Positions 1 through 64,000 of a stretch of DNA of 64,000 nucleotides are shown here, piece by piece (within the stretch, counting starts at the first letter, position 1; the number at the start of each line of letters is the position of its first letter). Made by a program: the position numbers and the translations under genes. The stretch lies in contig DFBH01000074.1 of NCBI GenBank assembly GCA_002366545.1, positions 1,033-65,032 of the forward strand, in the 5' to 3' direction. Source of the stretch: Candidatus Oleimmundimicrobium americanum (lineage in GTDB: Bacteria > Actinomycetota > Aquicultoria > UBA3085 > Oleimmundimicrobiaceae). Below the pieces are notes generated by a model that was not told where the DNA came from, made no database searches, and worked only from the letters and a program-made list of their open reading frames with translations.

Positions 1-1
1 T

Positions 2-454
2 TATCTCTGGATTTTTGGCAACAATATTGAGGATATTTTGGGACATGGAAGATTTTTTATCTTTTATCTTTTATGTGGATTAGGGGGAGCCGCAGGGCAC
101 ATACTTTCCAATCCAAATTCACACATTCCAAGTTTAGGCGCAAGCGGAGCTATTGCCGGAGCACTTGCCGCTTATCTAATTCTTTATCCCTTAGCCTCAA
201 TCGATGTCGCGGTCCCCATATTCATTTTCATTAAAATAATTAGGTTGCCCGCAATCATAGTCATTGGTTTCTGGTTTATCCTACAACTTGTAAGCAGCTA
301 CACGATAATTACATCACCAACCATACAGTCAAGTGGAGGAGTCGCTTGGTTTGCACATATAGGTGGGTTTATTACCGGCTTTCTTTTAATATTAATTTTT
401 CCTAAAAAACGCAAGCCCAAAAAAAGACGCAAAGCCAACAAGGGCTACTTCTAA
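2..454 (+). CDS. rhomboid family intramembrane serine protease, 5'-truncated at window edge
   Basis: The ORF is open to position 2 in the same frame. It carries the GASGAI active-site serine motif and a downstream AHIGGF histidine motif, with multiple hydrophobic TM segments. Confidence 0.55.
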   Translation, partial: YLWIFGNNIEDILGHGRFFIFYLLCGLGGAAGHILSNPNSHIPSLGASGAIAGALAAYLILYPLASIDVAVPIFIFIKIIRLPAIIVIGFWFILQLVSSYTIITSPTIQSSGGVAWFAHIGGFITGFLLILIFPKKRKPKKRRKANKGYF

Positions 455-591
455 CTTTCCATTATTTGAATCAAAACCTCTTTCTCGCCCGGCTCACCTA
501 TATCAAAAAGAACATCTGCCGCTACATGCCCAAGTAAGCTACCGCACCAGGTCAACCACTTGTTTGTAGCACCAATCACCCATATCTCTCC

Positions 592-1896
592 TTATTTGAC
601 TATAACAACAGGCACTCCGACTGAAACTCTGGGGTAAAGATCAATTACATCGCTTGGACGCATCCTTATGCACCCGTGCGAAGCGGCCCTACCTATCGAC
701 CAAACTTGAGGGGTGCCATGGATTCTTATGCCGGAAGCAGAAATATTTAAAGCCCTCGGCCCAAGAGGATTCCCCGGCCCCGGCGGTATAAATGGCGGCA
801 TATCTTCAGACCACGACTTGTTCGGATTATACCAGGTAGGCTTCATCCTTTTTGCAGTTATTTTGTAATTTCCAAGAGGCGTAGGATGTCTCGGAGACCC
901 TACCGCAACCCCGTAAATTTTTACCACCAATCCCCCTTTGTAAAGATATAACTGTCTCTCGGAAATATCTAAAATCAGCCGAGTGCTGTTAAGTTCAAAC
1001 GACCATTTTCTGCCGTCTTTATTCCCGGCAACGTCAACAATTTCCACCATTACTTCATGCTCACCATTAGCAAGGGGTGGTGGTTTACACTTAAGCATCA
1101 TGATTTTTGGGTCAAATTCATAATCCGTCTTTCCGCCATCAACCCAAACATTAATTGAAGAAATTTTATAATTTTCCTCCAAGTTAACCTGGATTATCGG
1201 AGCATGCTCTCTTACAACCGAATTCTCGTCCGGGAAAACACTCAATATTTTTGGAGGAGATGCATCAAAGATAACCGGAATTTTTTTGCTCCAAGCATTT
1301 CCGGCCTTATCAACTGTTTCTAAAACCAATTCATTTTCTTTCTCAGGCAACCTCCATATATCAAGCACAAAATTTCCGTTGGCATCAACCCCGCCAAACG
1401 GCAATTTTTCGCCATTTAAAAAAACAGCCATTTGAATATCGGGTTCGCTTTTACCTTTAAGATTAACTCTAGAGACCGGCGTAGCTACAACTCCATTAAA
1501 ATTATTGAAAGTTACTTCGGGGGCTATTGTATCAATAACAAAAGACCACTTCAATTTGATCTTTTTAGAAAATAAGCAGCGACACAAAAGATCAACCTCC
1601 GCAACGTGCTCTCCTTCAAACAACCTCTGAGAAGAAGAATAAATAAAACCATTTGGGTCTGTGCCCACAGATGGGATAACGTCCTGATCGTCTATTTCAA
1701 ACCTCACAAGTTCCAAGCTCGTGAAGGGAGCCAAAGTTTTTACAGAGATGGTCGGATTAAAATTGGAAATTACTTTCCCGTCCGAAGGACTAATGTGTAT
1801 AAAAGAACGCCCCAAGCCGTAAAGAAGCGCCCAAACCAAAACCGATAAAACAGTTATTCCGCCAAGCAAATATATTATTAACTTTTTTCTCTCCAT
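592..1896 (-). CDS. L,D-transpeptidase family protein (YkuD domain) with N-terminal signal anchor and Ig-like repeats
   Basis: The C-terminus has 'GIRIHGT...ASHGCIRM', the catalytic His/Cys signature of L,D-transpeptidases. The N-terminus has a hydrophobic TM segment. Confidence 0.7.
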   Translation of the reverse strand: MERKKLIIYLLGGITVLSVLVWALLYGLGRSFIHISPSDGKVISNFNPTISVKTLAPFTSLELVRFEIDDQDVIPSVGTDPNGFIYSSSQRLFEGEHVAEVDLLCRCLFSKKIKLKWSFVIDTIAPEVTFNNFNGVVATPVSRVNLKGKSEPDIQMAVFLNGEKLPFGGVDANGNFVLDIWRLPEKENELVLETVDKAGNAWSKKIPVIFDASPPKILSVFPDENSVVREHAPIIQVNLEENYKISSINVWVDGGKTDYEFDPKIMMLKCKPPPLANGEHEVMVEIVDVAGNKDGRKWSFELNSTRLILDISERQLYLYKGGLVVKIYGVAVGSPRHPTPLGNYKITAKRMKPTWYNPNKSWSEDMPPFIPPGPGNPLGPRALNISASGIRIHGTPQVWSIGRAASHGCIRMRPSDVIDLYPRVSVGVPVVIVK

Positions 1897-2064
1897 AATA
1901 CCTCTGCATAATTAAGATTTTAAAACATTATACCCTTTAATAACCACTTGAAAAGCTTTTATCTTCATTTAAGATTATCGTTCTATTCTGAGAGAAGGAT
2001 TGTTGACCTCAGATGTCGAAATCACAAATTTATATGCATAAATAATTCGGAGGGGGATAACTTT

Positions 2065-4146
2065 ATGGGTATTGAAAAAACAACAACGAGGAAAATTAGG
2101 AATGTCGGTATAACCGCACACGGTGGAACAGGAAAAACTTCCCTCAGTGAGGGAATGCTGTTCAATTCCAAAAACATAAGCCGTTTAGGCAAAGTGGATG
2201 ATGGCTCTACTGTATCCGATTACGACCCCGAGGAAATTAAAAGAAAGATATCAATAAATGCAGCCTTGACGCCGGTGGAATGGGAAGAAAACAAAATTAA
2301 CTTAATTGACACCCCCGGTTATGCTGATTTTATCAGCGAGGTAAAAGCATCTTTACAAATATCCGACGGAGCAATTATTTTAGTAGATGCACTTATGGGT
2401 GTCGAAACCCAAACCGAAATAGTCTGGAAAATGGCTAATGAAAGAAATCTGCCAAGATTGATATTCGTCAACAAAATGGATAAGGAAGATGCCAATTTTG
2501 AGAAAGACCTGGAAAGTTTGAAAAGCACATTAGACAACTCGGTAACAGCCGTTCAGCTTCCGCTTGGCACAGACAAAGAATTTAAAGGCGTAATTGACTT
2601 GGTTAAAATGAGAGCATTAACCTTCAATAACGGGAAAATAATCGAAGAAGCCATTCCCGAAGAACTTCAACCAACTGTAGAAAAATATCTAAAAATCCTT
2701 ACCGAGGCAATTGCGGAAACAGACGATGACCTCTTAACCAAATATTTAGAAGAGGAACCCTTAACGCCTGAGGAAATCATTTCGGGCTTAAAAAAAGCTG
2801 TAAAGAAGGGTAAAATTATTCCCGTTTTTTGCGGTTCCGCTCTTAAAAATATAGGCATACAACCTCTGCTCGACGCAGTAATTGATTATCTTCCGTCCCC
2901 CGATGAAATGCCTGAAGTAAAGGGCAAAAATCCAAAAACCAATGAAGAAGAAGTGCGAAAACCCATTGAGGATGAACCGTTTTGCGCTCTGGTATTTAAG
3001 ACAATATCAGACCCTTATATCGGCAAACTTAATTTTGTCAGGGTCTACTCGGGGACACTAAAAACCGATAGTCATATATATAACGCAACCAATAAAAACA
3101 AAGAAAAGGTTGGTCACTTATTCCAAATGCAGGGGAAAGAACAAAAAGAAATAAAAGAAGCGGGAGCAGGAGATATCGTAGCCATCCCCAAACTTTCCCA
3201 CACCCATACAGGAGATACTCTTTGCGATGAATCAAGGCCGATTGTTTTAAAGAAAATCGATTTTCCTGAGCCTATTTTCTCAATCGCAATAGATACAAAA
3301 AGAAAAGAGGATGAAGAAAAACTCGCCACTTCACTAACAAAACTAGCGGAGGAAGACCCAACGTTTACGATAAGAAGAGATCACGATGTTGGCCAGACAA
3401 TTATCTCTGGCATGGGGAATGTTCATTTAGAAGTAAAAATAAACAAACTTAAGCAAAAGTTCGGCGTGGAAACAATAAAAGAGGAGCTAAAAATAGCGTA
3501 TAAAGAGACGATTCGTAAAACATCAAAGGTACAAGGAAAATACAAAAAACAGTCGGGCGGTCACGGTCAATATGGAGATGTATGGATAGAGTTTCGACCT
3601 CTTCCCCATAGAGGAGGATTTGAATTCGAAGATAAAATCTTCGGTGGTTCAGTTCCCAGACAATACATTCCCGCCGTCGAAAAGGGGCTTAAAGAAGCCC
3701 TTAATGAAGGCATACTGGCCGGTTATCCGGTTGTCGACATAAAAACAATACTTTACGATGGCTCATACCACCCGGTTGACTCATCCGAAATGGCCTTTAA
3801 AATAGCAGCCTCGATGGCCTTTAAGAAGGGCTTGCTTGAAGCCAATCCGGTAATTTTAGAACCCATTTTAAACGTCGAGGTCATCGTGCCTGAAAGTGAT
3901 ATGGGAACTATCATGGGAGATTTAAACAGCAAGCGAGGAAAGATTCTTGGCATGGAGCCCATCGGAAACGGCTACGAAAGTGTAAGAGCCCAGGTTCCGG
4001 AAGCAGAAATGAAAAGATACGCGGCCGAGCTTCGCTCGATGGCCCATGGACGCGCCACTTTCTCCGTTAAATTCGCCAACTACGAAGAGGCCCCTCATGA
4101 CATACAGGAAAAAATAATTGCAGAGGCAAGGGCGGAAAAGAAGTAG
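2065..4146 (+). CDS. elongation factor G family GTPase (EF-G paralogue)
   Basis: 'GITAHGGTGKTSLSE' G1 motif, DTPG and NKMD G-motifs, and an EF-G domain IV/V-like C-terminus. GGAGGGGG lies 7 nt upstream of the ATG at 2065, so the ORF-track start at 1948 is probably too long. Confidence 0.8.
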   Translation: MGIEKTTTRKIRNVGITAHGGTGKTSLSEGMLFNSKNISRLGKVDDGSTVSDYDPEEIKRKISINAALTPVEWEENKINLIDTPGYADFISEVKASLQISDGAIILVDALMGVETQTEIVWKMANERNLPRLIFVNKMDKEDANFEKDLESLKSTLDNSVTAVQLPLGTDKEFKGVIDLVKMRALTFNNGKIIEEAIPEELQPTVEKYLKILTEAIAETDDDLLTKYLEEEPLTPEEIISGLKKAVKKGKIIPVFCGSALKNIGIQPLLDAVIDYLPSPDEMPEVKGKNPKTNEEEVRKPIEDEPFCALVFKTISDPYIGKLNFVRVYSGTLKTDSHIYNATNKNKEKVGHLFQMQGKEQKEIKEAGAGDIVAIPKLSHTHTGDTLCDESRPIVLKKIDFPEPIFSIAIDTKRKEDEEKLATSLTKLAEEDPTFTIRRDHDVGQTIISGMGNVHLEVKINKLKQKFGVETIKEELKIAYKETIRKTSKVQGKYKKQSGGHGQYGDVWIEFRPLPHRGGFEFEDKIFGGSVPRQYIPAVEKGLKEALNEGILAGYPVVDIKTILYDGSYHPVDSSEMAFKIAASMAFKKGLLEANPVILEPILNVEVIVPESDMGTIMGDLNSKRGKILGMEPIGNGYESVRAQVPEAEMKRYAAELRSMAHGRATFSVKFANYEEAPHDIQEKIIAEARAEKK

Positions 4147-4289
4147 GTAGTTGCCAGGAAAATAAAAGTAAAAGCTTTCATTGATTTTGGTTTTTTAAAT
4201 CCCGGGTGGGTTGTTCAAAAGCGACGTATGAGAACACTGTTTTGCTTGACCACTGCTCTTTTTAAGAGTATTTTTCTTGGTTTTTTACA

Positions 4290-4470
4290 CCTCGTGGCTC
4301 TCGCTTAGAGCGACTCTGAGCACGCCGTCAAACGAGTGAAACTCGAGTAGCAGCGGCAAATCGCGTGCCCGAAGGGTAAATAGCGATTCCGCTCTGCGAG
4401 AGTGAGCGAGTAGGCGCGCGCAAGCAGAGTCTCTGGTGAGAGCCACAAAAAAAGAAGTTCTTGGGCACGC
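4290..4470. ncRNA. candidate structured ncRNA of unknown family (GC-rich island between convergent genes)
   Basis: GC content is locally elevated in an AT-rich genome. There is nested long-range complementarity: GTGGCTCTC...GAGAGCCAC and GACTCT...AGAGTC. Internal GNRA-type hairpins are present: CGAGT-GAAA-CTCG and GCCC-GAA-GGG. The only ORFs are short overlapping ones on the opposite strand. Confidence 0.25.
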
Positions 4471-4582
4471 AAGAAAATGAAGGAGAATAAAGTTTCGCAC
4501 TGTGAGAGTCGAATGAATAGGGAAGCAAACCAGAGCCTAAGGGTAATCCACAAAAAGAAATGAGAATGGATTTTACTTAAAG

Positions 4583-4615
4583 GAGCTTAAAAACTCTTCT
4601 CGAGTTTTAAGCTCC
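4583..4615. terminator. hairpin overlapping the stop of the lysE-like gene (weak terminator candidate)
   Basis: GGAGCTTAAAAACTC / GAGTTTTAAGCTCC form a roughly 14-bp stem. No clean U-tract follows on either strand. Confidence 0.3.
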
Positions 4616-5248
4616 CAGAAAAAACCTCAATCCGGAAAAAACAAAATAAGCCGCAAGCAAGATGAGGAAAATGCCGCAGGCAAAAATCGTACCTCTGTAA
4701 ACCTTCTCGCCAAAAAATCTCTTCCCCGTTACAACCATGAGTGATACCGCACTATACCAGATTAAATCGGCGAGAATGTGAGCAGTAAAGAAAAAGATGA
4801 GGCCCAAAACACCGAACTTTAAAGCCGCCAGAACATAGGCAACCCCAATCGTGGCCCACCAGATGGTCCAATACGGATTTGAGAGACTAACAAAGATTCC
4901 CGCCGCAACCGGCCCTATTTTAGTCTTTGAAAAGGAACTTATTTCAAAAGACATGGTTTTTTTGATGGCTCCTCTTAGCATATCCGAACCCATCCACAAC
5001 AAAAAAAGTCCACCCAAAAAGCCAATTATGCCGACAAACGTGTGATTTGTAAAAATTCCTTTGAAGCCAAGAACTAAGGCTACAACCAAGGCAAGCTCTA
5101 ATATCGCATGCCCAAGAATAATGAGTGGCCCCGCCCAAAACCCCCTCTGGTGGGACTCGCTTATGGTAACCGTAAGAAGCGGACCGGGAATCATTGCTCC
5201 GGAAAAAGCAACCATTAATGATGTAATAAAAATTCCTAACAATTCCAT
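4607..5248 (-). CDS. LysE/RhtB family amino-acid exporter
   Basis: N-terminal 'PGPLLTVTISESHQRGFWAGPLIILGHAILE' matches the LysE translocator signature. The protein is about 210 aa with 6 TM segments. Confidence 0.6.
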   Translation of the reverse strand: MELLGIFITSLMVAFSGAMIPGPLLTVTISESHQRGFWAGPLIILGHAILELALVVALVLGFKGIFTNHTFVGIIGFLGGLFLLWMGSDMLRGAIKKTMSFEISSFSKTKIGPVAAGIFVSLSNPYWTIWWATIGVAYVLAALKFGVLGLIFFFTAHILADLIWYSAVSLMVVTGKRFFGEKVYRGTIFACGIFLILLAAYFVFSGLRFFLGA

Positions 5249-5496
5249 TTCAAATCACATCCACATTATATCTAATTAAAAAAATTCTTTTGCGAGTATT
5301 TGGGTCGCAATGAATCCCGAGACATCGAACGAAAGTGAGAAAAAATCTCGACAACAACATTTTGGATACCATCATCGTTTGTATTTTTTATTAAAATTTT
5401 GCTCATCTCTTGCCCACTCGAAAAATAAATGTAATAATTCGTTGTTCAAAACAAACATCTAATCTAAAATTATAATGTTTGTAAATTTAAATAAGG

Positions 5497-6831
5497 ATGA
5501 ATGCATTGATTAAAATTAAACCATTTAAAGGCATTACTTACAATATTAATAAGGTTAATCTGAGCAATGTTACAACCCCTCCCTATGACATAATTTCTCC
5601 TGAAGAAAAAGAGAATTTCTACAAAAAAAGCGAGTACAGCATAATTCGTCTTGTCCTTGGTAAAAACGAGCTGAGTGACAATAAATTGAATAATAAGTAT
5701 AGTCGCGCCGCCAACTACTTAAAAAATTGGTTAGACCGAGAGATTCTAATCCCTTCAAAAAAACCCGGAATCTACATTTACGAACAAGGGTATGAACTAA
5801 AAGGTAAGAAAAAGAAGCGCATCGGCTTCATAGCCCTCCTAAAACTCGAGGATTTTGAAAGCGGTAAAGTTTTACCCCACGAAAAAACTTTTCCCAAAGC
5901 CAAAATCGACCGCTTTAATTTATTAAGTGCGTGCAAAACTAATTTTAGTCAGGTCTTCTCGTTGTATTCTGACCCGGAAGGAAAGATAGACAGCATCTTA
6001 AGAAAATTTTCCAGTGATGAATCAACTCTTAAAGTAACCGACAGCGACAAAGTAAGCCACACCTTACACCCCATCACAGATAAAGAAACCAGCGAGGAAA
6101 TTGCAAACCTTATGAAAGATAAGACCATATTTATAGCTGACGGTCACCACCGCTACGAAACCGCCCTGAATTATCGAAACGAGATGAGGCAAAAAATTGA
6201 AAGCTTTACCGGAGAAGAAGGATTCAATTACGTGATGATGATGTTTGTAAATATGGACGATGAGGGTTTATCTGTTCTGCCGGTTCATCGAGTGATAAAA
6301 AACATCCCATCGCCAAATGAAGATGAAATTTTAAAAAAAGCTTCCAACCTCTTTAAAATCAAATCCTTTGAATTTGATAAAGACAGTAAGGAAGAGGTAA
6401 AGAACACTTTAAATAAAAAACTATCCGCGGAATTCGGCAAATCTCATACCTTTGGAATGTATCTTGGCACAAACAAATACCATCTGCTCACTTTGAAAGA
6501 CGAAGATGTAATGAATGAAATGGTTTTAACCGAGCATTCTTCCAACTGGAAAAAATTAGACATAACCATACTTCACGCTTTACTCATCGACAAGATCCTC
6601 GACGTAAAAAGCAAGAACTTAATTAAACATGGGTCAATAAAATTTACACCTGACGAAAATGTAGCTCTTGGTCTTGTCGATAAAAAAGACTATCAAATTG
6701 CATTATTAGTCAATCAAACCAAGGTCGAAGAGGTGAAGGCCATTGCAAGCAACCGCGAGAAAATGCCACAAAAATCAACTTACTTCTATCCTAAATTGCT
6801 TACGGGCATGGTTATAAACAAGCATGACTAA
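5497..6831 (+). CDS. DUF1015 family protein
   Basis: N-terminal 'PF...TPPYDIISPEE' and overall size and composition are typical of DUF1015. Confidence 0.55.
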   Translation: MNALIKIKPFKGITYNINKVNLSNVTTPPYDIISPEEKENFYKKSEYSIIRLVLGKNELSDNKLNNKYSRAANYLKNWLDREILIPSKKPGIYIYEQGYELKGKKKKRIGFIALLKLEDFESGKVLPHEKTFPKAKIDRFNLLSACKTNFSQVFSLYSDPEGKIDSILRKFSSDESTLKVTDSDKVSHTLHPITDKETSEEIANLMKDKTIFIADGHHRYETALNYRNEMRQKIESFTGEEGFNYVMMMFVNMDDEGLSVLPVHRVIKNIPSPNEDEILKKASNLFKIKSFEFDKDSKEEVKNTLNKKLSAEFGKSHTFGMYLGTNKYHLLTLKDEDVMNEMVLTEHSSNWKKLDITILHALLIDKILDVKSKNLIKHGSIKFTPDENVALGLVDKKDYQIALLVNQTKVEEVKAIASNREKMPQKSTYFYPKLLTGMVINKHD

Positions 6832-7084
6832 CAAAGTGCAGAGTATAGAATATGGAGTATGGATTATAGAAAAAACCAATAAACTACCGCTTGCCCGCAG
6901 GCGCGGTAATTAAAAATTAAGAAAGCTTTTATTCAGAGGATAATTCTTTGAATTGAAAGCAACTTAGAATTTTATCTTTTAGGGTTTGGTTTTAAATTTT
7001 AAATTTTAAATTTTTCTATATAGTTTTTCTTTTTTATATCTTAGTTCTTCATTTTGACTTACTACCGACTGTAAGGAGGATATT

Positions 7085-7276
7085 ATGGAGTGCACATTTG
7101 AAGAAAATAAAAAAAGTTGCCCTTGCACATACGAGCCCTGCAGCAGAAAGGGTAAGTGCTGCGAGTGCGTGGCTTATCATAGAAATAGAGGAGAGCTTCC
7201 CGGTTGCTTTTTCCCACCCGAGATTGAGTGCATCTATGATAGATCGATAGAGAGATTTGTTTCGCTCTATAAGTAA
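7085..7276 (+). CDS. small cysteine-rich protein (8 Cys in 63 aa), function unknown
   Basis: Strong SD: AAGGAGG 7 nt upstream of the ATG. Cys pattern is CxC-x4-C-x6-CCxC...C...C. Confidence 0.5.
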
Positions 7277-7365
7277 ACTGGCTGATAGCTTATAGCATAT
7301 GGCTGATGCCTGCCCGCCTCTGGCGGGGCTTATGACGTATGACAAATGGCTGGTAGTTAAGAATG

Positions 7366-7460
7366 AAGGGTAACGGGTAGAAAGGAAAGAGAGCTGGCGA
7401 CATAATAACATAGCGGCTTAGAAACCAAGTAGCCACGTAGCCAAGAAACTAAGGAATCAA
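7366..7460 (+). repeat. dispersed ~100-nt intergenic repeat element, copy 1 (sense relative to the upstream gene)
   Basis: GGGTAACGGGTAGAAAGGAAAGAGAGCTGGCGACATAATAACATAGCGGCTTAGAAACCAAGTAGCCACGTAGCCAAGAAACTAAGGAATC. Near-identical copies lie at 28764-28863, 53721-53813 and 61291-61395 on the opposite strand. Confidence 0.7.
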
Positions 7461-7687
7461 AGTAGAGACATGGTTAAAAATTGGGAGCACGGAGCTTGGA
7501 GTATGAAAAAACAAATCAACCAACTAGCGAACTACCGACTGGCAGACAGGTACAATAGACACGGAAATTTAAAATGTCTTTAAGAATTTTAAACTTTTTC
7601 ATTTTTATATATCGTTTTTAACTTTTATTTTTTAATTTTTAATTCGAACTTGCTCCCGACTGTCAACTAACAAACTACCGACTAATA

Positions 7688-9589
7688 TTAGCCGGCACCT
7701 CCGCCGCTACCACCGCCACCTCCACCACCGCCGGAGAACCCGCCTCCGCCGCCACTTGCTGAGCTCATGGTGCTTGAGGCAACAGCCGAAACCGAGGCAA
7801 AGCTGTTGCTGAGCGACTCCAAACCGCTCAATCCCCCAACACCGCGACTTGATTCAAACCAAGCAGGTCCGGCGTATGTTGCCGCGACCCCCTCGCCCAT
7901 CGTGGGGATAACGATTTTTAACTGTTCGATTGCCTCTTTTGCCACACCCAAACCAACGGCGTAAACAAGATAGTGCTCCCAAATTACCATGGAGCTCGGA
8001 AGCGCCTCTTTTATCTGCGAGAAATGTAATAGAAATTTCCGGAAAGCGGCCCACTGACGAAATTGTAATGCAGCTTTATATGAACGTCTTCTCAGCAGAA
8101 ACGAAAGGGTGGCTTGCAAAACACCAGAGATAATCGCTATAAAGCCCCACAGAATCTCCCATTTCACTAAGATTAATATGCCAAACACAATTACCGTCAC
8201 CGAAACAAAAACATTTAATCCAATTGTAGACCCCTTCCTCTCCAAAAACTTCTGTTTTTTAGCATCTGAAACAACCTCCTTTTTCCAGCTGTTAAATGAA
8301 CTTTGAAAAGAAGAGGGGTGTTTTTTTGCATACTCTTTAATCTCTTCCATGCCAACCTTTTGCCCATCTCCTATCTTATTAAAAAGGAGACTTAAAAGAG
8401 TTTTCTCAAATTTTTTCAAGCCCTCCGGAGACTTATCCATCTTCTCAATCGTATAATCATAATCTTCTTTCTTTCTAAAAAGCCCTTTTCTTATAACCAT
8501 CTCTTCCTTTATTTTCATATAACCGCGTCTGGCTAAATCCATCATGGTTGAAACCATATCCTCTGTATTTACGCTTCCAAAGTGCCATAAATAACCCATT
8601 ACCGCGGGAGGATAGTCCGCCGGTAACTCGCGATAGTATTCTCCCTCGAAATTAGTCTCGTACTCTTTACCGTACATGAGCCACATAAACAAAAAGAAGA
8701 TGAGACCCACGAGCGCAACTATAATGGAGGCCACCATACCCATTTGACTTAACTTCTCTCTCCTTTGCAGTTCCCCCTTCGCTTTTTCCCTCGCCTCGTT
8801 CGCTTCTTTTGCCCACTTCGCCTCTTCTACCAAAGCATCTTCGAGTATCGGCTCATCAAAATCAATTTCCCCTTGGGGAATCAGTAGGGTAGGAAAAAGT
8901 ATTCGGCCCTCCACAAAAGTTTCGGGCGGTAAGTTTGCAACCTCATACTTAACCGTCTGACTATCTAAAATGGTCACTTCACCGTACAAGGGACCGTGTC
9001 CCCAAGCCCTAATCTCCTCTTTGGATACCCCTTCGGGCAGGTTCACCGTTGCCGCAAAGTTACCAATTCCCTTCTCCCAGCCGGTCCCTATAAACTCCCA
9101 GTAAAACTGGGCCAAATCGGAATAAACGTCGATACCGTTACCAACCCTGTACTTTATTGTAAAAGTCCTCTGCTCATCGCTTGCGGAAAAGAACCATTTG
9201 GCCGAAATTCCCTCGCCGCTTCTCATAATTTGAGCCGTCCCCGGCTCCGAGGAAGCAGACTCCTCATAAATAACATCTCCCTCCGAAACCAGAAAACTCG
9301 TAACATCGTAAAACTTCTCCCTCTCTTTATTATAGAAAGGTAGGTTATATGCGGCCCAACTAAAATCGCCGTCAAAGTCGAAAATTCTGTTCTCAACAAC
9401 ATCGAAAGAACCGTCCGGATTTACCGTCACATCAATATTAACGCTCGGAAAATAATAATCCTTGGCCGAAGCTCCAATCGGAAGGATAAATATAAAGATA
9501 AGAATAGAAATTAAAAAATAAATCCTTCTTCCAAAAAACCTTGAAGATACTGACACAAAAATCACCTCATTAACTTCTTCTACATCCAT
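7688..9589 (-). CDS. DUF2207-like membrane protein with Gly-rich C-terminal tail
   Basis: N-terminal signal/TM segment, an extracytoplasmic domain, central TM helices, and a 'SGGGGGFSGGGGGGGGSGGG' tail typical of DUF2207 proteins. Confidence 0.5.
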   Translation of the reverse strand: MDVEEVNEVIFVSVSSRFFGRRIYFLISILIFIFILPIGASAKDYYFPSVNIDVTVNPDGSFDVVENRIFDFDGDFSWAAYNLPFYNKEREKFYDVTSFLVSEGDVIYEESASSEPGTAQIMRSGEGISAKWFFSASDEQRTFTIKYRVGNGIDVYSDLAQFYWEFIGTGWEKGIGNFAATVNLPEGVSKEEIRAWGHGPLYGEVTILDSQTVKYEVANLPPETFVEGRILFPTLLIPQGEIDFDEPILEDALVEEAKWAKEANEAREKAKGELQRREKLSQMGMVASIIVALVGLIFFLFMWLMYGKEYETNFEGEYYRELPADYPPAVMGYLWHFGSVNTEDMVSTMMDLARRGYMKIKEEMVIRKGLFRKKEDYDYTIEKMDKSPEGLKKFEKTLLSLLFNKIGDGQKVGMEEIKEYAKKHPSSFQSSFNSWKKEVVSDAKKQKFLERKGSTIGLNVFVSVTVIVFGILILVKWEILWGFIAIISGVLQATLSFLLRRRSYKAALQFRQWAAFRKFLLHFSQIKEALPSSMVIWEHYLVYAVGLGVAKEAIEQLKIVIPTMGEGVAATYAGPAWFESSRGVGGLSGLESLSNSFASVSAVASSTMSSASGGGGGFSGGGGGGGGSGGGAG

Positions 9590-9681
9590 CCAATTTTCCC
9601 TACAATTTCGCTGTTCTAAACAAAGGAGGACTTTTTATCCCCTTTATTGAATCCATTTGACAGTTATTTCATTTTAAAGGA

Positions 9682-10596
9682 ATGCAAATGAAGTTTAAAA
9701 GAGCAAAAATTATTGTAAACCCGGCTTCAAACCACGGTGAAACCAAAAAGGTCTTCGGTAGAGTTAACGATTTTTTCAAGGGGAAGCTCGACTTCGACTT
9801 GGAGTTAACCGAAAAACCTAAACAGGCCATAGAGATGGCCAAAAAACTTCCCGACTACGATCTCGTCATAGCAGTGGGTGGCGACGGAACAATCTTTGAA
9901 ATAGTTAACGGTTTGGCATTAAGCAATAATCGAGAGACCGCTTTGGGGATTATCCCCACAGGCTCAGGTAACGATTTGGCAAGAATTTTAGGAACGCCAA
10001 AAGACATTACAAGAGCGTGCAATGAAATTTTGAACGGCCACACAAAAATGATCGACCTGGGGCTGGTAAATGGCGTATATTACGCAAATTCTCTCGGCAT
10101 TGGCTTCGACGCTCAAGTGGCTCACACGGCAAATAAGATAAAGGATGAGGTCAAGCGCTCAGGACTTCCTCTCTATTTGACGGCTTTGTTCAAGATACTT
10201 TTTAAAAATTATCACCCTTTTAAAATCTCAATAAAAATTGAGGAGGAGGATTTCTTCACGAAAAAGATCGTCCTGATTGTGGCGAATAATGGGATAAGTT
10301 ATGGTGGGGGCTTTAAAATCACGCCAAAAGCCAGAAACGATGACGGCCTGCTAAATGTTTGTTTGATTGATGAACTTCCGGCCTGGAAAGTCGTCCCCCG
10401 ATTACCCTTCGTGATAATCGGAAAACATGAGTGGATGAAATGCGCTCATACCTACCGAGCAAAAAAAATTATTGTGAGAGCTGAGGAGGAGGTCCTCCCC
10501 GCTCAACTGGATGGGGAATTGATAACGGACAATAACTTTTTAATTGAAATCGTGCCAAGAGCGCTTAAGGTCATCGTATCCAAGGAGGATGGATAA
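9682..10596 (+). CDS. YegS/BmrU-family lipid kinase (diacylglycerol kinase catalytic domain)
   Basis: 'AVGGDGTIFEIVNGL' and 'PTGSGNDLAR' DAGK_cat motifs. The stop overlaps the plsY start (TAATG). Confidence 0.75.
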   Translation: MQMKFKRAKIIVNPASNHGETKKVFGRVNDFFKGKLDFDLELTEKPKQAIEMAKKLPDYDLVIAVGGDGTIFEIVNGLALSNNRETALGIIPTGSGNDLARILGTPKDITRACNEILNGHTKMIDLGLVNGVYYANSLGIGFDAQVAHTANKIKDEVKRSGLPLYLTALFKILFKNYHPFKISIKIEEEDFFTKKIVLIVANNGISYGGGFKITPKARNDDGLLNVCLIDELPAWKVVPRLPFVIIGKHEWMKCAHTYRAKKIIVRAEEEVLPAQLDGELITDNNFLIEIVPRALKVIVSKEDG

Positions 10597-11240
10597 TGAT
10601 GCCAAAATATCTAATCTTTGCTATGGCAAGTTATTTAATCGGGTCCATCCCATTCGCTTACATTTTGGTAAAAAAAATAACCGGGGAGGATATAACGAAG
10701 CATGGTACAGGAAACATAGGAGCAATGAATGTAAAAAGAACGACCGGCTCCTGGGGATGGTTCGCGCTCGATGTTCTCCTGGATGGCCACAAGGGAATTA
10801 TTCCTGTCGTGCTGGCAAAATTTTTCGCGCCAATCGTGGGATTGGACGTCAATTTAACATGTTACGTGGCAATCTTCTTTGCAATTCTGGGGCACAATTA
10901 TTCAATTTATATGTTACCGATTAAAGGCAGGATAGTGGGAGGGAAAGGGCTAGCCACAGCGGGTGGTGCTATTCTGGCTTATAACTGGACATTCCTCGCT
11001 ATTGCTCTTTTCATCGCCCTTTTAGTTATATTTGCAACAAAATATCTTCTCGCAGGACAAATTGCGGTAACAATAGCCATGCCGATATATGTATGGTTTA
11101 TCTCTCCCAAAGATTTCTGGTTCATAGCCCTAATTTGTTTAATTATTTTCGTCAAACACGAACCTAGACTTCCCGGATTGCTTTCAGGTAAGGAACCTAA
11201 ATGGAATATCAAGGACCATCATCAGGTGAAAGAAGATTAA
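10596..11240 (+). CDS. plsY: glycerol-3-phosphate acyltransferase PlsY
   Basis: 'LIGSIPFAYILVK...HGTGNIGAMNVKRT' is the PlsY signature. The protein is about 210 aa and polytopic. Confidence 0.8.
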   Translation: MMPKYLIFAMASYLIGSIPFAYILVKKITGEDITKHGTGNIGAMNVKRTTGSWGWFALDVLLDGHKGIIPVVLAKFFAPIVGLDVNLTCYVAIFFAILGHNYSIYMLPIKGRIVGGKGLATAGGAILAYNWTFLAIALFIALLVIFATKYLLAGQIAVTIAMPIYVWFISPKDFWFIALICLIIFVKHEPRLPGLLSGKEPKWNIKDHHQVKED

Positions 11241-11360
11241 AAATATATCGAGAACACAAAAGTTAAAGGCGAGGATTATGCCATTTTCCTATCCTTAATA
11301 GATTGAATCCTACTCTTACTTCTAAAACCGGAGCCCAAACTATTCAGCTTGCAAGATCGA

Positions 11361-11768
11361 CTATTTACCGCCGCACTTTTTAGCCATCTCTTTAATTATA
11401 TCACTAGCTGCTAAAACACCTACAGGTCTATGCAAAGGGGGCTCGCTCATAATGACCAGGTGATGGATGTGTTTCTCCTGCATAATGGCAACAGCTTCAG
11501 AAACAAGCGCGTCGGGATTAACAATAATGGCACTGCCTCCCAGCACGTCTTCAGCAGTCACCTTATCGACATTTTTTCCATAAGCCTTCAATAAACCCAG
11601 GTCTGAGATGACACCACAAGCCTCACCGACTTCATCTACCACAACGACGCAGTGAACATCGTTTTCAGCCATCGTTTGAGCTATCTCGGAAACAAGTGCT
11701 TCAACATCGCAAGTAACAACGCCCCTATGCATGAGATCCCTCGCTAATAAACTTTCCATTTTTCCCAT
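11361..11768 (-). CDS. CBS domain pair protein
   Basis: Two CBS-like repeats in a 135-aa protein. Confidence 0.55.
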   Translation of the reverse strand: MGKMESLLARDLMHRGVVTCDVEALVSEIAQTMAENDVHCVVVVDEVGEACGVISDLGLLKAYGKNVDKVTAEDVLGGSAIIVNPDALVSEAVAIMQEKHIHHLVIMSEPPLHRPVGVLAASDIIKEMAKKCGGK

Positions 11769-12161
11769 CCCCTTTAAAAAATATCAGGTTTATATGATTA
11801 TTCTATCTTTAAAAAAATAAAATGTCATTAACATAACGGCGCCATAACATACCAAATTTCTGAGAATCAAAATAATATTATCTTAATAACTCTTAGAGAC
11901 GGCCACTTTGTGAAGCTTTTCCCCATTTCCACAGTTTTATCCACAACATATTGAGGATAAAATCTAAAAATCACTATATATCGTACGTTGCTCGTAAGTG
12001 ACTTTCTAGTAAATAAATGCACAAAAGTAATATTATTAGCAATGGACCCGGAATATAAATACAAAGCATATAACTTCCTAATAGATAATTCCAAGACCTA
12101 CCGGTTCTTAAATATCAGTAGCCGAAATATAGGACCAAGAACGACCGGCAACCGCTCCCGG

Positions 12162-14858
12162 CTATTTACTCCCAACCTTATCTATTCTCACTGCACATAC
12201 CTTAAACTCGGGAATCTTTGATACCGGATCGAGTGCGGGGTTGGTGAGCATATTTATTGGAGATTCCTTGAAGTGGAAGGGCACAAATATGGTCCCCTTG
12301 GGTATGTGTGAAGTTATACGTGCTTTAACTTTTACTTTTCCTCGGCGCGAGGAAAGTTCGACCCAATCATTATCTTTTATTTTAAGTTTTTTAGCATCTA
12401 CAAAATTTATCTCAACTCTGGCTTCCTTGCAAACCTCATTAAGACCCATGGAACGCCTGGTCATCGTGCCGGTGTGAAAGTGATACAGAAGTCTTCCTGT
12501 GATTAGGATAAACGGATAATCTTTATCGGGCTGCTCAGCAGGTGCTTTGTATTCAACGGCATGAAACTTGCCCAGTCCCCGCGTAAATTTCGCTGTATGA
12601 AGAATCGGTGTCCCCTGATGCGTTGCATCCGGACACGGCCACTGAACACTTTCCTCGCTTACCCTTTCAAATATTATTCCACCATAGGTTGGGGTAATAC
12701 TTGCAATCTCATTGGTAATCTCACCAACCGCAGCGTAATTCATATCATAACCCATGGCCTTCGCCAAATTGGAGATTATCAGCCAATCCGGTCGGGAGTT
12801 GCCAACCGGGGCAATGGCCCTTCTTACTCTCTGAACTCTTCTTTCGGTATTTGTAAACGTTCCATCCTTCTCAGCAAAAGTAACTCCCGGCAACACAACG
12901 TCGGCAAATTCAGCCGTCTCAGTTAAAAACACATCCTGAACAACCAAAAAATCCAACTTCTTAAAAGCCTCTTTCACGTGGTTTAAATCGGGGTCCGAAA
13001 GCATCGGGTTTTCGCCCATAACATACATCGCTTTAACTTCGCCACGCAAAACAGCATCCATCATCTCGGTGGCAACTAACCCGGGCTTTTCTGGAAGCTT
13101 TACTCCCCAAACATCTTTACATTTCTTAATAATCCCCAAATCACAGATGTTTTGATATCCGCTCACACAACCGGGAAGTGCCCCCATATCACAAGCACCC
13201 TGAACGTTGTTTTGTCCGCGAAGCGGATTTACCCCCGTTCCCGGCCTCCCAATATTTCCGGTAAGCATCGCCAAATTGGCAACGGAGAGAACATTGTCTG
13301 TACCCGTAGTATGCTGAGTGATGCCCATGGAATAAAAGATTGCTCCTTTTTCGGCCGAAGCGAATAATCTTGCTGCCTCCCTTAAAGAATCAGCGGGAAT
13401 ACCTGAAATATTCTCAACTTCCTCGGGCGTATATTTTGAAACCGTCTTCTTTAACTCTTTATAATCTTCCGTTCGTTTATCGATAAAATCCTTATCTTCC
13501 AAGCCCTCTTCGATTATCACGTTCATAAGCCCGTTTAAGACGGCAACATCGGTTCCCGGTTTTTGTGAAAGCCACATATCAGCATACTCCGTCAGTCGAA
13601 TCTCTCTGGGATCAATTACGATAAGCTTTACCTCAAAATCGGAGACCGCCCTCTTCATCTCAAGAGCAACTATGGGATGATTTTCGGTGGTATTTGAGCC
13701 AATAACAAGAATCACATTGGCCTCGTGTATATCGGCGATAGAATTCGTCATCGCTCCGCTTCCAAATGCTTTGACCAGACCGGCCACGGTTGGAGCGTGT
13801 CACAAGCGAGCACAGTGGTCGATATTGTTTGTGCCAATCACCGCCCTCATAAATTTCTGCATCAGATAATTTTCTTCGTTGGTACACTTTGCTGAGGAAA
13901 GACCGGCAATCGCGTCAGCGCCGTGTTTTTTCTTTATCTTTGAAAACTTGTCTGCAACAGTTTTAATCGCCTCATCCCAAGAAACTTCAACAAGTTTCCC
14001 GTCCTTTCGAACCAACGGAGAAGTAAGCCTGTCGGGATGGTTCACAAAGTCATAACCAAAACGGCCTTTTACACAAGTATTCCCCTTATTCACACCGCTC
14101 TCGACATCGGCTGAAACACAAATAATCTCTCCGTTTTTGATTTGGAGTTCCAACTCACACCCACAACCACAATAAGGACAGACTGTCTTAACTTTCTCTG
14201 TCTCCCAAACTCGCCCCTTGTATCTGCTCATCTTCTCGGTTAAAGCACCGGTGGGGCAGGTTGATATACACTGTCCGCAAAGTTCACATTTTGTTTCAAT
14301 AAGTGACTTGTCATAAGGAGTTGTTACTACCGAATCAAAACCTCGATTTGCGAAAGTATACACTTTATTCTGTTGAATCTCTTCACAAATGCGAACGCAG
14401 CGACCGCAAAGGATGCACTTGTTTGGGTCTCTTTCAATCAAGGGATTATAGTCTTCTATGGTGTAGATATGTTTTTCACCTTTAAACCGATTCTCTTCTA
14501 TTCCCAATTCGTAAGCTAAATCTTGAAGTTGACATTGGCCGGCGCTCTCACAAGTCAAGCAACTTAACTCATGATCGGAAAGTAAAAGCTCAACTATCGT
14601 TCTCCGTATTTTATAGAGAGGAATGGTATTTGTCCTAACAGCCATTCCATCGCCAACCTTGGTTGCGCAGGCAGGCAAAAAATTCCTCGCCCCCTCAACT
14701 TCGACGAGACAAACTCTGCAGGCTCCATAAGACTTGAGCCGCGGATCGTGGCAGAGCGTTGGGATTTTTATTCCATTTTCTTTAGCAACCTCAAGTATGG
14801 TTTGACCTGGTTCAGCTTCAATTTTTTCTCCATTTATTGTCAAATTAATTTTAGACAT
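12162..14858 (-). CDS. fdhA: formate dehydrogenase alpha subunit, selenocysteine-containing (in-frame UGA at 13800-13802)
   Basis: The N-terminal ORF (13800..14858) ends '...[11 protein letters not shown]' at a TGA. The same frame continues '[21 protein letters not shown]...', which matches the FdhF-type 'CARV-U-HGPSVAGL' Sec active-site motif. The N-terminus has a NuoG-type 2Fe-2S plus 4Fe-4S region. The C-terminus has a molybdopterin oxidoreductase domain. Confidence 0.85.
13750..13799 (-). promoter_or_regulatory. putative bacterial SECIS element immediately 3' of the UGA-Sec codon
   Basis: The mRNA after UGA reads CACGCUCCAACCGUGGCCGGUCUGGUCAAAGCAUUUGGAAGCGGAGCG. It has CGCUCC/GGAGCG complementarity and a GGUCUG core resembling the fdhF SECIS apical region (from memory). 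The fold has not been computed. Confidence 0.4.
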
Positions 14859-14873
14859 ACATGTTTCCCCCGT

Positions 14874-15302
14874 TTATTTTTCCTTCTTCTTTGCAACTCT
14901 CGCCCCAACCTCAATTAAGACACAGTCAATAAAGTCTTTAATAAAATTGGCTATGTCAGATGTAGAGACAATTCCTACAACTTTTCCATCGACCGTAACC
15001 GGCAAATATCTTATTTCAAGCTCCTCAAGCAAATGAGCAGCTTTTGTTGCCTCCATCTCAGGAGAAACAGAAACCATGCTCTCATACATAAAATCATTTA
15101 CTTTGGTCTTTTCAACATTTAAACCGGCACCAACAACCTCAACGCCTATCATCCTATCGGTAATTATTCCAAGAAGTTTTTCGTTGTCGACAACCAAGAG
15201 CGAGCCAACCTTTCTTTCTCTCATCATGGTCGCCGCTTCCTTCACCGTAGCGCCGGGGGAAATCGATACAGCGCCCCTGGTCATTATGTCTTTAACTAAC
15301 AT
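14874..15302 (-). CDS. CBS domain pair protein
   Basis: Two CBS repeats in a 142-aa protein. Confidence 0.55.
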   Translation of the reverse strand: MLVKDIMTRGAVSISPGATVKEAATMMRERKVGSLLVVDNEKLLGIITDRMIGVEVVGAGLNVEKTKVNDFMYESMVSVSPEMEATKAAHLLEELEIRYLPVTVDGKVVGIVSTSDIANFIKDFIDCVLIEVGARVAKKKEK

Positions 15303-15324
15303 AGGAAACTCCTTTCATTAAAAC

Positions 15325-17142
15325 CTACTTAGCAATATATATAGCATCGAACGGACAGTGCTGCATACAAATGCCACATTTTACACATTTGGTCACATCT
15401 ATTTCGTGTGGCTGTTTCTTTTCCCCGGTAATCGCTCCCATTGGACAATGTTTCTTACAAACTCCACATCCTCTGCACACATTCTCTTTAATTACATAGG
15501 CAATGAGCTCAGAACATACCCCCGCGCGACATCTTCCCTCTTTAACATGCTCCTCAAACTCTTCTTGAAAATACTCAAGCATCGTAAGAATTGGGTTGGG
15601 AGCAGTTTGCCCTAAACCACAAAGCGATGCGACCTTAACATCTCGAGCTAATTCTTCTAAAAGAACCAATTCCTTTTCGTCGCTCTCCCCCTTGGTCATC
15701 CTTTCAAGCATCTCGAGCATCCGTTTGGTTCCAACCCGACAAGGAACACATTTCCCACAGGATTCCTTCTGGGTAAAAGTCAAAAAGTATTTTGCTAAAT
15801 CAACTACACAGGAGCTTTCATCCATAACAACCATTCCGCCTGAGCCCACAATGGCTCCCGTTTGAGTCAAGGACTCATAGTCTATTGGCGTATCAAGAAA
15901 CTCAGTCGGGAGACACCCGCCGGATGGCCCGCCTATTTGAACCGCTTTGAACTTTTTATCGTCCTTTATCCCACCACAAATATCAAATATCACTTTTCTA
16001 AGAGTGGTACCCATGGGCACCTCGACCAATCCGCCGTTTTTGACCTTTCCTGTAACCGCAAAAATTTTGGTACCCTTGCTTTTCTCCGTCCCAATGGCAG
16101 CAAACTTGTCAGCACCGTTCGTTATTATCCAGGCAATATTTGCAAGCGTTTCAACGTTGTTAATGTTGGTGGGCTTACCCCAAAGCCCGGACTGTGCCGG
16201 GAAAGGCGGACGAATCCGAGGCATGCCTCTTTTACCCTCAATTGAAGCCATGAGGGCCGTCTCTTCTCCACAGACGAAAGCCCCGGCTCCTTCCTTCATT
16301 TTAATTTCAAAATCAAAAGAGCTGCCAAGAATGTTTTTGCCCAAAAAGCCCTTCTTTTTAGCATGCTCAACCGCAATCTTAAGTCGCTTAACAGCCAAAG
16401 GATATTCGGCCCTAACATATATATATCCCTCGGACGCACCAATAGCGTAAGCAGCTATCATCATTCCTTCAAGCACGCTGTGAGGATCGCCCTCCAAGAC
16501 ACTCCTATCCATAAATGCTCCGGGATCTCCTTCATCAGCATTACAAATAACATACTTCACAGCCCCGGGGGCTTTTTGGGCAAAACTCCACTTAAGACCG
16601 GTGGGAAATCCTGCCCCACCGCGACCCCTTAAGCCAGAGGCTTTAACTTCTTCAACAACCTCTTCGGGGGACATCTTGTTTAAAACCTTCTCAAGCGCTT
16701 TATATCCGCCACTCTCGATATAGTCATCGATTTCTTCGGGATTAATTTGTCCGCAGTTTCTAAGAACTATCCTATTCTGTTTTTGATAAAAGTTTATATC
16801 CTTATAAAGAGAAATCTTTTTACCGGTCCGCGAATCTTCATAGAGCAAATCCTCTACAACCTCGCCGCCAATTAAATGCTCCTCGACGATTCGAGACACG
16901 TTCTCCGCGGAAACCGTAGGATAAAAAACTCCCTCGGGCTGAATAACAACGATCGGACCCTGCTGACAAAAACCGTGACACCCGGTTTGAACAATATCAA
17001 TTTCAGAAATTTTCCGCTTTTTAAACTCCTCTTTAAAAGCGGATTTCACTTTTTCAGAGCCACTTAAAACACAGCCGGTCCCCGTACAAATAAAAACCTT
17101 GTTTTGCTTTTCTTTAACTTTTACTTTGACCACAATTTTCAC
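15325..17142 (-). CDS. NuoF-like NAD(P)H-binding flavoprotein subunit with C-terminal 2x[4Fe-4S] (HydB/HndC/FdhB type)
   Basis: 'GLRGRGGAGFPTGLKW' FMN/NADH motif, 'ESCGKCVPCRVGT' N3 cluster motif, an N-terminal thioredoxin-like Cys4, and two CxxCxxCxxxCP motifs at the C-terminus. Confidence 0.8.
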   Translation of the reverse strand: MKIVVKVKVKEKQNKVFICTGTGCVLSGSEKVKSAFKEEFKKRKISEIDIVQTGCHGFCQQGPIVVIQPEGVFYPTVSAENVSRIVEEHLIGGEVVEDLLYEDSRTGKKISLYKDINFYQKQNRIVLRNCGQINPEEIDDYIESGGYKALEKVLNKMSPEEVVEEVKASGLRGRGGAGFPTGLKWSFAQKAPGAVKYVICNADEGDPGAFMDRSVLEGDPHSVLEGMMIAAYAIGASEGYIYVRAEYPLAVKRLKIAVEHAKKKGFLGKNILGSSFDFEIKMKEGAGAFVCGEETALMASIEGKRGMPRIRPPFPAQSGLWGKPTNINNVETLANIAWIITNGADKFAAIGTEKSKGTKIFAVTGKVKNGGLVEVPMGTTLRKVIFDICGGIKDDKKFKAVQIGGPSGGCLPTEFLDTPIDYESLTQTGAIVGSGGMVVMDESSCVVDLAKYFLTFTQKESCGKCVPCRVGTKRMLEMLERMTKGESDEKELVLLEELARDVKVASLCGLGQTAPNPILTMLEYFQEEFEEHVKEGRCRAGVCSELIAYVIKENVCRGCGVCKKHCPMGAITGEKKQPHEIDVTKCVKCGICMQHCPFDAIYIAK

Positions 17143-17922
17143 CTATTTTAGATAAGAATGACAATAAAGTACTTCATTTCTCAACACTCTGACGGTCTTT
17201 ACAACATCCATTAATTCTTTATCAAAAGGATTCGCGATAACGGCATCCAAACCAACGGTTGCAAGCATGGCAAGATACGTTCTATCCAGAAGCGGTTTAG
17301 TCTCAGCGGGTGCTCCATTTGAAATATTGCTTAATCCGACGACCGTCTTAAGCGGAGGGTCATTTAATTGCCTGAACATCTTTATCGCCTCAATTGCCTC
17401 CTGAGCTTGTTCTTGAGCAACGGCGATCGGAAGGATTAACGGATCGAGATAGAGATTTTCCATCGGAACCCCTTTCTCCGCCATCTTCGCCATGATATCA
17501 ACCGCTATCGCCATCCTTTCATTGGCGTCACGCGGTATCCCTGTTTCAGTCATGGTCAATCCGATGACTTTTGCATTATATTTTGCGGCTAAACCCATCA
17601 TCGTCTCAAGCCGGTTTGGTTCCCCTGAAGCAGAGTTTATAATTGGCTGTTTCTTGCAAACCTTTAACCCCGCTTCCATGGCTTCAGCATTAGTGGTATC
17701 CAAACAAAGTGTTACATCAGCCACCTCTTGAACAGCATTTACAATCCACTCCATCATCTCCGTACCATTTTTGCGAGCCGGTCCTATGTTTATGTCTAAA
17801 ACGTTCGCTCCGGCCTCAATCTGAGCAACAGCTAAATCCTGAATCGGTTTTGGATCACGATCTTTCATCGCAGAACCGATTACTTTTGAAATAACATTAA
17901 TTTTCTCACCAATAATTAACAT
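17143..17922 (-). CDS. acsE: methyltetrahydrofolate:corrinoid iron-sulfur protein methyltransferase AcsE (pterin-binding)
   Basis: 'MLIIGEKINV...RDP.PIQ...LDINIGPA...LCLDTTN...INSAS...LYLDPLILP' is near-colinear with Moorella AcsE (from memory). Length is 259 aa. Confidence 0.75.
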   Translation of the reverse strand: MLIIGEKINVISKVIGSAMKDRDPKPIQDLAVAQIEAGANVLDINIGPARKNGTEMMEWIVNAVQEVADVTLCLDTTNAEAMEAGLKVCKKQPIINSASGEPNRLETMMGLAAKYNAKVIGLTMTETGIPRDANERMAIAVDIMAKMAEKGVPMENLYLDPLILPIAVAQEQAQEAIEAIKMFRQLNDPPLKTVVGLSNISNGAPAETKPLLDRTYLAMLATVGLDAVIANPFDKELMDVVKTVRVLRNEVLYCHSYLK

Positions 17923-17937
17923 TTAAACCTCCTGTTT

Positions 17938-18453
17938 TTAATTAAGTTTTTTCTCTTTAGCTCTTGTGTTACGTATAATTTCTCGAGCTTTTTTGGGCGT
18001 CAAACGCCCATGCGTTTCGTCATTTATCCTCATAACAGGGGCAAGACTACAAGCTCCCAAACATGCAACCGACCTTAAAGTAAATTGACGATCATGAGTT
18101 GTTTCCCCTTCTTCAATGCCTAATTCATCAGCCAACGCTTCCGTTATTCTTTTTGCGCCACTTACATAACAAGCCGTCCCATGACACACAGAAATCACGT
18201 TTTTGCCGACCGGAACAAGAGAGAACTGCGAATAAAAAGTGGCTACACCGTAAAGCTGGCTTAATGGAATCCCTGTCGCCTCCGAGACGCAGTCCAAAAC
18301 ATCTTCGGAAAGATAACCGAATTTTTTCTGTATCTCCTGAAGTAGTGGAATGGTTGCTCCAGCATAATTTTTGTACTTTTCAACGATATCTAAAATTTCA
18401 GAGTTATTAAATTCTCCACCATTTAATTTTTCACACTTACATAGACACGCCAT
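17938..18453 (-). CDS. NuoE-like [2Fe-2S] thioredoxin-like subunit (HydC/HndA type) with extra N-terminal Cys cluster
   Basis: 'CHGTACYVSGA...VACLGACSLAPV' is the NuoE 2Fe-2S motif. The N-terminus carries 'MACLCKCEK'. Confidence 0.75.
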   Translation of the reverse strand: MACLCKCEKLNGGEFNNSEILDIVEKYKNYAGATIPLLQEIQKKFGYLSEDVLDCVSEATGIPLSQLYGVATFYSQFSLVPVGKNVISVCHGTACYVSGAKRITEALADELGIEEGETTHDRQFTLRSVACLGACSLAPVMRINDETHGRLTPKKAREIIRNTRAKEKKLN

Positions 18454-18480
18454 TCAATCCCTTCTTTCCTAAAATTTAAT

Positions 18481-19266
18481 TTAACTTACAGCTTTTCCAA
18501 GTTCTTCCTTAAGAGAATTAATTTTCTCTACAAATATCTTATCCAAATCATAGGACGACTTACCTTCTATGTCAGCCAAACGAACCTTTTGGCTTTCATT
18601 TATCCAGCCAATTACGGGAGCATTGGGAATTATGCTCCTTGCTTTCTCCTCCATACATCTCTTCTCGCCCTTTCGAACTTTATTTAACACTAAAAAAATC
18701 TTTTCAATGCCTATGTCCTTTGCAAGTTTATTTATGGACTTTGCTGTTTCCAAACTGCGAAGGCCGGGCTCAACCACTATGACGAAGACATCAACCGATT
18801 CAGCCGTTCCTCTTCCCAAATGCTCGATGCCCGCCTCCATGTCCATGATGACCACTTCATCGCGTTCCACAAGCAAACTCTTAATCAAACTCCGCAAGAG
18901 AGTACTTTCCGGACAGATACAACCGCTTCCACCTTTTTCTACGCCACCTAAGACCAAAAGCTTTATCCCCAAAAGTTCTATTCCCAACTTTTCGGGAAGA
19001 TCGTCCACTTTAGGATTTATGCGAAAAAAACTGCCCACGGTACCCGGCTTCGCCCCGGTGCGCTCTTCAATCAGCTTCTTCATCTGTGAAATTGGCACAA
19101 TCTCCTGCTGTATTTTGGAAACACCGGCGATGGCAGAAGCAAGATTAGCATCAGGGTCTGCATCAACCGCTAAAACTTTATAACCCTTGTCTTTATACAG
19201 TCTGGCAAGCGCTCCTGCAATGGTCGTCTTTCCGACACCGCCCTTGCCCGTAATTGCTATCTTCAT
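18481..19266 (-). CDS. cooC: CooC-type nickel-insertion accessory ATPase (second copy)
   Basis: 'MKIAITGKGGVGKTT' deviant Walker A, a MinD/ParA-like fold, and an internal Cys motif. Confidence 0.75.
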   Translation of the reverse strand: MKIAITGKGGVGKTTIAGALARLYKDKGYKVLAVDADPDANLASAIAGVSKIQQEIVPISQMKKLIEERTGAKPGTVGSFFRINPKVDDLPEKLGIELLGIKLLVLGGVEKGGSGCICPESTLLRSLIKSLLVERDEVVIMDMEAGIEHLGRGTAESVDVFVIVVEPGLRSLETAKSINKLAKDIGIEKIFLVLNKVRKGEKRCMEEKARSIIPNAPVIGWINESQKVRLADIEGKSSYDLDKIFVEKINSLKEELGKAVS

Positions 19267-19289
19267 TTAAATCCTCACATTCATTGATA

Positions 19290-19530
19290 TACAACCCGGC
19301 CTTACGGCCTTGATAGCTGATGGCCCAAACTATAGACAATCAGCAAATTAAAAAATAAAAGTGAAAAAAGAAAAACTATAGATAAAAATTTAAAATTGAA
19401 AACCCAGCCCTAAAGGGCAGCCCTTTAAACCAGCTTTCAAAATCAGCCCTTAAAGCAGCCCCTATCCGTTAGCCAAAAGCTAAAACATAAAGACCAATAA
19501 CTAATAGCCATCTGCTATATGCCATCAGCC
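19290..19530. repeat. low-complexity intergenic block with 5 tandem ~13-nt CAGCCCTTAAAG-like units
   Basis: CCCAGCCCTAAAGGG/CAGCCCTTTAAAC/CAGCTTTCAAAAT/CAGCCCTTAAAG/CAGCCCCTATCCG at about 19397-19460, flanked by GCTGATGGCC / GCCATCAGCCATTAGCC words. Confidence 0.5.
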
Positions 19531-19531
19531 A

Positions 19532-20590
19532 TTAGCCAAAATACTTCTCTCTCAAAGCCGAAGAAAGCTCTGACGTTAATCTGATGCTCTTTTCCGCCAA
19601 TTCTTCGATCATTGAGCCTGTACCACAATTTGGTGTAATTAAGCTCGCTTCAAGAAGCTTTGTTTTATTTATTCCCTTGTCGACCAGCAACTGGACTTTA
19701 TCTTCAAACTTATCGAGAATGCCCTCCAAGGTTTCATTCGCTATCGCATCGGGGCTTGGGTAGGTGGATGGGACTATCCCCCAGGCAAGAATTCCACCCC
19801 TATCTAAAAATTTATTTAGTTCCTGTGGGTAAAGGGACATGCTTTCAGTATGATCATATGCATCAAAACTTATAATGTTAACGGTAGTTTCCATTAAAAG
19901 GCTCCAGTCGGTGCGACCGCAACAATGAACGCCGCAAAGACCATCAACCGCATAAAAACACTCATTTAAATAGGAGATAACCTCTTCTTTATTTAATTTT
20001 ATATACGACGAACCGTAAGACTGAAGATAGGGTTCATCAAAAAAGATAACCGTTTTAACATCGGGAACCAATTTTTTAAATTCCCTCTCCTGCCATTTTG
20101 CCTTCATGGTAAGCGTTTTTATTATGGCGTCCCTTAAAAGGTCGTTGTAAAGAACCGCTTGTTTATTTTGGTCCGTAACGGTTAAGCCAAAACTAATCGG
20201 TCCGGTTAACTGGCCCTTGAGCATAACCAAATCACTTGGCAGATGTTTCCTCAATATATCCAACATGGTGTGAAGCCCTCGAGCATAATCAGCAGATATC
20301 GCGAAATAATCCAAATCTTCAGCCAGAAATCTATCGTAGAACTTCTCAAGCTCCCAAACCAAATTTTCTCTTGCTTCCAAATGAATTTTCTTCTTTTCTT
20401 CATCTATCCTTACCCCAGGCATGCCCTCTGAAATCTGAACACACATACTCTCCTTAAAAGAGAGGTTGGGGAGTTGAGGCCACACCGGAATCTGCGGAGT
20501 ATTTTTAAGAACCACTTCACAAGCTTTAACTGCATCGATATGTGGCATGCTACCAACGGTCATCGGAAGACAACGAGGTTTAAACTCCAT
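19532..20590 (-). CDS. MetE C-terminal-domain-like / URO-D superfamily zinc methyltransferase-like protein
   Basis: Candidate Zn ligand pattern His/Cys/Glu/Cys: 'GVHCCG', 'FFDEPYL', 'TPNCGTG'. Length is 352 aa. It lies last in the hdrC-hdrB operon. Confidence 0.45.
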   Translation of the reverse strand: MEFKPRCLPMTVGSMPHIDAVKACEVVLKNTPQIPVWPQLPNLSFKESMCVQISEGMPGVRIDEEKKKIHLEARENLVWELEKFYDRFLAEDLDYFAISADYARGLHTMLDILRKHLPSDLVMLKGQLTGPISFGLTVTDQNKQAVLYNDLLRDAIIKTLTMKAKWQEREFKKLVPDVKTVIFFDEPYLQSYGSSYIKLNKEEVISYLNECFYAVDGLCGVHCCGRTDWSLLMETTVNIISFDAYDHTESMSLYPQELNKFLDRGGILAWGIVPSTYPSPDAIANETLEGILDKFEDKVQLLVDKGINKTKLLEASLITPNCGTGSMIEELAEKSIRLTSELSSALREKYFG

Positions 20591-21463
20591 TTACAAAATC
20601 CCCCTTTTTCTCAAAGCCGGAAAGGGGCTGACCGTAAGACGTTGCAAACCAACGTCTTTGGAGCTCCCTCCCAAAGCGAGGCCCATAAGCTGACTAAAAT
20701 ACACTATGGGTACACCATATTTAGCATTATATTTCTTTTCAATCTCCTTTTGTCTCATATCAAGATTAGTCTGGCAGAGAGGGCAAGCCACAACAACCAT
20801 GTCCGCCTCAAGCTTTTTTATCTCCTCCAACAAATCATGACAGAGCTTGACGACAACATCTGTTCTGCTTAACGCAAAACTTACCCCGCAACATTCGGTT
20901 TTATAAGGCCAGTCTAAACTTTTGGCTCCTAAGGACTCCATTATGTTATCCATACTCTGTGGATCTTCAACCACGTCAAAATTAGCAACCCCGGGCGGTC
21001 TGGTTAGCATACAACCATAATAGCAAACGACCTTAAGTCGTTTTAAAAATTTATTTGTCACTTCCTCTATTTTTTTAAGACCAATTTCTTTGATAAAAAA
21101 TTCAACTATATTAAAAACTTCAATCCCGTCATCATATTTCTCACCCACAACCTCCTCGGCCCTCACCTTAAGCTCTTCATTCTCCCTCATTTCCTTGATA
21201 GCGGTTTTAAGCCGCCATGAACAAGCAATGCACGGTACCAACAATTTCTCAAAACCAGCTTTACGTGCAGAAATTAAAGTATGCAGAGGCAAGGATGTCG
21301 CTAAAAGATGTGAGGTGTTGTGAGCAGAAGATGCGCCGCAACAAATCCAGTCGTCGAGCTCTTGCAATTCAATGCCCAATTTATTGCAAACAAAATTTAT
21401 TGATTCTCCAAACTCTTTTGCGGTTCCATTATAAGAACAACCGGGATATAGACCATATCTCAT
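20591..21463 (-). CDS. hdrB: heterodisulfide reductase subunit B-like (two CCG domains)
   Basis: Two Cys-rich CCG motifs: 'CCGAS...C...C' and 'CYYGC...CCG...CPLCQ'. Confidence 0.75.
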   Translation of the reverse strand: MRYGLYPGCSYNGTAKEFGESINFVCNKLGIELQELDDWICCGASSAHNTSHLLATSLPLHTLISARKAGFEKLLVPCIACSWRLKTAIKEMRENEELKVRAEEVVGEKYDDGIEVFNIVEFFIKEIGLKKIEEVTNKFLKRLKVVCYYGCMLTRPPGVANFDVVEDPQSMDNIMESLGAKSLDWPYKTECCGVSFALSRTDVVVKLCHDLLEEIKKLEADMVVVACPLCQTNLDMRQKEIEKKYNAKYGVPIVYFSQLMGLALGGSSKDVGLQRLTVSPFPALRKRGIL

Positions 21464-22014
21464 TTTGACTCCAACTCTTTCACCTTGGCAAAGATTCGTT
21501 GTACTTCGTTTACGTTTTTAACTTTATGAGGCAGAAGACCAAACTTACCTTTAAAAAACAAAGGCAACCCCGTCACCACATCCTTCATAATTTGTTTGGT
21601 TTTCAGCTTAATTAACATCACCAAACCAATCTCATAAATTCGCCCAAACTTTTCAACTAAGAACAAAAAAGATTCGTTAAAAGCGGCTATTTCCGGTATA
21701 GGATTTTTATACTTTTCCCGGCCGCCAATTGTCCTTGCGGCATCGGCCACCTTAACAAAATCGAGGTTTTGAGGACATCGCGTCATACAGGTTTGGCAAG
21801 AAAGACAAAACCATATCGATTGATCTTTTAACACTAAATCCTTCTGCCCCAACTGAATAGTCCTAATCAACTGATGCGGCTTGTATCTCATTGCATACGC
21901 CGTAGGACAACCAAGCGAGCATTTCTTGCACTGGTAGCACAGGTAAACATCCTCACCACACTCTTCTTTTATCTGTTCCGCAAATGTTTTATTTATCTTT
22001 GCTATTTCTCTCAT
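21460..22014 (-). CDS. hdrC: heterodisulfide reductase subunit C-like (2x[4Fe-4S])
   Basis: 'CYQCKKCSLGCP' and 'CLSCQTCMTRCP' motifs. The start is most likely the ATG at 22014, with AAAGAGG 5 nt upstream. The TTG start at 22050 in the ORF track lies inside an intergenic repeat motif. Confidence 0.65.
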   Translation of the reverse strand: MREIAKINKTFAEQIKEECGEDVYLCYQCKKCSLGCPTAYAMRYKPHQLIRTIQLGQKDLVLKDQSIWFCLSCQTCMTRCPQNLDFVKVADAARTIGGREKYKNPIPEIAAFNESFLFLVEKFGRIYEIGLVMLIKLKTKQIMKDVVTGLPLFFKGKFGLLPHKVKNVNEVQRIFAKVKELESK

Positions 22015-22055
22015 AAAAACCTCTTTAGTCGGTAGTCTGTTTTTAGTCAAATTAA

Positions 22056-22300
22056 AAAATAAAAATTTATAACGATATAGAAAAATTTAAAATTTAAAAC
22101 CAAATCACAAAAGATAAACTTCTTAAAATGTTTTTAAAAACTTTTTTAATTTTTATCTATAGTTTTTCGTTTTTCATTCTCCATTTTTCACTTAACTCTA
22201 CCCCATACCCGTTTTTGCTCTCTGCTCTAACTATATTTTTCCTGGCAGCTGACAGCTGGTGGCTGTTTTTACCCTATACCCTTATACCCGTTACCTTTAT
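22056..22300. repeat. low-complexity AT-rich intergenic block upstream of hdrC with shared word modules
   Basis: TTAAAATTTAAAA words, CTCTCTGCTCTAAC, CCCTATACCCTTATACCCGTTACC (shared with other blocks), and the GTCGGTAGTC module at the hdrC 5' end. Confidence 0.45.
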
Positions 22301-23218
22301 TTAGGGTCTGGGCAAAAGGCCCGCCTTCTCAACTATCTCCGGCACAATCTCTTCCCACTCAATAGCCATAATGTGTACGCCCGCCACACCTTTTATCTCT
22401 TTAACTTGATCGATAATATCTATACAAATGTTTACGCCTTCTTCTTTAGCTTTTTCTTTTCCGGCAACAGTCATCCGCTCAACAATTTTGTCGGGAACAT
22501 CCATCCCCGGCACATTGTTCTTCATATATTTAGCCATACCTGCAGATTTCAAAGGAGCAACACCGGCAAGTATGAAAACTTTCTCGTGGAGACCAAGCTC
22601 CCGAACCATTTCCATCCACTTTGAAAACTTTTCAACGTTATAAACAACTTGCGTCTGAACAAAGTCAATACCGGCTTTGACTTTTTTTGCAAGACGTAAC
22701 ACTCTGAATTCAAAAGGCTCGGAAAAGGGATTTTCAGCCGCCCCTATAAAGAAGTGAGGCTCTACTTTTATCTCCTCGCCACATTGAAATTTCTTTTCAT
22801 CCCTCATGTCCTTAACCATCTTAATAAGCTGAATGGAATCCAAATCAAAAACATTTTTTGACTGGGGATGATTGCCAAATTTTTGATGGTCCCCCGTGAG
22901 ACAGAGAAGATTCTTTACCCCCAAAGCCGAAGCCCCTAAAAGATCACTTTGTATCGCTATCCGATTCCTGTCGCGACAGGTCATTTGAATTATGGGCTCG
23001 ATACCCCTCGATGCCAACATGCTACCGGCAGCAATTGAAGACATCCGGACAATTGCCGTCTGACAGTCGGTTATGTTAACCGCATCAGCATAGCCTTTTA
23101 AAGTTTCAGCCTTCTTATAAACAACTTCAGCACTGACACTTTTGGGGGGACCGAGCTCAGCGGTTACCGCAAAATGTCCCGCACATAAAATTTTCTCAAG
23201 ATTGCTTCCCGATTTCAC
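22301..23218 (-). CDS. metF: 5,10-methylenetetrahydrofolate reductase MetF
   Basis: TIM-barrel MTHFR family signature: 'ELGPPK...ADAVNITD...MTCRDRN...LLGA..LGVKNLLCLTGD'. Confidence 0.85.
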   Translation of the reverse strand: MKSGSNLEKILCAGHFAVTAELGPPKSVSAEVVYKKAETLKGYADAVNITDCQTAIVRMSSIAAGSMLASRGIEPIIQMTCRDRNRIAIQSDLLGASALGVKNLLCLTGDHQKFGNHPQSKNVFDLDSIQLIKMVKDMRDEKKFQCGEEIKVEPHFFIGAAENPFSEPFEFRVLRLAKKVKAGIDFVQTQVVYNVEKFSKWMEMVRELGLHEKVFILAGVAPLKSAGMAKYMKNNVPGMDVPDKIVERMTVAGKEKAKEEGVNICIDIIDQVKEIKGVAGVHIMAIEWEEIVPEIVEKAGLLPRP

Positions 23219-23883
23219 AGCTTCATATCCTCCCTTACAATCTTTCTTGGTCCACCGTCACGACCGGTTGACCAATCTTTTGGCGGTAATATCTCAGTTA
23301 AATCATCGAGTTTCCCAAGCGTTTTCAACCTATCGTAAATAAGTTGCCAAGCGCAATCTACCTCGGGGTCAACTTCACATTTTCCATCTTGGGAACCGCC
23401 ACACGGTCCGTTCAAAAGACTCTTGGAGCATCTAACAATGGGACAAATTCCACCGGTTTTATCAAGTACACAATTACCACAAGCTCCACACCGTTCAGAC
23501 CAAACCCCTTGTTCCTCAGGTAAACCTAAAAAAGTGGTATTGACAGCAGGATACACGATAACTTTCGGGAAACGTTCCACAAGAGTTTGGACGCCAATTC
23601 CACAAGCCATCGAGAGAACCGCCTCACAAGCTTCAATTTTATCCTTCAGCTCGTCGACAAATTCCCACTCACACTGACGAAGGGGAGTTTGTTCCAGTAT
23701 CTCAATTGGCTTATTTTCCTTATTTCTCGCCATCTTTATTGCTGATGAGAGGATGCTTACCTCCTTATCCCCGCCCGCCATACAGACAGCAACACAGGTG
23801 CCACATCCGGCGATGAAAATCTTCTTGTGGTCAGCAATCATATCAAGGATCTCTTGCATCGGTTTTCTTTCTCCAACAATCAT
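23215..23883 (-). CDS. metV: MetV (MTHFR C-terminal-like zinc-ribbon/FeS partner of MetF)
   Basis: 'AGCGTCVAVCMAGG' and a C-terminal Cys cluster 'CGACGNC...CPIVRC...CGGSQDGKCEV'. It is coupled to metF by a 4-nt overlap. Confidence 0.7.
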   Translation of the reverse strand: MIVGERKPMQEILDMIADHKKIFIAGCGTCVAVCMAGGDKEVSILSSAIKMARNKENKPIEILEQTPLRQCEWEFVDELKDKIEACEAVLSMACGIGVQTLVERFPKVIVYPAVNTTFLGLPEEQGVWSERCGACGNCVLDKTGGICPIVRCSKSLLNGPCGGSQDGKCEVDPEVDCAWQLIYDRLKTLGKLDDLTEILPPKDWSTGRDGGPRKIVREDMKL

Positions 23884-24299
23884 TCTTCCGCCCTCCCGGC
23901 ATTGGGTCCCAAACTTTTTAAATCTTCATAAAAAGTAGATAGTGTTCGTGTAAACTTAACCCCATTGGAAGGAGATAGGTAATACATCTGCACTCTTTCT
24001 TCTTCAATACTAATTTCTTTCAAAATATTTTTTATATAAGCTAACCTTGCTTCAGCTCTTAAGTTTCCCCTTAAAAATTGACAAGCTTCCTTGTGACAAG
24101 CATAAATTACAACACCATCGCCTTCTTCCAATGCCCTCATGATGTGAATGCTTTCAATCTTTCCTGAGCATGGAACCTTTATCATGCGCACGCTCTCCGG
24201 ATAAACAAACCCAGACTTAATTGCCATATCAGCCGATAGTAATCCAGAGTGCTCACAATAAAAAACGGTTATTTTTGGCTTAAAATCTCTCTTCGTCAA
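23880..24299 (-). CDS. mvhD: MvhD/FlpD-like hydrogenase iron-sulfur subunit
   Basis: 'ITVFYCEHSG...VPCSGKIE...VIYACHKEAC' is the MvhD family Cys pattern. Confidence 0.75.
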   Translation of the reverse strand: MTKRDFKPKITVFYCEHSGLLSADMAIKSGFVYPESVRMIKVPCSGKIESIHIMRALEEGDGVVIYACHKEACQFLRGNLRAEARLAYIKNILKEISIEEERVQMYYLSPSNGVKFTRTLSTFYEDLKSLGPNAGRAEE

Positions 24300-25927
24300 C
24301 CCGCTTCACCTACCACATCACTTAACTGCCCGATAATTTGAGCATTGGTATAAAGAGGAAGCTCTATGGCCATAACGGGGCATTCACTTGCGCATATCCC
24401 ACACGATTGGCACGCTATCGGCACCACTTTTGCCGTCCCTTCCTCCTGGTCAATAATTATCGCCCCATGAGGGCACGTTCTAACACAAGTAAGACAGAGA
24501 ATACACCTATCCGAATTTATTTTTGCGGACGTTAAATCCAGCTCAATTTCTCCTTTTGATAAAAACGAGAGAATCTCTCCCGCCGTACCCCTTGCTTCGG
24601 AAAGTGTTTCATCAATATTTTGCGGCAGCCGACATCCCCCAACAAAAAATATCCCCTTTCTGGATGATTTAGTCGGCAAAATCTTGACATTATCCTCTTG
24701 AAAAAACCCATTTAAATCAAGGTCTACTGAAAGCAATTTAGCTAACCCTTCAAAACTTTTGCCGGGCATCATCTTCTCGCCTACAACCAATAAATCACTT
24801 TCAAAAACCAATTCTTCGTGAGGATAATCTTCATTTATTAAAAGAATTTCAACGGCGTTGTTTAAAAACTTAATTTCCGGTTTTTCAGCGTACTTGAAAA
24901 ATAAAATACCCGCCTCACGAGCCCTCTTATACAACAACTCTCCCCCGTTGAAGGAAACTTTCAAATCTTTACAAAAACAAATCACATCGGAGCTAAACTT
25001 TTCTTTTATAAGCAAAGCCTGCCTTAAAAGAGCTCGCGTTGATATTTTTAAATCCTCATCGACCAAATCAGCCAAGAAACATATGCGTTGAGACAACTTC
25101 TCATCTGAAACCAATCTTTTTTCCAATTCTTTTTGTCCAATAATCAAGGATTTGGAATTTTCGCCAAGCTTCCAAACGGGAAGAACAAACTCATATCCCA
25201 CAGCAACAACAATTGCCCCAACTTCCAAGGTCAATTCCTGCGCGCCTTCAATTTTAACGGTAAACCCTCCCGCGTTTCCTCTTAAGTCAACTAAATTTGA
25301 GGAAAGAATAACCTTTATTCTTTCATTTTTTTTCAAGGTCTCAACCTTATCTCTTGTCCAATTCTTTAAATTTCCAACCTCAGCGGCCCCACCGCCTAAA
25401 TGGGACTTCTCCTCCACCAAAATTACGCTCAAGCCTCCCTCGGCCAAAGTAAGAGCTGTTTCAATTCCGGCAATACCTCCCCCGAGAACAAGAACTTCTC
25501 GTTTTAATGACACTTTTTGGATTTCAACCGGTTCTTGCGTTTCAACCCACTTTGCCGCCTTAATTATTAAAGCAACCGCCTTTTTTGTAGCCTCCGATTT
25601 ATCTCCACAGGCGACAACCGCTTCATTAAGATTTGCAAAAGTAATTAAATACGGATTTAATCCCATCTTTTTTAAAGAATCTCTAAAAACCGGTTCTTTT
25701 ATCCTTAAACCACAACCGGCAACAACCACCTTAGATAGTTTGTTCTTCTTTAAAAATTTTTCAAAATCGTTCATTTCCCCGGGGAAAAACGAGGAAGGAC
25801 ATTTAAAACAAACAAACCCCAAGGCACCGAGACTTGAGCACGCTTCATCGAGACCCAAAACTTTCCCCGGTTTACCTTCGAAACCATATATAAATATGCC
25901 CGTTTTAGAAATCTTCTTTGTCATCAA
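24296..25927 (-). CDS. hdrA: HdrA-like FAD-dependent oxidoreductase with C-terminal 2x[4Fe-4S] ferredoxin domain
   Basis: Central 'VLVLGGGIAGIETAL' FAD motif and C-terminal 'CILCLTCVRTCP...CQSCGICASECP'. The ATG follows a GAGG RBS. Confidence 0.7.
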   Translation of the reverse strand: MMTKKISKTGIFIYGFEGKPGKVLGLDEACSSLGALGFVCFKCPSSFFPGEMNDFEKFLKKNKLSKVVVAGCGLRIKEPVFRDSLKKMGLNPYLITFANLNEAVVACGDKSEATKKAVALIIKAAKWVETQEPVEIQKVSLKREVLVLGGGIAGIETALTLAEGGLSVILVEEKSHLGGGAAEVGNLKNWTRDKVETLKKNERIKVILSSNLVDLRGNAGGFTVKIEGAQELTLEVGAIVVAVGYEFVLPVWKLGENSKSLIIGQKELEKRLVSDEKLSQRICFLADLVDEDLKISTRALLRQALLIKEKFSSDVICFCKDLKVSFNGGELLYKRAREAGILFFKYAEKPEIKFLNNAVEILLINEDYPHEELVFESDLLVVGEKMMPGKSFEGLAKLLSVDLDLNGFFQEDNVKILPTKSSRKGIFFVGGCRLPQNIDETLSEARGTAGEILSFLSKGEIELDLTSAKINSDRCILCLTCVRTCPHGAIIIDQEEGTAKVVPIACQSCGICASECPVMAIELPLYTNAQIIGQLSDVVGEAG

Positions 25928-25980
25928 AACCTCATGTGTCCCTGTTTTTGATTTCCATGTTCTTCTCTGCTCGAAAAACT

Positions 25981-27054
25981 TTAACTAAAACTCGCAAACA
26001 TCTTTGTAACTTCTGCAACCGCTGCCTTTCCGTGAACCATCGATTCCCCAATATCTTTTGGCCCCTGGCAAGTCCCCGCTAAAAAAACACCGGGAACATT
26101 TGAAAGGTTTGAAAAATAATCTCGTCCCTTATAAAAACCGTACTCATCCTGATCGATTCCAAAAAGGTCAGCCAGAAATTTTGCATCATCTCGGGGAGAC
26201 ATCCCAACGGATAAAACTACGAGGTCAAACTCCCTCTGAACAACCTCGCCCGTCTCATTGTCCAAACATTTAACATGTAAAACACCAGAGTCGGAATATC
26301 CGTAAACCTTTGATGGCAAATTTCTTGCAAACTTTATCCCCATCTCCTCACAACTTTTGCGAAGACCCGAAAAATCTTTGCCGGTTGGCTGAATATCCAT
26401 ATAAAAAATCGTGATATTTGAATCGGGAATTTCAGACTTAATTAGTTTTGATAGTCTAAGCGCATAGGGGCAGCATACCTTGGAACAATAGCCCCGACCT
26501 ATACTCTCATCTCTACTCCCGACGCACTGAAAAAAAGCAATTTTCTTTGGAATTGCTCCATCAGTTAACCGTCTAATTTTCCCGTCTACCCGGAAAGCTC
26601 TCTCGAGATCAATAGCGGTAATGACATTTTTATACTTTCCGTATCCATATTCTTTTTTTTCTTCTGCGTTAAAGAACGTATAACCCGTTGCAATTACTAT
26701 CGCTCCAGCCTTTAACGTCAATTCCTCAAAAGATGATTCCTTCCCGGTAGTATGAGATATTCGCAGTTCAAAATCCCCCGGCTTGCCCGAGAAAGAAACA
26801 ACTTTAGAGCCCATCCAGACTTTTATCTTGGGGTGTTGATAAGCCTTCAAGGTATCTTCATCGGCCAAGCACACCAAACATTTATTGCACTTCTCCGTGG
26901 CTTTACACGCAAAGTTTACTGCGTGTCCCCCAAGTTGAGTCTCCCTCTCGATAACGTGAACTGCAAAACCCGCATCAGCCAGAGTTATCGCGACATTTAT
27001 GCCGGCAATTCCGCCACCGATGATGACTACTTCTTTTGAGCCCATTTTGCCCAT
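25981..27054 (-). CDS. hdrA: HdrA-like FAD-dependent oxidoreductase (short form, N-terminal Cys cluster)
   Basis: 'VVIIGGGIAGINVAI' FAD motif, 'CNKCLVC', 'CSKVCCPYA'. It ends in TAA, 53 nt upstream of the next hdrA-like gene in a different frame. Confidence 0.7.
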   Translation of the reverse strand: MGKMGSKEVVIIGGGIAGINVAITLADAGFAVHVIERETQLGGHAVNFACKATEKCNKCLVCLADEDTLKAYQHPKIKVWMGSKVVSFSGKPGDFELRISHTTGKESSFEELTLKAGAIVIATGYTFFNAEEKKEYGYGKYKNVITAIDLERAFRVDGKIRRLTDGAIPKKIAFFQCVGSRDESIGRGYCSKVCCPYALRLSKLIKSEIPDSNITIFYMDIQPTGKDFSGLRKSCEEMGIKFARNLPSKVYGYSDSGVLHVKCLDNETGEVVQREFDLVVLSVGMSPRDDAKFLADLFGIDQDEYGFYKGRDYFSNLSNVPGVFLAGTCQGPKDIGESMVHGKAAVAEVTKMFASFS

Positions 27055-27072
27055 CCTTTAAGTTTATAAGAC

Positions 27073-28422
27073 TTATGCGCTTCGACTTTTAAGATAAGCG
27101 GGGATATCTCCGGCCTCCCGTGGGCCAACTTCTATTTTCCAATCCGGGAGTTCTTCTTCCAGTTCACCGCTTATTTGAGCTACGCATCCCGGTATTATCA
27201 ATTTTCTGTGTTTAACTTTGTCGGTAATCCCACAACGCTTCATGAACGGCCCGATACTTTCGGGCACAAATTTACCGGCTCCCCAAGCAGTTAAAACCGA
27301 TAATCCTTCCACGTCCATTATGCAAATCCAAGATGGAATTTTGCTCGCCTCAACCTCACCTGAAACGGTGAAATAAGTTAAGGAGAAATTGGTGGTAAGA
27401 AGCACCGGGGAATCCTCATCCGGTTCCCCGATGGGATAGATTCCCTCTTCAACCTGCATTGGCTTCTGTGGATCGGTATAGATATTTTGCCTTAAGACAT
27501 ACAGTGGAAGTGCCTTCCAGGCTTCGAGGTCGCTTAAGACGATAATCCCTGCATATTTCATGATACCAACGCCGGCAGCCACCGCTTCCATGTAAGGATC
27601 ATCATACATCTCACAAGGAAAGGTTATTATCGGATACCCAAGGGGTTTAAATTTTTTCTTCAAAGCCGCACGCCTTATAAAAGTAGCATCTCTTAAACTG
27701 TCTTTTATATTTCTTGAACCGGGGTCCAACACTATATCTTTGATCCCCTGTGCGGTTACTTTTTCTACCAACTCGGAAAGAATGTTTAAATCTTTAGCCG
27801 CAACCGCCAAAGGACAATTCTCCTCTTTGGCAAGGGCAGCCATTTGCTCAAAGTTGCCTTCATTTGCCGCATAAATAAGAGGTTTGGTCTTAGCGCAAAC
27901 CGAAAGAGCAGCCTTCATCATCTCGGAATTGTCGGTTATTAACACCAAAGGAAACTCGGTTCCCATGGCTTTCTTAACAAGCTCGACAAATTTAGCCGAA
28001 TCATTTGAAGACGATTTAACTGCCACCAAATCAGCCCGAAGAAATTGACCTACTCTCTCAAATTGAGAACTCTTTAACTGAGCAAGTTTTTCACCGATTT
28101 CCGACTCGCTCATTCCATCATCTACAAGAACAGCAAAGCCCGGCTGATGATAAAAGGTTTTTTCGTGACGAAAAAGCACCGCCTCCTCACCAATTTTTAA
28201 GGCCTTATCGCCAACACCTATCGTAACAAGGCGGATAGGAGGAGCCGAAGCCTCGGATAGCTCGGCTTTGGTTTCTTCGGATACATAAGGACACGCATCC
28301 AATTGTGCTTTTCCCATCGCAAGTTTCATGGCAAAGGCAAGACAAGTGGGAACACCACATTCCCCGCAATTTTTTTGAGGTAATTTTTTGTAAATATCAA
28401 GTCCGGTTAACGCCATATACAT
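27073..28422 (-). CDS. acsC: corrinoid iron-sulfur protein large subunit AcsC (CdhE-like)
   Basis: N-terminal 'CGECGVPTCLAFAMKLA...CPY' [4Fe-4S] motif characteristic of AcsC. Length is 449 aa. RBS is AAAGGAGAG. Confidence 0.85.
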   Translation of the reverse strand: MYMALTGLDIYKKLPQKNCGECGVPTCLAFAMKLAMGKAQLDACPYVSEETKAELSEASAPPIRLVTIGVGDKALKIGEEAVLFRHEKTFYHQPGFAVLVDDGMSESEIGEKLAQLKSSQFERVGQFLRADLVAVKSSSNDSAKFVELVKKAMGTEFPLVLITDNSEMMKAALSVCAKTKPLIYAANEGNFEQMAALAKEENCPLAVAAKDLNILSELVEKVTAQGIKDIVLDPGSRNIKDSLRDATFIRRAALKKKFKPLGYPIITFPCEMYDDPYMEAVAAGVGIMKYAGIIVLSDLEAWKALPLYVLRQNIYTDPQKPMQVEEGIYPIGEPDEDSPVLLTTNFSLTYFTVSGEVEASKIPSWICIMDVEGLSVLTAWGAGKFVPESIGPFMKRCGITDKVKHRKLIIPGCVAQISGELEEELPDWKIEVGPREAGDIPAYLKSRSA

Positions 28423-28424
28423 CT

Positions 28425-28763
28425 CTCCTTTTAGTCAATTTTAGTTTAAAGTTAAAGGTTTAAAGCTGATAGCTCGTTCCCTTACATTCACTCGATGGCC
28501 AGTGGCCCACTCCCCGCCCATTGGCGGGTTCGCTCAATAGCTGACTCTCTACTCCATCAGTCGGTAGTCTCTTAGTGGGGAGTCGGGAGCTTGTTGGCCA
28601 GATTGCTAGTTTTGCTATACTCTATATTCCATACTCCATATTCTGCTCGCTCTCTGCTCTATGCTCCATGCTCTTTTCACTTTTAAATTTGCAATTTGCA
28701 TTTCTTTTTTACCCTTAACCCGTTACCCTATTAGTCGGGAGTCTCTTAGTTGGGAGTCGGGAG
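28425..28763. repeat. low-complexity modular intergenic block (short tandem 'word' repeats, strongly strand-asymmetric)
   Basis: Contains CAGTCGGTAGTCTCTTAGTGGGGAGTCGGGAG (twice), CCATACTCCATATTC, CTCTATGCTCCATGCTC, GCAATTTGCATTTC, CCCTTAACCCGTTACCC. The plus strand is almost G-free for more than 100 nt. Confidence 0.6.
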
Positions 28764-28863
28764 TTATCTGGTTTCTTAGCTTCTTGGCTACGTAGCTACT
28801 TGGTTTCTAAGTTTCTAAGTCGCTATGTTTCTATGTCACTATGTCGCCAGTTCCCTTTACCCT
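28764..28863 (-). repeat. dispersed intergenic repeat element, copy 2 (between acsB and acsC)
   Basis: Reverse complement of copy 1 with internal word duplications (TTTCTAAG x2, CTATGT x3). GC hairpin at 28885-28906 then abuts the acsB stop. Confidence 0.7.
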
Positions 28864-28916
28864 CTCAACTTTCTATCTGCCATTCGCCCCGCCAGAGGCG
28901 GGCAGGCATCTACTAA

Positions 28917-31118
28917 TTAGAACATCGGTGGCATCTCTAAAGCCGGATGACCCACTTTCTGCAGATAAGCTATAACTTCTTCCTCTGTACTTGCTACAGT
29001 TTCATCCGCTATTTTGTCAAAAAAGTCCGGCATGCCTTCTTCTTTCGCACGTTTCTGAAGCTCAAAGCGAAGAACATCTTTTAGCTCTTTTGGCATCCAG
29101 ACAACCCTCTTTAAACCCCCATCAGCAGAAATAAACTTCTTGCTCGTTATATATTGACGACCTATCCCAATAAACCCGGGGAGCTGAACCCCACCGCCAA
29201 CAGTGCCAGCGAGGGTCGAGAACTTCATTCCGCAGGGTGTCATTCCGGGAAACTCCCTATTTACTATCATCACTCCATTTGCCATCGGAAGAACCGCCAC
29301 CACACACTCAAAACAACCACACGAAGTCATTGGTTCATCCATCATGGAGTAGGCATTAAAATGCTCGATGGCTTGGTTAGATTTTCCATACACAAATTTA
29401 TTGACGTTTTCCCACTGCCCTTTAACCGCATCTATAATCTCACCCTTTTTAACCGGTTGGTTGGGACCCGTTGGATTAATTTCATAAGCCGCCTTGCCAT
29501 CGAGCCAATTGTAAGCCCCACAAAGACCCAACCTTTCAGGGGTAATTATACACACGTGATTTGGGGCAAAGCTCTGACACAATGTGCAGGAATAAAAAGT
29601 ATCGACGCTTTCATCATTCATGCCCCGCACTCTTTCATCTCTGTGACAGTAGGTTTTTCTCGCTTCCTCCATCATCTGGTCAACCTTTTCAGGATCGGTG
29701 TAGATTGTAACTTGAACCTTATCCACAATTGCGGGGTAATCCGCGACAAGTTTTGCGATAAGTATCTTCCCAAAGTGATGAAATTTAAAACCAGCATTCT
29801 TTGCCTTTTTGCTAACTCTTGCCCATATAATGTCACGCTGGCCCATATGAAATATTCCCTCAGCACCATTAATCATGTGATGAACTTGTCTCTCCAGAAC
29901 CGATTCAAAATCCTCTTGCATCTTTCTGCCAGCAACATCTATCACTAAACCTATGGGAAGTCTTTCGCCCTCTTTGATATCATCTATATCTTTACCAACC
30001 ACCTCAACCTTGCCGTTTTCCACCTCATTCATCTCTTTCATCCTCAAGAATTCAAAGGCATGTGTCTTTGTTCCGCCAAATTCTACATAGGTATCTTCTC
30101 TCCTAATTCTCTCTCCCTCGAAAGCAGAGCCAAAAGAAACGGGAATATCAACTTTGGTAACTTGAATCTTAAGTCCCCTTACCTCAATTGCCCTTTCAAC
30201 CAGCTTATCGTGAGGAATGTTTGACACAACGTGCTCATAAGTACAGATGCCTGTTGGAAGAATCTGGGGAATATCGGTATCAGCAATAGTCGGAAAGCCA
30301 TAATTTACAGCCGCTACTGCTTGAGCATATTTTTCATCTTCGACCTCGCCTAAAGCCAGAACAAAGGCAAAAATTCTATTCTTGTTGTAAAGTAATACCT
30401 TTCTAAAGTCTCCGGGCTCAACCCCACCGAAGGAAAGCGCGGCGCGAGTTGCAAAACCCGCGGAAAAAACAGTCGCGGTAATATCCTTGCCGAAGGGAAC
30501 GAGACGGGTTTCCCAGCCCATCTGGATACCTTCCTCTTTGAGTTGCTCAGCCATGCTTTTTCCATCGGCCGAGGCCGACATGAAGACATAAATATTCTTC
30601 TCTTGAAGCTCTCGAGCAATCTTTACCGCTATTTCATTTGTGGGAGCTGCTCCAACGCATGCGGCAAAACCGGGCGCTGAGCCATCAACAAATTCGACAC
30701 CTCTTTCTCTCATTATCACGTCATCAGCCGCACCCAACCAAAGATTATCATCAGTTGGTTCCGATGACATTGTATAAGGAGGCGATTCTACATACTTAAT
30801 TGCTTCAATAATTTCATCCATAAAAAGCGTCGCCATACCGGCATCCAAAGCGGGAGCCAGATACGGTAGCCAGACTTTCTCTGACGGAACAGGAGGAAGT
30901 AAACTCTTGGAATATGCCAAAACCTTCTCCATGTCTCCAAGGGTGGAAACCGCCATCCCGGTAATTGCATAAATCACGGGCAGATAGTACCCTGTGTTTG
31001 GAAACTCCACCTTTTTGTCGGGTCCATATTTCTCTAAAGCTTCTTTAAGATTTTTTTCCGCCCTCATGGCTATCTTGTGGGCGCCCCTTATGGCAGCCGA
31101 AGCAATAATCTTAGACAA
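28917..31118 (-). CDS. acsB: acetyl-CoA synthase AcsB (CODH/ACS beta subunit, CdhC)
   Basis: 'DTFYSCTLCQSFAPNHVCIITPERLGLCGA' and 'MTSCGCFE...' A-cluster ligand motifs. Length is 733 aa. Confidence 0.9.
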   Translation of the reverse strand: MSKIIASAAIRGAHKIAMRAEKNLKEALEKYGPDKKVEFPNTGYYLPVIYAITGMAVSTLGDMEKVLAYSKSLLPPVPSEKVWLPYLAPALDAGMATLFMDEIIEAIKYVESPPYTMSSEPTDDNLWLGAADDVIMRERGVEFVDGSAPGFAACVGAAPTNEIAVKIARELQEKNIYVFMSASADGKSMAEQLKEEGIQMGWETRLVPFGKDITATVFSAGFATRAALSFGGVEPGDFRKVLLYNKNRIFAFVLALGEVEDEKYAQAVAAVNYGFPTIADTDIPQILPTGICTYEHVVSNIPHDKLVERAIEVRGLKIQVTKVDIPVSFGSAFEGERIRREDTYVEFGGTKTHAFEFLRMKEMNEVENGKVEVVGKDIDDIKEGERLPIGLVIDVAGRKMQEDFESVLERQVHHMINGAEGIFHMGQRDIIWARVSKKAKNAGFKFHHFGKILIAKLVADYPAIVDKVQVTIYTDPEKVDQMMEEARKTYCHRDERVRGMNDESVDTFYSCTLCQSFAPNHVCIITPERLGLCGAYNWLDGKAAYEINPTGPNQPVKKGEIIDAVKGQWENVNKFVYGKSNQAIEHFNAYSMMDEPMTSCGCFECVVAVLPMANGVMIVNREFPGMTPCGMKFSTLAGTVGGGVQLPGFIGIGRQYITSKKFISADGGLKRVVWMPKELKDVLRFELQKRAKEEGMPDFFDKIADETVASTEEEVIAYLQKVGHPALEMPPMF

Positions 31119-33072
31119 TTTCCAGATCCCTCCTCATCTCCATGTCGTAAAGCACCCTCTCTTTCTCACGATCTATCCCTAAAGCTTTTCTTTTTGCATC
31201 AATGTGTTTAATTATTGTCTTGGCCATCTTAAAGGGATCGGGTTCATAAAACCACTTGCCACCCGTCATCTCCTTAATATCTTTAAAAAGATAATCCGAC
31301 ACCACCTCACTATTGGCCGTCGGGAAAGAGACACCGAAACCGGTCGGAACTCCGCTGGAAACAAAATATTGACCAATGACTACAGCCTTCTCACTCATCC
31401 ACTCGGGAGCACAACCCGCAGCCGGCACTTCATTTAAATCCTCGCCAAGACCACCTTCTTTAACTATCTCCGAGGCAGCAATAAGAATCCGGCTGTTATC
31501 CACGCACGAACCGCAATGAAGCACGGGAGGAATACCCACTGCCTCGCAGACCTCACGCAAACCGGCACCCGCAAGCTCAGCGGCTTCAGGAATAAGCAAT
31601 CTTTCTTTTGCGCAGCTTATCGCGGCGCACCCGGTCACCAAAACAAGCACATTGTTTGCGATAAGTTCTTTAACTAAAGTAGTGTGAACATAATCATGTT
31701 TAACCCGAGGGTTGTTGCATCCCACAACACCGACAACCCCCTTTATCCTGCCATTGATTATATTATCGTTTAACGGCTTGTAAGAGGCACGGAACCGTCC
31801 ACCAAGCAAATACTTTATGGTCTCGTGAGAAAAACCCGCGATTAGGTCAATTTCTTCCTTAGGAATATCGACCCTCCCTCTTTTGGGATAATTTTTAATT
31901 GCCCGCCTGACGATATCTTTTGCAATTTTAAGAGCGTCGTGATGATTAAACTCTATATGTGTAGCACCCAAAATCTTACCCTTCGCTGAGGTGGTAATTA
32001 CCTCAGTGTGATAACATTTAGCCACAGTGGGCAGAGATTGCATGATACATTGAACATCGACAACCATGACATCAACCGCACCTGTGGCAATAGCCAGTTC
32101 CTGCTGTAAGAAGTTACCGGCTACCGGAACACCTTTGCGCATCAAAAGCTCGTTTGCCGTACAACATATGCCGGCAATATTTATACCCTTAGCGCCCACC
32201 TTTTTAGCCTCTTCGATCAGCTCGGAGTCACTTGCAGCAGCAACTATCATCTCCGAAAGCAACGGCTCATGACCGTGAACTATTACGTTAACTTGATTCT
32301 CTTTAAGAACTCCTAAATTCACCTTTGACCTGACTGGAGCGGGAACACCAAAGAGGATATCCTGTAATTCGGTTGCCATCATAGAGCCACCCCAACCATC
32401 GGCCAAAGAGGTTCGGCAACCATGAAGCAAGATGTTTTTATAGTCCTGGTCAACTCCCATGTGAGTTCGATGCATCGTTTCCACTATTTCGCGATCTACC
32501 CCTCGGGGAGATATGCCTTCTTTTCTCCAACGCTCTTGTCTTTTCTCCGGAGCCTGTTTTACAAAAATTATCTCACCTTGTTGCTTCCCCATCTCAGCAA
32601 GAGCTTTCTCGCCCAACTCCAGAGCTATCTGGTTTTTATCCTTACCCTCCATATTAATATCAAAAATTTTGGCCAACGCATGCAACTTTTCTTCATTCTT
32701 AATTTCATAACCAGGTGCCTCACCCTTCGCGGCAGCAATAAAAGTAAATATGACCTCTCTAGCGTGATCAGAGTGTGCGGCCGCGCCGGCGGCTATCATT
32801 CGAGCAAAATTTCTGGCCGCCACCGTAGAGGCAGTGGCACCACAAACTCCCGTCCTCGTCTCAGTTACCCTGCAAGGACCCATTGAGCACACTCTGCAAC
32901 AAGTCCCACCGGCGCCAAATGAACATGGCTTAAGGGAAGCAACCCTTTCAAAGACGGTCTCTGCCCCATCCTTTCTGGCCTTATCTATCATTTTGGCGCT
33001 TGCCGTGCAGCTGGTTTGCGTGCTTGCCGCAGGGTAAAATTTACTTTCTCCTTTTTTGCTTTGCTTTTTCAT
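31111..33072 (-). CDS. acsA: Ni-dependent carbon monoxide dehydrogenase catalytic subunit AcsA/CooS
   Basis: 'CSFGAGGTCCRVCSMGPCRV' B/D-cluster motif and overall CooS family architecture. Length is 653 aa. It overlaps acsB by 8 nt. Confidence 0.9.
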   Translation of the reverse strand: MKKQSKKGESKFYPAASTQTSCTASAKMIDKARKDGAETVFERVASLKPCSFGAGGTCCRVCSMGPCRVTETRTGVCGATASTVAARNFARMIAAGAAAHSDHAREVIFTFIAAAKGEAPGYEIKNEEKLHALAKIFDINMEGKDKNQIALELGEKALAEMGKQQGEIIFVKQAPEKRQERWRKEGISPRGVDREIVETMHRTHMGVDQDYKNILLHGCRTSLADGWGGSMMATELQDILFGVPAPVRSKVNLGVLKENQVNVIVHGHEPLLSEMIVAAASDSELIEEAKKVGAKGINIAGICCTANELLMRKGVPVAGNFLQQELAIATGAVDVMVVDVQCIMQSLPTVAKCYHTEVITTSAKGKILGATHIEFNHHDALKIAKDIVRRAIKNYPKRGRVDIPKEEIDLIAGFSHETIKYLLGGRFRASYKPLNDNIINGRIKGVVGVVGCNNPRVKHDYVHTTLVKELIANNVLVLVTGCAAISCAKERLLIPEAAELAGAGLREVCEAVGIPPVLHCGSCVDNSRILIAASEIVKEGGLGEDLNEVPAAGCAPEWMSEKAVVIGQYFVSSGVPTGFGVSFPTANSEVVSDYLFKDIKEMTGGKWFYEPDPFKMAKTIIKHIDAKRKALGIDREKERVLYDMEMRRDLEIV

Positions 33073-35618
33073 TTGGCGACTCCTTCTTTTGAAACACTCA
33101 CAGCAATTAACCGATCTTGCGGGCTCTTTAATTTTAAATCTATGCCATCGCTCGATAGAACACCTTGTTTATTGTGGCAACTGGGCATAAAAAACATCCC
33201 CTTGGGCAAGAAATCAAGTATCTTCGCCGAGGTTATAACCTTGCCCCGTCTCGATTTAACCGTGACTTTGCAGCCATCCTCAAGCCCCAAAGACGCAGCA
33301 TCATCTGAATTAAAAACAACATAATCTCCCATGTTTGGTTCAAGCTCAGATAGTTTGGAATTTTTTGTTCTAACTCCATCATAGAACCCAAACGTTGTTT
33401 CTCCAACAATTAAAGTATAAGGATATTTTTTATCAGGCTCTTCACCGGAAATCTTGGGCTCCACTAAGGTGAACTTATATGTATTTTTTTCGATTTTCTT
33501 TGGGATAGAAACCAGAGACTTTATTTCCTTGGCAATCTCCTTTTCAGAAGAGTAGTCCATGGTGTAATTTACTTTTTTGGACAAGGCGACTACCGTTTCC
33601 CAATCAGCTTGGACCAAAGGTTCAATGGCTGTCCTAACTTCTTTTGTCCGATATTCCATATTAACAATGGTCCCATTGCTTTCAGCTAAAGTTACGCCCG
33701 GCAACACAACATCGGCCAATTTTGCAGTTTCCGTCAAAAAGGTATCTTGAACCACCAGGAAATCTAAGGATGAAAACGACTTAGCCACGCTGGAAGAGTT
33801 GGGAAGTTGAGCAACCGGATCTGCCCCAATTATATACATTCCAAGAATGGATGAACCCATTCCGTCCAGCATCTCCTTAATAGAAAGTCCGGCTTCTTTG
33901 GAAAGCTTTACTCCCCAGGCCTTTTCAAAATCGCTCCCGGCTTCATCCGCTTTTCTTACACCCGGATAAAATTCAGCCAACGCTCCCATGTAAACCGTGC
34001 CCCACAGATTAGAAGAGAGAAGGCACGGAAGAACGCTCGCTTTGGTTTTACCTGTTAAAAGAGAGATGTCGGCAATCAATTCCATGGTTTGAGGGCTTAC
34101 CGTCTCGGCCCCAAAGATTATAACCGTCTTCTTCCCTTCGCCATAGAGCTTTGCGGCTTCCTTTAAAACATCTTTAGAAATTCCCGACTCTCTTTCCACC
34201 GTTTCCATCTTCAATTTGCCAAGAGATTTCTTTAAGTCCTCAAATTTACCGCATTTCTTGGCAAATTCTTCATCATAAACCTTACCGTCAAGTAACTCTT
34301 TCAAAAGCCCGCTTAAAACAAACTCATTGGAGCCGGCCATTGACTGAATGTGTATATCAGCTTTCTCAGAAATTTTTGTCCTTCCGGCATCTACAACTAC
34401 CAGCTTTGCCCCGTTTGAAAGCGCTCTTTTTACTGCTACACCCACGCGAGGATAGGCCACTGTAACATCCGCGTTTACGAGCAAGAGAGCATCGGCTTCT
34501 TCAATGTTTTCCATTGAAACAACGGCTCCATCTCCCAGCGCTTCGTATAAATCAACCAAAGCGGGAAAACCGAGAAGTCTGGCGGAACTATCAATGTTAT
34601 TCGTCCCAATCCCGGCCCTTAAAAACTTTTGGAATAAGTAAGCAACCTCGTTTGTGTTCCCCGCACCAATAAAACCACCAATCCTATTTGCCCCATGGGC
34701 TTTTCTTATATCAAGAAGACGCTCTGCCGCAAACTCAAAGGCCTCTTCGTAGGTGCTCTCAGTTAAAACCCCGTTCTTTTTAATTAAAGGCTTGGTAATT
34801 CGCTTGGAGCTTTCCACAAAATCCCATCCAAATCTGCCCTTTGCGCAAAGAAAATCTCCGAGGCTCTCGCCGGTTGCTCTCATAATCTGCCCATCTACGG
34901 TACCAAATACGAGGTCACAGCCACAACCGCAATAAGAGCAGACCGTTTTAGTCTCTTCCATCTCCCATTCTCGCCCACGAAAACGCCTATCAACTTCAAG
35001 CAGCGCACCAACGGGACAAACCGCAAGACAACTGCCGCAGAAATCACAGCCCGATTCCTGCAGGGGCTTATCCATTGGTGTCGCCACTTTGGTAACCATA
35101 CCCCGCTTTACAAAATCGATAACATCTGCCCCCTGTGTTTTGCAAATTCCCACACATCGTCCGCACAAAATACAGAGATTGTAATTCCTCTCTATAAAAG
35201 GATTGCTTCTGTCAATCTCGTAACCGGGATCCTTCATTGAAAAAGCGGTTTTCTCAATCCCAAGCTCATAAGCATACTTCTGAAGCTCACAAGCCCCGTT
35301 TTTATCACAACTCATACAATCACCGGGATGATTTGAAAGTATCAGCTCCAGAACAAAACGTCTGGCTTCCCGAACTTTCTCGGTATCAGTATCAATCACC
35401 ATTCCATCCTTAACTTTCCGAGCGCATGAGGCCACGAGCCCTTTGGCCCCCTCAATCTCGACCAAACAAACTCTACACGACCCCGTACTGGGCAAGCATT
35501 CACAATAACAGAGATGGGGGATGTCTATCCCCGCCATCTTGGCCGCCTGAATGATGAGTATCCCTTCAGGAACCTTTGCTTCTTTTCCATTTATCATTAC
35601 GGTGATTTGCTCACTCAA
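33069..35618 (-). CDS. NuoG/FdhA-like molybdopterin-oxidoreductase-family subunit lacking the catalytic Sec/Cys (Leu at that position)
   Basis: The N-terminus has 2Fe-2S plus 4Fe-4S motifs like fdhA. The central motif is 'GTNNIDSSARL-L-GFPALVDL', where fdhA has 'CARL-U-HAPTVAGL'. It overlaps acsA by 4 nt (ATGA). Confidence 0.7.
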   Translation of the reverse strand: MSEQITVMINGKEAKVPEGILIIQAAKMAGIDIPHLCYCECLPSTGSCRVCLVEIEGAKGLVASCARKVKDGMVIDTDTEKVREARRFVLELILSNHPGDCMSCDKNGACELQKYAYELGIEKTAFSMKDPGYEIDRSNPFIERNYNLCILCGRCVGICKTQGADVIDFVKRGMVTKVATPMDKPLQESGCDFCGSCLAVCPVGALLEVDRRFRGREWEMEETKTVCSYCGCGCDLVFGTVDGQIMRATGESLGDFLCAKGRFGWDFVESSKRITKPLIKKNGVLTESTYEEAFEFAAERLLDIRKAHGANRIGGFIGAGNTNEVAYLFQKFLRAGIGTNNIDSSARLLGFPALVDLYEALGDGAVVSMENIEEADALLLVNADVTVAYPRVGVAVKRALSNGAKLVVVDAGRTKISEKADIHIQSMAGSNEFVLSGLLKELLDGKVYDEEFAKKCGKFEDLKKSLGKLKMETVERESGISKDVLKEAAKLYGEGKKTVIIFGAETVSPQTMELIADISLLTGKTKASVLPCLLSSNLWGTVYMGALAEFYPGVRKADEAGSDFEKAWGVKLSKEAGLSIKEMLDGMGSSILGMYIIGADPVAQLPNSSSVAKSFSSLDFLVVQDTFLTETAKLADVVLPGVTLAESNGTIVNMEYRTKEVRTAIEPLVQADWETVVALSKKVNYTMDYSSEKEIAKEIKSLVSIPKKIEKNTYKFTLVEPKISGEEPDKKYPYTLIVGETTFGFYDGVRTKNSKLSELEPNMGDYVVFNSDDAASLGLEDGCKVTVKSRRGKVITSAKILDFLPKGMFFMPSCHNKQGVLSSDGIDLKLKSPQDRLIAVSVSKEGVAK

Positions 35619-35635
35619 CTCTTCTCCTCCTTTAG

Positions 35636-36157
35636 TTAAACGATTTCTATGGCATCGGCTTCACATACGGCCAAACACTCGCCACATTTGGTGCACTTTT
35701 TATTCTTAATGTAGTAGGGTTTATTGTCCGAAAGATACGAAACCATCTTCTCTCCCACAATTGCATCCTCAGGACAAACCTCTTTACAAGCTCCGCAAAT
35801 CGTACATTTCTCGGAATTTATCTGGTAACTCACAATAGTTTCACAAGATTTTTGAGCGCAATACTTGTCCTTTATGTGTTCTTCGTATTCATTTTTAGAT
35901 GAGGACAATGAGTCCTTTACAAAAGTAGCCGCGTCCTTACCCAGTTTGCATCGAGCAGTATCCACGATATAAGAAGATATTTCATCGAGCAAAACAATGT
36001 CTTCTTCTTCTCCTTTTCCATTTGTAATTCTCTCTAAAACATCGATCATTCGCACCGTTCCAAGCATACAGGGCAGGCACTTACCGCACATCTTATCCTT
36101 GGCAAATCCCTTTAAGAATTCAAGTACTATCAAGACCGGGCAACCATCGCTGCTCAT
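35636..36157 (-). CDS. stand-alone NuoF C-terminal-like FeS protein (N3-type 'CGKCLPC' motif + 2x[4Fe-4S] ferredoxin)
   Basis: 'MCGKCLPCMLGT' plus 'CTICGACKEVCP' and 'CTKCGECLAVCE'. It is colinear with the C-terminal 170 aa of the adjacent NuoF-like protein. Confidence 0.6.
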   Translation of the reverse strand: MSSDGCPVLIVLEFLKGFAKDKMCGKCLPCMLGTVRMIDVLERITNGKGEEEDIVLLDEISSYIVDTARCKLGKDAATFVKDSLSSSKNEYEEHIKDKYCAQKSCETIVSYQINSEKCTICGACKEVCPEDAIVGEKMVSYLSDNKPYYIKNKKCTKCGECLAVCEADAIEIV

Positions 36158-38052
36158 GTAGCCACCTCCTGCTTACCGGTAGGAGTAGATTTTCGTTCAA
36201 ACTGCCTCACAACACAACCGGTCGGGCATACTCCTATACAAGCCCCGCACTTTTCACAATATGATAAATCGATATAGAATCTGTCTCGCTCTTCCACAAT
36301 CGCGTCAAAAGCACACGCCTCCTTGCAAAGGCCGCAAAGAAGACAATCCTCCTCGTTTATCCGGTAATGGCCAAGTGCCGCACATTGCCCAGCCGGACAA
36401 TATTTATCCCTTATGTGAGCTTCATACTCATCTCTAAAATATTTAATGGTTGAAAGCACGGGATTGGGTGCACTCTTACCTAAACCACATAGAGCAGTTT
36501 CTTGAATATGTTTGCCGATGCTTTCCAAACGCTCAATATCTCCTTCTTCACCCTTGCCTTCGACAATTCTACTTAAAATCTCAAGCATCTCATGTGTCCC
36601 AATCCTGCAAGGCGGACATTTCCCGCAGGATTCCACCTGCGTGAAAGAGAGAAAATATCTTGCTAATTCAACCATGCAGTCGGACTCATCCATCACGACA
36701 AGTCCACCGGAGCCCATCATAGCCCCAGCTTCTGTTAATGAATCAAAGTCAACGAATAAATCCAAATATTCTTTTGGAAGACAACCGCCGCTAGGCCCTC
36801 CTGTCTGAACAGCTTTAAACTCTTTATCTCCCAAGATGCCACCGCCTATATCATAGACAATTTCCCGAATGGTTATTCCCATGGGAACCTCAATAAGACC
36901 AGTGTTCTTCACTTTTCCGGTAAGAGCAAATATTTTGGTTCCCGGAGAACCCTTCGTGCCTATGGAAGTGTACCAATCCGCTCCCTTAATTATTATTGGG
37001 GGAACATTAGCAAAGGTTTCAACATTATTTAACACGGTGGGTTTATCCCATAGCCCTCTCTCCACAGAACGAGGAGGAGTGGTTCGAGGCATTCCCCTTT
37101 TGCCCTCGATAGAAAACATGAGTGCCGTCGATTCTCCACAAATGAAAGCTCCCGCCCCACGTTTTATTTCCAAATCGAAATCAAAACCACTCCCAAGGAT
37201 ATTTTCACCCAAAAGACCAATCTCTCTCGCTTGGTTAATGGCTATTGTTAGATTATCAACCGCCAAGGGATATTCTTGTCTTACATATATAAATCCCTCT
37301 TTGCAATTGCCCAGAGCATAGGCTCCTATTATCATGCCTTCGATGACAGAATGAGGATCACCCTCCAAAACACTTCTATCCATAAAGGCCCCCGGGTCAC
37401 CTTCGTCACCGTTGCAAACAATATACTTTACGTCACCTTTTGTTCTTCGACCGCCTTCCCACTTTCTTCCCGCAGGAAAACCTGCCCCACCTCGACCTCT
37501 TAAATTAGATTTTTTAACCTCTTTTATCACTTCTTCCGGGGTCATATCATTTAAAACTTTTGCCAACGCTTCATAGCCACTGGCCACTATGTAATCTTCT
37601 ATATTGATAGGATCAACATGGCCACAATTCCTTAAAACTATCCTATGCTGTTTACCATAAAAGGAAATTTCCTCTTCTTTAACAGCAAGTTCGCCGATGA
37701 CAGGATCAACCACTTGCAACCGATCAACGACCTTGCCGCGATTTATTGTAAGGTCAACTATTTTCGCCGCATCAAATGGATCAACCTTTTGATAAAAAAC
37801 ATCTAAGGGCTCCACAATTACAACAGGACCTTTTTCGCACAATCCCTGGCAACCCGTGGGTCTTATCTCAAAATCGATGCCTTGTTTGACGGCTTCCGCT
37901 TTGAAGGCCTCAACAACCTTTTGTGCACCGGAAGCGCGGCATCCTGTCCCGCTGCAGACCCGAACTATCGTCTTTTTCTGCTTCGCTCTTTCGCTACATA
38001 TTTTTTTTCTCAAGACACTTAGTTCATTAGGGCTTTTAAACTTACTCATCAT
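36154..38052 (-). CDS. NuoF-like NAD(P)H-binding flavoprotein subunit with C-terminal 2x[4Fe-4S]
   Basis: 'NLRGRGGAGFPAGRKW', 'ESCGKCPPCRIGT', two C-terminal ferredoxin motifs. The probable start is ATG 38052 (RBS AAGGAAG, 8-nt overlap with the upstream nuoE-like stop) rather than 38082. Confidence 0.8.
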   Translation of the reverse strand: MMSKFKSPNELSVLRKKICSERAKQKKTIVRVCSGTGCRASGAQKVVEAFKAEAVKQGIDFEIRPTGCQGLCEKGPVVIVEPLDVFYQKVDPFDAAKIVDLTINRGKVVDRLQVVDPVIGELAVKEEEISFYGKQHRIVLRNCGHVDPINIEDYIVASGYEALAKVLNDMTPEEVIKEVKKSNLRGRGGAGFPAGRKWEGGRRTKGDVKYIVCNGDEGDPGAFMDRSVLEGDPHSVIEGMIIGAYALGNCKEGFIYVRQEYPLAVDNLTIAINQAREIGLLGENILGSGFDFDLEIKRGAGAFICGESTALMFSIEGKRGMPRTTPPRSVERGLWDKPTVLNNVETFANVPPIIIKGADWYTSIGTKGSPGTKIFALTGKVKNTGLIEVPMGITIREIVYDIGGGILGDKEFKAVQTGGPSGGCLPKEYLDLFVDFDSLTEAGAMMGSGGLVVMDESDCMVELARYFLSFTQVESCGKCPPCRIGTHEMLEILSRIVEGKGEEGDIERLESIGKHIQETALCGLGKSAPNPVLSTIKYFRDEYEAHIRDKYCPAGQCAALGHYRINEEDCLLCGLCKEACAFDAIVEERDRFYIDLSYCEKCGACIGVCPTGCVVRQFERKSTPTGKQEVAT

Positions 38053-38557
38053 TCTCTTCCTTTTTATTTTTAAGAATTGCAATTATCTTCTTCGGATTTT
38101 TCTCTCTTGAAACTTCTTCGTTTACCACCACAACAGGGGCAAGGGCACAACACCCCACACAACTTACCGTTTCAAGCGTGAACTCAAAGTCGTCGGTCGT
38201 CTCGCCGGCTTTTATGCCAAGCTCTTCTTCTAGTCCTTCAAGAATTATCTTTGAACCGCGAACGTGACAAGCCGTGCCCGTGCAAACTTTAATTATATTT
38301 TTGCCTCGCGGAGTGAAATAAAAATGCGCGTAAAACGAGGCCACTCCATAAACGTGAGCCAGAGATAAATCAAATTCATCAGCGATGACTCCAATCGCTT
38401 CTCCGGGCAAAAAACCAAATTCTTTCTGAACATCTTGAAGAGCGTGTACAAGCACCCCTCTTCTGCCTTTATATTTTTTTAAAAGCTCACAAACGCGACC
38501 CGTATCTACTTGAACTTTTACATCTTCCTTCTTGGTATTGCATGCGCAACCGCACAT
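38042..38557 (-). CDS. NuoE-like [2Fe-2S] subunit with N-terminal 'MCGCAC' Cys cluster
   Basis: 'CTGTACHVRGS...VSCVGCCALAPV' is the NuoE motif. Confidence 0.75.
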   Translation of the reverse strand: MCGCACNTKKEDVKVQVDTGRVCELLKKYKGRRGVLVHALQDVQKEFGFLPGEAIGVIADEFDLSLAHVYGVASFYAHFYFTPRGKNIIKVCTGTACHVRGSKIILEGLEEELGIKAGETTDDFEFTLETVSCVGCCALAPVVVVNEEVSREKNPKKIIAILKNKKEENDE

Positions 38558-38572
38558 CGCTATCCCTCCAAA

Positions 38573-39511
38573 TTAGCCCATGAGCTCGTCTATGAGTTTT
38601 TTTGTTAGTTTAACTGCTTCCGGATGTCTCATTACCAGGATATCGCCTCCAGCGATTAACATGCTGGCAGCGGTCATAAACTCCCAGAGAATTCCCCTCT
38701 TTTCAGGATCCCCCCAGCTTGGTTCATCTTCGGTCTTTGCTTCTTTAGCCTTCCAAACTTCTCTGCCAAAATCGCAAAACATCGGCATTTGAGTCATCTC
38801 ATCATTTTGCTGAAGAGCTGCAAGCCTTAACCTTTCCATGATTGAATAGACATACTCCAACCCATAGCCCAGGGCTGCACCGCTGGGATCCATTACCAAA
38901 TGATCGGCATCCAATCCCAACTGCGTCATTAAAATGTTCAACTGTTTGGCCATGTTTACATCTATTGGAGAAAGCCCTGAAACATTGTGTTTATAACCAA
39001 TGGCCGCAGCCGTAATTTGTTTATAGTTATCTTCCTGAGAGGGGCCCAATATAACCTTGTGCCCTTCCGCAACCTCGGCAACTTTTTTCAAAAGTTCCCC
39101 GTCTTTCTCAATGTTTCCACTACCATAAATACATATGGGAATGGAAACAGCCTCGATGACCGCCTTGACGGTTTCAGCAGCTTTTGCCGAATCTCTGTTT
39201 TCACCGTTTGGATCGGTGCTTATAAGCCGCAAAGAAATCATCTCTGCCCCATATTCATCCTGGCATTTTTTGGCCCAAGCAACGGGGTCGTTTAACACAT
39301 CCTTAAATGGCTCAAGAACAACGCTCGACCAATTATCCGGAGCTACATCATAAACTTCCATAGCAATAATCGGCTTTTTGGGCATCTCGCCTTCGAAAAA
39401 ATGAAATGGGAGCGTGGTTTCCCCACCAACCGCAACTTGATTGCCTTCCTTGCCCACAACAACCTCACGAATTTTTCCTTGATATGTATCTACTGGTGCC
39501 TGAAATGCCAT
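38573..39511 (-). CDS. acsD: corrinoid iron-sulfur protein small subunit AcsD (CdhD-like)
   Basis: TIM-barrel CFeSP delta signature. The start is the ATG at 39511, preceded by AAAGGAGATAGAA. The ORF-track start at 39553 is an unsupported extension. Confidence 0.8.
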   Translation of the reverse strand: MAFQAPVDTYQGKIREVVVGKEGNQVAVGGETTLPFHFFEGEMPKKPIIAMEVYDVAPDNWSSVVLEPFKDVLNDPVAWAKKCQDEYGAEMISLRLISTDPNGENRDSAKAAETVKAVIEAVSIPICIYGSGNIEKDGELLKKVAEVAEGHKVILGPSQEDNYKQITAAAIGYKHNVSGLSPIDVNMAKQLNILMTQLGLDADHLVMDPSGAALGYGLEYVYSIMERLRLAALQQNDEMTQMPMFCDFGREVWKAKEAKTEDEPSWGDPEKRGILWEFMTAASMLIAGGDILVMRHPEAVKLTKKLIDELMG

Positions 39512-39555
39512 TTCTATCTCCTTTCGAAACCAAATTTTTATATCTTTCCGCAACT

Positions 39556-40404
39556 TTATGCCTGCATTCTAGCCGCTTTAATTGTATTCTTTAAAAGCAT
39601 TGTTATCGTCATCGGCCCAACACCACCCGGAACGGGCGTTATGGCAAACGCTTTCTTGCTCGCACTTTCAAACTCTACATCACCCGCAAGCTTTCCGTTT
39701 TCAAGACGGTTTACGCCAACATCAATGACAACAGCTCCCTCTTTGAGCATATCTCCCTTTATCATCTCCGGTCTTCCCACAGCCGCAATAACGACATCGG
39801 CCCTTCTTGTATGAAAGCTCAAGTCCTTCGTCTTCGAATGGCAAATGGTAACCGTCGCGCTCTTAGATAACAACATCAGCGATATCGGTTTGCCAACAAT
39901 ATTGCTCCTGCCGACCACCACCGCCTCTTTCCCCTTCAAATCTATTCCTGAATGCTCAAGCAAAACCATTATTCCGTGCGGAGTGCAGGGAAGAAACGTA
40001 TCTTCTCCTATAACCAGCTTCCCAATATTTTCTGGATGGAAACCATCCACATCCTTGGCGGAGTCTATGGCATAAAGAACTTTTTTCTCATCAATTTGTT
40101 TGGGCAATGGAAGTTGCACCAGTATTCCATTTATTTTGTCATCTTTATTTAGCCTCGCCATTAAATTTAGCAATTCTTCCTCGGAGGTGTCTTCCGGCAA
40201 ATCATATTTCTCCGAATAAATACCAACTTGAGCACATCCTTTTTCTTTTTGACCAACGTAAACTTTGGAGGCAGGATCTTTCCCAACAATAACAACCGCC
40301 AAACCGGGCACAATGCCTTCTTTTTTCAATTGTGCTACCTCATCTACCATCTTTTGTCGTATCGAGGCAGCAATGGCCTTCCCATCGATAATCTTTGCCG
40401 ACAT
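39556..40404 (-). CDS. folD: bifunctional methylene-THF dehydrogenase / methenyl-THF cyclohydrolase FolD
   Basis: 'IIDGKAIA...GLAVVIVG.DPAS.VYV..K...C...GI...LP' is a classic FolD N-terminus. Confidence 0.9.
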   Translation of the reverse strand: MSAKIIDGKAIAASIRQKMVDEVAQLKKEGIVPGLAVVIVGKDPASKVYVGQKEKGCAQVGIYSEKYDLPEDTSEEELLNLMARLNKDDKINGILVQLPLPKQIDEKKVLYAIDSAKDVDGFHPENIGKLVIGEDTFLPCTPHGIMVLLEHSGIDLKGKEAVVVGRSNIVGKPISLMLLSKSATVTICHSKTKDLSFHTRRADVVIAAVGRPEMIKGDMLKEGAVVIDVGVNRLENGKLAGDVEFESASKKAFAITPVPGGVGPMTITMLLKNTIKAARMQA

Positions 40405-40425
40405 TTCGTTGCTCCTTTCAAATTT

Positions 40426-41184
40426 TTAAAGCTTAAGCTCACCCATTAAATTCGAGATTGCTCGAAAAGCGCCGGAGTCATCGGGCAATTCAAAAATCGG
40501 CCCTTTTTCCAAATCTATCTCCAAAATCCGCTCGTCCAGAGGCACAATCCCCAGAAGCTCAAGGTTTAATCTCTCAATTTCATGTTTTAAAACCGGATTC
40601 AGCTCAATATCAGGAACACGATTTATTATTAAATGTGTTTTTTTGACTTTAAGCTCAAGTTCTCTGGCCAAATCCTTAATTTTAGCAGCCGCCCGAATTG
40701 CTCGTGGACTCGTATCCGAAACCAGCAAAAGGTGATCAACTTCATAGGTCGTTCGTCTGCTTAAGTGCTCCATTCCCGCCTCGTTATCCATAATCACGTA
40801 GCGGTAATTTTTCGCCAATATATCCATATACTTTCTTAAAATATTGTTTACGTAGCAATAACAACCGGGCCCTTCTGGCCGGCCCATAACCAATAAATCA
40901 AAACCATTCGCCTCAACCAAAATTTCTTGAACTTTAAGCTCTAAATAAGCATCCTTGGGCATCCCCGGTGGAATTGAGCCAACATTTTTGGTTATATCTT
41001 CTCTCACGCCCCCGATTGAATTTTCCACTTCTACACCGAGAACCTCATTTAAATTGGAATTCGCATCCGCATCCACAGCCAAAATTGGAGTCATCTTTTT
41101 CTCCAGCAAATACTTAATTATCAAGCCGCTTACGGTTGTTTTCCCGGTGCCACCTTTACCCGCAACCGCTATAGTAGAAGTCAT
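40426..41184 (-). CDS. cooC: CooC/AcsF-type nickel-insertion ATPase
   Basis: 'IAVAGKGGTGKTT' deviant Walker A. Length is 252 aa. Confidence 0.8.
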   Translation of the reverse strand: MTSTIAVAGKGGTGKTTVSGLIIKYLLEKKMTPILAVDADANSNLNEVLGVEVENSIGGVREDITKNVGSIPPGMPKDAYLELKVQEILVEANGFDLLVMGRPEGPGCYCYVNNILRKYMDILAKNYRYVIMDNEAGMEHLSRRTTYEVDHLLLVSDTSPRAIRAAAKIKDLARELELKVKKTHLIINRVPDIELNPVLKHEIERLNLELLGIVPLDERILEIDLEKGPIFELPDDSGAFRAISNLMGELKL

Positions 41185-41198
41185 AAATTCACCACTTA

Positions 41199-43118
41199 TT
41201 ATTTATTTTCTAACTTTTTCATCACCATTGGGAACAATTCAATATTCGTGTGGGGTAAGAACAAAGCTGAGATATATTTATCCATAAAGTTTACGTCGGC
41301 ACTTAATTCCAGATAGGTCATCTTCTCCGCCACCTTTTTTGCTTCATTTAAAATCTCTTTCGATAAGGAGCCAATGCTTGCTCCGGCAAGAGAACCGTTA
41401 CCCACAAACTTTACCTTCTCAAATGAATATTCGGGCAAAAGACCTATCATTTGAACCCGCTCAATTTCCAGATAATTGCCAAAGGCCCCAGCGATGAAAA
41501 TTTCCTCAACATTTGACATATCTACATTAACACTCTCAAGTAAGATACTTATCCCGGCAAAAATAGCTGCTTTGGCTCTTATTAAATTATCAATATCCAC
41601 TTCAGCAACAACTATGTCCTGACCGTTGACTGCCTCGCCGGCCCACGCTAAAACGTACTCGAGACCGTGCTCGCCTTCCCTTATCCGTGGACTATCTATT
41701 CCTGGATTTATCTTTCCCCTTTGGTCAACTATCCGGCTTAAAAACATCTCGGCTAAAGCATCGATAAGCCCTGAGCCACAGATACCGGCTGGTTTTGACT
41801 GACCAATGGTTAAAATCATTGGCTCGTAATTGTTTCGATCGATACGAATCTGCTCAATCGCACCCTTGGTTGCCCTCATACCATGTTTAACTCCTCCACC
41901 TTCAAAGGCGGGGCCAGCTGAGCAAGAACAGGCAACTAACCAATCAGCATTTCCAAGAACAATCTCCCCGTTGGTTCCAATATCTATATACAACGTTAGT
42001 TTATCGGAACGAGACATTCCTGAAGCAAGAACACCCGCTACAATGTCCCCGCCAACATAGCTGGCAACACAAGGAAAACAGTGCGCGTAAGTATCTTCTA
42101 AAACATCTATCCCAAATTCTTTCGCCTTAATCCAAGAAAAATTGGTCGTCGTGGGAACATAGGGTGCTTCTCTTATATGTTTGGGAGTCAATCCCAGAAG
42201 CAAGTGAGTCATGATGGTATTCCCCGCAAGAACCAAGCAAGAAATATCGGAAAATTCAACCCCTGACCGGCTCACCAACTTCGCTATAAGCTCATTTATT
42301 GTACCGACAACCAACGACTGTAATTTAACAAGCCCGTCCTTCTTATTGGAAAATACCATTCTTGAAATTACATCTTCGCCACAGCTAACTTGAGCATTGT
42401 AATCAGACTCCTGAGACAAAACCACACACTCATTTAAGTCTATTAAGCGAGCTCCTATGGTAGTGGTCCCAACATCAATGGCCACGGCGTAATTCTTTTT
42501 GGCGGTATCGCCCGGTTCAATCTTGACAATCTTCGCCCTCAAATCTGATTCAAGCAAAGTCACCGTAACTCGCCAATCTGCTTCCCTAAGAATCCGGGCC
42601 ATGTACTTTAAAACTGAAAGGTCAGCATCTACCGCCGCTCTCAAACCATGATCTTTACTTAAAGTGCGTCTTATTCTTCGCAGGTCATCCATGTTATCAC
42701 TTAGTACCGGCGGAACCATTTCGATATAGAACTTTCTAATCGGCGGATGTCTTTGCCAACTTGAAAGGTACTCTTTCCAACCACGCGCGGATAATATATG
42801 TGACTCAGGAAGCTTCTCCCTCTCAACAAACTTTCCCGGACGAGACTCGGGAGGAATCCTTACCTCTAAATCGCTCTTAATTTCAGAGAGACAAGCCAAA
42901 ACATAACCCTGCTCGATTTCTTTAGTTGTCAATCTGCTTGTTGGTTTTTGCTCAACAACGCCTTTTTCGATAATTACCCGGCATTTTCCGCAAGTTCCAT
43001 CTCCACCGCAAGAGGCGCTGATGCTAACTTCGGCGGCCATAGCAGCACGTAAAAGATTTTCTCCTTCTTCCACTTCAACCTGTTTATTATCCGGATAGAA
43101 AACCACCTTGTGTTTCAT
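41199..43118 (-). CDS. acsV: corrinoid activation/regeneration protein (RACo/AcsV-like; 2Fe-2S ferredoxin + ASKHA ATPase)
   Basis: N-terminal plant-type ferredoxin 'CGGDGTCGKCRV' and a large ASKHA/DUF4445 domain. Length is 639 aa. Confidence 0.7.
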   Translation of the reverse strand: MKHKVVFYPDNKQVEVEEGENLLRAAMAAEVSISASCGGDGTCGKCRVIIEKGVVEQKPTSRLTTKEIEQGYVLACLSEIKSDLEVRIPPESRPGKFVEREKLPESHILSARGWKEYLSSWQRHPPIRKFYIEMVPPVLSDNMDDLRRIRRTLSKDHGLRAAVDADLSVLKYMARILREADWRVTVTLLESDLRAKIVKIEPGDTAKKNYAVAIDVGTTTIGARLIDLNECVVLSQESDYNAQVSCGEDVISRMVFSNKKDGLVKLQSLVVGTINELIAKLVSRSGVEFSDISCLVLAGNTIMTHLLLGLTPKHIREAPYVPTTTNFSWIKAKEFGIDVLEDTYAHCFPCVASYVGGDIVAGVLASGMSRSDKLTLYIDIGTNGEIVLGNADWLVACSCSAGPAFEGGGVKHGMRATKGAIEQIRIDRNNYEPMILTIGQSKPAGICGSGLIDALAEMFLSRIVDQRGKINPGIDSPRIREGEHGLEYVLAWAGEAVNGQDIVVAEVDIDNLIRAKAAIFAGISILLESVNVDMSNVEEIFIAGAFGNYLEIERVQMIGLLPEYSFEKVKFVGNGSLAGASIGSLSKEILNEAKKVAEKMTYLELSADVNFMDKYISALFLPHTNIELFPMVMKKLENK

Positions 43119-43136
43119 TTAAATACTCTTTTCTTT

Positions 43137-44831
43137 TTAAAATAAGCCAACTATCTTCCCGTTTTCATCTATGTCAATCTTTGTGCCGGCGGGCACAGAG
43201 GGAAGCCCAGGCATTGTCCTCATATCACCACACAGCGGGTACAAGAAACCAGCACCAATCGATGGACGAATATCCCGGACGGGTAAACGAAAGTTGCGCG
43301 GCCTTCCTTTCAATTTAGGATCGTGAGAAATTGAGAGGTGAGTCTTGGCCATACAAATCGGAAGTTTGTCCCATCCATACTCGGTATATAGCTTGATTTT
43401 CTTCTCAGCCGTAGGAGAAAAATCGACGCCATCCGCGCCATATATTTTGGTTGCAATGGCCTCAATCTTTTCTTTAACTGGAGCATCATCAGGATAGAGA
43501 AATTTAAAGTTAGACGGCTTATCGCATGCTTTGACAACCGCTTCCGCAAGCTCTTTTCCGCCCTCTCCTCCTTTGGCCCAAACTTCACTTTTAACAGCGC
43601 CTTCCGCTCCAGCGGCAAGCGCGCGCTCACGTATTAAATCTATCTCTTTGTCAGTATCAGTAGTAAACCTGTTGACCGCCACAACAACGGGCACGCCAAA
43701 GAGTTTCATGTTCTCGATGTGTTTCTCTAAATTCTCGATACCCATAGAGAGAGAATCTAAATCTTCTTGGATAAGCGCAGGGTCTAATGGTCTTCCAGCA
43801 ACCACCGTAAACCTCCCGCTATGCATCTTAAGAGCACGAACGGTTGCGACAATCACAACACAGTCCGGTTTTAAGCCGCTTACGCGACATTTTATGTTCA
43901 TAAACTTCTCAGCACCACAATCCGCACCGAAGCCGCTTTCCGTTACCACATAATCGGCAAGCTTCAATGCAATTTCATCTGCAATTATTGAATTGTTGCC
44001 ATGCGCAATGTTTGCAAAAGGCCCGGCGTGCACAAAGCAAGGTGTATTCTCTGTGGTCTGAATCAAATTTGGCTTAACCGCCTCTTTCATAAGAGCTGTC
44101 ATTGCCCCCGCACACTGTAGATCCTCAGCTGTTATGGGTTTCCCGTCATAAGTAAAAGCAACGACTATTCGCCCAAGACGTTCTCGCAAATCCTCTAAAC
44201 CGCTGGTGAGAGCAAGTATTGCCATAACTTCAGAGGCAACCGTAATATCAAAACCGGCTTCCCTTGGAATTCCGTTTGCCTTTCCGCCCAACCCAATAAC
44301 TATATTTCGAAGAGCCCTGTCGCTCACATCAAGAACTCTATTCCAGCTTATGGTGTTCGGATCAATATTTAACTTGTTTCTTTTGAGAATATGATTATCT
44401 ATAAAGGCTGCAAGCAAATTGTTGGCGAGACCCACGGCATGAACATCGCCGGTAAAGTGGAGATTGAAATCTTCCATGGGCAAAACCTGAGAATAACCAC
44501 CACCGGCCGCGCCACCCTTGATGCCAAAAACAGGGCCCAGAGAAGGTTGCCTCAAACACGTAGCCACTTTCTTCCCGATTTTATTTAAACCAAGCGAAAG
44601 CCCAATGGTAGTTACGGTCTTACCTTCTCCCAGCGGGGTTGGCGTAATAGCAGTAACATCAATGTACTTACCGTTGGGTTTACTTTTTAACTTATCTAAA
44701 ACATCGAGGTTTATCTTCGCCTTATATTTACCATACAGCTCAATTTCGTCTTTTTCCAAACCTAAACCCGCAGCAATGTTCTCAATTGGCTCAAGTTTTG
44801 CTTCCTGGGCAATTTCTAAATCGGTCTTCAC
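43137..44831 (-). CDS. fhs: formate--tetrahydrofolate ligase
   Basis: 'TPTPLGEGKTVTTIGL' P-loop and overall FTHFS family colinearity. Length is 564 aa. Confidence 0.9.
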   Translation of the reverse strand: MKTDLEIAQEAKLEPIENIAAGLGLEKDEIELYGKYKAKINLDVLDKLKSKPNGKYIDVTAITPTPLGEGKTVTTIGLSLGLNKIGKKVATCLRQPSLGPVFGIKGGAAGGGYSQVLPMEDFNLHFTGDVHAVGLANNLLAAFIDNHILKRNKLNIDPNTISWNRVLDVSDRALRNIVIGLGGKANGIPREAGFDITVASEVMAILALTSGLEDLRERLGRIVVAFTYDGKPITAEDLQCAGAMTALMKEAVKPNLIQTTENTPCFVHAGPFANIAHGNNSIIADEIALKLADYVVTESGFGADCGAEKFMNIKCRVSGLKPDCVVIVATVRALKMHSGRFTVVAGRPLDPALIQEDLDSLSMGIENLEKHIENMKLFGVPVVVAVNRFTTDTDKEIDLIRERALAAGAEGAVKSEVWAKGGEGGKELAEAVVKACDKPSNFKFLYPDDAPVKEKIEAIATKIYGADGVDFSPTAEKKIKLYTEYGWDKLPICMAKTHLSISHDPKLKGRPRNFRLPVRDIRPSIGAGFLYPLCGDMRTMPGLPSVPAGTKIDIDENGKIVGLF

Positions 44832-44944
44832 AATAAAACCCCTCCCCCGGTTGTTGAGATAAACGTGAACATGAATAAATTTATTTTAGTTTGACTACTC
44901 AAGAATAACAACAATTTTGCCTTCAACGATAATAATTTAAAGGT

Positions 44945-44976
44945 AACTGGCAAAAATAGCTAAATAACTGGCAAAA
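44945..44976. promoter_or_regulatory. direct repeat AACTGGCAAAA x2 with 21-bp periodicity upstream of fhs; candidate LytTR-regulator binding site
   Basis: Two exact 11-mers sit 21 nt start-to-start, between lytR and the fhs promoter region. LytTR proteins typically bind 9-10-bp direct repeats with about 12-bp spacers. Confidence 0.3.
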
Positions 44977-44984
44977 TTTGAGGA

Positions 44985-45725
44985 TTACATACCCAAGAGC
45001 AATTTTAGTTCGGAAGCCTTTCTTCGACTTACCGGAACCTCGATTTCCCCGGAAAGACGAAGGATAAAGCTTCCATGAAACATTGGCACAACTTCTTTTG
45101 CTTTGTGAATATTAACTAAGTAGCTGCGGTGAGTTCTAAAAAAACCCTTATTTACGAGACGTGATTCCAAATCTTTTAAATTAAACGAAGCGTAATATAC
45201 TCCACCAACCGCATGAACAAAAACCCGTTCATTTTGCGCATGGATATAGGCTATCTTATCAATTGGTAACAATATGGTCTTCCCCTTCTCTTGCACCGGC
45301 AAAAGATCTATGCCGGTCTCTTCTCCTCTGATTTTCCTACGCTCAAGTTTTTTAAATTTCGCTTTGCGTCGAGAGATTTTATCTATAGTTTGAGCTAAGC
45401 GCCCCTCCTCAAATGGCTTAACCAGATAGTCTACGGCGTCAAGCTCAAATGCTTTTACTGCATGCTCCCCGTAAGCAGTAACGAAAACAACCATCGGTGA
45501 CGATGGAAGCTCTTTAACAATCTCAGCCACTTGAAGTCCGCTTAATCCCTGCATCTGTATATCCATAAAAACCACATCATAATTTAAGGCTTTTATGAGT
45601 TTGATGGCCTCGTTTGCGTTCGTCGCCTCACCAACAACTTCAACATCTCTTATCTCTTGCAACATATACCTAAGTTCCGAGCGAGCAGGTGCTTCATCAT
45701 CAACTATCAAGGCTCTAAGCTTCAT
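44985..45725 (-). CDS. LytR/AlgR-family response regulator (REC + LytTR DNA-binding domain)
   Basis: 'ALIVDDE...DVVFMDIQM' receiver domain and a C-terminal LytTR domain: 'FRTHRSYLVNI'. Confidence 0.8.
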   Translation of the reverse strand: MKLRALIVDDEAPARSELRYMLQEIRDVEVVGEATNANEAIKLIKALNYDVVFMDIQMQGLSGLQVAEIVKELPSSPMVVFVTAYGEHAVKAFELDAVDYLVKPFEEGRLAQTIDKISRRKAKFKKLERRKIRGEETGIDLLPVQEKGKTILLPIDKIAYIHAQNERVFVHAVGGVYYASFNLKDLESRLVNKGFFRTHRSYLVNIHKAKEVVPMFHGSFILRLSGEIEVPVSRRKASELKLLLGM

Positions 45726-47037
45726 CTTCTTCTCCTATCGGGATTCGCATTGTAATCTTCGTACCTTCATCTCTTACACTTAAAATATCCAATGCATGTT
45801 CTTTACCATAAAGGCTCTTTAGTCTTTCGTTCACATTACTTAAACCTATCCCCATCCCCTTGCCGAAACCCGGGGACAAGACCCTCTTCATATCTTCTGA
45901 TTTGATACCTTTCCCGTTATCACACACTTGAATTACCATTTCAGAATCATAAATTTTTGTTGCTATTCTTATTTTGACGTGTCCCTCCGGTGTTCCTCCA
46001 TGCTTAACCGCGTTTTCAACCAAAGGCTGAACAATCAAAGCAGGTATTTTTACTCCAAAAGTTTTTTCATCTATCTCTTTGAGCACTTGAAGATTTTTTC
46101 CAAAACGCGCTTTTTCAAGTAAGAGATACAAGCTAATGTAGTCGATTTCCTCTTCCACGGTTACTAAGTCTGATTCCCGCTCAAGCGACCGCCTGAAAAA
46201 ATCAGCAAACTGGATTGTGAGCCTCCTGGCTTTTTTTGGTTCAGTTCGACACAAGCTGGCAATAGTATTTAGAATATTGAAGAGAAAGTGTGGGTTTATC
46301 TGGGCTTGTAATGCTTTGAGCTCAGCTTCGCAAGCAAGCCCCTCTTGCCTGTCAATCTCCGAGAGCTCAAGTTGAGTACTCAACAATTTAGCCAGCCCTT
46401 CGGCCAACATTATTCTACTCTCAGTCAATTTTTCTTTATTAGGATAGTAAAACTTTAAAGTACCGGCGACTTTACCCCTGAGCTCTAAAGGAACTACTAT
46501 GGCCGCCCTTAAAGGACAGCTCGCAATGGGACAGCCAATTTCTTCTTTACTTTCCAAAATTCTAAACTCATTGTGACTTAAAGCCTCTTTGGTCGCCTCC
46601 GTTAAAATCGGCGATCCCGTTTTGTGGTGATCCTCCCCCACACCGGAAAAAGCCAACACTGTCGTCAGACTCGTGAGCGCCACAGCCATCGCATCGGTAC
46701 TTTTTATTAATATTTTTGCAACCTCGTTGGCCGATTTTTCGTTGAGACCCATTCGAAGGTGAGGCAACGTAGCATTTGCTATCTCGAAAACCCAATGGGA
46801 ATATTCGGCTTTGAGATGTTCGGGCTCACTTTTTATTGCAAAGAGTTTTAGAACCATAAATATCGCAAATGATACGAACAACCCCATCAAGATTAAGCCC
46901 CATCCTTTGGAAATTGTTCCAAAGAAGGACAAAATCCACCCAAAAATTACAGTAGCAAGCCCCGCAACCACACCCAATACTATTTTTTGGTGTTTAAATC
47001 TATTTGTATCAAAATATTTCCCGTGCTTAACAACCAT
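45715..47037 (-). CDS. LytS/YehU-family sensor histidine kinase (TM + GAF-like + His_kinase/HATPase)
   Basis: 'INPHFLFNILNTIASL' is the PF06580 signature, with a C-terminal HATPase_c. It overlaps the response regulator by 11 nt. Confidence 0.75.
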   Translation of the reverse strand: MVVKHGKYFDTNRFKHQKIVLGVVAGLATVIFGWILSFFGTISKGWGLILMGLFVSFAIFMVLKLFAIKSEPEHLKAEYSHWVFEIANATLPHLRMGLNEKSANEVAKILIKSTDAMAVALTSLTTVLAFSGVGEDHHKTGSPILTEATKEALSHNEFRILESKEEIGCPIASCPLRAAIVVPLELRGKVAGTLKFYYPNKEKLTESRIMLAEGLAKLLSTQLELSEIDRQEGLACEAELKALQAQINPHFLFNILNTIASLCRTEPKKARRLTIQFADFFRRSLERESDLVTVEEEIDYISLYLLLEKARFGKNLQVLKEIDEKTFGVKIPALIVQPLVENAVKHGGTPEGHVKIRIATKIYDSEMVIQVCDNGKGIKSEDMKRVLSPGFGKGMGIGLSNVNERLKSLYGKEHALDILSVRDEGTKITMRIPIGEEDEA

Positions 47038-47105
47038 GCTTTATCCTCGAATTATAAATAGTATTATTATACAATATTTCATATCTATCTGCTCGGAGGT
47101 AAATC

Positions 47106-47666
47106 TTGGGTATTGGGCTAAAAAATATTTTCAAATCATTTTTCAAAATCGGTTTCGGCGCTTTTGGCGGAATGATTGCCATTGCACACATTGAAGAAAC
47201 GCTGGTAAAAAAGAAAAAAATAATATCGAGAAACCAATTTAATGAGGGTCTCGCTTTAGCACAAATTATGCCCGGGTCAACGAGTACATCTTTGGTCGTC
47301 TATATAGGATACAACTTAGGGGGATTGGCCGGGGCAATTATTGCTATATCGGCTTTCATCTTGCCGGCCTTCACTCTTATGATATTCCTCGCGATAGGAT
47401 ACCTTCACTTCCAAGAAGTTTCCTTCATAAGCTCAATTTTAAAGGGGCTGAACGCTGTAGTTGTAGCCCTAATCATAGATGCCTTGATAAATTTATCAAA
47501 ATCCACAATAAAAAGAAAAAGGGAAGCGGTTATCGCCTTGTTCACCTTCTTTGCCCTTTATTTTCTAAAAACCGATTTGTTTTTGCTTATATTCCTGGCG
47601 GGAATGCTGGGTTTGATATTTTACGTGTTGGAGGAGAAGCCATGTCCACCGGCAAACAAAAGTTGA
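47106..47666 (+). CDS. chromate transporter ChrA family, N-terminal-half homologue (short-chain CHR)
   Basis: 'FFKIGFGAFGGMIAIAHIEE...LALAQIMPGSTS' is the ChrA signature. Confidence 0.65.
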   Translation: MGIGLKNIFKSFFKIGFGAFGGMIAIAHIEETLVKKKKIISRNQFNEGLALAQIMPGSTSTSLVVYIGYNLGGLAGAIIAISAFILPAFTLMIFLAIGYLHFQEVSFISSILKGLNAVVVALIIDALINLSKSTIKRKREAVIALFTFFALYFLKTDLFLLIFLAGMLGLIFYVLEEKPCPPANKS

Positions 47667-48247
47667 GAAAAAAGTTAAAAATTATAACGGCTGTTATCAG
47701 CTTGGTTCTTATCATTTTAGGATTCTCTACACCCTTACTGGCTAAATTAAATTTTACGTTCCTAAAGATTGGGGCCATAGTTTTTGGAAACGGCTACACC
47801 GTCATACCATTCATACAAAAAGAAGTGGTTGAGGGATGCAATTGGCTCACCCCGGCACAATTTGCAGCGGCCATCGTTTTTGCACAGGTAACTCCGGGTC
47901 CGGTGATAATCTTGGCCACTTTTGTGGGATTTCTGGTTGCGGGAATTCCGGGGGCGTTTTTTGCAACTATCTCAATGCTTTTGCCATCCGCTTTTTTAAT
48001 AATCATCCTCGCCAAACAACACCAGCGAGTAAAAAATTTAAAACCTCTGCAAGCTTTTTTTGGAGGCGTAGTCGCATCAGTGATTGGAATGCTGGCTGCA
48101 ATTGCCTTGAATTTTAGCAAAACAAACTTGGTTGATATTAAAACGGGGAGCATCTTTGGCGGTTCGCTTATAGCTTTGACTTGTTTCGACGTAGAACCCA
48201 TCTATGTTGTTCTCCTAAGCTGCATAATCTCGTTATTTCTCTTTTGA
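47642..48247 (+). CDS. chromate transporter ChrA family, C-terminal-half homologue (short-chain CHR)
   Basis: 'FLKIGAIVFGNGYTVIPFIQ...FAQVTPGP' is the second ChrA repeat. It overlaps the previous gene by 25 nt. Confidence 0.65.
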   Translation: MSTGKQKLRKKLKIITAVISLVLIILGFSTPLLAKLNFTFLKIGAIVFGNGYTVIPFIQKEVVEGCNWLTPAQFAAAIVFAQVTPGPVIILATFVGFLVAGIPGAFFATISMLLPSAFLIIILAKQHQRVKNLKPLQAFFGGVVASVIGMLAAIALNFSKTNLVDIKTGSIFGGSLIALTCFDVEPIYVVLLSCIISLFLF

Positions 48248-48439
48248 TATACTAAAAAAATGTGTGGCTTGCCCACAAGAAAAATTATTTTAACATTCCC
48301 TTTTTTTAGTTAAAATAATCTCGGCCTTTTTGATTACCTCAATTTCGAGTCTAACTCGCTTCTCGTCCCTCATTTCGCTAACTTGAGGGAAACAAAAGAA
48401 TTACCTTGCACCAAGGAAATTTAAACGACCTTTATCTTG

Positions 48440-48607
48440 GAAGGATGTAAATTACAGAACTTTGTGGGCTTGACTCTCCGTTTTCAAAAAATTCATCCTT
48501 CCAATGTTGGTTGCTCTTACTATGCTCTATACCCCATCTGCCATCTGTTATTTGCCACCTGCCATCAGCCACCTGCAATCCGCCCCGCCAGCGGCGGGCA
48601 GGCATCA
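48440..48607. repeat. low-complexity intergenic block ending in a GC hairpin, 3' of the HydS-GGDEF gene
   Basis: CCCCATCTGCCATCTG, TTGCCACCTGCCATCAGCCACCTGC, then CCGCCCCGCCAGCGGCGGGCAGGCATC abutting the stop codon. Confidence 0.5.
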
Positions 48608-50386
48608 TCAAACACCCTTCGCTATGCATGTTTTGTTACGGCCACCCTTCTTGGCTTGATACATTGCTTGATCCGCTCTATCAAATAAAAGCGGAGAATC
48701 CTTTATCCCCAAGGAAAAAGAGGCAATCCCCAAACTCAAAGTTATCGGAATGCGTTTTCCTTCAAAAATAAAATCAAATTCTTCCGTCTTGCTGCGTAAC
48801 TTTTCCGCAACCGCAAAAGCTTCCGTTTTTGTAATTTGAGGTAAAATTATCGCAAATTCGTCCCCTCCTTGACGAGCGGGCATGTCGGCCTCGCGCAAAT
48901 TCTTGAGCAATATTTTGGCAACCATTTTTAAAACCTCATCACCTCTTAGATGCCCATACGTATCGTTTATTAACTTAAATCGGTCGACATCGAAAACTAT
49001 AACGGAGAGCGCTGAGCCATAGCGTTTAGCTCTATTTACTTCCCTCTCAAGGGAGTAGGTAAAACCATAATGGTTTAACAATCCAGTAAGTGTATCTCTC
49101 ATGGACATTTTTTTTGCATCTTCTTTTATTCGGCTCATAAGCTTTTTTTGATAGGGAAAACATGTGCTCCAATCCGTCATTCCTTTGTAGATTGCAAGCG
49201 CATTTTCGCTACAGGTTTTATGACCACAAGCACCGCAATTGAGCTCGTCTTCTGGAGAAGAAATTTCTGCCTTTACCATCAATTCCCTTAACTCCTCTTT
49301 TGTCGGAGAAACCGTATCAACCGCTTTATTTGCAAAAGTTCTCCTCAGCCCAATTTCAGGCAAATTGGGAACTATCTCAGAAAAATCAGACCATTTAATT
49401 TTTCTTCTTTCTTTACTGTAATTTTGTTGTATTTGTTTTTTCAAAGCATACAAACTTCGTCCTCCGGCAAGCCCATTTCTCATAATAGGTCCATCAATAC
49501 AGCCGTTACAGCCCAAAGCGTCCACAAAGCATGCTCGGACTTCGTTTGTATTTAAGGCTTCCGCTAGAGCCTGAACACTATCTGCTCCTCTAGCCACCTT
49601 AAAATTACGACTAATTGTATTTATTTTTTTCATAAACTGCTTAGGCAGTCCCCCCGGCAAAGAATTTACACGGGGAACTCGTTCAACCGGCTCCAGTTTT
49701 GCTCCCGTCAACGACCGAAGATCTATTTCCGAGTCTTCAAACATCTTTTTTAGTTCGGAAAAGGTTATAACTACATCAATAGCACCCTTAGCAGATTCAT
49801 CCATCGCTTCGGCTCTTTGAGCAACACAAGAGGTTATATACATAGTGTGAGCTTCTTCATACAACGCCTTACAGAGACGCCCCTGCGCAATCATAGGAGA
49901 TACAATCGGCGCCAGGATAGAGACGAGATCGGGAAAATACTTTTCTATAAAACTCACAACAACAGGACAGGTGGAACGAATTATCGGGAAATCCTCGTCT
50001 TGGCTCAAAATCCTCATATACTCGGCGGCTACAAGCTCTTCCCCCAAGATTGTTCCCTCAACAACATCGAAGCCAAGTTTGATAAGACCGGCAGCAATTT
50101 CGGTTGAGCCAAACGGCTGAAAAGCAACGAGATATTCAGGGGCCAAAATTGCAATAGCTTTACCTCTTTTTTTAGCAAGACGATATGCTCTTTTTGTGTT
50201 GTCTTTAAGTTTCAATGCCCCCCGAGAACAAGCTAAAACACACTCACCACAATATATACACGTTTCGTGCATAACCTCAACGTGTCCATCATTTACCTTT
50301 ATGCTCTTAACAGGACAAGCACGAACACAACTATAGCACTCTTTGCATTTATCAAAACTACCTTCTACAACTTCTATGAGCTCCAT
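48608..50386 (-). CDS. sensory-type [FeFe]-hydrogenase-like domain (HydS-like) fused to a C-terminal GGDEF diguanylate cyclase domain
   Basis: N-terminal 2x[4Fe-4S] ferredoxin. Degenerate H-cluster motifs: L1 'RSTCPVV' (single Cys), L2 'TSCVAQRAE', L3 'DALGCNGCIDGP'. An exact Cx2Cx4Cx16C accessory motif ('CGACGHKTC...16...C'). A C-terminal GGDEF domain: 'RQGGDEFAI', 'RYGG', 'DRFK'. Confidence 0.7.
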   Translation of the reverse strand: MELIEVVEGSFDKCKECYSCVRACPVKSIKVNDGHVEVMHETCIYCGECVLACSRGALKLKDNTKRAYRLAKKRGKAIAILAPEYLVAFQPFGSTEIAAGLIKLGFDVVEGTILGEELVAAEYMRILSQDEDFPIIRSTCPVVVSFIEKYFPDLVSILAPIVSPMIAQGRLCKALYEEAHTMYITSCVAQRAEAMDESAKGAIDVVITFSELKKMFEDSEIDLRSLTGAKLEPVERVPRVNSLPGGLPKQFMKKINTISRNFKVARGADSVQALAEALNTNEVRACFVDALGCNGCIDGPIMRNGLAGGRSLYALKKQIQQNYSKERRKIKWSDFSEIVPNLPEIGLRRTFANKAVDTVSPTKEELRELMVKAEISSPEDELNCGACGHKTCSENALAIYKGMTDWSTCFPYQKKLMSRIKEDAKKMSMRDTLTGLLNHYGFTYSLEREVNRAKRYGSALSVIVFDVDRFKLINDTYGHLRGDEVLKMVAKILLKNLREADMPARQGGDEFAIILPQITKTEAFAVAEKLRSKTEEFDFIFEGKRIPITLSLGIASFSLGIKDSPLLFDRADQAMYQAKKGGRNKTCIAKGV

Positions 50387-50480
50387 AATACTTCTTTCGG
50401 CAAATTTTAATTATTTATTAATGTTTGCTGGTAACCAAAGATGCGTAAAAAATATCGTACCCCTCCCAGATTTCTGAAAC

Positions 50481-50948
50481 CTAATCTCCGGTTAAATCAA
50501 AACCTTGAGCACAAACTGCCTTTTCTAAATCCAAGGTTCTTATTTTAAGAACGACGTTGAACTCACCCGCACTAGTATAAACAACATTTTGCGTCCTTAA
50601 ATTTGCATCCATAACAGTGCAAAGCGAAACCTTGTGAGCAAGGGGAGGCGTTGCACCAAGCATGTACCCCGTAAAATCCACCACTTCTTCACGAGTTGCC
50701 AGTCTCAAATTTGATATCTTAAGAGCCTTTCTCAATTTTTTGTAACAAACCCTTTTATCCCCGGATAGAATAATTAACATGGGTTTACCGTCAGCAATGA
50801 AAAGAATTGATTTAATAACTTCGGAGAGAGAAAGGTTTAGAGCCGCTGCCATCTCTCGGGTAGATGTTACCGCACGGGAAAGAGGAACAACTTCATGAGG
50901 AATATTTTTCTCACTAAGGACATTATGAACATCTACGCTTGTCTTCAT
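50481..50948 (-). CDS. YbaK/ProX-family aminoacyl-tRNA deacylase-like protein
   Basis: Size and composition fit the YbaK/EbsC fold, including a conserved Lys/Gly region. Confidence 0.5.
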   Translation of the reverse strand: MKTSVDVHNVLSEKNIPHEVVPLSRAVTSTREMAAALNLSLSEVIKSILFIADGKPMLIILSGDKRVCYKKLRKALKISNLRLATREEVVDFTGYMLGATPPLAHKVSLCTVMDANLRTQNVVYTSAGEFNVVLKIRTLDLEKAVCAQGFDLTGD

Positions 50949-51047
50949 GCACTTCCCTCCCGACTACAAATAAAGGAGCGGCAAAACAAAACCGATTTTA
51001 TTATACCACGAGAAAAACTTGAAAATAATAAGAGGGGCAATCCTTCT

Positions 51048-51512
51048 TTAACGAATGGAATGCAAGGCTCTCTCGACAGCCTCAGCGGGATTTTTAGCTA
51101 AGATAATTGTTTCGACTAATTTTCCTTTCTTGCTAAACTCCCAGGTATCTATCCCCACAATGAGCTTGCCCGTTTTTAGAGCGAGCCCAATCTCCGAAAG
51201 AGTGCCAAACGCTCCTCCGATGGCTATAATCACATCCGAAGCACCAACCACAAGGGCGTTGCGCGCCTCAGCCATTCCCGTGGGAATGGCCACGTCCACA
51301 AAAGGATTTGCATATTTTCTCGTCTTAGAGGGCAAAATGCCAACCGTTAAACCTCCGGCATCCTTGGCGCCCTTGCAAGCAGCCTCCATAACACCACCCA
51401 ACCCTCCGCAAATGAGAATGGCACCTTTCTGAGCTACATTTTTCCCAACTTTATAAGCAATCTCGGCCATTTCGCTGTCACATTGCCCTGAGCCTATTAC
51501 ACCAATATACAT
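51048..51512 (-). CDS. TIGR00725/LOG-like Rossmann-fold protein
   Basis: 'IGVIGSG...ILICGGLGGVMEAA..GA..AGG.TVGILP' is the SLOG/LOG family signature. Confidence 0.5.
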   Translation of the reverse strand: MYIGVIGSGQCDSEMAEIAYKVGKNVAQKGAILICGGLGGVMEAACKGAKDAGGLTVGILPSKTRKYANPFVDVAIPTGMAEARNALVVGASDVIIAIGGAFGTLSEIGLALKTGKLIVGIDTWEFSKKGKLVETIILAKNPAEAVERALHSIR

Positions 51513-51548
51513 TTAAGTTCCTCATACCTCCCTTATCCCAAAAAACAG

Positions 51549-52457
51549 TCAATCCGTCGTGCCCGGGTGACCATGTGGATGATGTTCTACATGCGGATTA
51601 ACATGTACCAGAACATCGGCAACATCGTCCATGTTTTCAATTATTTTTCTTTTTACCCTCCCTGCTATATCGTGTCCTTCGGCCACGGTAATTTCGGGAT
51701 CGGTCTCAATCTTTATATCTATAAGCAAAAACTGACCTGCATAGCGTGCCCTGACCTCATGAACATGCTCAACGCCCCCAACTTTTTCGGCAATCAAAGT
51801 AATCCCTCTTAAGGTGGACTCTTCCGGTAAGGTATCCATAAGCTGACGACAAGCATTCGATGTAGTGTGATAGCCAATTCTTACTATAAAAAAAGAGACG
51901 ACACAAGCAGCGATGGGATCGAATACAGGATATCCCACCATAGCAGCGGATACACCTATTAAAACCGCTGATGAAGCGAAAACATCGGAACGATGATCGC
52001 ACGCTTTGGCTATAATGGCCGGACTGTTTATTTTTTTGCCCACAATATGCACATAACGAAACATTCCCTCTTTAACCAAGATGGTTAAAAACGCAGCGAG
52101 CAATGCAATTAATTCGGGCTTTACGTAGGAACGGATAATAACCGAGTGAATTGCAGAGAAAAAAACAAAAATGCCCGTCCCGATGATAAATACGCCAACA
52201 AGGAGCGCGGAAATCGACTCCGCTTTCCCGTGGCCATAAGGATGCTCAATATCAACCGGCTTCTTTGCAACCTTTAAGCTGGAAATGGTCACAAGGTCGG
52301 TAAAAACATCTGCAAACGAATTTACGGCATCAGCTATAATTGCCTGGCTTCTGCCTGCAATTCCAGCAAACAACTTTATTAAAGCAAGCCCCACATTGCC
52401 CCATATCCCCAAACGTGCAGCTCGTTCAGCTATAAGAAATCTTTCTTTGCGTTGCAT
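51549..52457 (-). CDS. cation diffusion facilitator (CDF) family metal efflux transporter
   Basis: 6 TM segments, 'HRSDVFAS' and 'DH' motifs, and a His-rich C-terminus 'HVNPHVEHHPHGHPG'. Confidence 0.8.
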   Translation of the reverse strand: MQRKERFLIAERAARLGIWGNVGLALIKLFAGIAGRSQAIIADAVNSFADVFTDLVTISSLKVAKKPVDIEHPYGHGKAESISALLVGVFIIGTGIFVFFSAIHSVIIRSYVKPELIALLAAFLTILVKEGMFRYVHIVGKKINSPAIIAKACDHRSDVFASSAVLIGVSAAMVGYPVFDPIAACVVSFFIVRIGYHTTSNACRQLMDTLPEESTLRGITLIAEKVGGVEHVHEVRARYAGQFLLIDIKIETDPEITVAEGHDIAGRVKRKIIENMDDVADVLVHVNPHVEHHPHGHPGTTD

Positions 52458-52480
52458 GCTAATCAGACCTTAAAGAAAAA

Positions 52481-53497
52481 TCAGAGAAGATTGCGTTCCA
52501 ATAAAAGCTCCGCAATTTGAACAGCATTTAAAGCAGCTCCTTTGCGCAGGTTATCCGAAACAACCCAGAGATTAAGTCCATTTTCAACCGATTTGTCCTC
52601 ACGGATACGCCCAACATAGCAGGCATCCGTACCCGCTGCAAAGACGGGCATGGGATAAACACACTTTTCCGGATCATCAATTACTTTAACTCCGGGAGCA
52701 TTTCCCAAAATCTTTCTGACCTCAGAGAGGGTTATCTTCTTCTCGGTTTCAATATTCACCGCTTCAGAATGCGACACTAAGATGGGAACTCGAACACAGG
52801 TTGCCGATATTCCAATTTCCGAATCTCCCATAATCTTTCGAGTTTCATTTACCATCTTCATCTCTTCTTTGGTGTAACCATTCTCAATAAAAACATCTAT
52901 TTGAGGAAGAAGATTGAAGGCTATCTGATAAGGATAGACATTTGCCTCCACTTTTCTTTCTCCAGAAAGCACCCGCCCGGACTGGCTCAAAAGTTCTTCG
53001 ACAGCATCTTTGCCGGTACCGGAAACAGCTTGATAAGTTGAGACAACTATCCTCTTAATCCTCGACTTATCATAAAGAGGCTTAAGAACGACAACCATCT
53101 GTATGGTGGAGCAGTTCGGATTGGCAATGATTCCACTATGAGAGTTTATGTCGTTCGGATTCACTTCAGGAACTACCAAGGGGACGTTCTCATCCATCCG
53201 AAAAGCACTGCTGTTATCTATAACTATCGCGCCCGCTTTTACGGCATGGGGAGCAAACTCTTTACTTACAGAAGCCCCGGCAGAAAACAAAGCGATGTCA
53301 ACCCCTCGAAAGGAGTCTTTAGTTAACTTTTCAACCGTCACACCCGTTCTTTTGAAAGTTAGGCGACGGCCGGCAGACTTGGCTGAGGCAAGTAATTTAA
53401 GTTTATTTATAGGGAAATCCCTCTGCTCAAGCACCTTGCGCATCTCTTTGCCCACCACACCGGTAGCCCCCACTATCGCGACGTTATATTCTTTCAC
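52481..53497 (-). CDS. asd: aspartate-semialdehyde dehydrogenase
   Basis: 'VAIVGATGVVGKEM' NAD motif and a catalytic Cys region. GTG start with GGGGGT RBS. Confidence 0.9.
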   Translation of the reverse strand: MKEYNVAIVGATGVVGKEMRKVLEQRDFPINKLKLLASAKSAGRRLTFKRTGVTVEKLTKDSFRGVDIALFSAGASVSKEFAPHAVKAGAIVIDNSSAFRMDENVPLVVPEVNPNDINSHSGIIANPNCSTIQMVVVLKPLYDKSRIKRIVVSTYQAVSGTGKDAVEELLSQSGRVLSGERKVEANVYPYQIAFNLLPQIDVFIENGYTKEEMKMVNETRKIMGDSEIGISATCVRVPILVSHSEAVNIETEKKITLSEVRKILGNAPGVKVIDDPEKCVYPMPVFAAGTDACYVGRIREDKSVENGLNLWVVSDNLRKGAALNAVQIAELLLERNLL

Positions 53498-53720
53498 TTT
53501 TACTTACCCCCGATTTAGTTATTGGCCCTTCTCAAATTATCATTCTCCATTTTTCATTTAACTATACCCTTTATCCATTACCCTTATTTTGCCATCTGCC
53601 ATAAGCTGCTTTGCAGCTAATTGTAAAATGCAAATTGCAAATATTAAATTGCAAAATTGTTTTCCTTTTTGGTTTTAAAACTTTAAAATCTCCAATTTCC
53701 CTGCCTGCCGGCAGTCGGAA

Positions 53721-53813
53721 GTTATCTGGTTCCTTAGTTTCTTGGCTACGTGGCTACTTGGTTTCTAAGTCGCTATGTCACTATGTTGCCAGCTTCTCGT
53801 TACCCTATACTCA
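53721..53813 (-). repeat. dispersed intergenic repeat element, copy 3 (between lysC and asd)
   Basis: TTATCTGGTTCCTTAGTTTCTTGGCTACGTGGCTACTTGGTTTCTAAGTCGCTATGTCACTATGTTGCCAG plus a GGGTAA-type flank. About 90% identical to the other copies. Confidence 0.7.
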
Positions 53814-55052
53814 TTACCCTCTATTACTGCCCAGGCCAAACTTATCGTGCAATGCTCTCACGGCCACACCAACATCTTTTTCATCGATAACACACGATAT
53901 TTTTATCGAAGATGTGCTTATCATCTCAATGTTTATATTGTTTCCAGCCAAAGCTGAGAACATATCGGCAGCAACCCCGGGGTGGGTTATCATACCCGCC
54001 CCAATCAAGGAAATTTTTGCGATATTTTCATCACACAGAGAGCCCCTGGCTCCAAGCTCAACAACTATCTTGTCAACCACATCTTTGGCTTTAATCAAAT
54101 CATCTTTCGTCACGGTAAAGGATATATCCGTAAAACCCTTTTCGCTAACGTTTTGGATAATCATATCGACATTTGCATTGGCATCAGATAGAGCTCTAAA
54201 AACCCTCGCTGCGATACCCGGTTTATCCGGCACACCTAAAATTGTAATCTTAGCTTCATCGATGTCGTGTGTAACTCCTCTTATTACAGCTTTTTCCATT
54301 ACTTTATCAGCCTCCTTAATCAGCGTCCCCGGCTCTTCCGAAAAACTCGATCTAACATGGATGTAAACACCATAATTTTGACCAAATTCCACGGATCTTA
54401 CTTGCAAAACCTTGGCACCGGTCGCTGCCATCTCCAACATTTCATCGAAAGATATCTCGTCAATTTTCTTGGCATCGGAAACCATACGAGGATCAGCGGT
54501 GTAGACCCCGTCAACATCGGTATAAATTTCACAGACATCCGCCTTTAGTTTTGCGGCAAGAGCAACAGCTGTAGTATCAGAACCGCCCCTGCCCAAAGTG
54601 GTTATATCGTTGTCTATGGTAACCCCCTGGAAGCCAGCGACAATGACTACTTTGTCTTTTTTAATCTCTTCCATAATACGTTTGGAACGAACGTCTAAAA
54701 TCTTTGCTTTAGTGTGAACTGCGTCGGTCACGATACCAACCTGTTGGCCGGTAAAGGATATAGCTTCGTATCCCAAAGAATAAATGGCCATACCGAGAAG
54801 CGCAACCGATACTTGCTCTCCCGTTGCCAAAAGCATATCCAGTTCTCTTTCGGGAGGTGAGGGGGTTATCTCGTGAGCCATCTTTAAAAGATTATCAGTG
54901 GTATCACCCAAAGCAGAAACGACAACAATCACGGAGTTTCCCTGATTCTTGGTTTTAACTATGCGCTTAGCCACATTTTTTATCCGTTCGGCGTTGGCAA
55001 TGGAGCTTCCACCGTACTTTTGAACAATTATACCCAAAAAAACATCCCTCAT
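53814..55052 (-). CDS. lysC: aspartate kinase (with C-terminal ACT domains)
   Basis: 'VQKYGGSS' and 'VVVSA' kinase motifs, with tandem ACT domains. Confidence 0.9.
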   Translation of the reverse strand: MRDVFLGIIVQKYGGSSIANAERIKNVAKRIVKTKNQGNSVIVVVSALGDTTDNLLKMAHEITPSPPERELDMLLATGEQVSVALLGMAIYSLGYEAISFTGQQVGIVTDAVHTKAKILDVRSKRIMEEIKKDKVVIVAGFQGVTIDNDITTLGRGGSDTTAVALAAKLKADVCEIYTDVDGVYTADPRMVSDAKKIDEISFDEMLEMAATGAKVLQVRSVEFGQNYGVYIHVRSSFSEEPGTLIKEADKVMEKAVIRGVTHDIDEAKITILGVPDKPGIAARVFRALSDANANVDMIIQNVSEKGFTDISFTVTKDDLIKAKDVVDKIVVELGARGSLCDENIAKISLIGAGMITHPGVAADMFSALAGNNINIEMISTSSIKISCVIDEKDVGVAVRALHDKFGLGSNRG

Positions 55053-55095
55053 TTAGACTTACCCTATTTTAACAGCCAAATATTTAGGGAGCAAG

Positions 55096-57381
55096 CTAAC
55101 TTTCACCTGACAGACAATCAAAAGAATGGTGGTTTGCAACAAGTTTGAGCCTATCGCTTAGGTTACCGAGACTAACCGATAGAAAATTGCTTAAAAGATG
55201 CTCGCCGGTCATCTGTTTGATTAGAGAAGTTAAGGCCGAAAGAAATTTCTTATAAACTTTTATCTCTTCATCAAAAGACACGTGGTCATCTTCTGCAATT
55301 TCAACTCTGCCATTATTAATTTTCAAATTGAGCTCTTCTCTTAATACAAGCTTTTTAATTTCAATGTCTAGATTTCGCATCATCTTCTGTCCGCCTATCT
55401 TGGCATATTGTTCCAATAAAGAATTAGCAATGTTTAAAAAAGTTTCCCTTACCGCTCGCTTTTCGGCCTCTTTGCCCGCCAACAAGTCTTTATATAAATC
55501 ATCATTAGAAAAAATTTTAATTTTGCCTTTCTCAAAAACCGAAAGAAAAGCCTTCGCTACATCCGGGCTAAACTGAGAACCCGACCCACTTTTTACCTCC
55601 TCCATAGCCTCAACAGCCATTTTGGCTTTATGATAAGGCCTATCTGATACCATTGCTTCAAAGCTATCGGCCACCGTAAGAATTCGAGCACCCAATGGTA
55701 TTTCATCACCTGCTAATCCGCCAGGGTAGCCCAAGCCATCATAACGTTCGTGGTGATGACGCACAAGGGATACAATGTCCCAAGGAAATTCAATCGGAGA
55801 TAGTATATTAGCTCCGATTAAAGAATGTGTTTGCATAATTATCATCTCATCAAAAGTAAACTTGCCCGGCTTAAGAAGTATCTTCTCGCTGATGCCAATT
55901 TTCCCGATATCATGTAACGTCGCCGCCACCCGGATTCTTTCCTTTTCAAAATCACTCAATCTCATCTCTTCAGCAACCACAACTGCGTAATCTGTAACCC
56001 TTTCCGAATGACCTCGAGTGTACATATCCTTAGCATCCACCGCCTCAGCCAGAGCGCTTATAACGCCAAAGAAATTGTTTTTAATTCCTTGGTAAAACCT
56101 TGAATTTTCGAGAGCCATCGCTGCTTCGTTTGCCATTGCTACAAGGAGTTCAAGGTCATCTTGGTCAAAAGTTTCACTGCCAATTTTGTTTGTCACATTA
56201 AGCACGCCGATTATCTTGCCCTTTACTTTTAAGGGGGCAACAATTGCATCTTTTACCTCTTCCTTTGCATAAATTGGTTTAAAACGAGGATCATTTATCC
56301 CATCGATAAGAAGAAGTGGCTCACCTCTTTTGGCCACCCAACCGGCGATTCCATCTCCCAATTTAAGCTTCGTACTTTTTATAACCTCCTCGCTTAAATC
56401 ATGTGCCGCTTTGACAACCAACTCGCCCTTTTTCTCATCAAGCATCATCAAGGAGGCCCTCTCGGCTCCCATAATGCTAGTAGCCGCATCCAAAATTGTT
56501 TTCGAAAGTTTCCTTTCGTTAAGGGAAGAGCCAAGCGCTCTTCCCACACTTGTAACGCAGGCTTTTGCTTGACGCTGGGAAGCGTCAAGCTGACTTATTA
56601 ATGAAGAAAGTTTCTCGGTCATCATATTGCACGTTTCAAACAACTCGCCGAACTCATCCTTGGATAAAATTTTTGCCCTCTTTTTGAAGTCGCCTTTTGC
56701 CACCTGTTGAGCGGTACCCCTTAGAATATCAATTGGACGATATACAAACTTTGATAAAGCTACCCAGTACAAAAGAAAACTCACTAAAGTAGCTACAAAT
56801 GCCAGCAATAAATTTCGCAAATAAACTGCATCTATGGCTTTAGCTAACTCGCTGAGGTTAGAATATATGTGAATAGCTCCCAGCAATTTTCCTTCGCCAA
56901 AAAGTGGCATCACAATCTCTTGAGCCCTGGGCCTTCTGTCGAAAAAACTAAAGGACTCAACTATTTCGCCTTCTTCTTCCCCTTTAGTTCTAAAAGCCCA
57001 AACATGTTCGATAACTTTTCTATCTTTTATAGCGTAAACTAAGCATTCATCTTCATCTTGCTTACCTGTCTCTTCGGAATCAAGAGAGGTAAGTATTTTC
57101 CCATCCCGGCCGACCACCCGAAAAAAAACAAAATCTTGATTAAAAGAATCAATGAAATTAATTAAGTGTCTCTTCTCGGAAGAGGAAAGCTCCTCATCTT
57201 TGAGAAAATCCTCAGTATGATGCTTAATAGAATTTGCGATAATAAGATTTTTCTCTTTTACATCTTTCAGCCAGCTATTTTTTTGCCATTGTATTGAAAA
57301 ATAAGTTAGGGTAGCAGTAAGCATAAAAATTAATCCCGCCATCACCAAACCGAGCTTCCAGCGCAGCTTTAATTTAAGCAT
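55096..57381 (-). CDS. membrane signalling protein with HAMP, GAF and HD-GYP (c-di-GMP phosphodiesterase) domains
   Basis: N-terminal TM plus a periplasmic domain and a second TM/HAMP. A GAF domain. 'LHDIGK' plus 'HHERYDGLGYPGGL' give the HD-GYP signature. Confidence 0.75.
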   Translation of the reverse strand: MLKLKLRWKLGLVMAGLIFMLTATLTYFSIQWQKNSWLKDVKEKNLIIANSIKHHTEDFLKDEELSSSEKRHLINFIDSFNQDFVFFRVVGRDGKILTSLDSEETGKQDEDECLVYAIKDRKVIEHVWAFRTKGEEEGEIVESFSFFDRRPRAQEIVMPLFGEGKLLGAIHIYSNLSELAKAIDAVYLRNLLLAFVATLVSFLLYWVALSKFVYRPIDILRGTAQQVAKGDFKKRAKILSKDEFGELFETCNMMTEKLSSLISQLDASQRQAKACVTSVGRALGSSLNERKLSKTILDAATSIMGAERASLMMLDEKKGELVVKAAHDLSEEVIKSTKLKLGDGIAGWVAKRGEPLLLIDGINDPRFKPIYAKEEVKDAIVAPLKVKGKIIGVLNVTNKIGSETFDQDDLELLVAMANEAAMALENSRFYQGIKNNFFGVISALAEAVDAKDMYTRGHSERVTDYAVVVAEEMRLSDFEKERIRVAATLHDIGKIGISEKILLKPGKFTFDEMIIMQTHSLIGANILSPIEFPWDIVSLVRHHHERYDGLGYPGGLAGDEIPLGARILTVADSFEAMVSDRPYHKAKMAVEAMEEVKSGSGSQFSPDVAKAFLSVFEKGKIKIFSNDDLYKDLLAGKEAEKRAVRETFLNIANSLLEQYAKIGGQKMMRNLDIEIKKLVLREELNLKINNGRVEIAEDDHVSFDEEIKVYKKFLSALTSLIKQMTGEHLLSNFLSVSLGNLSDRLKLVANHHSFDCLSGES

Positions 57382-57460
57382 ATTTACCTCTAATGTATTT
57401 ACACCATAGTTTATTTATCGGCAATTTCTCAAAAAAAATAAGCTGTGCAGGGGATTTCTT

Positions 57461-57498
57461 TTTTATAAAACAAAACCCCCGACATTTAGTACGGGGGT
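57461..57498 (-). terminator. rho-independent terminator after porB (bidirectional-looking)
   Basis: CCCCCG-N10-CGGGGG stem. On the minus strand it is followed by TTTTGTTTT. A T-run also follows on the plus strand. Confidence 0.5.
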
Positions 57499-57532
57499 TT
57501 TGTTAATGTTTTTATTAATTTATACGTGTAAC

Positions 57533-58453
57533 TTATACTTCCCCGCAAAGCTTAAGAAGCCGTTCCCAATCTTTGTCCACTTTTTCCTGAAGTTCCTCAA
57601 GAAGATGCTCGTTTTCAGGTTTAAAGAGATGTTTAAATCTCCCTTGAGTCTTAAACCATTCAACCAAGGGCTTTTTCTCTTTAGGTTTATAGGTTAGCTT
57701 CCACTCACCATTTTCAACCTCGTATAGAGGCCAAAAACAAGTCTCCACGGCAAGCTTTGCAATTCGAAGAGTTTGGTCGGAAGGATGACGCCATCCGCGC
57801 GGGCAAGGGGCAATCACATTTAAAAATGCCGGACCATCAGCTTCAAAAGCCTTTGTTGATTTCCTTACTAAATCCTTCCAAAAAGCGGGAGATGCCTGAG
57901 CTACATAAGGAATATCGTGCGCAGCAATACAAGCGGTCAAATTTTTGCGATTTTGCTTCTTGCCCGGTTGAACCTTTCCTACCTCAGAAGTAGTGGTCCA
58001 TGCCCCCCTTGGGGTTGCACTTGAACGTTGAATACCCGTGTTCATGTAAGCACCGTTGTCATAGCATACATAAACTATATTGTGACCGCGCTCTATCACC
58101 CCCGAAAGGGATTGAAAACCGATATCGTAAGTCCCTCCGTCGCCGCCAAAGGCGATAAACTTTATCTCTTTATCCAGTTTTCCCCGACGTTTTAGCGACC
58201 GATAAGCGGCCTCTACGCCACCAATTGTCGCACCTGCATTTTCAAAAGCAGAGTGAATATATGGTGCATCCCATGCAGTTGAAGGATATATTGTGGTTGA
58301 CACTTCAAGACACCCGGTGGCGCAAGCAACGACTACCGGTTCATCTGTTCCCATAAGAATTTGCCTTGCCACAATTGGCGCCCCACAACCCGCACAGAGC
58401 CTATGCCCGCAAGTGAGTTTTTCTTTCTTTGCCGCCAAGTCTTTTATCTTCAT
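57533..58453 (-). CDS. porB: 2-oxoacid:ferredoxin oxidoreductase beta subunit (TPP-binding)
   Basis: 'GCGAPIVARQ' and 'GDGG..DIG' TPP-binding motifs. Confidence 0.85.
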   Translation of the reverse strand: MKIKDLAAKKEKLTCGHRLCAGCGAPIVARQILMGTDEPVVVACATGCLEVSTTIYPSTAWDAPYIHSAFENAGATIGGVEAAYRSLKRRGKLDKEIKFIAFGGDGGTYDIGFQSLSGVIERGHNIVYVCYDNGAYMNTGIQRSSATPRGAWTTTSEVGKVQPGKKQNRKNLTACIAAHDIPYVAQASPAFWKDLVRKSTKAFEADGPAFLNVIAPCPRGWRHPSDQTLRIAKLAVETCFWPLYEVENGEWKLTYKPKEKKPLVEWFKTQGRFKHLFKPENEHLLEELQEKVDKDWERLLKLCGEV

Positions 58454-59661
58454 GTTAATACCTCCACTTCTTTAAGCCCAAGGTAATCAAAAGTCTTCTT
58501 AACTTTTCCGGTCTTTGCAACATCCATTAATACATCAAATGCTCTCTTTGCATCCTGTAACGTATACTCCCTACCTCCAAGACCGTATATAAAATTAATC
58601 ACCTTTGGTCTAACCTCTAAATCAAAAAGAGTGGCTTTAACTTCACTAAAGAGTGGCCCGACTGACCCAAAAGATAGTGCTCTATCCAGAACAGCCACCG
58701 CTTTTAAGTGTTTTAGAGCGTTGACAAGCTCTTCTGCCGGGAAAGGTCTGAAAACTCTGAGCTTAAGTAATCCCACCGGAACCCCTTTGGCTCGAAGCTC
58801 GTCTACCACGTGTCTCGTGGTGCCAGCCGAGGAATTCAACGTAACGATGGCAACCTCCGCATCATCTAACATATACTCCTCGAAGAATCCATATTTTCTG
58901 CCGGAAATTTTGGCAAATTCATCGGCCACCTCTAAAATAACGCTCTTTGCTCTTTCCATTGCATCGGCCTGATTTTTTTTGTGCTCCATAAAAAAACCTC
59001 CGAGACCGTCAAACGGCCCGTAGGTTACAGGGTTATCAATATCTAAGAGAGGCATAAATGGTTCGCGCTCTCCAACAAAATTCTTAACCTTCTCATCTTC
59101 GATAAACTCGGCCTTCTGAATCCCGTGGCTTATAATAAAGCCATCCATATTTACCATCACAGGAAGCAAAACCTTCCTGTTTTCAGCGATACGTATCGCT
59201 TGGATAGTATTATCATACGCCTCTTGAGCATCCTCGGAATAAAGCTGTATCCAGCTCGTGTCTCTTGCTCCCATGCTATCGCTGTGGTCACAGTGAATGT
59301 TAATTGGAGCACTCAAAGCCCTGTTGACGTTAAACATCGCAATTGGAAGCCTCATCCCGGATGCAATATAGAGCATCTCATGCATCAAGGCTAACCCCTG
59401 AGAAGAAGTCGCCGTCATGACGCGAGCCCCCGCAGCAGAAGCGCCTATACAGTTGCTCATGGATGAATGTTCGCTTTCCACGGTCACACACTCCGTATCA
59501 ACCAAACCATTGGCGGCAAACTTTGAAAAACCCTCAACGATGGCAGTTTGGGGAGTTATGGGATAAATACTAAGGATATCTGGATTTATTTGCCTCATCG
59601 CTTCAGCTACAGCTCCATTGCCCGTCGTGGCCACAATTCTTTTTTTGCTCATAATCTTCAC
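58450..59661 (-). CDS. porA: 2-oxoacid:ferredoxin oxidoreductase alpha subunit
   Basis: PFOR alpha domain I/II architecture with a 4-nt overlap with porB. Confidence 0.85.
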   Translation of the reverse strand: MKIMSKKRIVATTGNGAVAEAMRQINPDILSIYPITPQTAIVEGFSKFAANGLVDTECVTVESEHSSMSNCIGASAAGARVMTATSSQGLALMHEMLYIASGMRLPIAMFNVNRALSAPINIHCDHSDSMGARDTSWIQLYSEDAQEAYDNTIQAIRIAENRKVLLPVMVNMDGFIISHGIQKAEFIEDEKVKNFVGEREPFMPLLDIDNPVTYGPFDGLGGFFMEHKKNQADAMERAKSVILEVADEFAKISGRKYGFFEEYMLDDAEVAIVTLNSSAGTTRHVVDELRAKGVPVGLLKLRVFRPFPAEELVNALKHLKAVAVLDRALSFGSVGPLFSEVKATLFDLEVRPKVINFIYGLGGREYTLQDAKRAFDVLMDVAKTGKVKKTFDYLGLKEVEVLT

Positions 59662-59937
59662 CTACCCTTCCACCATTTTAATCACGTCGAAAGGGCACTC
59701 CGTGGCGCAAATTCCGCACCCTTTGCAATAATCCATATCAATCCCTCTCACCTTACCGTCTTTTACTAAAATCGCGCCTTCAGGACAAGATATCCAACAA
59801 ATTAAACACTGCTTGCATTTTTCTTCATTCCACTTAGGAGCTTTCGAGCGCCAGCCACCTGTTTTATACTCCCTCGCTGTACCGCTTTTAGGAATAATTG
59901 CACCTGGCATAAGTTTGTTTGCCTGCCAATCTTTCAT
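59662..59937 (-). CDS. porD: 2-oxoacid:ferredoxin oxidoreductase delta subunit (2x[4Fe-4S] ferredoxin)
   Basis: 'CKQCLICWISCP' and 'CKGCGICATECP'. Confidence 0.85.
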   Translation of the reverse strand: MKDWQANKLMPGAIIPKSGTAREYKTGGWRSKAPKWNEEKCKQCLICWISCPEGAILVKDGKVRGIDMDYCKGCGICATECPFDVIKMVEG

Positions 59938-60506
59938 TCGCCCCTCACCCTCTCATAGGCTCGCCTAATCGCTTCTATATTCCCTTCGAGAATCTTTTGA
60001 TTAAACTTTTTGCCAAAAGTCTTAGCAAAATGACTGGTCACATCCTCAAGAGGAGCCATACCTGTAATTTTTATAAGCGCACCGATCATTGGAGTATTGG
60101 GGATTGGTCTGCCCAATGTATCTATTGCAATTGAAGTTGCATTGATGGCGTAGACCTTTCCTTTTTTTATGCCCAGTCTTTTTCTTACATCTGTAGGATC
60201 ATCATCAGTATTTACCAAAATTACGCCATCATCCGATAGCCCTTTAGCAACCTTAACAACATCCAACAAGGTTTCATCTAAAACCACAACTATATCGGGA
60301 TTTTTGACTCCACAGTAAATACTGATTGGAGCGGATGATATTCTTGTAAAGGCCTTAATGGGGGCTCCCATTCTTTCTGGGCCATATTCTGGAAAAGCCT
60401 GGATGTCTTTCCCGCTGGCAAGTGCCACTTCTGCCAAAAACTTAGCGGCCGTAACCGCACCTTGGCCTCCACGCGCATGCCACCGAATTTCGGTACATTT
60501 CTCCAC
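59934..60506 (-). CDS. porG: 2-oxoacid:ferredoxin oxidoreductase gamma subunit
   Basis: 'IRWHARGGQG' is the gamma signature. The probable GTG start at 60506 is preceded by AAAGGGG. The TTG start at 60584 in the ORF track would read through the recR terminator. Confidence 0.7.
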   Translation of the reverse strand: MEKCTEIRWHARGGQGAVTAAKFLAEVALASGKDIQAFPEYGPERMGAPIKAFTRISSAPISIYCGVKNPDIVVVLDETLLDVVKVAKGLSDDGVILVNTDDDPTDVRKRLGIKKGKVYAINATSIAIDTLGRPIPNTPMIGALIKITGMAPLEDVTSHFAKTFGKKFNQKILEGNIEAIRRAYERVRGE

Positions 60507-60562
60507 TTCTGCACCCCTTTCTCTCTTTTTAAGACAACAAAAAAAATATACTCCAAACAAAA

Positions 60563-60614
60563 GAAAAAAACCGTTGATTTTCAATAAGTGGTCAGTTTAC
60601 GGCAATCAACGGTT
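60563..60614 (-). terminator. rho-independent terminator after recR
   Basis: Perfect 11-bp inverted repeat AACCGTTGATT...AATCAACGGTT, followed on the minus strand by TTTTTTTC. Confidence 0.55.
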
Positions 60615-60634
60615 AATTTTTCAACCCGTTTGGT

Positions 60635-61258
60635 TTACATTTCCCTTCTTCCTTCTAACGCCTTGCCGAGAGTAACCTCATCCGCATATTCTAAATCTCC
60701 CCCAACCGGCAAGCCACTCGCTATTCTGGTAACCATAATTCCAAGCGGCTTAACCAGTCTAGCAATATACATCGCTGTAGCTTCGCCTTCAATGTTGGGA
60801 TTTGTCGCAAGGATTATTTCTCTAACCTTATCATCTTTAAGACGATCTAAAAGTTCCTTTATTCTCAAATCGCCGGGGCCAATCCCATCAATAGGGGAAA
60901 CAACACCTTCCAGAACGTGATAGCGTCCCCTATAGTTACCCGCCCTCTCCAGAGCAATAATGTCACGCGGTTCCCCAACCACACAGAGCAACGAATCATC
61001 TCTGTTGGTGTCGCGGCACAATTCACACACATCCCCTTCGGTAATATTGAAACAAATCTTGCAAAACTTTATCTTGTTTTTAACATCAACAATAGCATCA
61101 GATAATTTTTTGGCCTCCTCCGGAGAAACTTTTAAAAGATGAAAAGCCAATCTTTGAGCAGATTTAGGACCAATGCTCGGAAGTTTTGTTAGCTCCTCAA
61201 TTAAAACCGCAACAGGTGCTGCGTAATACACAAAATCACTCCTTTGGCTGTTGGCCAT
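60635..61258 (-). CDS. recR: recombination protein RecR
   Basis: C4 zinc finger '[16 protein letters not shown]', a Toprim domain, and an HhH N-terminus. Confidence 0.9.
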
Positions 61259-61290
61259 TAGTCATTTAGTCGGTAGTCTCTTAGTGGGGA

Positions 61291-61395
61291 GTTATCTGGT
61301 TCTTTAGTTTCTTGGCTACGTGGCTACGTGGTTTCTAAGTCGCTATGTTGCTATGTCGCCAGCTCTCTTCCCCTTTTACCCATCACCCTTATTTG
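61291..61395 (-). repeat. dispersed intergenic repeat element, copy 4 (between ybaB and recR)
   Basis: TTATCTGGTTCTTTAGTTTCTTGGCTACGTGGCTACGTGGTTTCTAAGTCGCTATGTTGCTATGTCGCCAG plus a flank, preceded by the TAGTCGGTAGTCTCTTAGTGGGGAG module. Confidence 0.7.
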
Positions 61396-61414
61396 CTATT
61401 CGCTGTCCGCAATA

Positions 61415-61723
61415 CTACATCAGGCCGGGTATCCCCATGCCACCAGTAACACTATTAAGTCTTTGTGCAGCCAAATCCCTGCTCTGCTGAAGAGCCTCAT
61501 TGGCAGCGGCAAGGACTAAATCTTGAAGCATGCCTACATCATCGGAGTCCACAACCTCGGAGTCGATCTTTACCTCAAGCAATTCTTGCTTTCCGTTCGC
61601 AACAACTTTAACAGCGCCACCTCCTGCACTTGCTTCAATCCGTTCACCGGCCAACTCTTCTTGAATTTTAGCCATTTCTTGCTGCATCTTTTTAGCCTGC
61701 TTCATCAACTTACCAACATCCAT
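61415..61723 (-). CDS. ybaB: YbaB/EbfC nucleoid-associated protein
   Basis: 'KLMKQAKKMQQEM...GGGAVKV...G.QE...I' signature in a 102-aa protein. It lies in the classic dnaX-ybaB-recR arrangement. Confidence 0.9.
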   Translation of the reverse strand: MDVGKLMKQAKKMQQEMAKIQEELAGERIEASAGGGAVKVVANGKQELLEVKIDSEVVDSDDVGMLQDLVLAAANEALQQSRDLAAQRLNSVTGGMGIPGLM

Positions 61724-61775
61724 AAATACATCTCTCCTTCGTTAAATTGGGATATTCTAAAAAATTGCTAACTTC

Positions 61776-63581
61776 TTAATGCTCGCCCGGACTATTTTCT
61801 TCAGTTATCTCCGCATCAAAATCTCGCTGTAACAAATCAACGATTTTCTCTCTATCCAATATTTCGTCGTCATCTTTTTTCTCTTCTTTTTGAATCGACG
61901 GACCGGGCGTACCGCCTTCCTCCAAAACACACTTTATTTTAGCCTTAAACCCCAAGACTTCTTCTAAAGACTTCCTTACAAACTCAAGGTTCTGAGATTT
62001 TTCAATCTCACCCTTGTGAAACCCCGCTCTCCGATTAAACTTAAGCACCAAGTTCGACTCCTCAACCTCAGCAGATTTACACTCGAGCAACAAGGCGTAA
62101 GTGGATATTTTCTTTTCCTTAACTTTGTTTAATATAACCGGCCAAGCACGCTTAACTTTGTCTGTGTTTATCAAGCTGCCATTCCCGCTTGGGCTTGGGC
62201 TTGGGCTTTTAACTTCCCCGTCCTCCATCTTTTTTTTCTCGCTTTTCGGTTTCGTGCCATCGCCCCTCGGTTTTTCACCTTGTTTTTTCTCTTCGTGCTT
62301 CAACTTTTCAGGTTTTTCTTTAGCATTGGAAGTAACTTTCGGGGTTCTCGTCTTCTCCTCCATTATAATTCGGTCAGTAACTTGTCCGCCTTTTAGATTC
62401 CCCGTTTCTTTTTTAATTGTCTTTGATTTCCGATCCACAATTATCCTCTCAAGCTCTTCAACCCGGCAAAGCAATCCTTCTAAAGATGAATCCATTTCAG
62501 GCCTTGTGAGTTTCATTAAAGTCATCTCCAACGCCAACCTTGCATCAGGGTCCCAGCGCATCTGACTGTGGGCAACACTTAAAACATCCAAAAACCGCAT
62601 TAACCCAGATTCTTGGAAACAAGCTGCCTGAGCTCCCATTTTCGCAAAAACTTCAGGTGTTACGTTAACTATCTCGTTTGCCTCATTGGCGTTCTTTATA
62701 ATAAAAAGAGCGCGAACGTATTCAATTAAATCTTTAGTAAACTGCCTTGGGTCCCTACCGTTTTCAACTAACCTCTCGACAAATTCAAAGATAGCGGTGG
62801 CGTCCCTCTTGAGCAAAATTTCTACGGTCTCAAAAAGGAGTTCTGCGTGACTCATACCCAATAAAGAAACTACATCGTCGACTTTTATCTCTTTACCTGT
62901 AAAAGAAGATAGCTGGTCCATCATTCCCAGAGCATCACGCAAACTACCCTGAGCATGTCTGGCAATCAGCGGTAAAGCCCTTTCTTCAACATTAATACCT
63001 TCGGTTTTAGCCACCTGCAACAACCTTACTACCATATCAGATGTATGGATTATCTTGAAGTCAAAACGCTGACAGCGAGAAAGAATCGTAGGCAAAACTT
63101 TGTGCGGCTCGGTTGTAGCTAAAACAAAAATCACGTGGGGAGGAGGTTCTTCCAGCGTTTTAAGAAGCGCGTTGAAGGCTTCACGAGTAAGCATGTGCAC
63201 TTCGTCAATTATATAAACCTTTACCCTGCCATCTGCGGGCAAAAAATGGATCTTTTCTCTTAGATTGCGAATTTCATCAATTCCCCGATTGGAAGCGGCG
63301 TCTATCTCAAAAACATCGACAAAACTTCCACTATTAATTTGAAGGCAAGCGTTGCACTTGTTACAGGGAATTGGCGTGGGGCCCTTTTCACAATTAAGCG
63401 CCTTAGCTAAAATTTTAGCGACGCTTGTCTTTCCTGTTCCCCTCGGACCGCAAAAAAGGTAGGCATGAGATATCATATTTCGCTTCAACGCATTAGATAA
63501 CGTGTGCGTGATATGGTCCTGACCAACCACTTCTTCAAAAGTCTGAGGACGATATTTTCTATAAAGAGAAACGTAAGACAC
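61776..63581 (-). CDS. dnaX: DNA polymerase III subunit gamma/tau
   Basis: 'YRKYRPQTF..VVGQ', 'GPRGTGKTS' Walker A, 'CNKCNAC' Zn module, and 'SRCQRFDF' sensor 2. Confidence 0.9.
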   Translation of the reverse strand: MSYVSLYRKYRPQTFEEVVGQDHITHTLSNALKRNMISHAYLFCGPRGTGKTSVAKILAKALNCEKGPTPIPCNKCNACLQINSGSFVDVFEIDAASNRGIDEIRNLREKIHFLPADGRVKVYIIDEVHMLTREAFNALLKTLEEPPPHVIFVLATTEPHKVLPTILSRCQRFDFKIIHTSDMVVRLLQVAKTEGINVEERALPLIARHAQGSLRDALGMMDQLSSFTGKEIKVDDVVSLLGMSHAELLFETVEILLKRDATAIFEFVERLVENGRDPRQFTKDLIEYVRALFIIKNANEANEIVNVTPEVFAKMGAQAACFQESGLMRFLDVLSVAHSQMRWDPDARLALEMTLMKLTRPEMDSSLEGLLCRVEELERIIVDRKSKTIKKETGNLKGGQVTDRIIMEEKTRTPKVTSNAKEKPEKLKHEEKKQGEKPRGDGTKPKSEKKKMEDGEVKSPSPSPSGNGSLINTDKVKRAWPVILNKVKEKKISTYALLLECKSAEVEESNLVLKFNRRAGFHKGEIEKSQNLEFVRKSLEEVLGFKAKIKCVLEEGGTPGPSIQKEEKKDDDEILDREKIVDLLQRDFDAEITEENSPGEH

Positions 63582-63664
63582 TAAATCTTACACCACCTGA
63601 AAGAGGATATTTTATCAAAAGATAGCACAAATAAAACAAAATTTCACCAATCACATAAAGCAAA

Positions 63665-64000
63665 CTACTCGAGTGGCATGAAAAAGATAAATAGGAGTGC
63701 TGCAAGCAATGCCGTTAACCCACCATAAACAAAAGGCGCCGATGGCCCCACGTATGTCCAGAGCAACCCGGCAATTAAACTAGCCGCAAGTGTTACCAAC
63801 CCCACCGCTGTATGATAAAGGCCGAGCGCCATACCCCTGTTCTCCGGCTCTGCCATATCAGTTACCAAAGCCCGGCTCACACCCTCTGTGGCTGCAATAT
63901 ACACACCGTATATGGCAAAAAGCGGCCAAATGTAAACGGATTTAGATACAAGAGCGAGGGCAAAATAGACCATCGAAAAGATAAGAAACCCGCCAACCAT
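63665..64000 (-). CDS. MFS transporter, C-terminal fragment (N-terminus beyond window)
   Basis: Hydrophobic TM helices with an MFS-like loop 'TDMAEPENRGMALGLY'. The ORF is open to the window edge. Confidence 0.45.
   Translation of the reverse strand: MVGGFLIFSMVYFALALVSKSVYIWPLFAIYGVYIAATEGVSRALVTDMAEPENRGMALGLYHTAVGLVTLAASLIAGLLWTYVGPSAPFVYGGLTALLAALLFIFFMPLE

Follow-up and report, generated by a model that had tools for sequence, protein, structure and literature searches.

A 500-nt spacer separates acsB from acsC (acsC start at 28416) on the minus strand of the window, by which we mean the whole stretch of 64,000 nucleotides analysed. The sequence-only reading had described this spacer and seven other intergenic regions as mosaics of one small vocabulary of short tandem words. 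The mosaics were confirmed in all eight regions, where the listed words occur as micro-tandems of period 7 or 8 (TRF) and are also members of longer dispersed repeat families (repeat-family analysis), but the coordinates had to be corrected, the true spacer limits being 6832-7085, 7277-7687, 19267-19531, 22015-22300, 28417-28916, 48248-48607, 53498-53813 and 61232-61414.

About half of the window spacers of at least 100 nt are composed of this common vocabulary. Its tandem arrays comprise 2-7 units of degenerate 7- or 8-nt words belonging to several unrelated word classes; module D is a CTCCCGA array and FamA an 8-mer array. The same spacers also contain composite blocks (90-170 nt), a GC hairpin of 25 nt and an AT-rich palindrome. 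The GC hairpin, hairpin C (GATGCCTG-CCCGCC-NNN/NNNN-GGCGGG), lies in or next to TGGCWGA arrays just past stop codons. FamB, the AT-rich imperfect palindrome, has two heptamer arms, one A-rich and one T-rich, and a short hairpin. The composite blocks read GGGTAA-FamA-CTCCCGA and GAGCAKA-GGAGTAT-AGCAATCTGGCCAACAA-CTCCCGA. Modules can be nested, hairpin C within TGGCWGA arrays and a hairpin within a GTCATTGCGAG element, and they follow a positional grammar, with TGGCWGA arrays past stops and ACTACCGACT adjoining the Shine-Dalgarno sequence (SD). The map below was drawn from the sequence, TRF, the repeat families and a fuzzy module map, with flanking genes at the DUF1015, DUF6485 and DUF2207 loci named by Pfam. 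Each spacer is followed by its modules; those between acsB and acsC are given 5' to 3' on the minus strand, which is assumed to be transcribed.

28417-28916, minus: acsB to acsC spacer, the flagged region, 500 nt (TRF; families D1, D6, D12)
28886-28910, minus: hairpin C
~28866-28880, minus: TGGCAGA word
~28850-28862, minus: GGGTAAAGGG
28755-28852, minus: FamA 8-mer array
28733-28763, minus: first CTCCCGA array (D)
28709-28728, minus: GGGTAAC array
28686-28701, minus: GCAAATT, two copies
28649-28673, minus: GAGCAKA array
28615-28641, minus: GGAGTAT array
28590-28613, minus: unique core AAAACTAGCAATCTGGCCAACAAG
28559-28589, minus: second D
28505-28530, minus: GC hairpin CCCGCCAATGGGCGGG
28417-28500, minus: gene-specific leader and SD before acsC
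6832-7085, plus: spacer from the DUF1015 gene to the DUF6485 gene, every module in plus orientation
6841-6867, plus: GGAGTAT array
~6886-6908, plus: GC hairpin
~6905-7054, plus: FamB palindrome (FamB fold), T-arm at 6997-7035
7061-7070, plus: ACTACCGACT, then SD AAGGAGG
7277-7687, plus: spacer between the DUF6485 stop and that of a convergent gene, complete module series
7279-7310, 7305-7329 and 7368-7387, plus: TGGCTGA array, hairpin C and GGGTAAC array
7394-7466 and 7531-7540, plus: FamA and ACTACCGACT
7588-7645 and 7653-7683, plus: FamB T-arm and D
19267-19531, minus: spacer from a 352-aa gene to a cbiA-like gene
~19505-19531, minus: TGGCTGA/TGGCATA/TAGCAGA array right after the stop
~19409-19461, minus: GGGCTG words and hairpin
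19364-19402, minus: FamB T-arm with a promoter-like TTTTCA-16-TATAGT match
19267-19330, minus: conserved leader specific to the cbiA-like gene, kept in L003, L004 and L011
22015-22300, minus: spacer from MTHFR to a ferredoxin-like gene (true downstream gene start ~22014)
22270-22300, minus: GGGTAWN array right after the MTHFR stop
22242-22262 and ~22213-22230, minus: CAGCTG words and GAGCAGAGAGC
22162-22193 and 22061-22099, minus: FamB A-arm and T-arm
22027-22036, minus: ACTACCGACT adjoining the SD
48518-48607, minus: 3' trailer of a GGDEF / Fe-hydrogenase-like gene, the only module-bearing part of 48248-48607 (family D12)
48582-48606, minus: hairpin C right after the stop
48534-48584, minus: five to seven GGCWGRT-type heptamers (TRF period 7, 7.3 copies), then GGGTATAGAGCATAG
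53498-53813, minus: lysC to asd spacer
53800-53819, minus: GGGTAAC word overlapping the lysC stop
53720-53792 and ~53700-53715, minus: FamA and CCGGCAGG hairpin
53619-53655 and 53591-53607, minus: GCAAATT array and two copies of TGGCAGA
53563-53585 and 53537-53562, minus: GGGTAAT array and FamB A-arm fragment
61232-61414, minus: ybaB to recR spacer (true recR start ~61231)
~61395-61412 and ~61372-61392, minus: GCGGACA/GCGAATA/GCAAATA words and GGGTGAT/GGGTAAA words
61290-61362 and 61268-61298, minus: FamA and D, then SD

By 12-mer analysis (k=12), 324 positions match another spacer in the same orientation and 51 match one in the opposite orientation, against ~5 in dinucleotide shuffles and ~3 (same) and ~2 (opposite) in matched coding segments, so that word sharing among spacers is ~70-fold over shuffles. 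In the window spacers, autocorrelation peaks at lag 7, where z is 9.8-10.5, and at lag 8, where it is 6.7-7.9, and harmonics appear at 14 and 21; coding DNA displayed period 3 only and no period-7/8 signal. The 7-nt phase is borne by many unrelated triplets (ACT, AGC, CAG, ATG, GGG, TTT) and by no single motif. Recurrence beyond the window was also confirmed: the same words are present in at least seven further contigs of the clade, and the lag-7 autocorrelation reaches z 7-12 in clade loci outside the window. The FamA core was found at one locus in a scan of genome contigs and the D module at five loci in a metagenome scan, both collections being evidently poor in genomes of this clade; a literature search found no mention of Oleimmundimicrobium. 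Not every spacer of the window is a mosaic, since 455-591, 5249-5496, 9590-9681, 11241-11360, 11769-12161, 44832-44984, 47038-47105 and 57382-57532 are free of words.

Over 161 kb, the modules are ~95% intergenic and co-oriented with their flanking genes in a ratio of 96:15, about 6:1. They fill the DNA that lies between the upstream stop codon and either a convergent 3' end or the conserved leader specific to the following gene, and array density is 11.5% in the first 50 nt after a stop versus 4.8% in the last 50 nt. Micro-tandems account for 7.7% of the bases of co-directional spacers, 2.8% of convergent ones, 0% of the four divergent ones and 0.41% of coding DNA. They are present in 22 of 47 co-directional, two of five convergent and none of four divergent spacers, the latter being few; by our own arithmetic the difference between divergent and co-directional spacers has P ~0.08, and the link with gene 3' ends rests on few divergent spacers.

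Transcription and replication are partly confounded as references for module orientation, because ~90% of the window genes share one strand. The modules might accordingly be read as replication-oriented mini-transposons, REP/REPIN-like and mobilised in single-stranded DNA form by an IS200/IS605-type tyrosine transposase or a RAYT; their orientation would track the replication fork, and the link with genes would be only apparent, through gene-replication co-orientation. This gene bias, the one locus with reversed modules (L007), the strand-biased folding of FamA, as expected of a strand-specific single-stranded DNA or RNA substrate, and the nine copies of hairpin C with a conserved GATGCCTG flank across the window, L016, L006 and L009 are in line with such a view. 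However, all ten or more modules of 6832-7687 flip with the local plus-strand genes inside a minus-strand region, most words are non-palindromic, and no RAYT gene was seen in ~270 kb of clade sequence, in which part of the ORFs were scanned. Hairpin C, a GC-rich imperfect palindrome within the 20-40 bp size range of REPs, is only one of about ten module types, and it carries no consistent unpaired GTAG/CGTC tag (criterion of PMC3733652): GTAG precedes one of the nine copies, that at 28886-28910, and the other eight are preceded by GCTGATGCCTG, TTAATACCTG or similar. We consider transposition of this kind unlikely.

The strand co-directional with the flanking genes had also been described as nearly C-free and purine-rich for 60-150 nt in every case, but only about half of the eight regions contain a C-poor run of at least 60 nt. 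With C capped at 5% on the transcribed strand (transcription assumed), the longest runs extend over 188 nt (22056-22243, the longest of the window), 91 nt (53500-53590) and 63 nt (28671-28733). A fourth run of 83 nt (6964-7046) is T-rich, with just 34% purine, and those of the remaining four regions span 27-50 nt, the 95th percentile in coding DNA being 63 nt. The strand asymmetry, which had been called extreme, proved overstated. When 37 co-directional spacers (12.6 kb) were pooled, the transcribed strand contained A.337, G.236, T.274 and C.154, and its GC skew (+0.21) and purine content (57%) match those of the coding strand (+0.19 and 55%); spacers contain on average 11.7 C per 80 nt versus 13.9 for coding DNA. 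C-rich modules, CTCCCGACTCCCCACT and the 8-mer array, lie on that same transcribed strand. The compositional strand bias is thus a by-product of co-orientation and of the genome-wide purine/G excess of sense strands, and strand-skew arguments should be calibrated on the coding-strand skew of the same genome. Two further readings of the spacers were rejected: palindromes in decay, with purines in the 5' arm and pyrimidines in the 3' arm (half-to-half purine difference 0.025, p 0.17), and selection for all-frame stop codons through heptamers that cycle the frames (7.26 sense stops per 100 nt versus 7.28 expected).

The sequence-only reading had further proposed that the spacers yield C-free, GGA-rich, unstructured leaders or trailers titrating a CsrA-like protein. 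Purine-rich, C-poor local runs of 63-188 nt do exist in three to four regions, and certain words include GGA (AUGGAGUAUGGAAU), but the proposal failed every test run (motif counts, folding, Rfam and skew). GGA is at chance in the spacers (z 0.1) while AGGA (z -4.9) and GAGG (z -3.5) are depleted, and a CsrA-like sponge is therefore unsupported. The spacers are not unstructured either, being slightly more structured than shuffles (mean z -1.1 sense, -1.6 antisense); on the sense strand, the fold of the whole DUF1015-DUF6485 spacer has z -2.96 and that of the spacer before the cbiA-like gene z -3.25. Rfam, including the Csr/Rsm sponge RNAs, gave no match in any mosaic spacer at gathering thresholds or E<=1, and skew is the same as in coding DNA. 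CsrA is not known to be typical of Actinomycetota. We regard such a sponge as extremely improbable.

Other RNA signals were also considered. Promoter-like matches of the sigma-70 type are at shuffle level (21 vs 19) and were rejected as promoters; the TTTTCA-16-TATAGT match of the FamB T-arm is the sole recurrent one. Hairpin C folds at -17.7 kcal/mol (z -1.8), and the intrinsic-terminator check detected no U-tail after it. FamA folds better on the antisense strand (z -0.9 to -4.6) than on the sense strand and its outer ends are complementary (GGGAGCTGG...CCAGATAACTCCC), but compensatory change was found in 0 of 17 pairs, and its status as a conserved structured RNA is unproven. The GAGCAKA-GGAGTAT...CTCCCGA composite was rejected as a long hairpin (z 0.1 sense, -0.5 antisense).

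Comparison with relatives revealed how these spacers change. An independent assembly (L005) contains the same 500-nt acsB-acsC allele. The sister strain L002 is 98-99.4% identical to the window at 4-fold sites, with almost no gaps over 21 kb; its acsB-acsC spacer is 98.7% identical over the 310 nt of 28417-28726 and remodelled over 28727-28916. In this trailer the two alleles differ by a hairpin block of 34 nt, the contraction of an array by 24 nt and a FamA+D block of 141 nt. A MITE would be a unit of 50-500 nt with terminal inverted repeats and a target-site duplication; the GGGTAA(A)GGG direct repeats on either side of the 141-nt indel are resident array words and do not form a clear target-site duplication. 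Whole-module indels bounded by shared words between near-identical strains, together with modules at non-orthologous places in relatives, support the earlier suggestion of a recombination-prone repeat scaffold.

Across the clade, the acsB-acsC spacer measures 500, 347, 292, 249 or 104 nt, and the TGGCWGA arrays after acsB differ in unit number and sequence in L002, L003 and L011. Orthologous spacers of a 93% relative harbor different modules. The ybaB-recR spacer of L016 is made of entirely other modules (hairpin C, W1, FamB) and has only the SD region in common with that of the window; its lysC-asd spacer shares only the GGGTAA word and the FamB start, and at the place of the GGDEF-gene trailer its order is two copies of W1, hairpin C and GGAGTAT words. 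The SD and leader parts of these three spacers are kept despite the module changes. In the outgroup L012 (AcsC 74%), gene order is the same with spacers of 93, 11 and 0 nt versus 500, 286 and 265 nt in the window; modules are absent from this compact operon, which gives no lag-7 signal.

The words themselves are far less free to vary. Aligned spacer positions of the window and L003 are ~90% identical, compared with 59-68% at 4-fold sites, and L004 19016-19171, in a different spacer, matches the 150-nt composite of 28534-28683 at 89% identity, compared with 47-66% at 4-fold sites of the window and L004. Module sequences are thus conserved far above the neutral rate, which implies that something recognizes them in a sequence-specific manner and leaves some room for the earlier, weaker suggestion of binding platforms; free arrangement combined with constrained sequence (~90%, with silent sites saturated) argues for such recognition and against simple junk. 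The same data bear on a purely mutational origin, in which slippage would create micro-duplications in unconstrained AT-rich spacers with neither inter-locus copying nor function. Variation in the unit number and sequence of arrays at orthologous sites, and a period common to unrelated words, would fit this origin. On the other hand, identical 12-mers and blocks of 80-150 nt turn up in other species and at loci with no relation to each other, the sequences are better conserved than silent sites, and the words are missing from ordinary spacers of this genome. Because long blocks are shared, slippage as the sole cause is largely refuted, and we hold it to be very unlikely.

Short-period intergenic repeats (STRR, TAACTGA, Geobacter) have been known for decades, with no accepted function or spread mechanism. 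Cyanobacterial STRRs, in work attributed to Mazel (1990) and Elhai (2008), are reportedly heptamer arrays with embedded small dispersed repeats. They resemble the window in their intergenic tandem heptanucleotide arrays of several classes, with 20-30-nt hairpins inside the arrays and nested insertions. They differ in belonging to another phylum, the present host being an Actinomycetota lineage near Ca. Oleimmundimicrobium and not cyanobacterial, and in that the window arrays are degenerate and no longer than 2-7 units, have an 8-nt class among them, form recurring composite blocks and obey a positional grammar. Over 204 kb, the count of tandem dimers is zero for the STRR1-3 words (CCCCAGT, TTGGTCA, CAACAGT). 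BOX elements of Streptococcus pneumoniae (boxA-boxB(n)-boxC) and the MIRUs of mycobacteria are modular intergenic or operon-internal tandem repeats; like the window modules they are co-oriented with transcription and strain-variable in copy number, but their units measure 45-100 nt versus 7-8 nt, and no sequence similarity was apparent by eye.

REPs are described as elements found 3' of coding regions, in spacers separating convergent or unidirectional ORFs, at strain-variable locations (PMC3733652; bioRxiv 10.64898/2026.03.23.713779). REP/BIME elements and the window modules are alike as short extragenic non-coding repeats located 3' of genes in co-directional or convergent spacers and plausibly transcribed, as variable mosaics with other short motifs, and in combining a stable family consensus with strain-variable locations. 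Unlike REPs, most window modules are non-palindromic 7/8-nt tandem arrays, the REP-sized hairpin C lacks a GTAG/CGTC tag, and one strong orientation relative to genes is held where REP pairs alternate in inverted order. The TAACTGA repeats of marine Beggiatoaceae are likewise intergenic, gene-oriented heptamer direct repeats in 2-6 copies with a patchy phylogenetic spread (PMC4679880), but they consist of one word placed mostly just 5' of start codons, whereas the window has many words enriched after stops. Csp, S1 or CsrA has been proposed to act on them, with CspB cited as binding one heptamer per protein (MacGregor 2015, PMC4679880). In Geobacter, heptamer/octamer arrays were interpreted as sites of global regulators (Aklujkar 2009, PMC2700814). 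Those of Geobacter metallireducens have four to five tandem 7-/8-nt units dispersed in intergenic DNA, as in the window, and are mostly paired and drawn as strand-switching loops (Aklujkar 2009, PMC2700814), which we take as the arrangement seen in FamB, FamA, L013 and L015; however, certain of them are intragenic, and mosaic ordering and strain turnover are not described there. TAACTGA, and the Geobacter words GGACCGG, MTYCTGA and GTTGCTYN despite their similar architecture, form zero tandem dimers in the same 204 kb, and membership in the STRR, TAACTGA or Geobacter word families was rejected on these counts.

We therefore favor, with a probability of roughly 55%, the view that these spacers have been colonised by clade-specific small non-coding repeat modules, similar to REP/BIME and STRR elements, in the DNA behind stop codons (transcription assumed). 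The way the modules spread and any function they have for the host we infer as follows. Arrays would lengthen and shorten by slipped-strand mispairing, while recombination or templated copying would insert hairpins and composite blocks, remove them or carry copies from one locus to another, with shared words providing the homology. Recognition by a host factor or by the copying machinery may keep word sequences near their family consensus, and single copies would be dispensable for the host operons. Most likely, by analogy with REPs, they would adjust read-through, 3'-end stability or internal initiation locally.

Against colonisation, no transposase, recombinase or other copying machinery for the modules was identified, nor were clear terminal inverted repeats and target-site duplications defining a mobile unit. 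The conservation of the words, their positional grammar and their 6:1 bias in orientation might just as well stem from a host function. The 7/8-nt arrays might be registers for a multimeric protein that binds single-stranded nucleic acid at ~7 nt per subunit and exerts clade-wide post-transcriptional or nucleoid-level control. Candidate binders include cold-shock/OB-fold proteins and TRAP/HutP-type rings, which read spaced NAG/NGG triplets. Many words present an in-phase purine triplet on the RNA strand (e.g. UGGcugaUGGcauaUAGcaga), and 25 recurrences of UAG were counted at lag 8, versus 3 at control lags, in line with such a platform, with precedents in the TAACTGA repeats (PMC4679880) and the Geobacter arrays (PMC2700814). 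By contrast, the dispersal of the 7-nt phase over unrelated triplets, the wholesale exchange of module types between orthologous spacers with unchanged flanking genes, and the running of the same operon without modules in L012 speak against it. Moreover, a full module series abuts a convergent gene: downstream of DUF6485 there is no co-oriented gene, only the convergent DUF2207 gene at 7688-9589 on the minus strand (Pfam). As no candidate protein was found either, we judge a binding platform rather unlikely.

A broader proposal seems doubtful to us as a whole. It holds that heptamer/octamer arrays, often forming complementary hairpin arms, constitute a class of intergenic elements that is general in bacteria, has mostly gone unrecognised and has one mechanism, and that the window mosaics are functional platforms. 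This class would span the STRRs, the Beggiatoaceae TAACTGA repeats, the Geobacter elements, the present Actinomycetota clade, the L013 lineage and a Firmicutes MAG; the shared mechanism would be an oligomeric single-strand-binding factor or a copying enzyme with a ~7-nt register, and the words GAGCAGAGAGC, AGCTGATGGCT and CAGCTGTCAGCTG would be common to lineages through horizontal spread. If true, word sequence would be under selection and arrangement free.

For short-period intergenic repeats, the data are unusually informative, as the same operon is available with and without repeats and near-identical strains are set apart by module indels; they provide concrete oligonucleotides and allele pairs for experiments. 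The spacers are also hypervariable strain markers of a subsurface, hydrocarbon-associated Actinomycetota lineage, and the mosaics are likely break points in metagenome assembly. Finally, they yield spurious antisense ORFs, such as 7049-7411 (minus strand), 22259-22624 (plus strand) and 53611-54366 (plus strand).

The intergenic regions singled out by the sequence-only reading, among them the 500-nt acsB-acsC spacer (28417-28916), contain tandems of 7- or 8-nt words in two to seven units (TRF), and the same words also form part of longer dispersed families:

FamA: degenerate 8-mer array of 82-94 nt, four copies
FamB: AT-rich block, five arms
Hairpin C: three copies
D: module CTCCCGACTCCCCACTAAGAGACTACCGACT, three long copies and short ones

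FamB is an imperfect palindrome in which two heptamer arms, one A-rich and the other T-rich, enclose a short hairpin; it contains a promoter-like match (TTTTCA-16-TATAGT). The better fold of FamA is that of the strand antisense to the genes (z -0.9 to -4.6); the sense strand folds less well, and no compensatory changes were found in this family.

The proposal that these mosaic spacers draw on a common vocabulary was borne out by word sharing, periodicity and location. Positions covered by 12-mers common to different spacers number 324 where both copies point the same way relative to transcription and 51 where they are opposed, against about 5 in dinucleotide shuffles and about 3 and 2 in matched coding segments. 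Autocorrelation of spacer DNA revealed signals at lag 7 (z ~10) and lag 8 (z ~7-8) with their harmonics, while coding DNA displayed period 3 only. On a fuzzy module map of the window, every multi-word module falls in a spacer, and all modules are on the plus strand in 6832-7687, adjoining plus-strand genes, and on the minus strand elsewhere. Among co-directional spacers 22 of 47 contain micro-tandems, among convergent ones 2 of 5 and among divergent ones 0 of 4. Micro-tandem coverage falls from 11.5% in the 50 nt next to the upstream stop codon through 7.6% in the middle to 4.8% in the final 50 nt.

A mosaic spacer is bounded by the upstream stop codon on one side and by a conserved leader (50-130 nt) specific to the gene on the other. 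Immediately 3′ of stop codons lie TGGCWGA-type arrays, some of them accompanied by hairpin C. FamA and D tend to join GGGTAWN arrays in one block, a second block is made of GAGCAKA, GGAGTAT, AGCAATCTGGCCAACAA and D, and the SD is frequently adjoined by ACTACCGACT. At 7277-7687 one full module series runs up to a convergent gene's stop codon, which leaves it without a gene to serve. Antisense mechanical ORFs of 70-250 aa across mosaic spacers (window 7049-7411, minus; 22259-22624, plus; 53611-54366, plus; sister strain L002 9630-9842, minus) are repeat artefacts, easily mis-annotated as genes.

For comparison, 16 loci (L001-L016) were collected by exact-pattern scans and protein-anchored look-ups. 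The words recur outside the window, in L001, L003/L016, L004 and L006-L011 of the clade, where they are nearly always intergenic and co-oriented with the flanking genes (96:15), L007 with its reversed modules being the exception. The outgroup operon L012 (AcsC 74%) has the same gene order, its spacers measuring 93, 11 and 0 nt and lacking periodicity. It follows that the mosaics are insertions specific to the clade and that the operon was ancestrally compact.

At 4-fold sites, the silent codon positions used as neutral yardstick, L002 matches the window to 98-99.4%, essentially without gaps across 21 kb. Even so, two blocks are missing from the acsB-acsC spacer of L002, one of 34 nt with hairpin C and one of 141 nt with FamA+D, the latter flanked by GGGTAA(A)GGG repeats, and the TGGCWGA array there is 24 nt longer; the long allele of the window was confirmed by an independent assembly. 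In L016, with proteins 93-95% identical, other modules occupy the orthologous spacers of ybaB-recR and lysC-asd and the hairpin of the GGDEF trailer sits elsewhere within its array, while gene-specific leaders and SD regions are conserved. The composite at 28534-28683 (150 nt) has an 89% identical copy in a different spacer of L004. Aligned spacer positions of the window and L003 are ~90% identical, versus 59-68% at 4-fold sites. Overall, module arrangement is subject to extremely fast turnover and module sequence is constrained.

The extreme strand asymmetry claimed for these regions proved overstated. C-poor runs (60 nt or longer, C not above 5%) are present in four of the eight regions, one of the four being T-rich, and the 95th percentile in coding DNA is 63 nt. 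The skew is equal to that of the coding strand: the transcribed strand of 37 pooled co-directional spacers has a GC skew of +0.21 and 57% purine, the coding strand +0.19 and 55%. Spacers contain 11.7 C per 80 nt and coding DNA 13.9, and other modules are C-rich on that same transcribed strand. The apparent skew is thus accounted for by co-oriented purine-rich words, set against sense strands that are rich in G and purines throughout the genome.

The function suggested for this asymmetry, an unstructured GGA-rich RNA acting as a CsrA-like sponge, fails on several counts. GGA occurs at chance level (z 0.1), AGGA (z -4.9) and GAGG (z -3.5) are depleted, the spacers fold slightly more than shuffles, and Rfam gave no match in any mosaic spacer. 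Stop triplets are also at chance level; ACTCC, CTCC and GACT are enriched.

The lag-7 signal extends to L013 (AcsC 65%; z 13.9), where complementary heptamer arrays make up the spacers as hairpins (z ~-3), and to L015, a 'Firmicutes' MAG (z 5), with some words common to the window and both loci; L012 and L014, relatives of higher GC, lack it. What the window shows is thus one case of a patchy, poorly documented phenomenon. In L013 and L015 (AcsC 61%), the operon spacers are hairpins in which one heptamer array pairs with a complementary one (for example GAGCAGA GAGCGGA GAGCATA ... CTCTAAG CTCTAAG CTCCGAG), with folding z down to -4 to -6.6 on both strands:

L013: 328-431, 2364-2450, 9916-10000, 17245-17360, 19667-19767, 20206-20301
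L015: 755-860

Two more hairpin repeat types, GTCATTGCGAG...GCAATCTC and CCCTCCCC...GGGGAGGG, were seen in relatives and not in the window:

L004: 16053-16310
L008: 3328-4289, with an CCCGCCAATGGCGGG hairpin at ~3665 nested in the loop of the GTCATTGCGAG...GCAATCTC type
L009: 5423-5950
L013: 15011-15357
L001: ~1520-1560

In L006, a hairpin C copy (5704-5739) occupies the last codons of predicted CDS 4951-5739 and, from this overlap, appears to have supplied its C-terminus and stop codon.

The modules resemble REP/BIME elements in genomic niche, mosaicism, strain variability and family-level conservation, but most are non-palindromic arrays and the sole REP-sized hairpin lacks a GTAG/CGTC tag. 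Cyanobacterial STRR and SDR elements likewise combine tandem heptamers with embedded mini-hairpins. Beggiatoaceae TAACTGA repeats share the short oriented heptamer sets, and Geobacter metallireducens multicopy elements the paired heptamer and octamer arrays. Not even a tandem dimer of the published words of the STRR, TAACTGA and Geobacter systems occurs here. Given this REP/BIME-like niche, the differing modules and the absent words, we class the mosaics as a variant of a known, functionally unexplained repeat kind.

The modules are inserted in transcription-unit spacers in the orientation of the genes, are gained or lost whole at shared words, relocate, and are constrained in sequence. Arrays would change by slippage, recombination or templated copying would run through the shared words, and sequence-specific recognition, serving either host or repeats, would maintain the word consensus. 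If the spacers are transcribed, REP-like local effects on read-through, stability or internal initiation would be expected. Module orientation might track either transcription or replication.

The window (G+C 43%, ~90% of genes on the minus strand) carries a Wood-Ljungdahl cluster (acsB, acsC, CODH, MTHFR, Hdr/Nuo-like genes), lysC-asd and dnaX-ybaB-recR, among others. By AcsC and LysC it is closest, among named organisms, to 'Candidatus Oleimmundimicrobium sp.' (88% and 83% identity, respectively) and to other uncultured Actinomycetota; no mention of the genus was found in the literature searched.

Four further features were observed:

~4290-4450, plus: GC-rich, ~160 nt, closed by GTGGCTCTC...GAGAGCCAC, with an A-run after it, in a 460-nt convergent spacer without word modules; its appearance is that of a structured RNA, with no Rfam match
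~48250-48520, minus: non-repeat part of the spacer after a GGDEF / Fe-hydrogenase-like gene, with several hairpins and a terminator-like end GTGGGCAAGCCACACATTTTTTT; near-identical by eye to L016 16460-16744 (69-aa gene call there), between organisms merely 59-68% identical at 4-fold sites; it may be a conserved small gene or sRNA, with no Rfam match
12162-14858, minus: ORFs 13800-14858 and 12162-13787 in the same frame, split by a TGA (13800-13802) within ...IDHCARL*HAPTVAGL..., which we take to be the site of selenocysteine in alpha subunits of formate dehydrogenase; directly after it comes a SECIS_3-like element (13747-13805; E 2.7e-6, 42 bits, under the gathering score of 63); probably a single selenoprotein of ~895 aa divided by ORF calling
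59662-59933, minus: apparent 272-nt spacer, probably a small 4Fe-4S ferredoxin gene, as the syntenic L016 site has a 91-aa Fer4 gene call between POR subunits

Finally, 12843-12956 and 33654-33767, as well as 16439-16560 and 37310-37431, are pairs ~20.8 kb apart with 73-75% DNA identity, and the window therefore contains paralogous formate-dehydrogenase / NADH-dehydrogenase-like gene sets.

Follow-up and report, generated by a model that had tools for sequence, protein, structure and literature searches.

The window, by which we mean the whole 64-kb stretch of DNA analysed here, contains a Wood-Ljungdahl gene cluster, and three of its intergenic spacers carry the same short GC-rich hairpin just past the stop codon of the upstream gene. 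When the 22-base pattern GCCYGCCCGCCNNNGGCGGGGC was searched over the window with up to three mismatches allowed, exactly three matches were returned, every one of them with zero mismatches. This compares with 0.02 matches expected by chance, and three or more matches occurred in 0 of 100 shuffles. The hairpin copies and the genes next to them are the following:

7085-7276, plus strand: gene for a DUF6485 Cys-rich protein of 63 aa (Pfam), upstream of hairpin 1
7308-7329, plus strand: hairpin copy 1, GCCTGCCCGCC-TCT-GGCGGGGC, 31 nt past the stop of the DUF6485 gene; the next downstream gene is convergent
27073-28422, minus strand: cdhD/acsD, corrinoid Fe-S protein subunit (Pfam), the cistron next after the spacer of hairpin 2
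28886-28907, minus strand: hairpin copy 2, with a TCT loop, 9 nt past the acsB stop and within the 494-nt acsB-cdhD spacer
28917-31118, minus strand: acsB, acetyl-CoA synthase (Pfam), upstream of hairpin 2
48582-48603, minus strand: hairpin copy 3, with a GCT loop, 4 nt past the TGA stop of the hydrogenase-like GGDEF gene; kept in 4/4 related strains examined
48608-50386, minus strand: Fe-hydrogenase-like/GGDEF protein gene (Pfam), upstream of hairpin 3

An earlier note on this DNA had described one GC hairpin of about 22 nt at these three sites, and the description stands, with the coordinates of copies 2 and 3 shifted by one base. The third copy does differ in its loop (TCT, TCT and GCT), the gaps of 31, 9 and 4 nt fall within the 2-35 nt that had been given for the distance to the stop codon, and all three copies are in the sense orientation relative to the upstream gene. 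The genes that the note had called Cys-protein, acsB and HydS-GGDEF were recovered by Pfam as DUF6485, AcsB and Fe-hydrogenase-like/GGDEF. The U-tract reported as lacking is indeed found in 0/3 copies, the 3' flanks being TTATGACG, GAATGGCAG and GGATTGCAG, free of any T-run. The gene that follows copy 3 is convergent, as is the one after copy 1, and GC content is 40-46%. The window belongs to a metagenome contig of 74,379 bp (ENA ERZ27237536 k141_599161), of which a further 8 kb contained no extra copy, which leaves three in 72 kb in total. Proteins that fall into 90% clusters with those of the window carry the name Candidatus Oleimmundimicrobium sp. (Actinomycetota, Candidatus Aquicultoria), so that the host is a relative of this genus.

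The hairpin is one module within polar intergenic arrays of 7-8-nt words. Once the copies are aligned on the hairpin, their flanks resolve into 8-mer words, so that the sequence reads ...ATGGCWGAT, then GCCTGCCCGCCTCTGGCGGGGC, then TGATRGC..ATRGC.... Autocorrelation at lags 7-8 amounts to 0.41-0.48 in seven spacers of the window, against 0.25 in coding sequence. It is the surrounding arrays, and not the hairpin itself, that are STRR-like, in that they consist of tandem imperfect units of 7-8 nt and occur only between genes. Read directly, the spacers display a recurring order of modules: GGCWGATAG words, with or without the hairpin, are followed by GAGCATAG / GGAGTATAG words, then by GGGTAAAGGG words, then by a AAACCAGCAA...CAAGCT stretch and finally by CCGACTCCCCACTAAGAGACTACCGACT words, after which the next gene begins. 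The arrays in question, together with the copies of a dispersed element that belongs to some of them, are located as follows:

7277-7307, plus strand: array of 8-mer words, CTGGCTGATAGCTTATAGCATATGGCTGAT, that separates hairpin 1 from the stop of the DUF6485 gene
7366-7459, plus strand: copy of the dispersed element downstream of hairpin 1
28720-28885, minus strand: block after hairpin 2, made of a GGCAGATAG word, GGGTAAAGGG words, the element core (28755-28852) and CCGACT words; with the hairpin it forms about 185 nt without counterpart in L123
48528-48581, minus strand: word array GGATTGCAGGTGGCTGATGGCAGGTGGCAAATAACAGATGGCAGATGG after hairpin 3, expanded or contracted in relatives
53713-53794, minus strand: copy of the dispersed element without hairpin, between asd and the aspartate kinase gene, sense, with the palindrome CTGCCGGCAG after it
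61283-61390, minus strand: copy of the dispersed element without hairpin, sense orientation

The core of the dispersed element is about 95 nt long and is present in four copies in the window, all of them sense, with one more at a related locus (L127). Among these five copies, three have the hairpin 33-50 nt upstream of the core. The link between hairpin and element that had been proposed for two of the three sites is thus real for copies 1 and 2, where the core lies 33-36 nt downstream, and at acsB the two form a single block of about 185 nt that is missing as a whole from L123. The possibility that the element encodes a structured RNA was rejected, its sense strand being essentially unstructured (z -0.8), and Rfam gave no match to it.

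As a fold, the hairpin is smaller than its 22 nt suggest. Pairing is limited to CCCGCC/GGCGGG, that is, an all-GC stem of 6 bp closed by a 3-nt loop, with a predicted energy of -11.7 kcal/mol. The flanks GCCUG and GC are invariant and nonetheless unpaired in the consensus fold of 16 copies. Compared with composition-matched shuffles, the fold has z-scores of -0.7 to -1.8, which are unremarkable; the signal therefore resides in repetition and placement rather than in exceptional stability. Of the 22-nt hairpin claimed at first, the 6-bp stem is supported by the consensus fold, whereas pairing over the full length is unsupported and the stability is ordinary for the composition. No covariation was detected in the consensus fold of the 16 copies, the stem being invariant, in part because the copies were found by pattern. 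Outside the stem, a possible C3:G21 pair appears as C-G, U-G and U-A in three variants, which are too few sequences to establish it. In Rfam 15, no family matched the window at the gathering threshold, and the regions of sites 1 and 2 gave no match even when E values up to 1 were admitted.

All-GC hairpins of 6 bp are rare in this DNA: in the 64 kb, they amount to the three copies and a single other hairpin with the same stem, which is situated at the opposite end of the spacer that carries copy 2:

28511-28531, minus strand: second hairpin with the same 6-bp stem, AACCCGCC-AATG-GGCGGGGAG (stem CCCGCC-AATG-GGCGGG at 28513-28528), -13.1 kcal/mol, z -3.1; near the cdhD start, at the far end of the acsB-cdhD spacer

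This hairpin (28513-28528) is identical in L123/L124. All four lie outside the genes judged real; an automatic ORF mask called two of the four 'coding' because it had chosen ORFs that we judged spurious, such as 7049-7411 on the minus strand.

Copies beyond the window were sought in several collections. A scan of a genome collection with the pattern of the earlier note was swamped by chance matches in high-GC genomes and provided no genome-wide census; among the matches listed were L104 and L075, which belong to one related MAG and have the same flanking words, and copies in CPR genomes. A more specific pattern was run on metagenomes and gave 12 loci; as an exact match was required, this set is biased towards identical copies. 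Viral contigs yielded one match only, hence the hairpin is not a phage feature. Genes flanking the copies outside the window were taken from ORF maps, called genes and partial Pfam/NCBIfam checks. One of the loci, L127, is Oleimmundimicrobium-like, with an enolase 84-86% identical to those of named relatives. In the low-GC clade, about 14 copies are sense and 2 are antisense, and about 10 are at most 50 nt from a stop codon, distributed as follows:

Sense, at most 50 nt from the stop: window copies at 31, 9 and 4 nt; L125 at 9 nt; L126a at 47 nt; L132 at 14 nt; L135b at 19 nt; L136 at 8 nt
Sense, at most 50 nt from the stop: L141, a degenerate copy 8 nt after lemA; L104 at 17 nt, following a remnant 3' end of lemA
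Sense, stop-proximal: L127a, where the mazG ORF reads through the hairpin and ends at a TGA immediately after it
Sense, farther from the stop: L075 at 140 nt; L131 at 326 nt; L141 at 382 nt after lysE; L126b
Antisense or within an ORF: L127b, antisense; L129, inside a degenerate polyprenyl-synthase-like ORF

Given this excess of sense copies, the association with gene 3' ends and the unequal use of the two orientations extend, within the clade, past the three sites from which they had been proposed. The stronger wording, that the orientation is always the same, holds inside the window and fails outside it: L127b is antisense, L129 lies in an ORF, and two loci from another metagenome, L133 and L134, have the identical 22-mer with GCTTAT/GCTGAT words, antisense to their neighbours and 14-19 nt upstream of a start codon. 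By its best Sua5 protein matches, L134 is from Omnitrophota. Hairpin copies that have diverged are present at L126b, L127b, L141 and L147. No U-tract follows any of the approximately 15 copies of the clade, whose 3' flanks are TGATRGC, TTATG, GAATGG and similar.

Comparison of close strains reveals that the hairpin is an insertion/deletion polymorphism and not a conserved feature of the genes it follows. The acsB-cdhD spacer measures 494 nt in the window, 347 nt in L123/L124 and 104 nt in GCA_030651595.1 (L120), even though AcsB is at least 90% identical in all three. In the alignment of this spacer, the proximal stretch of about 185 nt, with the hairpin and the element, is without counterpart in L123, and the distal stretch of about 320 nt is identical; the hairpin is also missing in L120. 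In GCA_030651595.1, a sister species, the 43 kb scanned for copies with up to three substitutions contained none. At site 3, the hairpin is in 4/4 strains, and the variation concerns the neighbouring word arrays, which are longer by 14 nt before the hairpin in L138/L139 and by about 45 nt after it in the window, together with a degenerate GC insertion of 20 nt that is specific to L138/L139. At the mazG site all states are represented: L127 has an intact hairpin, L147 a duplicated, degenerate one and L145 none; nested or duplicated hairpins are seen in L140 as well as in L147. Such turnover indicates that the hairpin is no ancestral regulatory element of these genes, and that it is instead a repeat that is recently spreading or being homogenised. 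Where it is missing at the same genes in sister lineages, it is evidently not required.

In the relatives compared at site 1, this hairpin is missing and other GC hairpins stand 5-11 nt past the same stop codon, namely GCCTGCC-TACC-GGCAGGC in one strain and GCCTGC-GGGTAG-GCAGG in another; in one strain the present hairpin also occurs in a nested form. Directly after certain stop codons, one GC hairpin or another is nonetheless recurrent.

What kind of repeat this could be was examined against the known properties of REP sequences, which the earlier note had invoked. The likeness is that of a short imperfect palindrome, repeated and extragenic, with three copies in the window and more in related contigs. 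Other properties are not shared: all copies are singlets rather than inverted pairs, and the 5' flank is the GAT of the word ATGGCWGAT and not a GTAG-like box. RAYT-like genes do occur in L104 and L129 (Pfam Y1_Tnp; in L129, NCBIfam REP_Tyr_transpos scores 75 bits against a cut-off of 80), but they are flanked by the inverted repeat GGGGTCAGG(Y)CT and not by the hairpin. With these genes having a flanking repeat of their own, and one that is absent from the window, the RAYT hypothesis was rejected on the genes seen in these two loci; the contig that contains the window lacks the RAYT-like gene at the position where synteny would place it. The term REP-type is therefore retained as an analogy. 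On that footing, the reading that we favour, albeit tentatively and with somewhat less than even confidence, is that the hairpin is a REP-like, recently spreading palindromic repeat that would act most plausibly as a protective stem-loop at mRNA 3' ends. It would spread, or be homogenised, as part of the word arrays, and would be transcribed into the 3' UTR or the intercistronic spacer, where a stable stem-loop could block 3'-to-5' exonucleases. Such a block would fix where the upstream cistron ends and shield that 3' end, and transcription proper would stop further downstream. In E. coli, REP hairpins protect upstream mRNA from 3' exonucleases. E. coli 3' ends that depend on Rho likewise have stable stem-loops that no U-stretch follows, and rut sites come shortly after them (PMC6061677). 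In several of our copies, windows with C>G, which make up 0.9% of the background, appear some 80-140 nt past the hairpin, within the module of CCGACT words. Over its first 60 nt the sequence past the hairpin is rich in G and poor in C, so that the rut-like stretch is not immediately downstream and the fit to a Rho-dependent architecture is loose.

The most direct alternative to protection is that the hairpin ends transcription itself. As had been suspected, it is not an intrinsic terminator: it lacks a U-tract, terminator scans of the window list none of its three sites, copy 2 lies between the acs-cluster subunit genes acsB and cdhD, actinobacterial RNA polymerase does not end transcription in vitro at hairpins without U-tract (PMC3993855), and a canonical site follows copy 3 on the same strand:

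48255-48277, minus strand: canonical terminator-like site, TGTGGGCAAGCCACA then CATTTTTTTA (hairpin + T7), about 330 nt downstream of hairpin 3; conserved in 4/4 strains

A non-canonical ('I-shaped') or factor-assisted terminator or attenuator is a broader proposal, according to which polymerase would stop or pause after the stop codon and thereby tune downstream cistrons, for instance cdhD relative to acsB. The sense placement of a GC-rich stem-loop right past stop codons is what such a device would look like, and the host is an actinobacterium; for this phylum, the introduction of PMC3993855 mentions proposals of terminators that lack a U-tract. Scans of the window moreover returned no enrichment of canonical terminator-like sites over shuffles. 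Yet mycobacterial RNA polymerase does not terminate in vitro at hairpins without a U-tract, even with NusA and NusG (PMC3993855), and the stem is merely 6 bp. Copy 2 would in addition separate two core acetyl-CoA synthase subunit genes, between which the sister species has a spacer of 104 nt and no hairpin, and copy 3 already has its canonical terminator about 330 nt on. Taken together, these points make termination or attenuation improbable.

A second group of explanations dispenses with a roadblock on the RNA. The hairpin could be a purely selfish or neutral palindrome, a miniature mobile or recombining unit with no RNA function, whose position and orientation reflect the insertion and expansion of arrays and their tolerance up to the stop codon; since the arrays are rich in sense-strand TGA and TAG, ORFs would close at the array edge. 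Much of the strain comparison is what this would predict: presence, absence and replacement between strains with near-identical flanks, nested or duplicated hairpins in L140 and L147, and 0 copies in the 43 kb of the sister species. The same holds for the identity of the 22-mers at unrelated loci, unpaired bases included, for the L127a and L129 copies that sit within reading frames (mazG and the degenerate polyprenyl-synthase ORF), and for the same 22-mer and words in a contig of another phylum, in reversed orientation. On the other side, no transposase is linked to the hairpin, the RAYT-like genes of L104 and L129 having GGGGTCAGG(Y)CT instead. In a comparison with MITEs and IS200-IS605-derived PATE elements, filled and empty sites exist, but terminal inverted repeats and clear target-site duplications were not found, the sole candidate at acsB being a possible AAT. 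The acsB spacer has the same stem at both ends (28886 and 28513), the distal hairpin occurring also in a strain without the proximal one. The 14:2 excess of sense copies and their grouping 4-31 nt from stops exceed what a passive model would give for spacers of 150-500 nt, and at site 1 three strains have three different GC hairpins, which suggests that this place favours a hairpin regardless of its exact sequence. According to a further alternative, a protein would recognise the hairpin sequence-specifically, in DNA or in RNA, be it an array recombinase or nuclease or an RNA-binding protein that marks 3' UTRs, with the stem-loop presenting the GCCUG and GC flanks. About 15 copies from different loci and samples, and from a second phylum, show no variation in the unpaired flanks and loop, and the polarity relative to the flanking words is strict; against this, no protein emerged as a candidate, exact-match scans account for part of the invariance, and diverged copies exist (L126b, L127b, L141, L147). 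Identity across loci of the unpaired flanks, and largely of the loop, is more than a simple exonuclease block would require, and favours recent spread, gene conversion or protein recognition. Because the roadblock leaves it unexplained, our preference for the protective hairpin is a guarded one; the selfish or neutral repeat we consider rather unlikely but a serious candidate, and the protein site, like the terminator, a long shot. More speculatively, and in our opinion doubtfully, several of these ideas could be combined in a modular, horizontally spreading '3'-UTR cassette', non-autonomous and of fixed polarity, which would target the first bases past stops, be recognised at its flanks by a dedicated protein and be common to Actinomycetota/Aquicultoria and Omnitrophota, with the 22-mer reused as a terminator stem in CPR. 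Two other candidates were dismissed. A DNA-uptake sequence was set aside on the weak evidence that no copy lies in coding DNA, and a replication-oriented motif is, we infer, unlikely, since copies 2 and 3 share a strand and copy 1 has the other one, with no change of sign in the GC skew.

Whichever role applies, an oriented stem-loop a few bases past stop codons offers a testable handle on 3'-end formation in uncultured acetogenic actinobacteria, the Wood-Ljungdahl cluster included. Spacers of 100-500 nt that are rebuilt from a few 7-8-nt words and GC hairpins between near-identical strains represent an unusual turnover of non-coding DNA, and could help to tell strains apart with high sensitivity. 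Should transfer account for the sharing with Omnitrophota, this would imply a mechanism of mobility for very small elements that the transposases seen here do not explain.

A literature search by sequence and by genus returned no description of this hairpin or of the arrays, and several known systems resemble them in part. Mycobacterial interspersed repetitive units (MIRU), reportedly described by Supply et al. in 1997, are also Actinomycetota repeats placed between operon cistrons, oriented with transcription and variable in copy number between strains; they differ in being units of 46-100 bp, with short ORFs that overlap neighbouring genes, and not GC hairpins. The mobile GC clusters of yeast mitochondria and the palindromic elements of Rickettsia are small palindromes rich in GC that are inserted in DNA richer in AT, vary between strains and now and then lie in coding sequence; they belong to other hosts, have other sequences and show no reported preference for the sense strand just past stop codons. 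The surroundings of the hairpin are reminiscent of cyanobacterial STRR and of the TAACTGA repeats of Beggiatoaceae (PMC4679880), which are intergenic arrays of 7-8-nt words, oriented with respect to genes and present in distant lineages without an evident transfer mechanism. TAACTGA repeats, unlike the arrays described here, are found for the most part immediately before start codons and are not accompanied by a GC hairpin, whereas the present arrays start at stop codons, comprise several word families in order and carry a GC stem-loop. The protective stem-loops of E. coli transcripts whose 3' ends depend on Rho (Dar and Sorek 2018, PMC6061677) are stable, U-less and just past the coding region, as here, and several of our copies have C-rich, G-poor sequence downstream; the E. 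coli stem-loops are unrelated in sequence, in contrast to the one repeated 22-mer of this study, whose C>G stretch begins roughly 80 nt downstream. As for the REP/BIME/REPIN sequences of enterobacteria and pseudomonads, the present hairpin departs from them in occurring as singlets, with a strong single orientation to the upstream gene, without a GTAG-type tetranucleotide, set in word arrays and with a RAYT-like gene that has another repeat. It has in common with them that it is a short GC-rich imperfect palindrome, repeated, extragenic, located in 3' UTRs or between cistrons, devoid of a U-tract and variable between strains.

Seven intergenic spacers of the window are filled with imperfect tandem words of 7-8 nt, drawn from a vocabulary of GGCWGATAG, GAGCATAG, GGAGTATAG, GGGTAAAG, CCGACTMC and TTGCAAAT:

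6832-7084, word-array spacer
7277-7687, word-array spacer
19267-19531, word-array spacer
22051-22300, word-array spacer
28423-28916, word-array spacer
53498-53813, word-array spacer
61259-61414, word-array spacer

Autocorrelation at lags of 7-8 reaches 0.41-0.48 in these spacers, compared with 0.25 in coding DNA; the order of their modules is recurrent, and the orientation of the arrays follows that of the genes. Spacers adjoining gene starts also carry, in both orientations, an AT-rich repeat block of about 50-70 nt (AAATTAAAAAATAAAAGT...TATAG...AAATTTAAAA), which could be a common promoter or binding region:

6966-7054, AT-rich block
7588-7638, AT-rich block
19345-19414, AT-rich block
22049-22127, AT-rich block
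22143-22193, AT-rich block

Besides the hairpin studied there is a second family of GC-rich hairpins, GCC(C/G)TGCCTACCGGCAGGC, which occupies the same kinds of position and replaces the studied hairpin at the site following the DUF6485 gene stop (7308-7329 in the window). Its window member is the palindrome CTGCCGGCAG, at about 53700-53712, and further members lie at other loci:

L140, about 12,560-12,590 and 12,100-12,200, second-family hairpins
L141, 153, second-family hairpin
L143 (the window's own contig), 2168-2190, second-family hairpin
L147, 14713-14949, second-family hairpin
L075, 4420, second-family hairpin
L136, 2931, second-family hairpin

Two neighbouring perfect hairpins of 9-10 bp, GGGAAGAGC-N5-GCTCTTCCC and GCTTGACGCT-N4-AGCGTCAAGC, were also seen at 56523-56590, within the coding region of a gene for a 761-aa GAF/HD protein that is absent in the relatives L138 and L139.

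In the formate dehydrogenase alpha subunit, an in-frame TGA at 13800-13802 (-) connects the ORFs 13800-14858 and 12162-13787; it falls in the motif CARL-U-HAPTVAGL and is very likely a selenocysteine codon. The subunit is called as one 898-aa product in L140 and as two ORFs in L141.

Outside the clade, low-GC MAGs from unrelated groups, among them Doudnabacteria, Magasanikiibacteriota and Gammaproteobacteria, contain the identical 22-mer with its TCT loop (L049, L071, L099, L110, L128; L009, L013, L056), there without word arrays. U-rich tails follow it in L099 and L128, as in an ordinary terminator, and at three Paceibacteria loci it sits inside a conserved multi-hairpin repeat. Two contigs of another metagenome, one of which (L134) has its best protein hits in Omnitrophota, carry the 22-mer flanked by GCTTAT/GCTGAT words:

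L133, about 7927, antisense to neighbouring genes
L134, 1825-1846, antisense to neighbouring genes

After each copy a start codon follows at a distance of 14-19 nt, and no Shine-Dalgarno sequence is visible in front of it.

At L104 4840-4877, only about 35 nt of the lemA 3' end is left before the hairpin (compare L141 20790-20831), and remnant and hairpin adjoin SRP RNA and marR. The remnant is a rearrangement scar, which explains why this hairpin is seemingly antisense to its neighbours. In L129 the hairpin lies inside an ORF:

L129, 1065-1736 (-), polyprenyl-diphosphate-synthase-like ORF, hairpin at 1482-1503

Here the hairpin and flanking words stand where the first DDxxD motif would be, leaving ORF length unchanged; the second Asp-rich motif is lost too, and the ORF is a degenerate paralogue or pseudogene.

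Each of these two loci also encodes a RAYT-like Y1 transposase that ends in a C-terminal HTH:

L104, 280-1164 (-), RAYT-like gene
L129, 1867-2802 (+), RAYT-like gene

The window's own contig lacks the RAYT-like gene at the syntenic site (L143 5907-6065), and the gene is therefore itself mobile. Inverted GGGGTCAGG(Y)CT repeats flank each of the two genes.

What the first reader, a model, noticed from the sequence alone, without database searches (positions are those of the whole stretch)
33069..38557. NuoE-NuoF-(NuoF-C-terminal paralogue)-NuoG-like module embedded in the CODH/ACS operon, with a catalytically 'dead' molybdopterin subunit
Directly upstream of acsA, and translationally coupled to it by an ATGA overlap, are genes for a NuoE-like 2Fe-2S protein, a NuoF-like flavoprotein, a stand-alone duplicate of the NuoF C-terminal FeS region, and an 849-aa NuoG/FdhA-like protein. 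In the last of these the Sec/Cys ligand position carries Leu (SSARL-L-GFPAL), while the genuine seleno-FdhA in the same window has U. A NuoEFG-type diaphorase co-transcribed with CODH/ACS suggests a dedicated NAD(P)H:ferredoxin electron module feeding CODH. This is a variant of the flavin-based bifurcating HydABC/HytA-E/Fdh modules of acetogens. The separated NuoF C-terminal fragment is unusual.
Basis: partly seen in the sequence, partly recalled or inferred. Interest (0 to 1): 0.55.

Follow-up and report, generated by a model that had tools for sequence, protein, structure and literature searches.

The report
Bifurcation-type flavoprotein module wired to CODH/ACS
Four genes for an NADH-binding iron-sulfur flavoprotein module, one subunit being a formate dehydrogenase that has lost its active site, sit next to the CO dehydrogenase gene in this genome and in bacteria of at least five phyla, which suggests an unstudied way of supplying electrons to the key CO2-fixing enzyme of the Wood-Ljungdahl pathway.

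Summary
On the minus strand, between acsD and acsA, lie four tightly packed genes. They encode a NuoE-like protein, a NuoF-like protein, a stand-alone copy of the NuoF C-terminus ("Fc", 173 aa) and an 849-aa FdhA/NuoG-like protein ("G'"). G' overlaps acsA by ATGA. It carries Leu-Gly where the window's true FdhA has Sec-His.

G' belongs to a monophyletic clade. That clade keeps all five Fe-S sites but has lost the Sec/Cys, His and Arg catalytic residues and the pterin-binding motifs. It is still under purifying selection.

The NuoF-like subunit is of the electron-bifurcating HydB/StnB/NfnB type. Fc is a conserved subunit, not a gene fragment.

The E-F-Fc-G' block lies next to acsA in 42 of 44 informative loci. 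These come from Actinomycetota, Chloroflexota, Bacillota (including cultured Ammonifex), Bipolaricaulota and Nitrospirota, and show two different gene orders.

The best reading is a Bfu-type module that docks on CODH/ACS and couples CO2/CO redox to NAD(H) and ferredoxin. This rests on inference and has no biochemical support. Only a different, Firmicutes-only "Codh-Bfu" has been proposed before. I rate it a new variant of a known kind, of moderately high interest.

The parts
38042..38557 (-). NuoE/HydC/BfuC-like thioredoxin-fold [2Fe-2S] subunit (E1), 171 aa
   Evidence: PF01257 E 1.2e-48. NCBIfam NuoE NF005722 scores 148.9 bits, above its cut-off of 141. It is 42% identical to the second NuoE-like gene of the window. 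An RBS and ATG lie 15 nt after the acsD stop.
36154..38082 (-). NuoF/HydB/BfuB-like flavoprotein (F1). The ORF is 642 aa, but the likely start is the ATG at 38052 or 38049 (about 632 aa). Domains: N-terminal [2Fe-2S] thioredoxin-like domain, FMN/NAD(P)H site, SLBB, N3-type [4Fe-4S], a His/Cys (zinc-type) hinge motif and a C-terminal 2x[4Fe-4S] domain
   Evidence: Pfam domains; start codon context. The best PDB matches cover the full length and are B subunits of electron-bifurcating enzymes: 7t2r_B, 804 bits; 8a6t_B; 7q4v_B; 8oh5_B; 9n5u_B; 7p5h_B. NuoF and FdsB match only residues 160-558 at under 390 bits. F1 is 56% identical to F2 of the window.
35636..36157 (-). Fc: stand-alone paralogue of the BfuB C-terminal region, 173 aa. 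It has an N3-type [4Fe-4S] four-helix domain, the His/Cys hinge motif and a 2x[4Fe-4S] ferredoxin domain with a family-specific 8-residue insert. Its start overlaps the F1 stop (ATGA)
   Evidence: Pfam NADH_4Fe-4S E 4e-21 plus Fer4 domains. Fc is 43% identical to F1 residues 464-619. All Cys and His ligands are invariant in orthologues from several phyla. About 20 stand-alone representatives at the 50% identity level occur among 1.84 billion proteins.
33069..35618 (-). G': FdhA/NuoG-like BfuA-type subunit, 849 aa. It has [2Fe-2S], a His-ligated [4Fe-4S], 2x[4Fe-4S] and the FeS-0 [4Fe-4S], followed by a degenerate molybdopterin-oxidoreductase fold. Leu349-Gly350 replace Sec/Cys-His and the catalytic Arg is lost
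   Evidence: G' scores below the NCBIfam cut-offs for both Fdh-alpha (443.9 < 666.25) and NuoG (371.3 < 470.05). The AF2 model (pLDDT 84) is closest to FdsA-type FDH (TM 0.86). dN/dS of the Mo-like domain is 0.10-0.14.
31111..33072 (-). acsA: Ni-CODH subunit of CODH/ACS, 653 aa. This is the inferred catalytic partner of the module. Its ATG overlaps the G' stop (ATGA)
   Evidence: PF03063 E 1e-178; TIGR01702 scores 652.8 bits, above its cut-off of 478; junction sequence; PDB matches.
28917..31118 (-). acsB: acetyl-CoA synthase subunit, 733 aa. It overlaps the acsA stop
   Evidence: PF19436, PF03598 and PF18537.
38573..39553 (-). acsD (small corrinoid Fe-S protein subunit), the gene immediately upstream of the module. 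Upstream of it, fhs, RACo, cooC and folD run up to 44831 with intergenic gaps of 21 nt or less
   Evidence: PF03599; for the upstream genes.
12162..14858 (-). Comparator, not part of the module: the genuine selenocysteine FdhA (in-frame TGA in ARL-U-HAP). Its own NuoE2 (17938-18453) and NuoF2 (15325-17142) lie upstream

Best explanation
The four genes encode a Bfu-type (HydABC/StnABC/NfnABC-like) flavin and iron-sulfur electron-transfer module that works with the CODH subunit AcsA of CODH/ACS.

Shown by sequence:
- E1 (BfuC-like) and F1 (BfuB-like) carry the full cofactor-binding set of the bifurcating core. This set comprises FMN/NAD(P)H, [2Fe-2S] in E1, and in F1 an N-terminal [2Fe-2S], an N3-type [4Fe-4S], a His/Cys hinge and a C-terminal 2x[4Fe-4S].
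- G' is a BfuA-type wire with five Fe-S sites. Its formate-dehydrogenase domain has lost its catalytic and pterin-binding residues but is still under selection.
- Fc adds three further [4Fe-4S] sites.
- The module has no catalytic site of its own for a third substrate.
- It is almost always encoded next to acsA.

Inferred:
- The degenerate FdhA domain serves as a docking scaffold, as in NuoG, StnC and the HydA of NiFe-HydABCSL. G' and/or Fc connect the CODH D/B-cluster chain to the flavin site.
- The complex then couples the CO2/CO couple to NAD(P)+/NAD(P)H and ferredoxin together. In the oxidative direction, CO from acetyl-CoA cleavage, present at very low effective concentration, reduces NAD+ and ferredoxin by bifurcation.
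- In the reductive direction, NADH and reduced ferredoxin together reduce CO2 to CO, which is channelled to ACS. Half of the electrons for the most reductant-demanding step of the pathway would then come from NADH rather than from costly reduced ferredoxin.
For: Domain content.

Bifurcating-type BfuB: F1 gives full-length best matches to the B subunits of HydABC, NiFe-HydABCSL, StnABC and NfnABC. Schut et al. 2022 define the extra BfuB clusters as the mark of bifurcating members. StnB has the same cofactor list.

Dead pterin domain: the Sec/Cys, His and Arg columns are retained in 0% of 55 clade members. By contrast, invariant columns are 92% retained in the N-terminal Fe-S domain and 87% in FeS-0. 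The dead clade and the true Fdh clade are reciprocally monophyletic. All 20 Fe-S ligands are invariant in 45 sequences. dN/dS is 0.10-0.14.

Synteny: E-F-Fc-G'-acsA occurs in 8 of 8 distant loci, with varying flanks. The order acsB-acsA-E-F-Fc-G' occurs in Nitrospirota-type loci. In the metagenome scan, 32 loci show AcsA adjacent to the module and only 2 informative loci lack it.

Translational coupling in the window.

The low-CO thermodynamic argument for a bifurcating CODH was made by Schut et al. for 'Codh-Bfu'.
Against: - No biochemical, proteomic or structural datum links these proteins to CODH. Gene adjacency is not proof of a complex.
- Two loci (L052, L066) carry the module without an adjacent acsA.
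- CO2/CO (-520 mV) is more negative than ferredoxin, so CO oxidation does not need bifurcation at standard conditions.
- With E' of -280 mV for NAD and -500 mV for ferredoxin (values), confurcation would hold CO only about four orders of magnitude below CO2 (my Nernst estimate). It is untested whether ACS can run on so little CO.
- Most metagenome loci are from one phylum and so are not independent.
- The role of Fc is unknown.
Confidence: 0.6

Rival explanations
1. The module is a simple, non-bifurcating NAD(P)H:CODH oxidoreductase. It would pass electrons between NAD(P)H and CODH without involving ferredoxin, playing the role proposed for the FNOR partners of CooS.
For: CO is reducing enough to reduce NAD+ directly (potentials). 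The module has an NAD(P)H/FMN site and an Fe-S wire next to acsA. Non-bifurcating NuoEFG-type modules exist in FdsABG and complex I.
Against: F1 has the N-terminal [2Fe-2S] and C-terminal 2x[4Fe-4S] domains that the non-bifurcating NuoF and FdsB lack. It also matches bifurcating B subunits twice as well as it matches those. In the reductive direction, NADH alone (-320 mV) cannot drive CO2 reduction to CO.
Confidence: 0.15
2. The module is functionally independent of CODH. It would serve another Wood-Ljungdahl enzyme, such as the Hdr-MetFV methylene-THF reductase or the Sec-FdhA, or act as a general NAD(P)H/ferredoxin redox balancer. On this view it sits beside acsA only because pathway genes cluster together.
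For: The window is a 33-kb Wood-Ljungdahl supercluster in which many redox genes are neighbours. Two loci carry the module without acs genes beside it. Earlier genome papers treated such nuoEF genes as general NADH modules.
Against: The module has no third-substrate site, so it needs a partner. The gene that stays adjacent while the other flanks change (cooC, acsD, acsE or fhs upstream; acsB present or absent) is always acsA, in two gene orders and five phyla. The window's FdhA has its own NuoE2/NuoF2 pair.
Confidence: 0.15
3. G' is an active molybdo- or tungsto-enzyme with a non-canonical metal environment, as in arsenite oxidase where no protein ligand binds Mo. The module would then be a second formate dehydrogenase or CO2 reductase.
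For: The fold is fully FdhA-like (TM 0.86 to FdsA). The FeS-0 cluster is retained, and in this protein so is the neighbouring Lys. Public annotations call clade members 'formate dehydrogenase alpha subunit'.
Against: The ligand position varies across the clade (L, F, H, Y, S, T, A, N, D). His and Arg are lost in all members. The pterin-contact motifs GSNxxExHP, MGxTQH and TGR..H are retained at 0-2%. Members of 670-750 aa lack domain IV. G' scores below the curated Fdh-alpha cut-off.
Confidence: 0.03

Closest known systems
Bfu family of electron-bifurcating enzymes: HydABC, NiFe-HydABCSL, StnABC, NfnABC and HylABC-Fdh (Schut et al. 2022, PMC9304861)
   Same: The BfuC and BfuB cofactor sets are the same, and BfuB matches over its full length. 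The BfuA-type N-terminal Fe-S chain is present. The architecture resembles 'Type 3': a BfuA with all five clusters plus extra subunits that carry the catalytic site.
   Different: No catalytic third-substrate domain is encoded in the module itself. There is an extra stand-alone paralogue of the BfuB C-terminus. The inferred partner is the bifunctional CODH/ACS. None of these features is described for any characterised member.
'Codh-Bfu', predicted from genomes by Schut et al. 2022 (four sequences, e.g. Acetohalobium arabaticum and Clostridium cellulovorans)
   Same: The idea is the same: a Bfu core uses CO/CO2 as its third substrate, possibly to work at very low CO.
   Different: That system is Type 2, with a short BfuA lacking the A3 and A5 clusters. 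Its monofunctional CODH and two Fe-S subunits are encoded between bfuB and bfuA. It is found only in Firmicutes and was proposed for CO oxidation or detoxification. Here BfuA is long, with five clusters and a dead FdhA domain. Fc is present, the neighbour is acsA of CODH/ACS, and five phyla are involved.
Degenerate molybdopterin domains used as scaffolds: NuoG/Nqo3 of complex I, StnC of Sporomusa ovata, HydA of NiFe-HydABCSL, QrcB, and the Dehalococcoides Fdh-like CISM protein
   Same: In each, an FdhF-like fold has no catalytic function and is kept as a structural or docking domain. For StnC this is stated explicitly in PMC10482914. NuoG and 7t2r_A appear among the sequence and fold matches.
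   Different: G' is much closer to true FdsA-type formate dehydrogenases (39% identity to the window's FdhA, TM 0.86) than to NuoG. It forms its own clade and falls below the curated NuoG cut-off.
NAD-dependent and bifurcating formate dehydrogenases (FdsABG; HylABC-FdhF2)
   Same: Subunit types are the same (NuoE-, NuoF- and FdhA-like). These are the best structural and sequence matches of G'. The window itself holds such an enzyme with Sec.
   Different: The active site is missing, so G' cannot be filed as a formate dehydrogenase.

Membership tests
Bfu (HydABC-type) electron-bifurcating enzyme family | BfuB flavoprotein with an FMN/NAD(H) site, plus the extra clusters that non-bifurcating NuoF and FdsB lack (N-terminal [2Fe-2S], C-terminal 2x[4Fe-4S]) | tested here: met
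   All domains and Cys motifs are present. Full-length best matches are to HydB, StnB and NfnB.
Bfu (HydABC-type) electron-bifurcating enzyme family | BfuC: a NuoE-like [2Fe-2S] subunit encoded alongside BfuB | tested here: met
   PF01257 E 1e-48. The gene overlaps the start of F1.
Bfu (HydABC-type) electron-bifurcating enzyme family | BfuA-type subunit with the N-terminal [2Fe-2S], a His-ligated [4Fe-4S] and further [4Fe-4S] clusters | tested here: met
   C37/48/51/65, H97/C101/104/110, C149/152/155/159, C191/194/197/201 and C227/230/234/258 are invariant in 45 sequences.
Bfu (HydABC-type) electron-bifurcating enzyme family | A catalytic site for a third substrate, located in BfuA or in associated subunits | tested here: inconclusive
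   There is none within the module, since the pterin site is degenerate. CODH (AcsA) is inferred as the partner from synteny only.
Bfu (HydABC-type) electron-bifurcating enzyme family | Tightly coupled activity that depends on both ferredoxin and NAD(H) | not testable with these tools
   This needs enzyme assays.
Codh-Bfu as defined by Schut et al. 2022 (Type 2) | A short BfuA lacking the A3 and A5 clusters, with the CODH genes placed between bfuB and bfuA | tested here: not met
   G' has all five cluster sites. The gene order is E-F-Fc-G'-acsA or acsA-E-F-Fc-G'.
Formate dehydrogenase alpha subunit (FdhA/FdsA, TIGR01591) | A Sec or Cys ligand to Mo/W, with the adjacent His and the catalytic Arg | tested here: not met
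   Leu-Gly replaces U/C-His, and LRGQNN is replaced by CLLSSN. Retention across the clade is 0%.
Formate dehydrogenase alpha subunit (FdhA/FdsA, TIGR01591) | Score above the curated family cut-off | tested here: not met
   443.9 bits against a cut-off of 666.25.
Formate dehydrogenase alpha subunit (FdhA/FdsA, TIGR01591) | Overall fold of the FdsA type | tested here: met
   Foldseek TM 0.86 to 9ktl_A, 7vw6_A and 6tg9_A.
NuoG of respiratory complex I (TIGR01973) | Score above the curated cut-off, and a gene context with nuoA-N | tested here: not met
   371.3 bits against a cut-off of 470.05. No membrane-arm nuo genes are in the window.

The most novel reading that the evidence does not exclude
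CODH/ACS in these lineages is itself an electron-bifurcating (or confurcating) enzyme. The E-F-Fc-G' module would be a permanent part of the complex. CO2 reduction to CO for acetyl-CoA synthesis would then draw half of its electrons from NADH, and acetyl-CoA cleavage would yield NADH plus reduced ferredoxin. [quoted passage not shown] A sharper variant is that Fc, a copy of the ferredoxin-facing arm of BfuB, hard-wires CODH onto the low-potential branch. Soluble ferredoxin would then be bypassed at this step.
Probability: 0.3. Interest if true: 0.85.

Novelty: new variant of a known kind. Interest (0 to 1): 0.62.

Why it matters
Reduction of CO2 to CO (E0' about -520 mV) is the step of the Wood-Ljungdahl pathway that needs the strongest reductant. 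How it is paid for largely sets the ATP yield of acetogens, sulfate reducers and syntrophic acetate oxidisers living near the thermodynamic limit.

A bifurcation-type flavoprotein module built into acs operons points to a supply route not included in current models of the pathway. It occurs in Actinomycetota, Chloroflexota, Bacillota, Bipolaricaulota and Nitrospirota.

The idea can be tested, because Ammonifex degensii KC4 and A. thiophilus are in culture and carry the module.

There is also a practical consequence for annotation. Public annotations label the dead subunit 'formate dehydrogenase alpha subunit' or 'NuoG'. This can produce false calls of formate dehydrogenase or complex I in reconstructions from metagenome-assembled genomes.

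Tried and rejected
- **Recent pseudogene hypothesis for G'.** Rejected. dN/dS is 0.10-0.14 in the Mo-like domain and the clade is old and monophyletic.
- **Fc as a truncated or split nuoF.** Rejected. It has its own start codon and RBS context, invariant ligands, a family-specific insert and a conserved C-terminus in several phyla. Some weaker hits (P0134, P0136, P0137) do look like NuoF fragments and were left out of the profile.
- **Selenocysteine read-through joining the two HdrA-like ORFs.** The ORFs are in different frames, so this was rejected.
- **Promoter and terminator scans of 28000-45500.** Counts were at chance level, so the scans were uninformative.
- **Literature.** Ten searches found only passing remarks that nuoEF or nuoEFG genes lie near CODH/ACS or other Wood-Ljungdahl genes, plus the different 'Codh-Bfu' proposal. 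Jiao et al. 2021 (ISME J, PMC8443620) named this lineage, as far as I recall. It is not held in the library, so I could not check it.
- **Fold search.** It added nothing beyond the sequence comparison.
- **Motif regexes for Fc.** They were too strict, so I relied on protein lengths and the alignment instead.
- **Genome-collection scan with a single protein.** It returned only two close relatives. The wider picture came from the protein database, the contig look-ups and one metagenome scan.
Full report
**What is in the window.**
All genes of interest are on the minus strand. They form a Wood-Ljungdahl supercluster of about 33 kb. The gene order is as follows:
- fhs (43137-44831), RACo (41199-43118), cooC (40426-41184), folD (39556-40404), acsD (38573-39553)
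- the four-gene module (33069-38557)
- acsA (31111-33072), acsB (28917-31118), acsC (27073-28422)
- two HdrA-like genes, metV, metF, hdrC, hdrB, an unassigned ORF, cooC
- a second NuoE (17938-18453), acsE, a second NuoF (15325-17142), a CBS protein, and a selenocysteine FdhA (12162-14858).

Gaps between genes from fhs to acsB are 21 nt or less, or the genes overlap. The G'/acsA junction is an ATGA overlap preceded by AAGGAG. The other module junctions are overlaps or 15-17 nt spacers with GGAGG-type sites. The closest public relatives are metagenome-assembled genomes (MAGs) of Actinomycetota. The best-named one is Candidatus Oleimmundimicrobium, class Ca. Aquicultoria.

**Check of the observation.**
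- E1 is a NuoE-type [2Fe-2S] protein.
- F1 has an N-terminal thioredoxin-like [2Fe-2S] domain, the 51-kDa FMN domain, SLBB, the N3 [4Fe-4S] domain and a C-terminal 2x[4Fe-4S] domain.
- Fc (173 aa) consists only of the N3-type domain and the 2x[4Fe-4S] domain. It is 43% identical to F1 residues 464-619.
- G' (849 aa) has the NuoG/FdhA N-terminal cluster domains, the Molybdop_Fe4S4 cluster, the molybdopterin-oxidoreductase domain and a partial dinucleotide-binding domain.

In G' the motif reads IDSSARL-LG-FPAL. The window's own FdhA reads IDHCARL-U-H-APT, with an in-frame TGA.

**The pterin subunit is dead, as a family trait.**
Among the 120 best database matches of G', 54 lack the Cys/Sec-His pair, as G' itself does. 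They carry L, F, H, Y, S, T, A, N or D at the ligand position. With G' they form a 55-sequence set, which a neighbour-joining tree separates cleanly from the 67 true formate dehydrogenases, one of them the window's own FdhA.

I took the columns that are at least 95% invariant in the true enzymes and measured how often the dead clade keeps them:

| Region | Retention in dead clade |
|---|---|
| N-terminal Fe-S domain | 92% |
| FeS-0 region | 87% |
| Pterin domains II/III | 47% |
| Domain IV | 40% |

The ligand, the following His, the catalytic Arg of LRGQNN, and the motifs GSNxxExHP, MGxTQH and TGR..H are kept at 0-2%. Some members are only 711-751 aa, and a Nitrospirota form is about 672 aa without domain IV. 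All twenty Fe-S ligands are invariant in 45 clade members.

G' falls below the curated NCBIfam cut-offs for both Fdh-alpha and NuoG. Even so, the degenerate domain is under purifying selection: dN/dS is 0.10-0.14 against two relatives, compared with 0.05 in the Fe-S domain. The AF2 model (pLDDT 84) keeps the FdsA-type fold, with TM 0.86. So the domain is retained as a structure, not as a catalyst. [quoted passage not shown]

**The flavoprotein is of the bifurcating type.**
Schut et al. 2022 distinguish bifurcating Bfu enzymes from non-bifurcating NuoEFG-like modules by the additional clusters in BfuB. F1 has them. Its best matches in the PDB cover residues 40-625 and are the B subunits of enzymes shown to bifurcate:
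- NiFe-HydABCSL (804 bits)
- T. kivui, A. woodii and T. maritima HydB
- StnB
- two NfnB proteins.

NuoF and FdsB match only the core, residues 160-558, at under 390 bits.

**Fc is a conserved extra subunit.**
Orthologues of 170-200 aa occur in every locus examined. They keep C6, C24, C27, C30, C70, H94, C100, C105 and two CxxCxxCxxxC motifs. They also share an 8-residue insert (Y-[LS]-x-D-N-x-P-Y) and the C-terminal AIE[LIV]V. A profile search of 1.84 billion representatives finds about twenty stand-alone clusters at the 50% level before full-length HydB/NuoF proteins begin to appear. No characterised Bfu enzyme that I read about has such a subunit.

**Link to CODH.**
I looked up the contigs of eight divergent G' homologues. 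They were Ammonifex thiophilus, MAGs of Chloroflexota, Bacillota and Actinomycetota, one from a Bipolaricaulota-type subclade, and three metagenome contigs. All eight show E-F-Fc-G'-acsA. The flanking genes differ: upstream is cooC, acsD, acsE or fhs plus an HMA-domain gene, and in one locus acsB does not follow acsA.

A metagenome scan with the Fc profile returned 80 loci out of 290 found. Most have a second order, acsC-acsB-acsA-E-F-Fc-G', with the short G'. Database names place these in Nitrospirota and Thermodesulfovibrionales. Thirty-two of the loci show AcsA beside the module. Only two loci that extend far enough, L052 and L066, do not. In both, the module is flanked by unrelated genes. 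Counting the window and L001, 42 of 44 informative loci have acsA as the neighbour.

These loci are not phylogenetically independent. However, the association holds across five phyla and two gene orders, while every other neighbour changes. Ammonifex degensii KC4 also carries G'.

**Most likely mechanism.**
- Shown: the module has the cofactor sites of a Bfu core and a long Fe-S wire, has no third-substrate site, and is almost always encoded next to acsA.
- Inferred: it docks on CODH/ACS, with the dead FdhA domain as scaffold. It links the CODH cluster chain to the flavin site, so that CO2/CO is coupled to NAD(P)(H) and ferredoxin together.

Using the potentials listed by Schut et al. (CO -520 mV; NAD -280 mV and ferredoxin -500 mV under physiological conditions), the mid-point of the NADH and ferredoxin pair is about -390 mV. 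By the Nernst relation this corresponds to a CO/CO2 ratio of roughly 10^-4 (my estimate).

This fits acetyl-CoA cleavage, where CO is scarce and ferredoxin reduction would otherwise stall. It is the same argument Schut et al. made for Codh-Bfu. It could also allow CO2 reduction partly at the expense of NADH, provided ACS can work at very low CO; that is not known. An alternative wiring, in which Fc places CODH on the low-potential arm, cannot be excluded.

**Comparison with what is known.**
The module meets every testable criterion of the Bfu family except the third-substrate site, for which there is only synteny evidence. It does not meet the definition of the published 'Codh-Bfu', which has a short BfuA, CODH genes between bfuB and bfuA, and occurs in Firmicutes only. 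It is neither a formate dehydrogenase nor a NuoG by defining residues or curated thresholds.

Genome papers have drawn or mentioned nuo and fdh genes beside CODH/ACS without analysing them. I found no functional description in ten full-text searches. One relevant paper, Jiao et al. 2021, could not be read.

**Verdict.**
The finding is broader than stated. It is a conserved five-component unit (E, F, Fc, G', AcsA) spread over at least five phyla, not a peculiarity of one operon. I class it as a new variant of a known kind (the Bfu family) and rate its interest at 0.62. The function remains an inference until a complex or a coupled activity is demonstrated.

Noticed in passing
L013-L017, L024, L027, L036-L039 and other loci: There is a second, apparently much more abundant arrangement, acsC-acsB-acsA-E-F-Fc-G'. 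Its G' is shorter (about 670-690 aa), has Tyr at the Sec/Cys position ('SLY[SA]D') and lacks domain IV. Database names place it in Nitrospirota/Thermodesulfovibrionales, and JGI annotates it as NuoG.
   Followed up: partly
L014-L017, L044, L053, L056, L060, L075: Some Nitrospirota-type loci carry two or three tandem copies of the BfuB-like gene, and sometimes a second Fc, between E and G'.
   Followed up: no
window 15325-18453 (- strand): In the window's second NuoEF module, which belongs to the Sec-FdhA, the methyltransferase gene acsE (17143-17922) lies between nuoE2 and nuoF2. A CBS-domain gene (14874-15302) lies between nuoF2 and fdhA.
   Followed up: no
window 48608-50386 (- strand): A 592-aa protein combines an [FeFe]-hydrogenase large-subunit-like domain and Fe-S motifs with a C-terminal GGDEF diguanylate cyclase domain. 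It may be a redox- or H2-sensing signalling protein.
   Followed up: no
window 19532-20590 (- strand): A 352-aa ORF between hdrB and cooC, inside the Wood-Ljungdahl cluster, has no Pfam or NCBIfam match.
   Followed up: partly
window 24296-27054 (- strand): The HdrA-like function is split into two adjacent genes of 357 aa and 543 aa, in different reading frames. This is not a selenocysteine read-through. The same split is seen in L001.
   Followed up: partly
proteins P0020, P0024-P0027, P0031, P0042, P0065; P0305 and others: Source annotations name members of the dead clade 'formate dehydrogenase alpha subunit' or 'NuoG'. This could inflate counts of formate dehydrogenase or complex I in metabolic reconstructions.
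   Followed up: no
proteins P0156 and P0159: Two proteins contain Fc-like sequence as part of a fusion. One is a GltD/NfnB-like NAD(P)H flavoprotein with an Fc-like ferredoxin C-terminus. The other is a NuoF-like protein with two NADH_4Fe-4S domains. These may hint at the partners of Fc.
   Followed up: no
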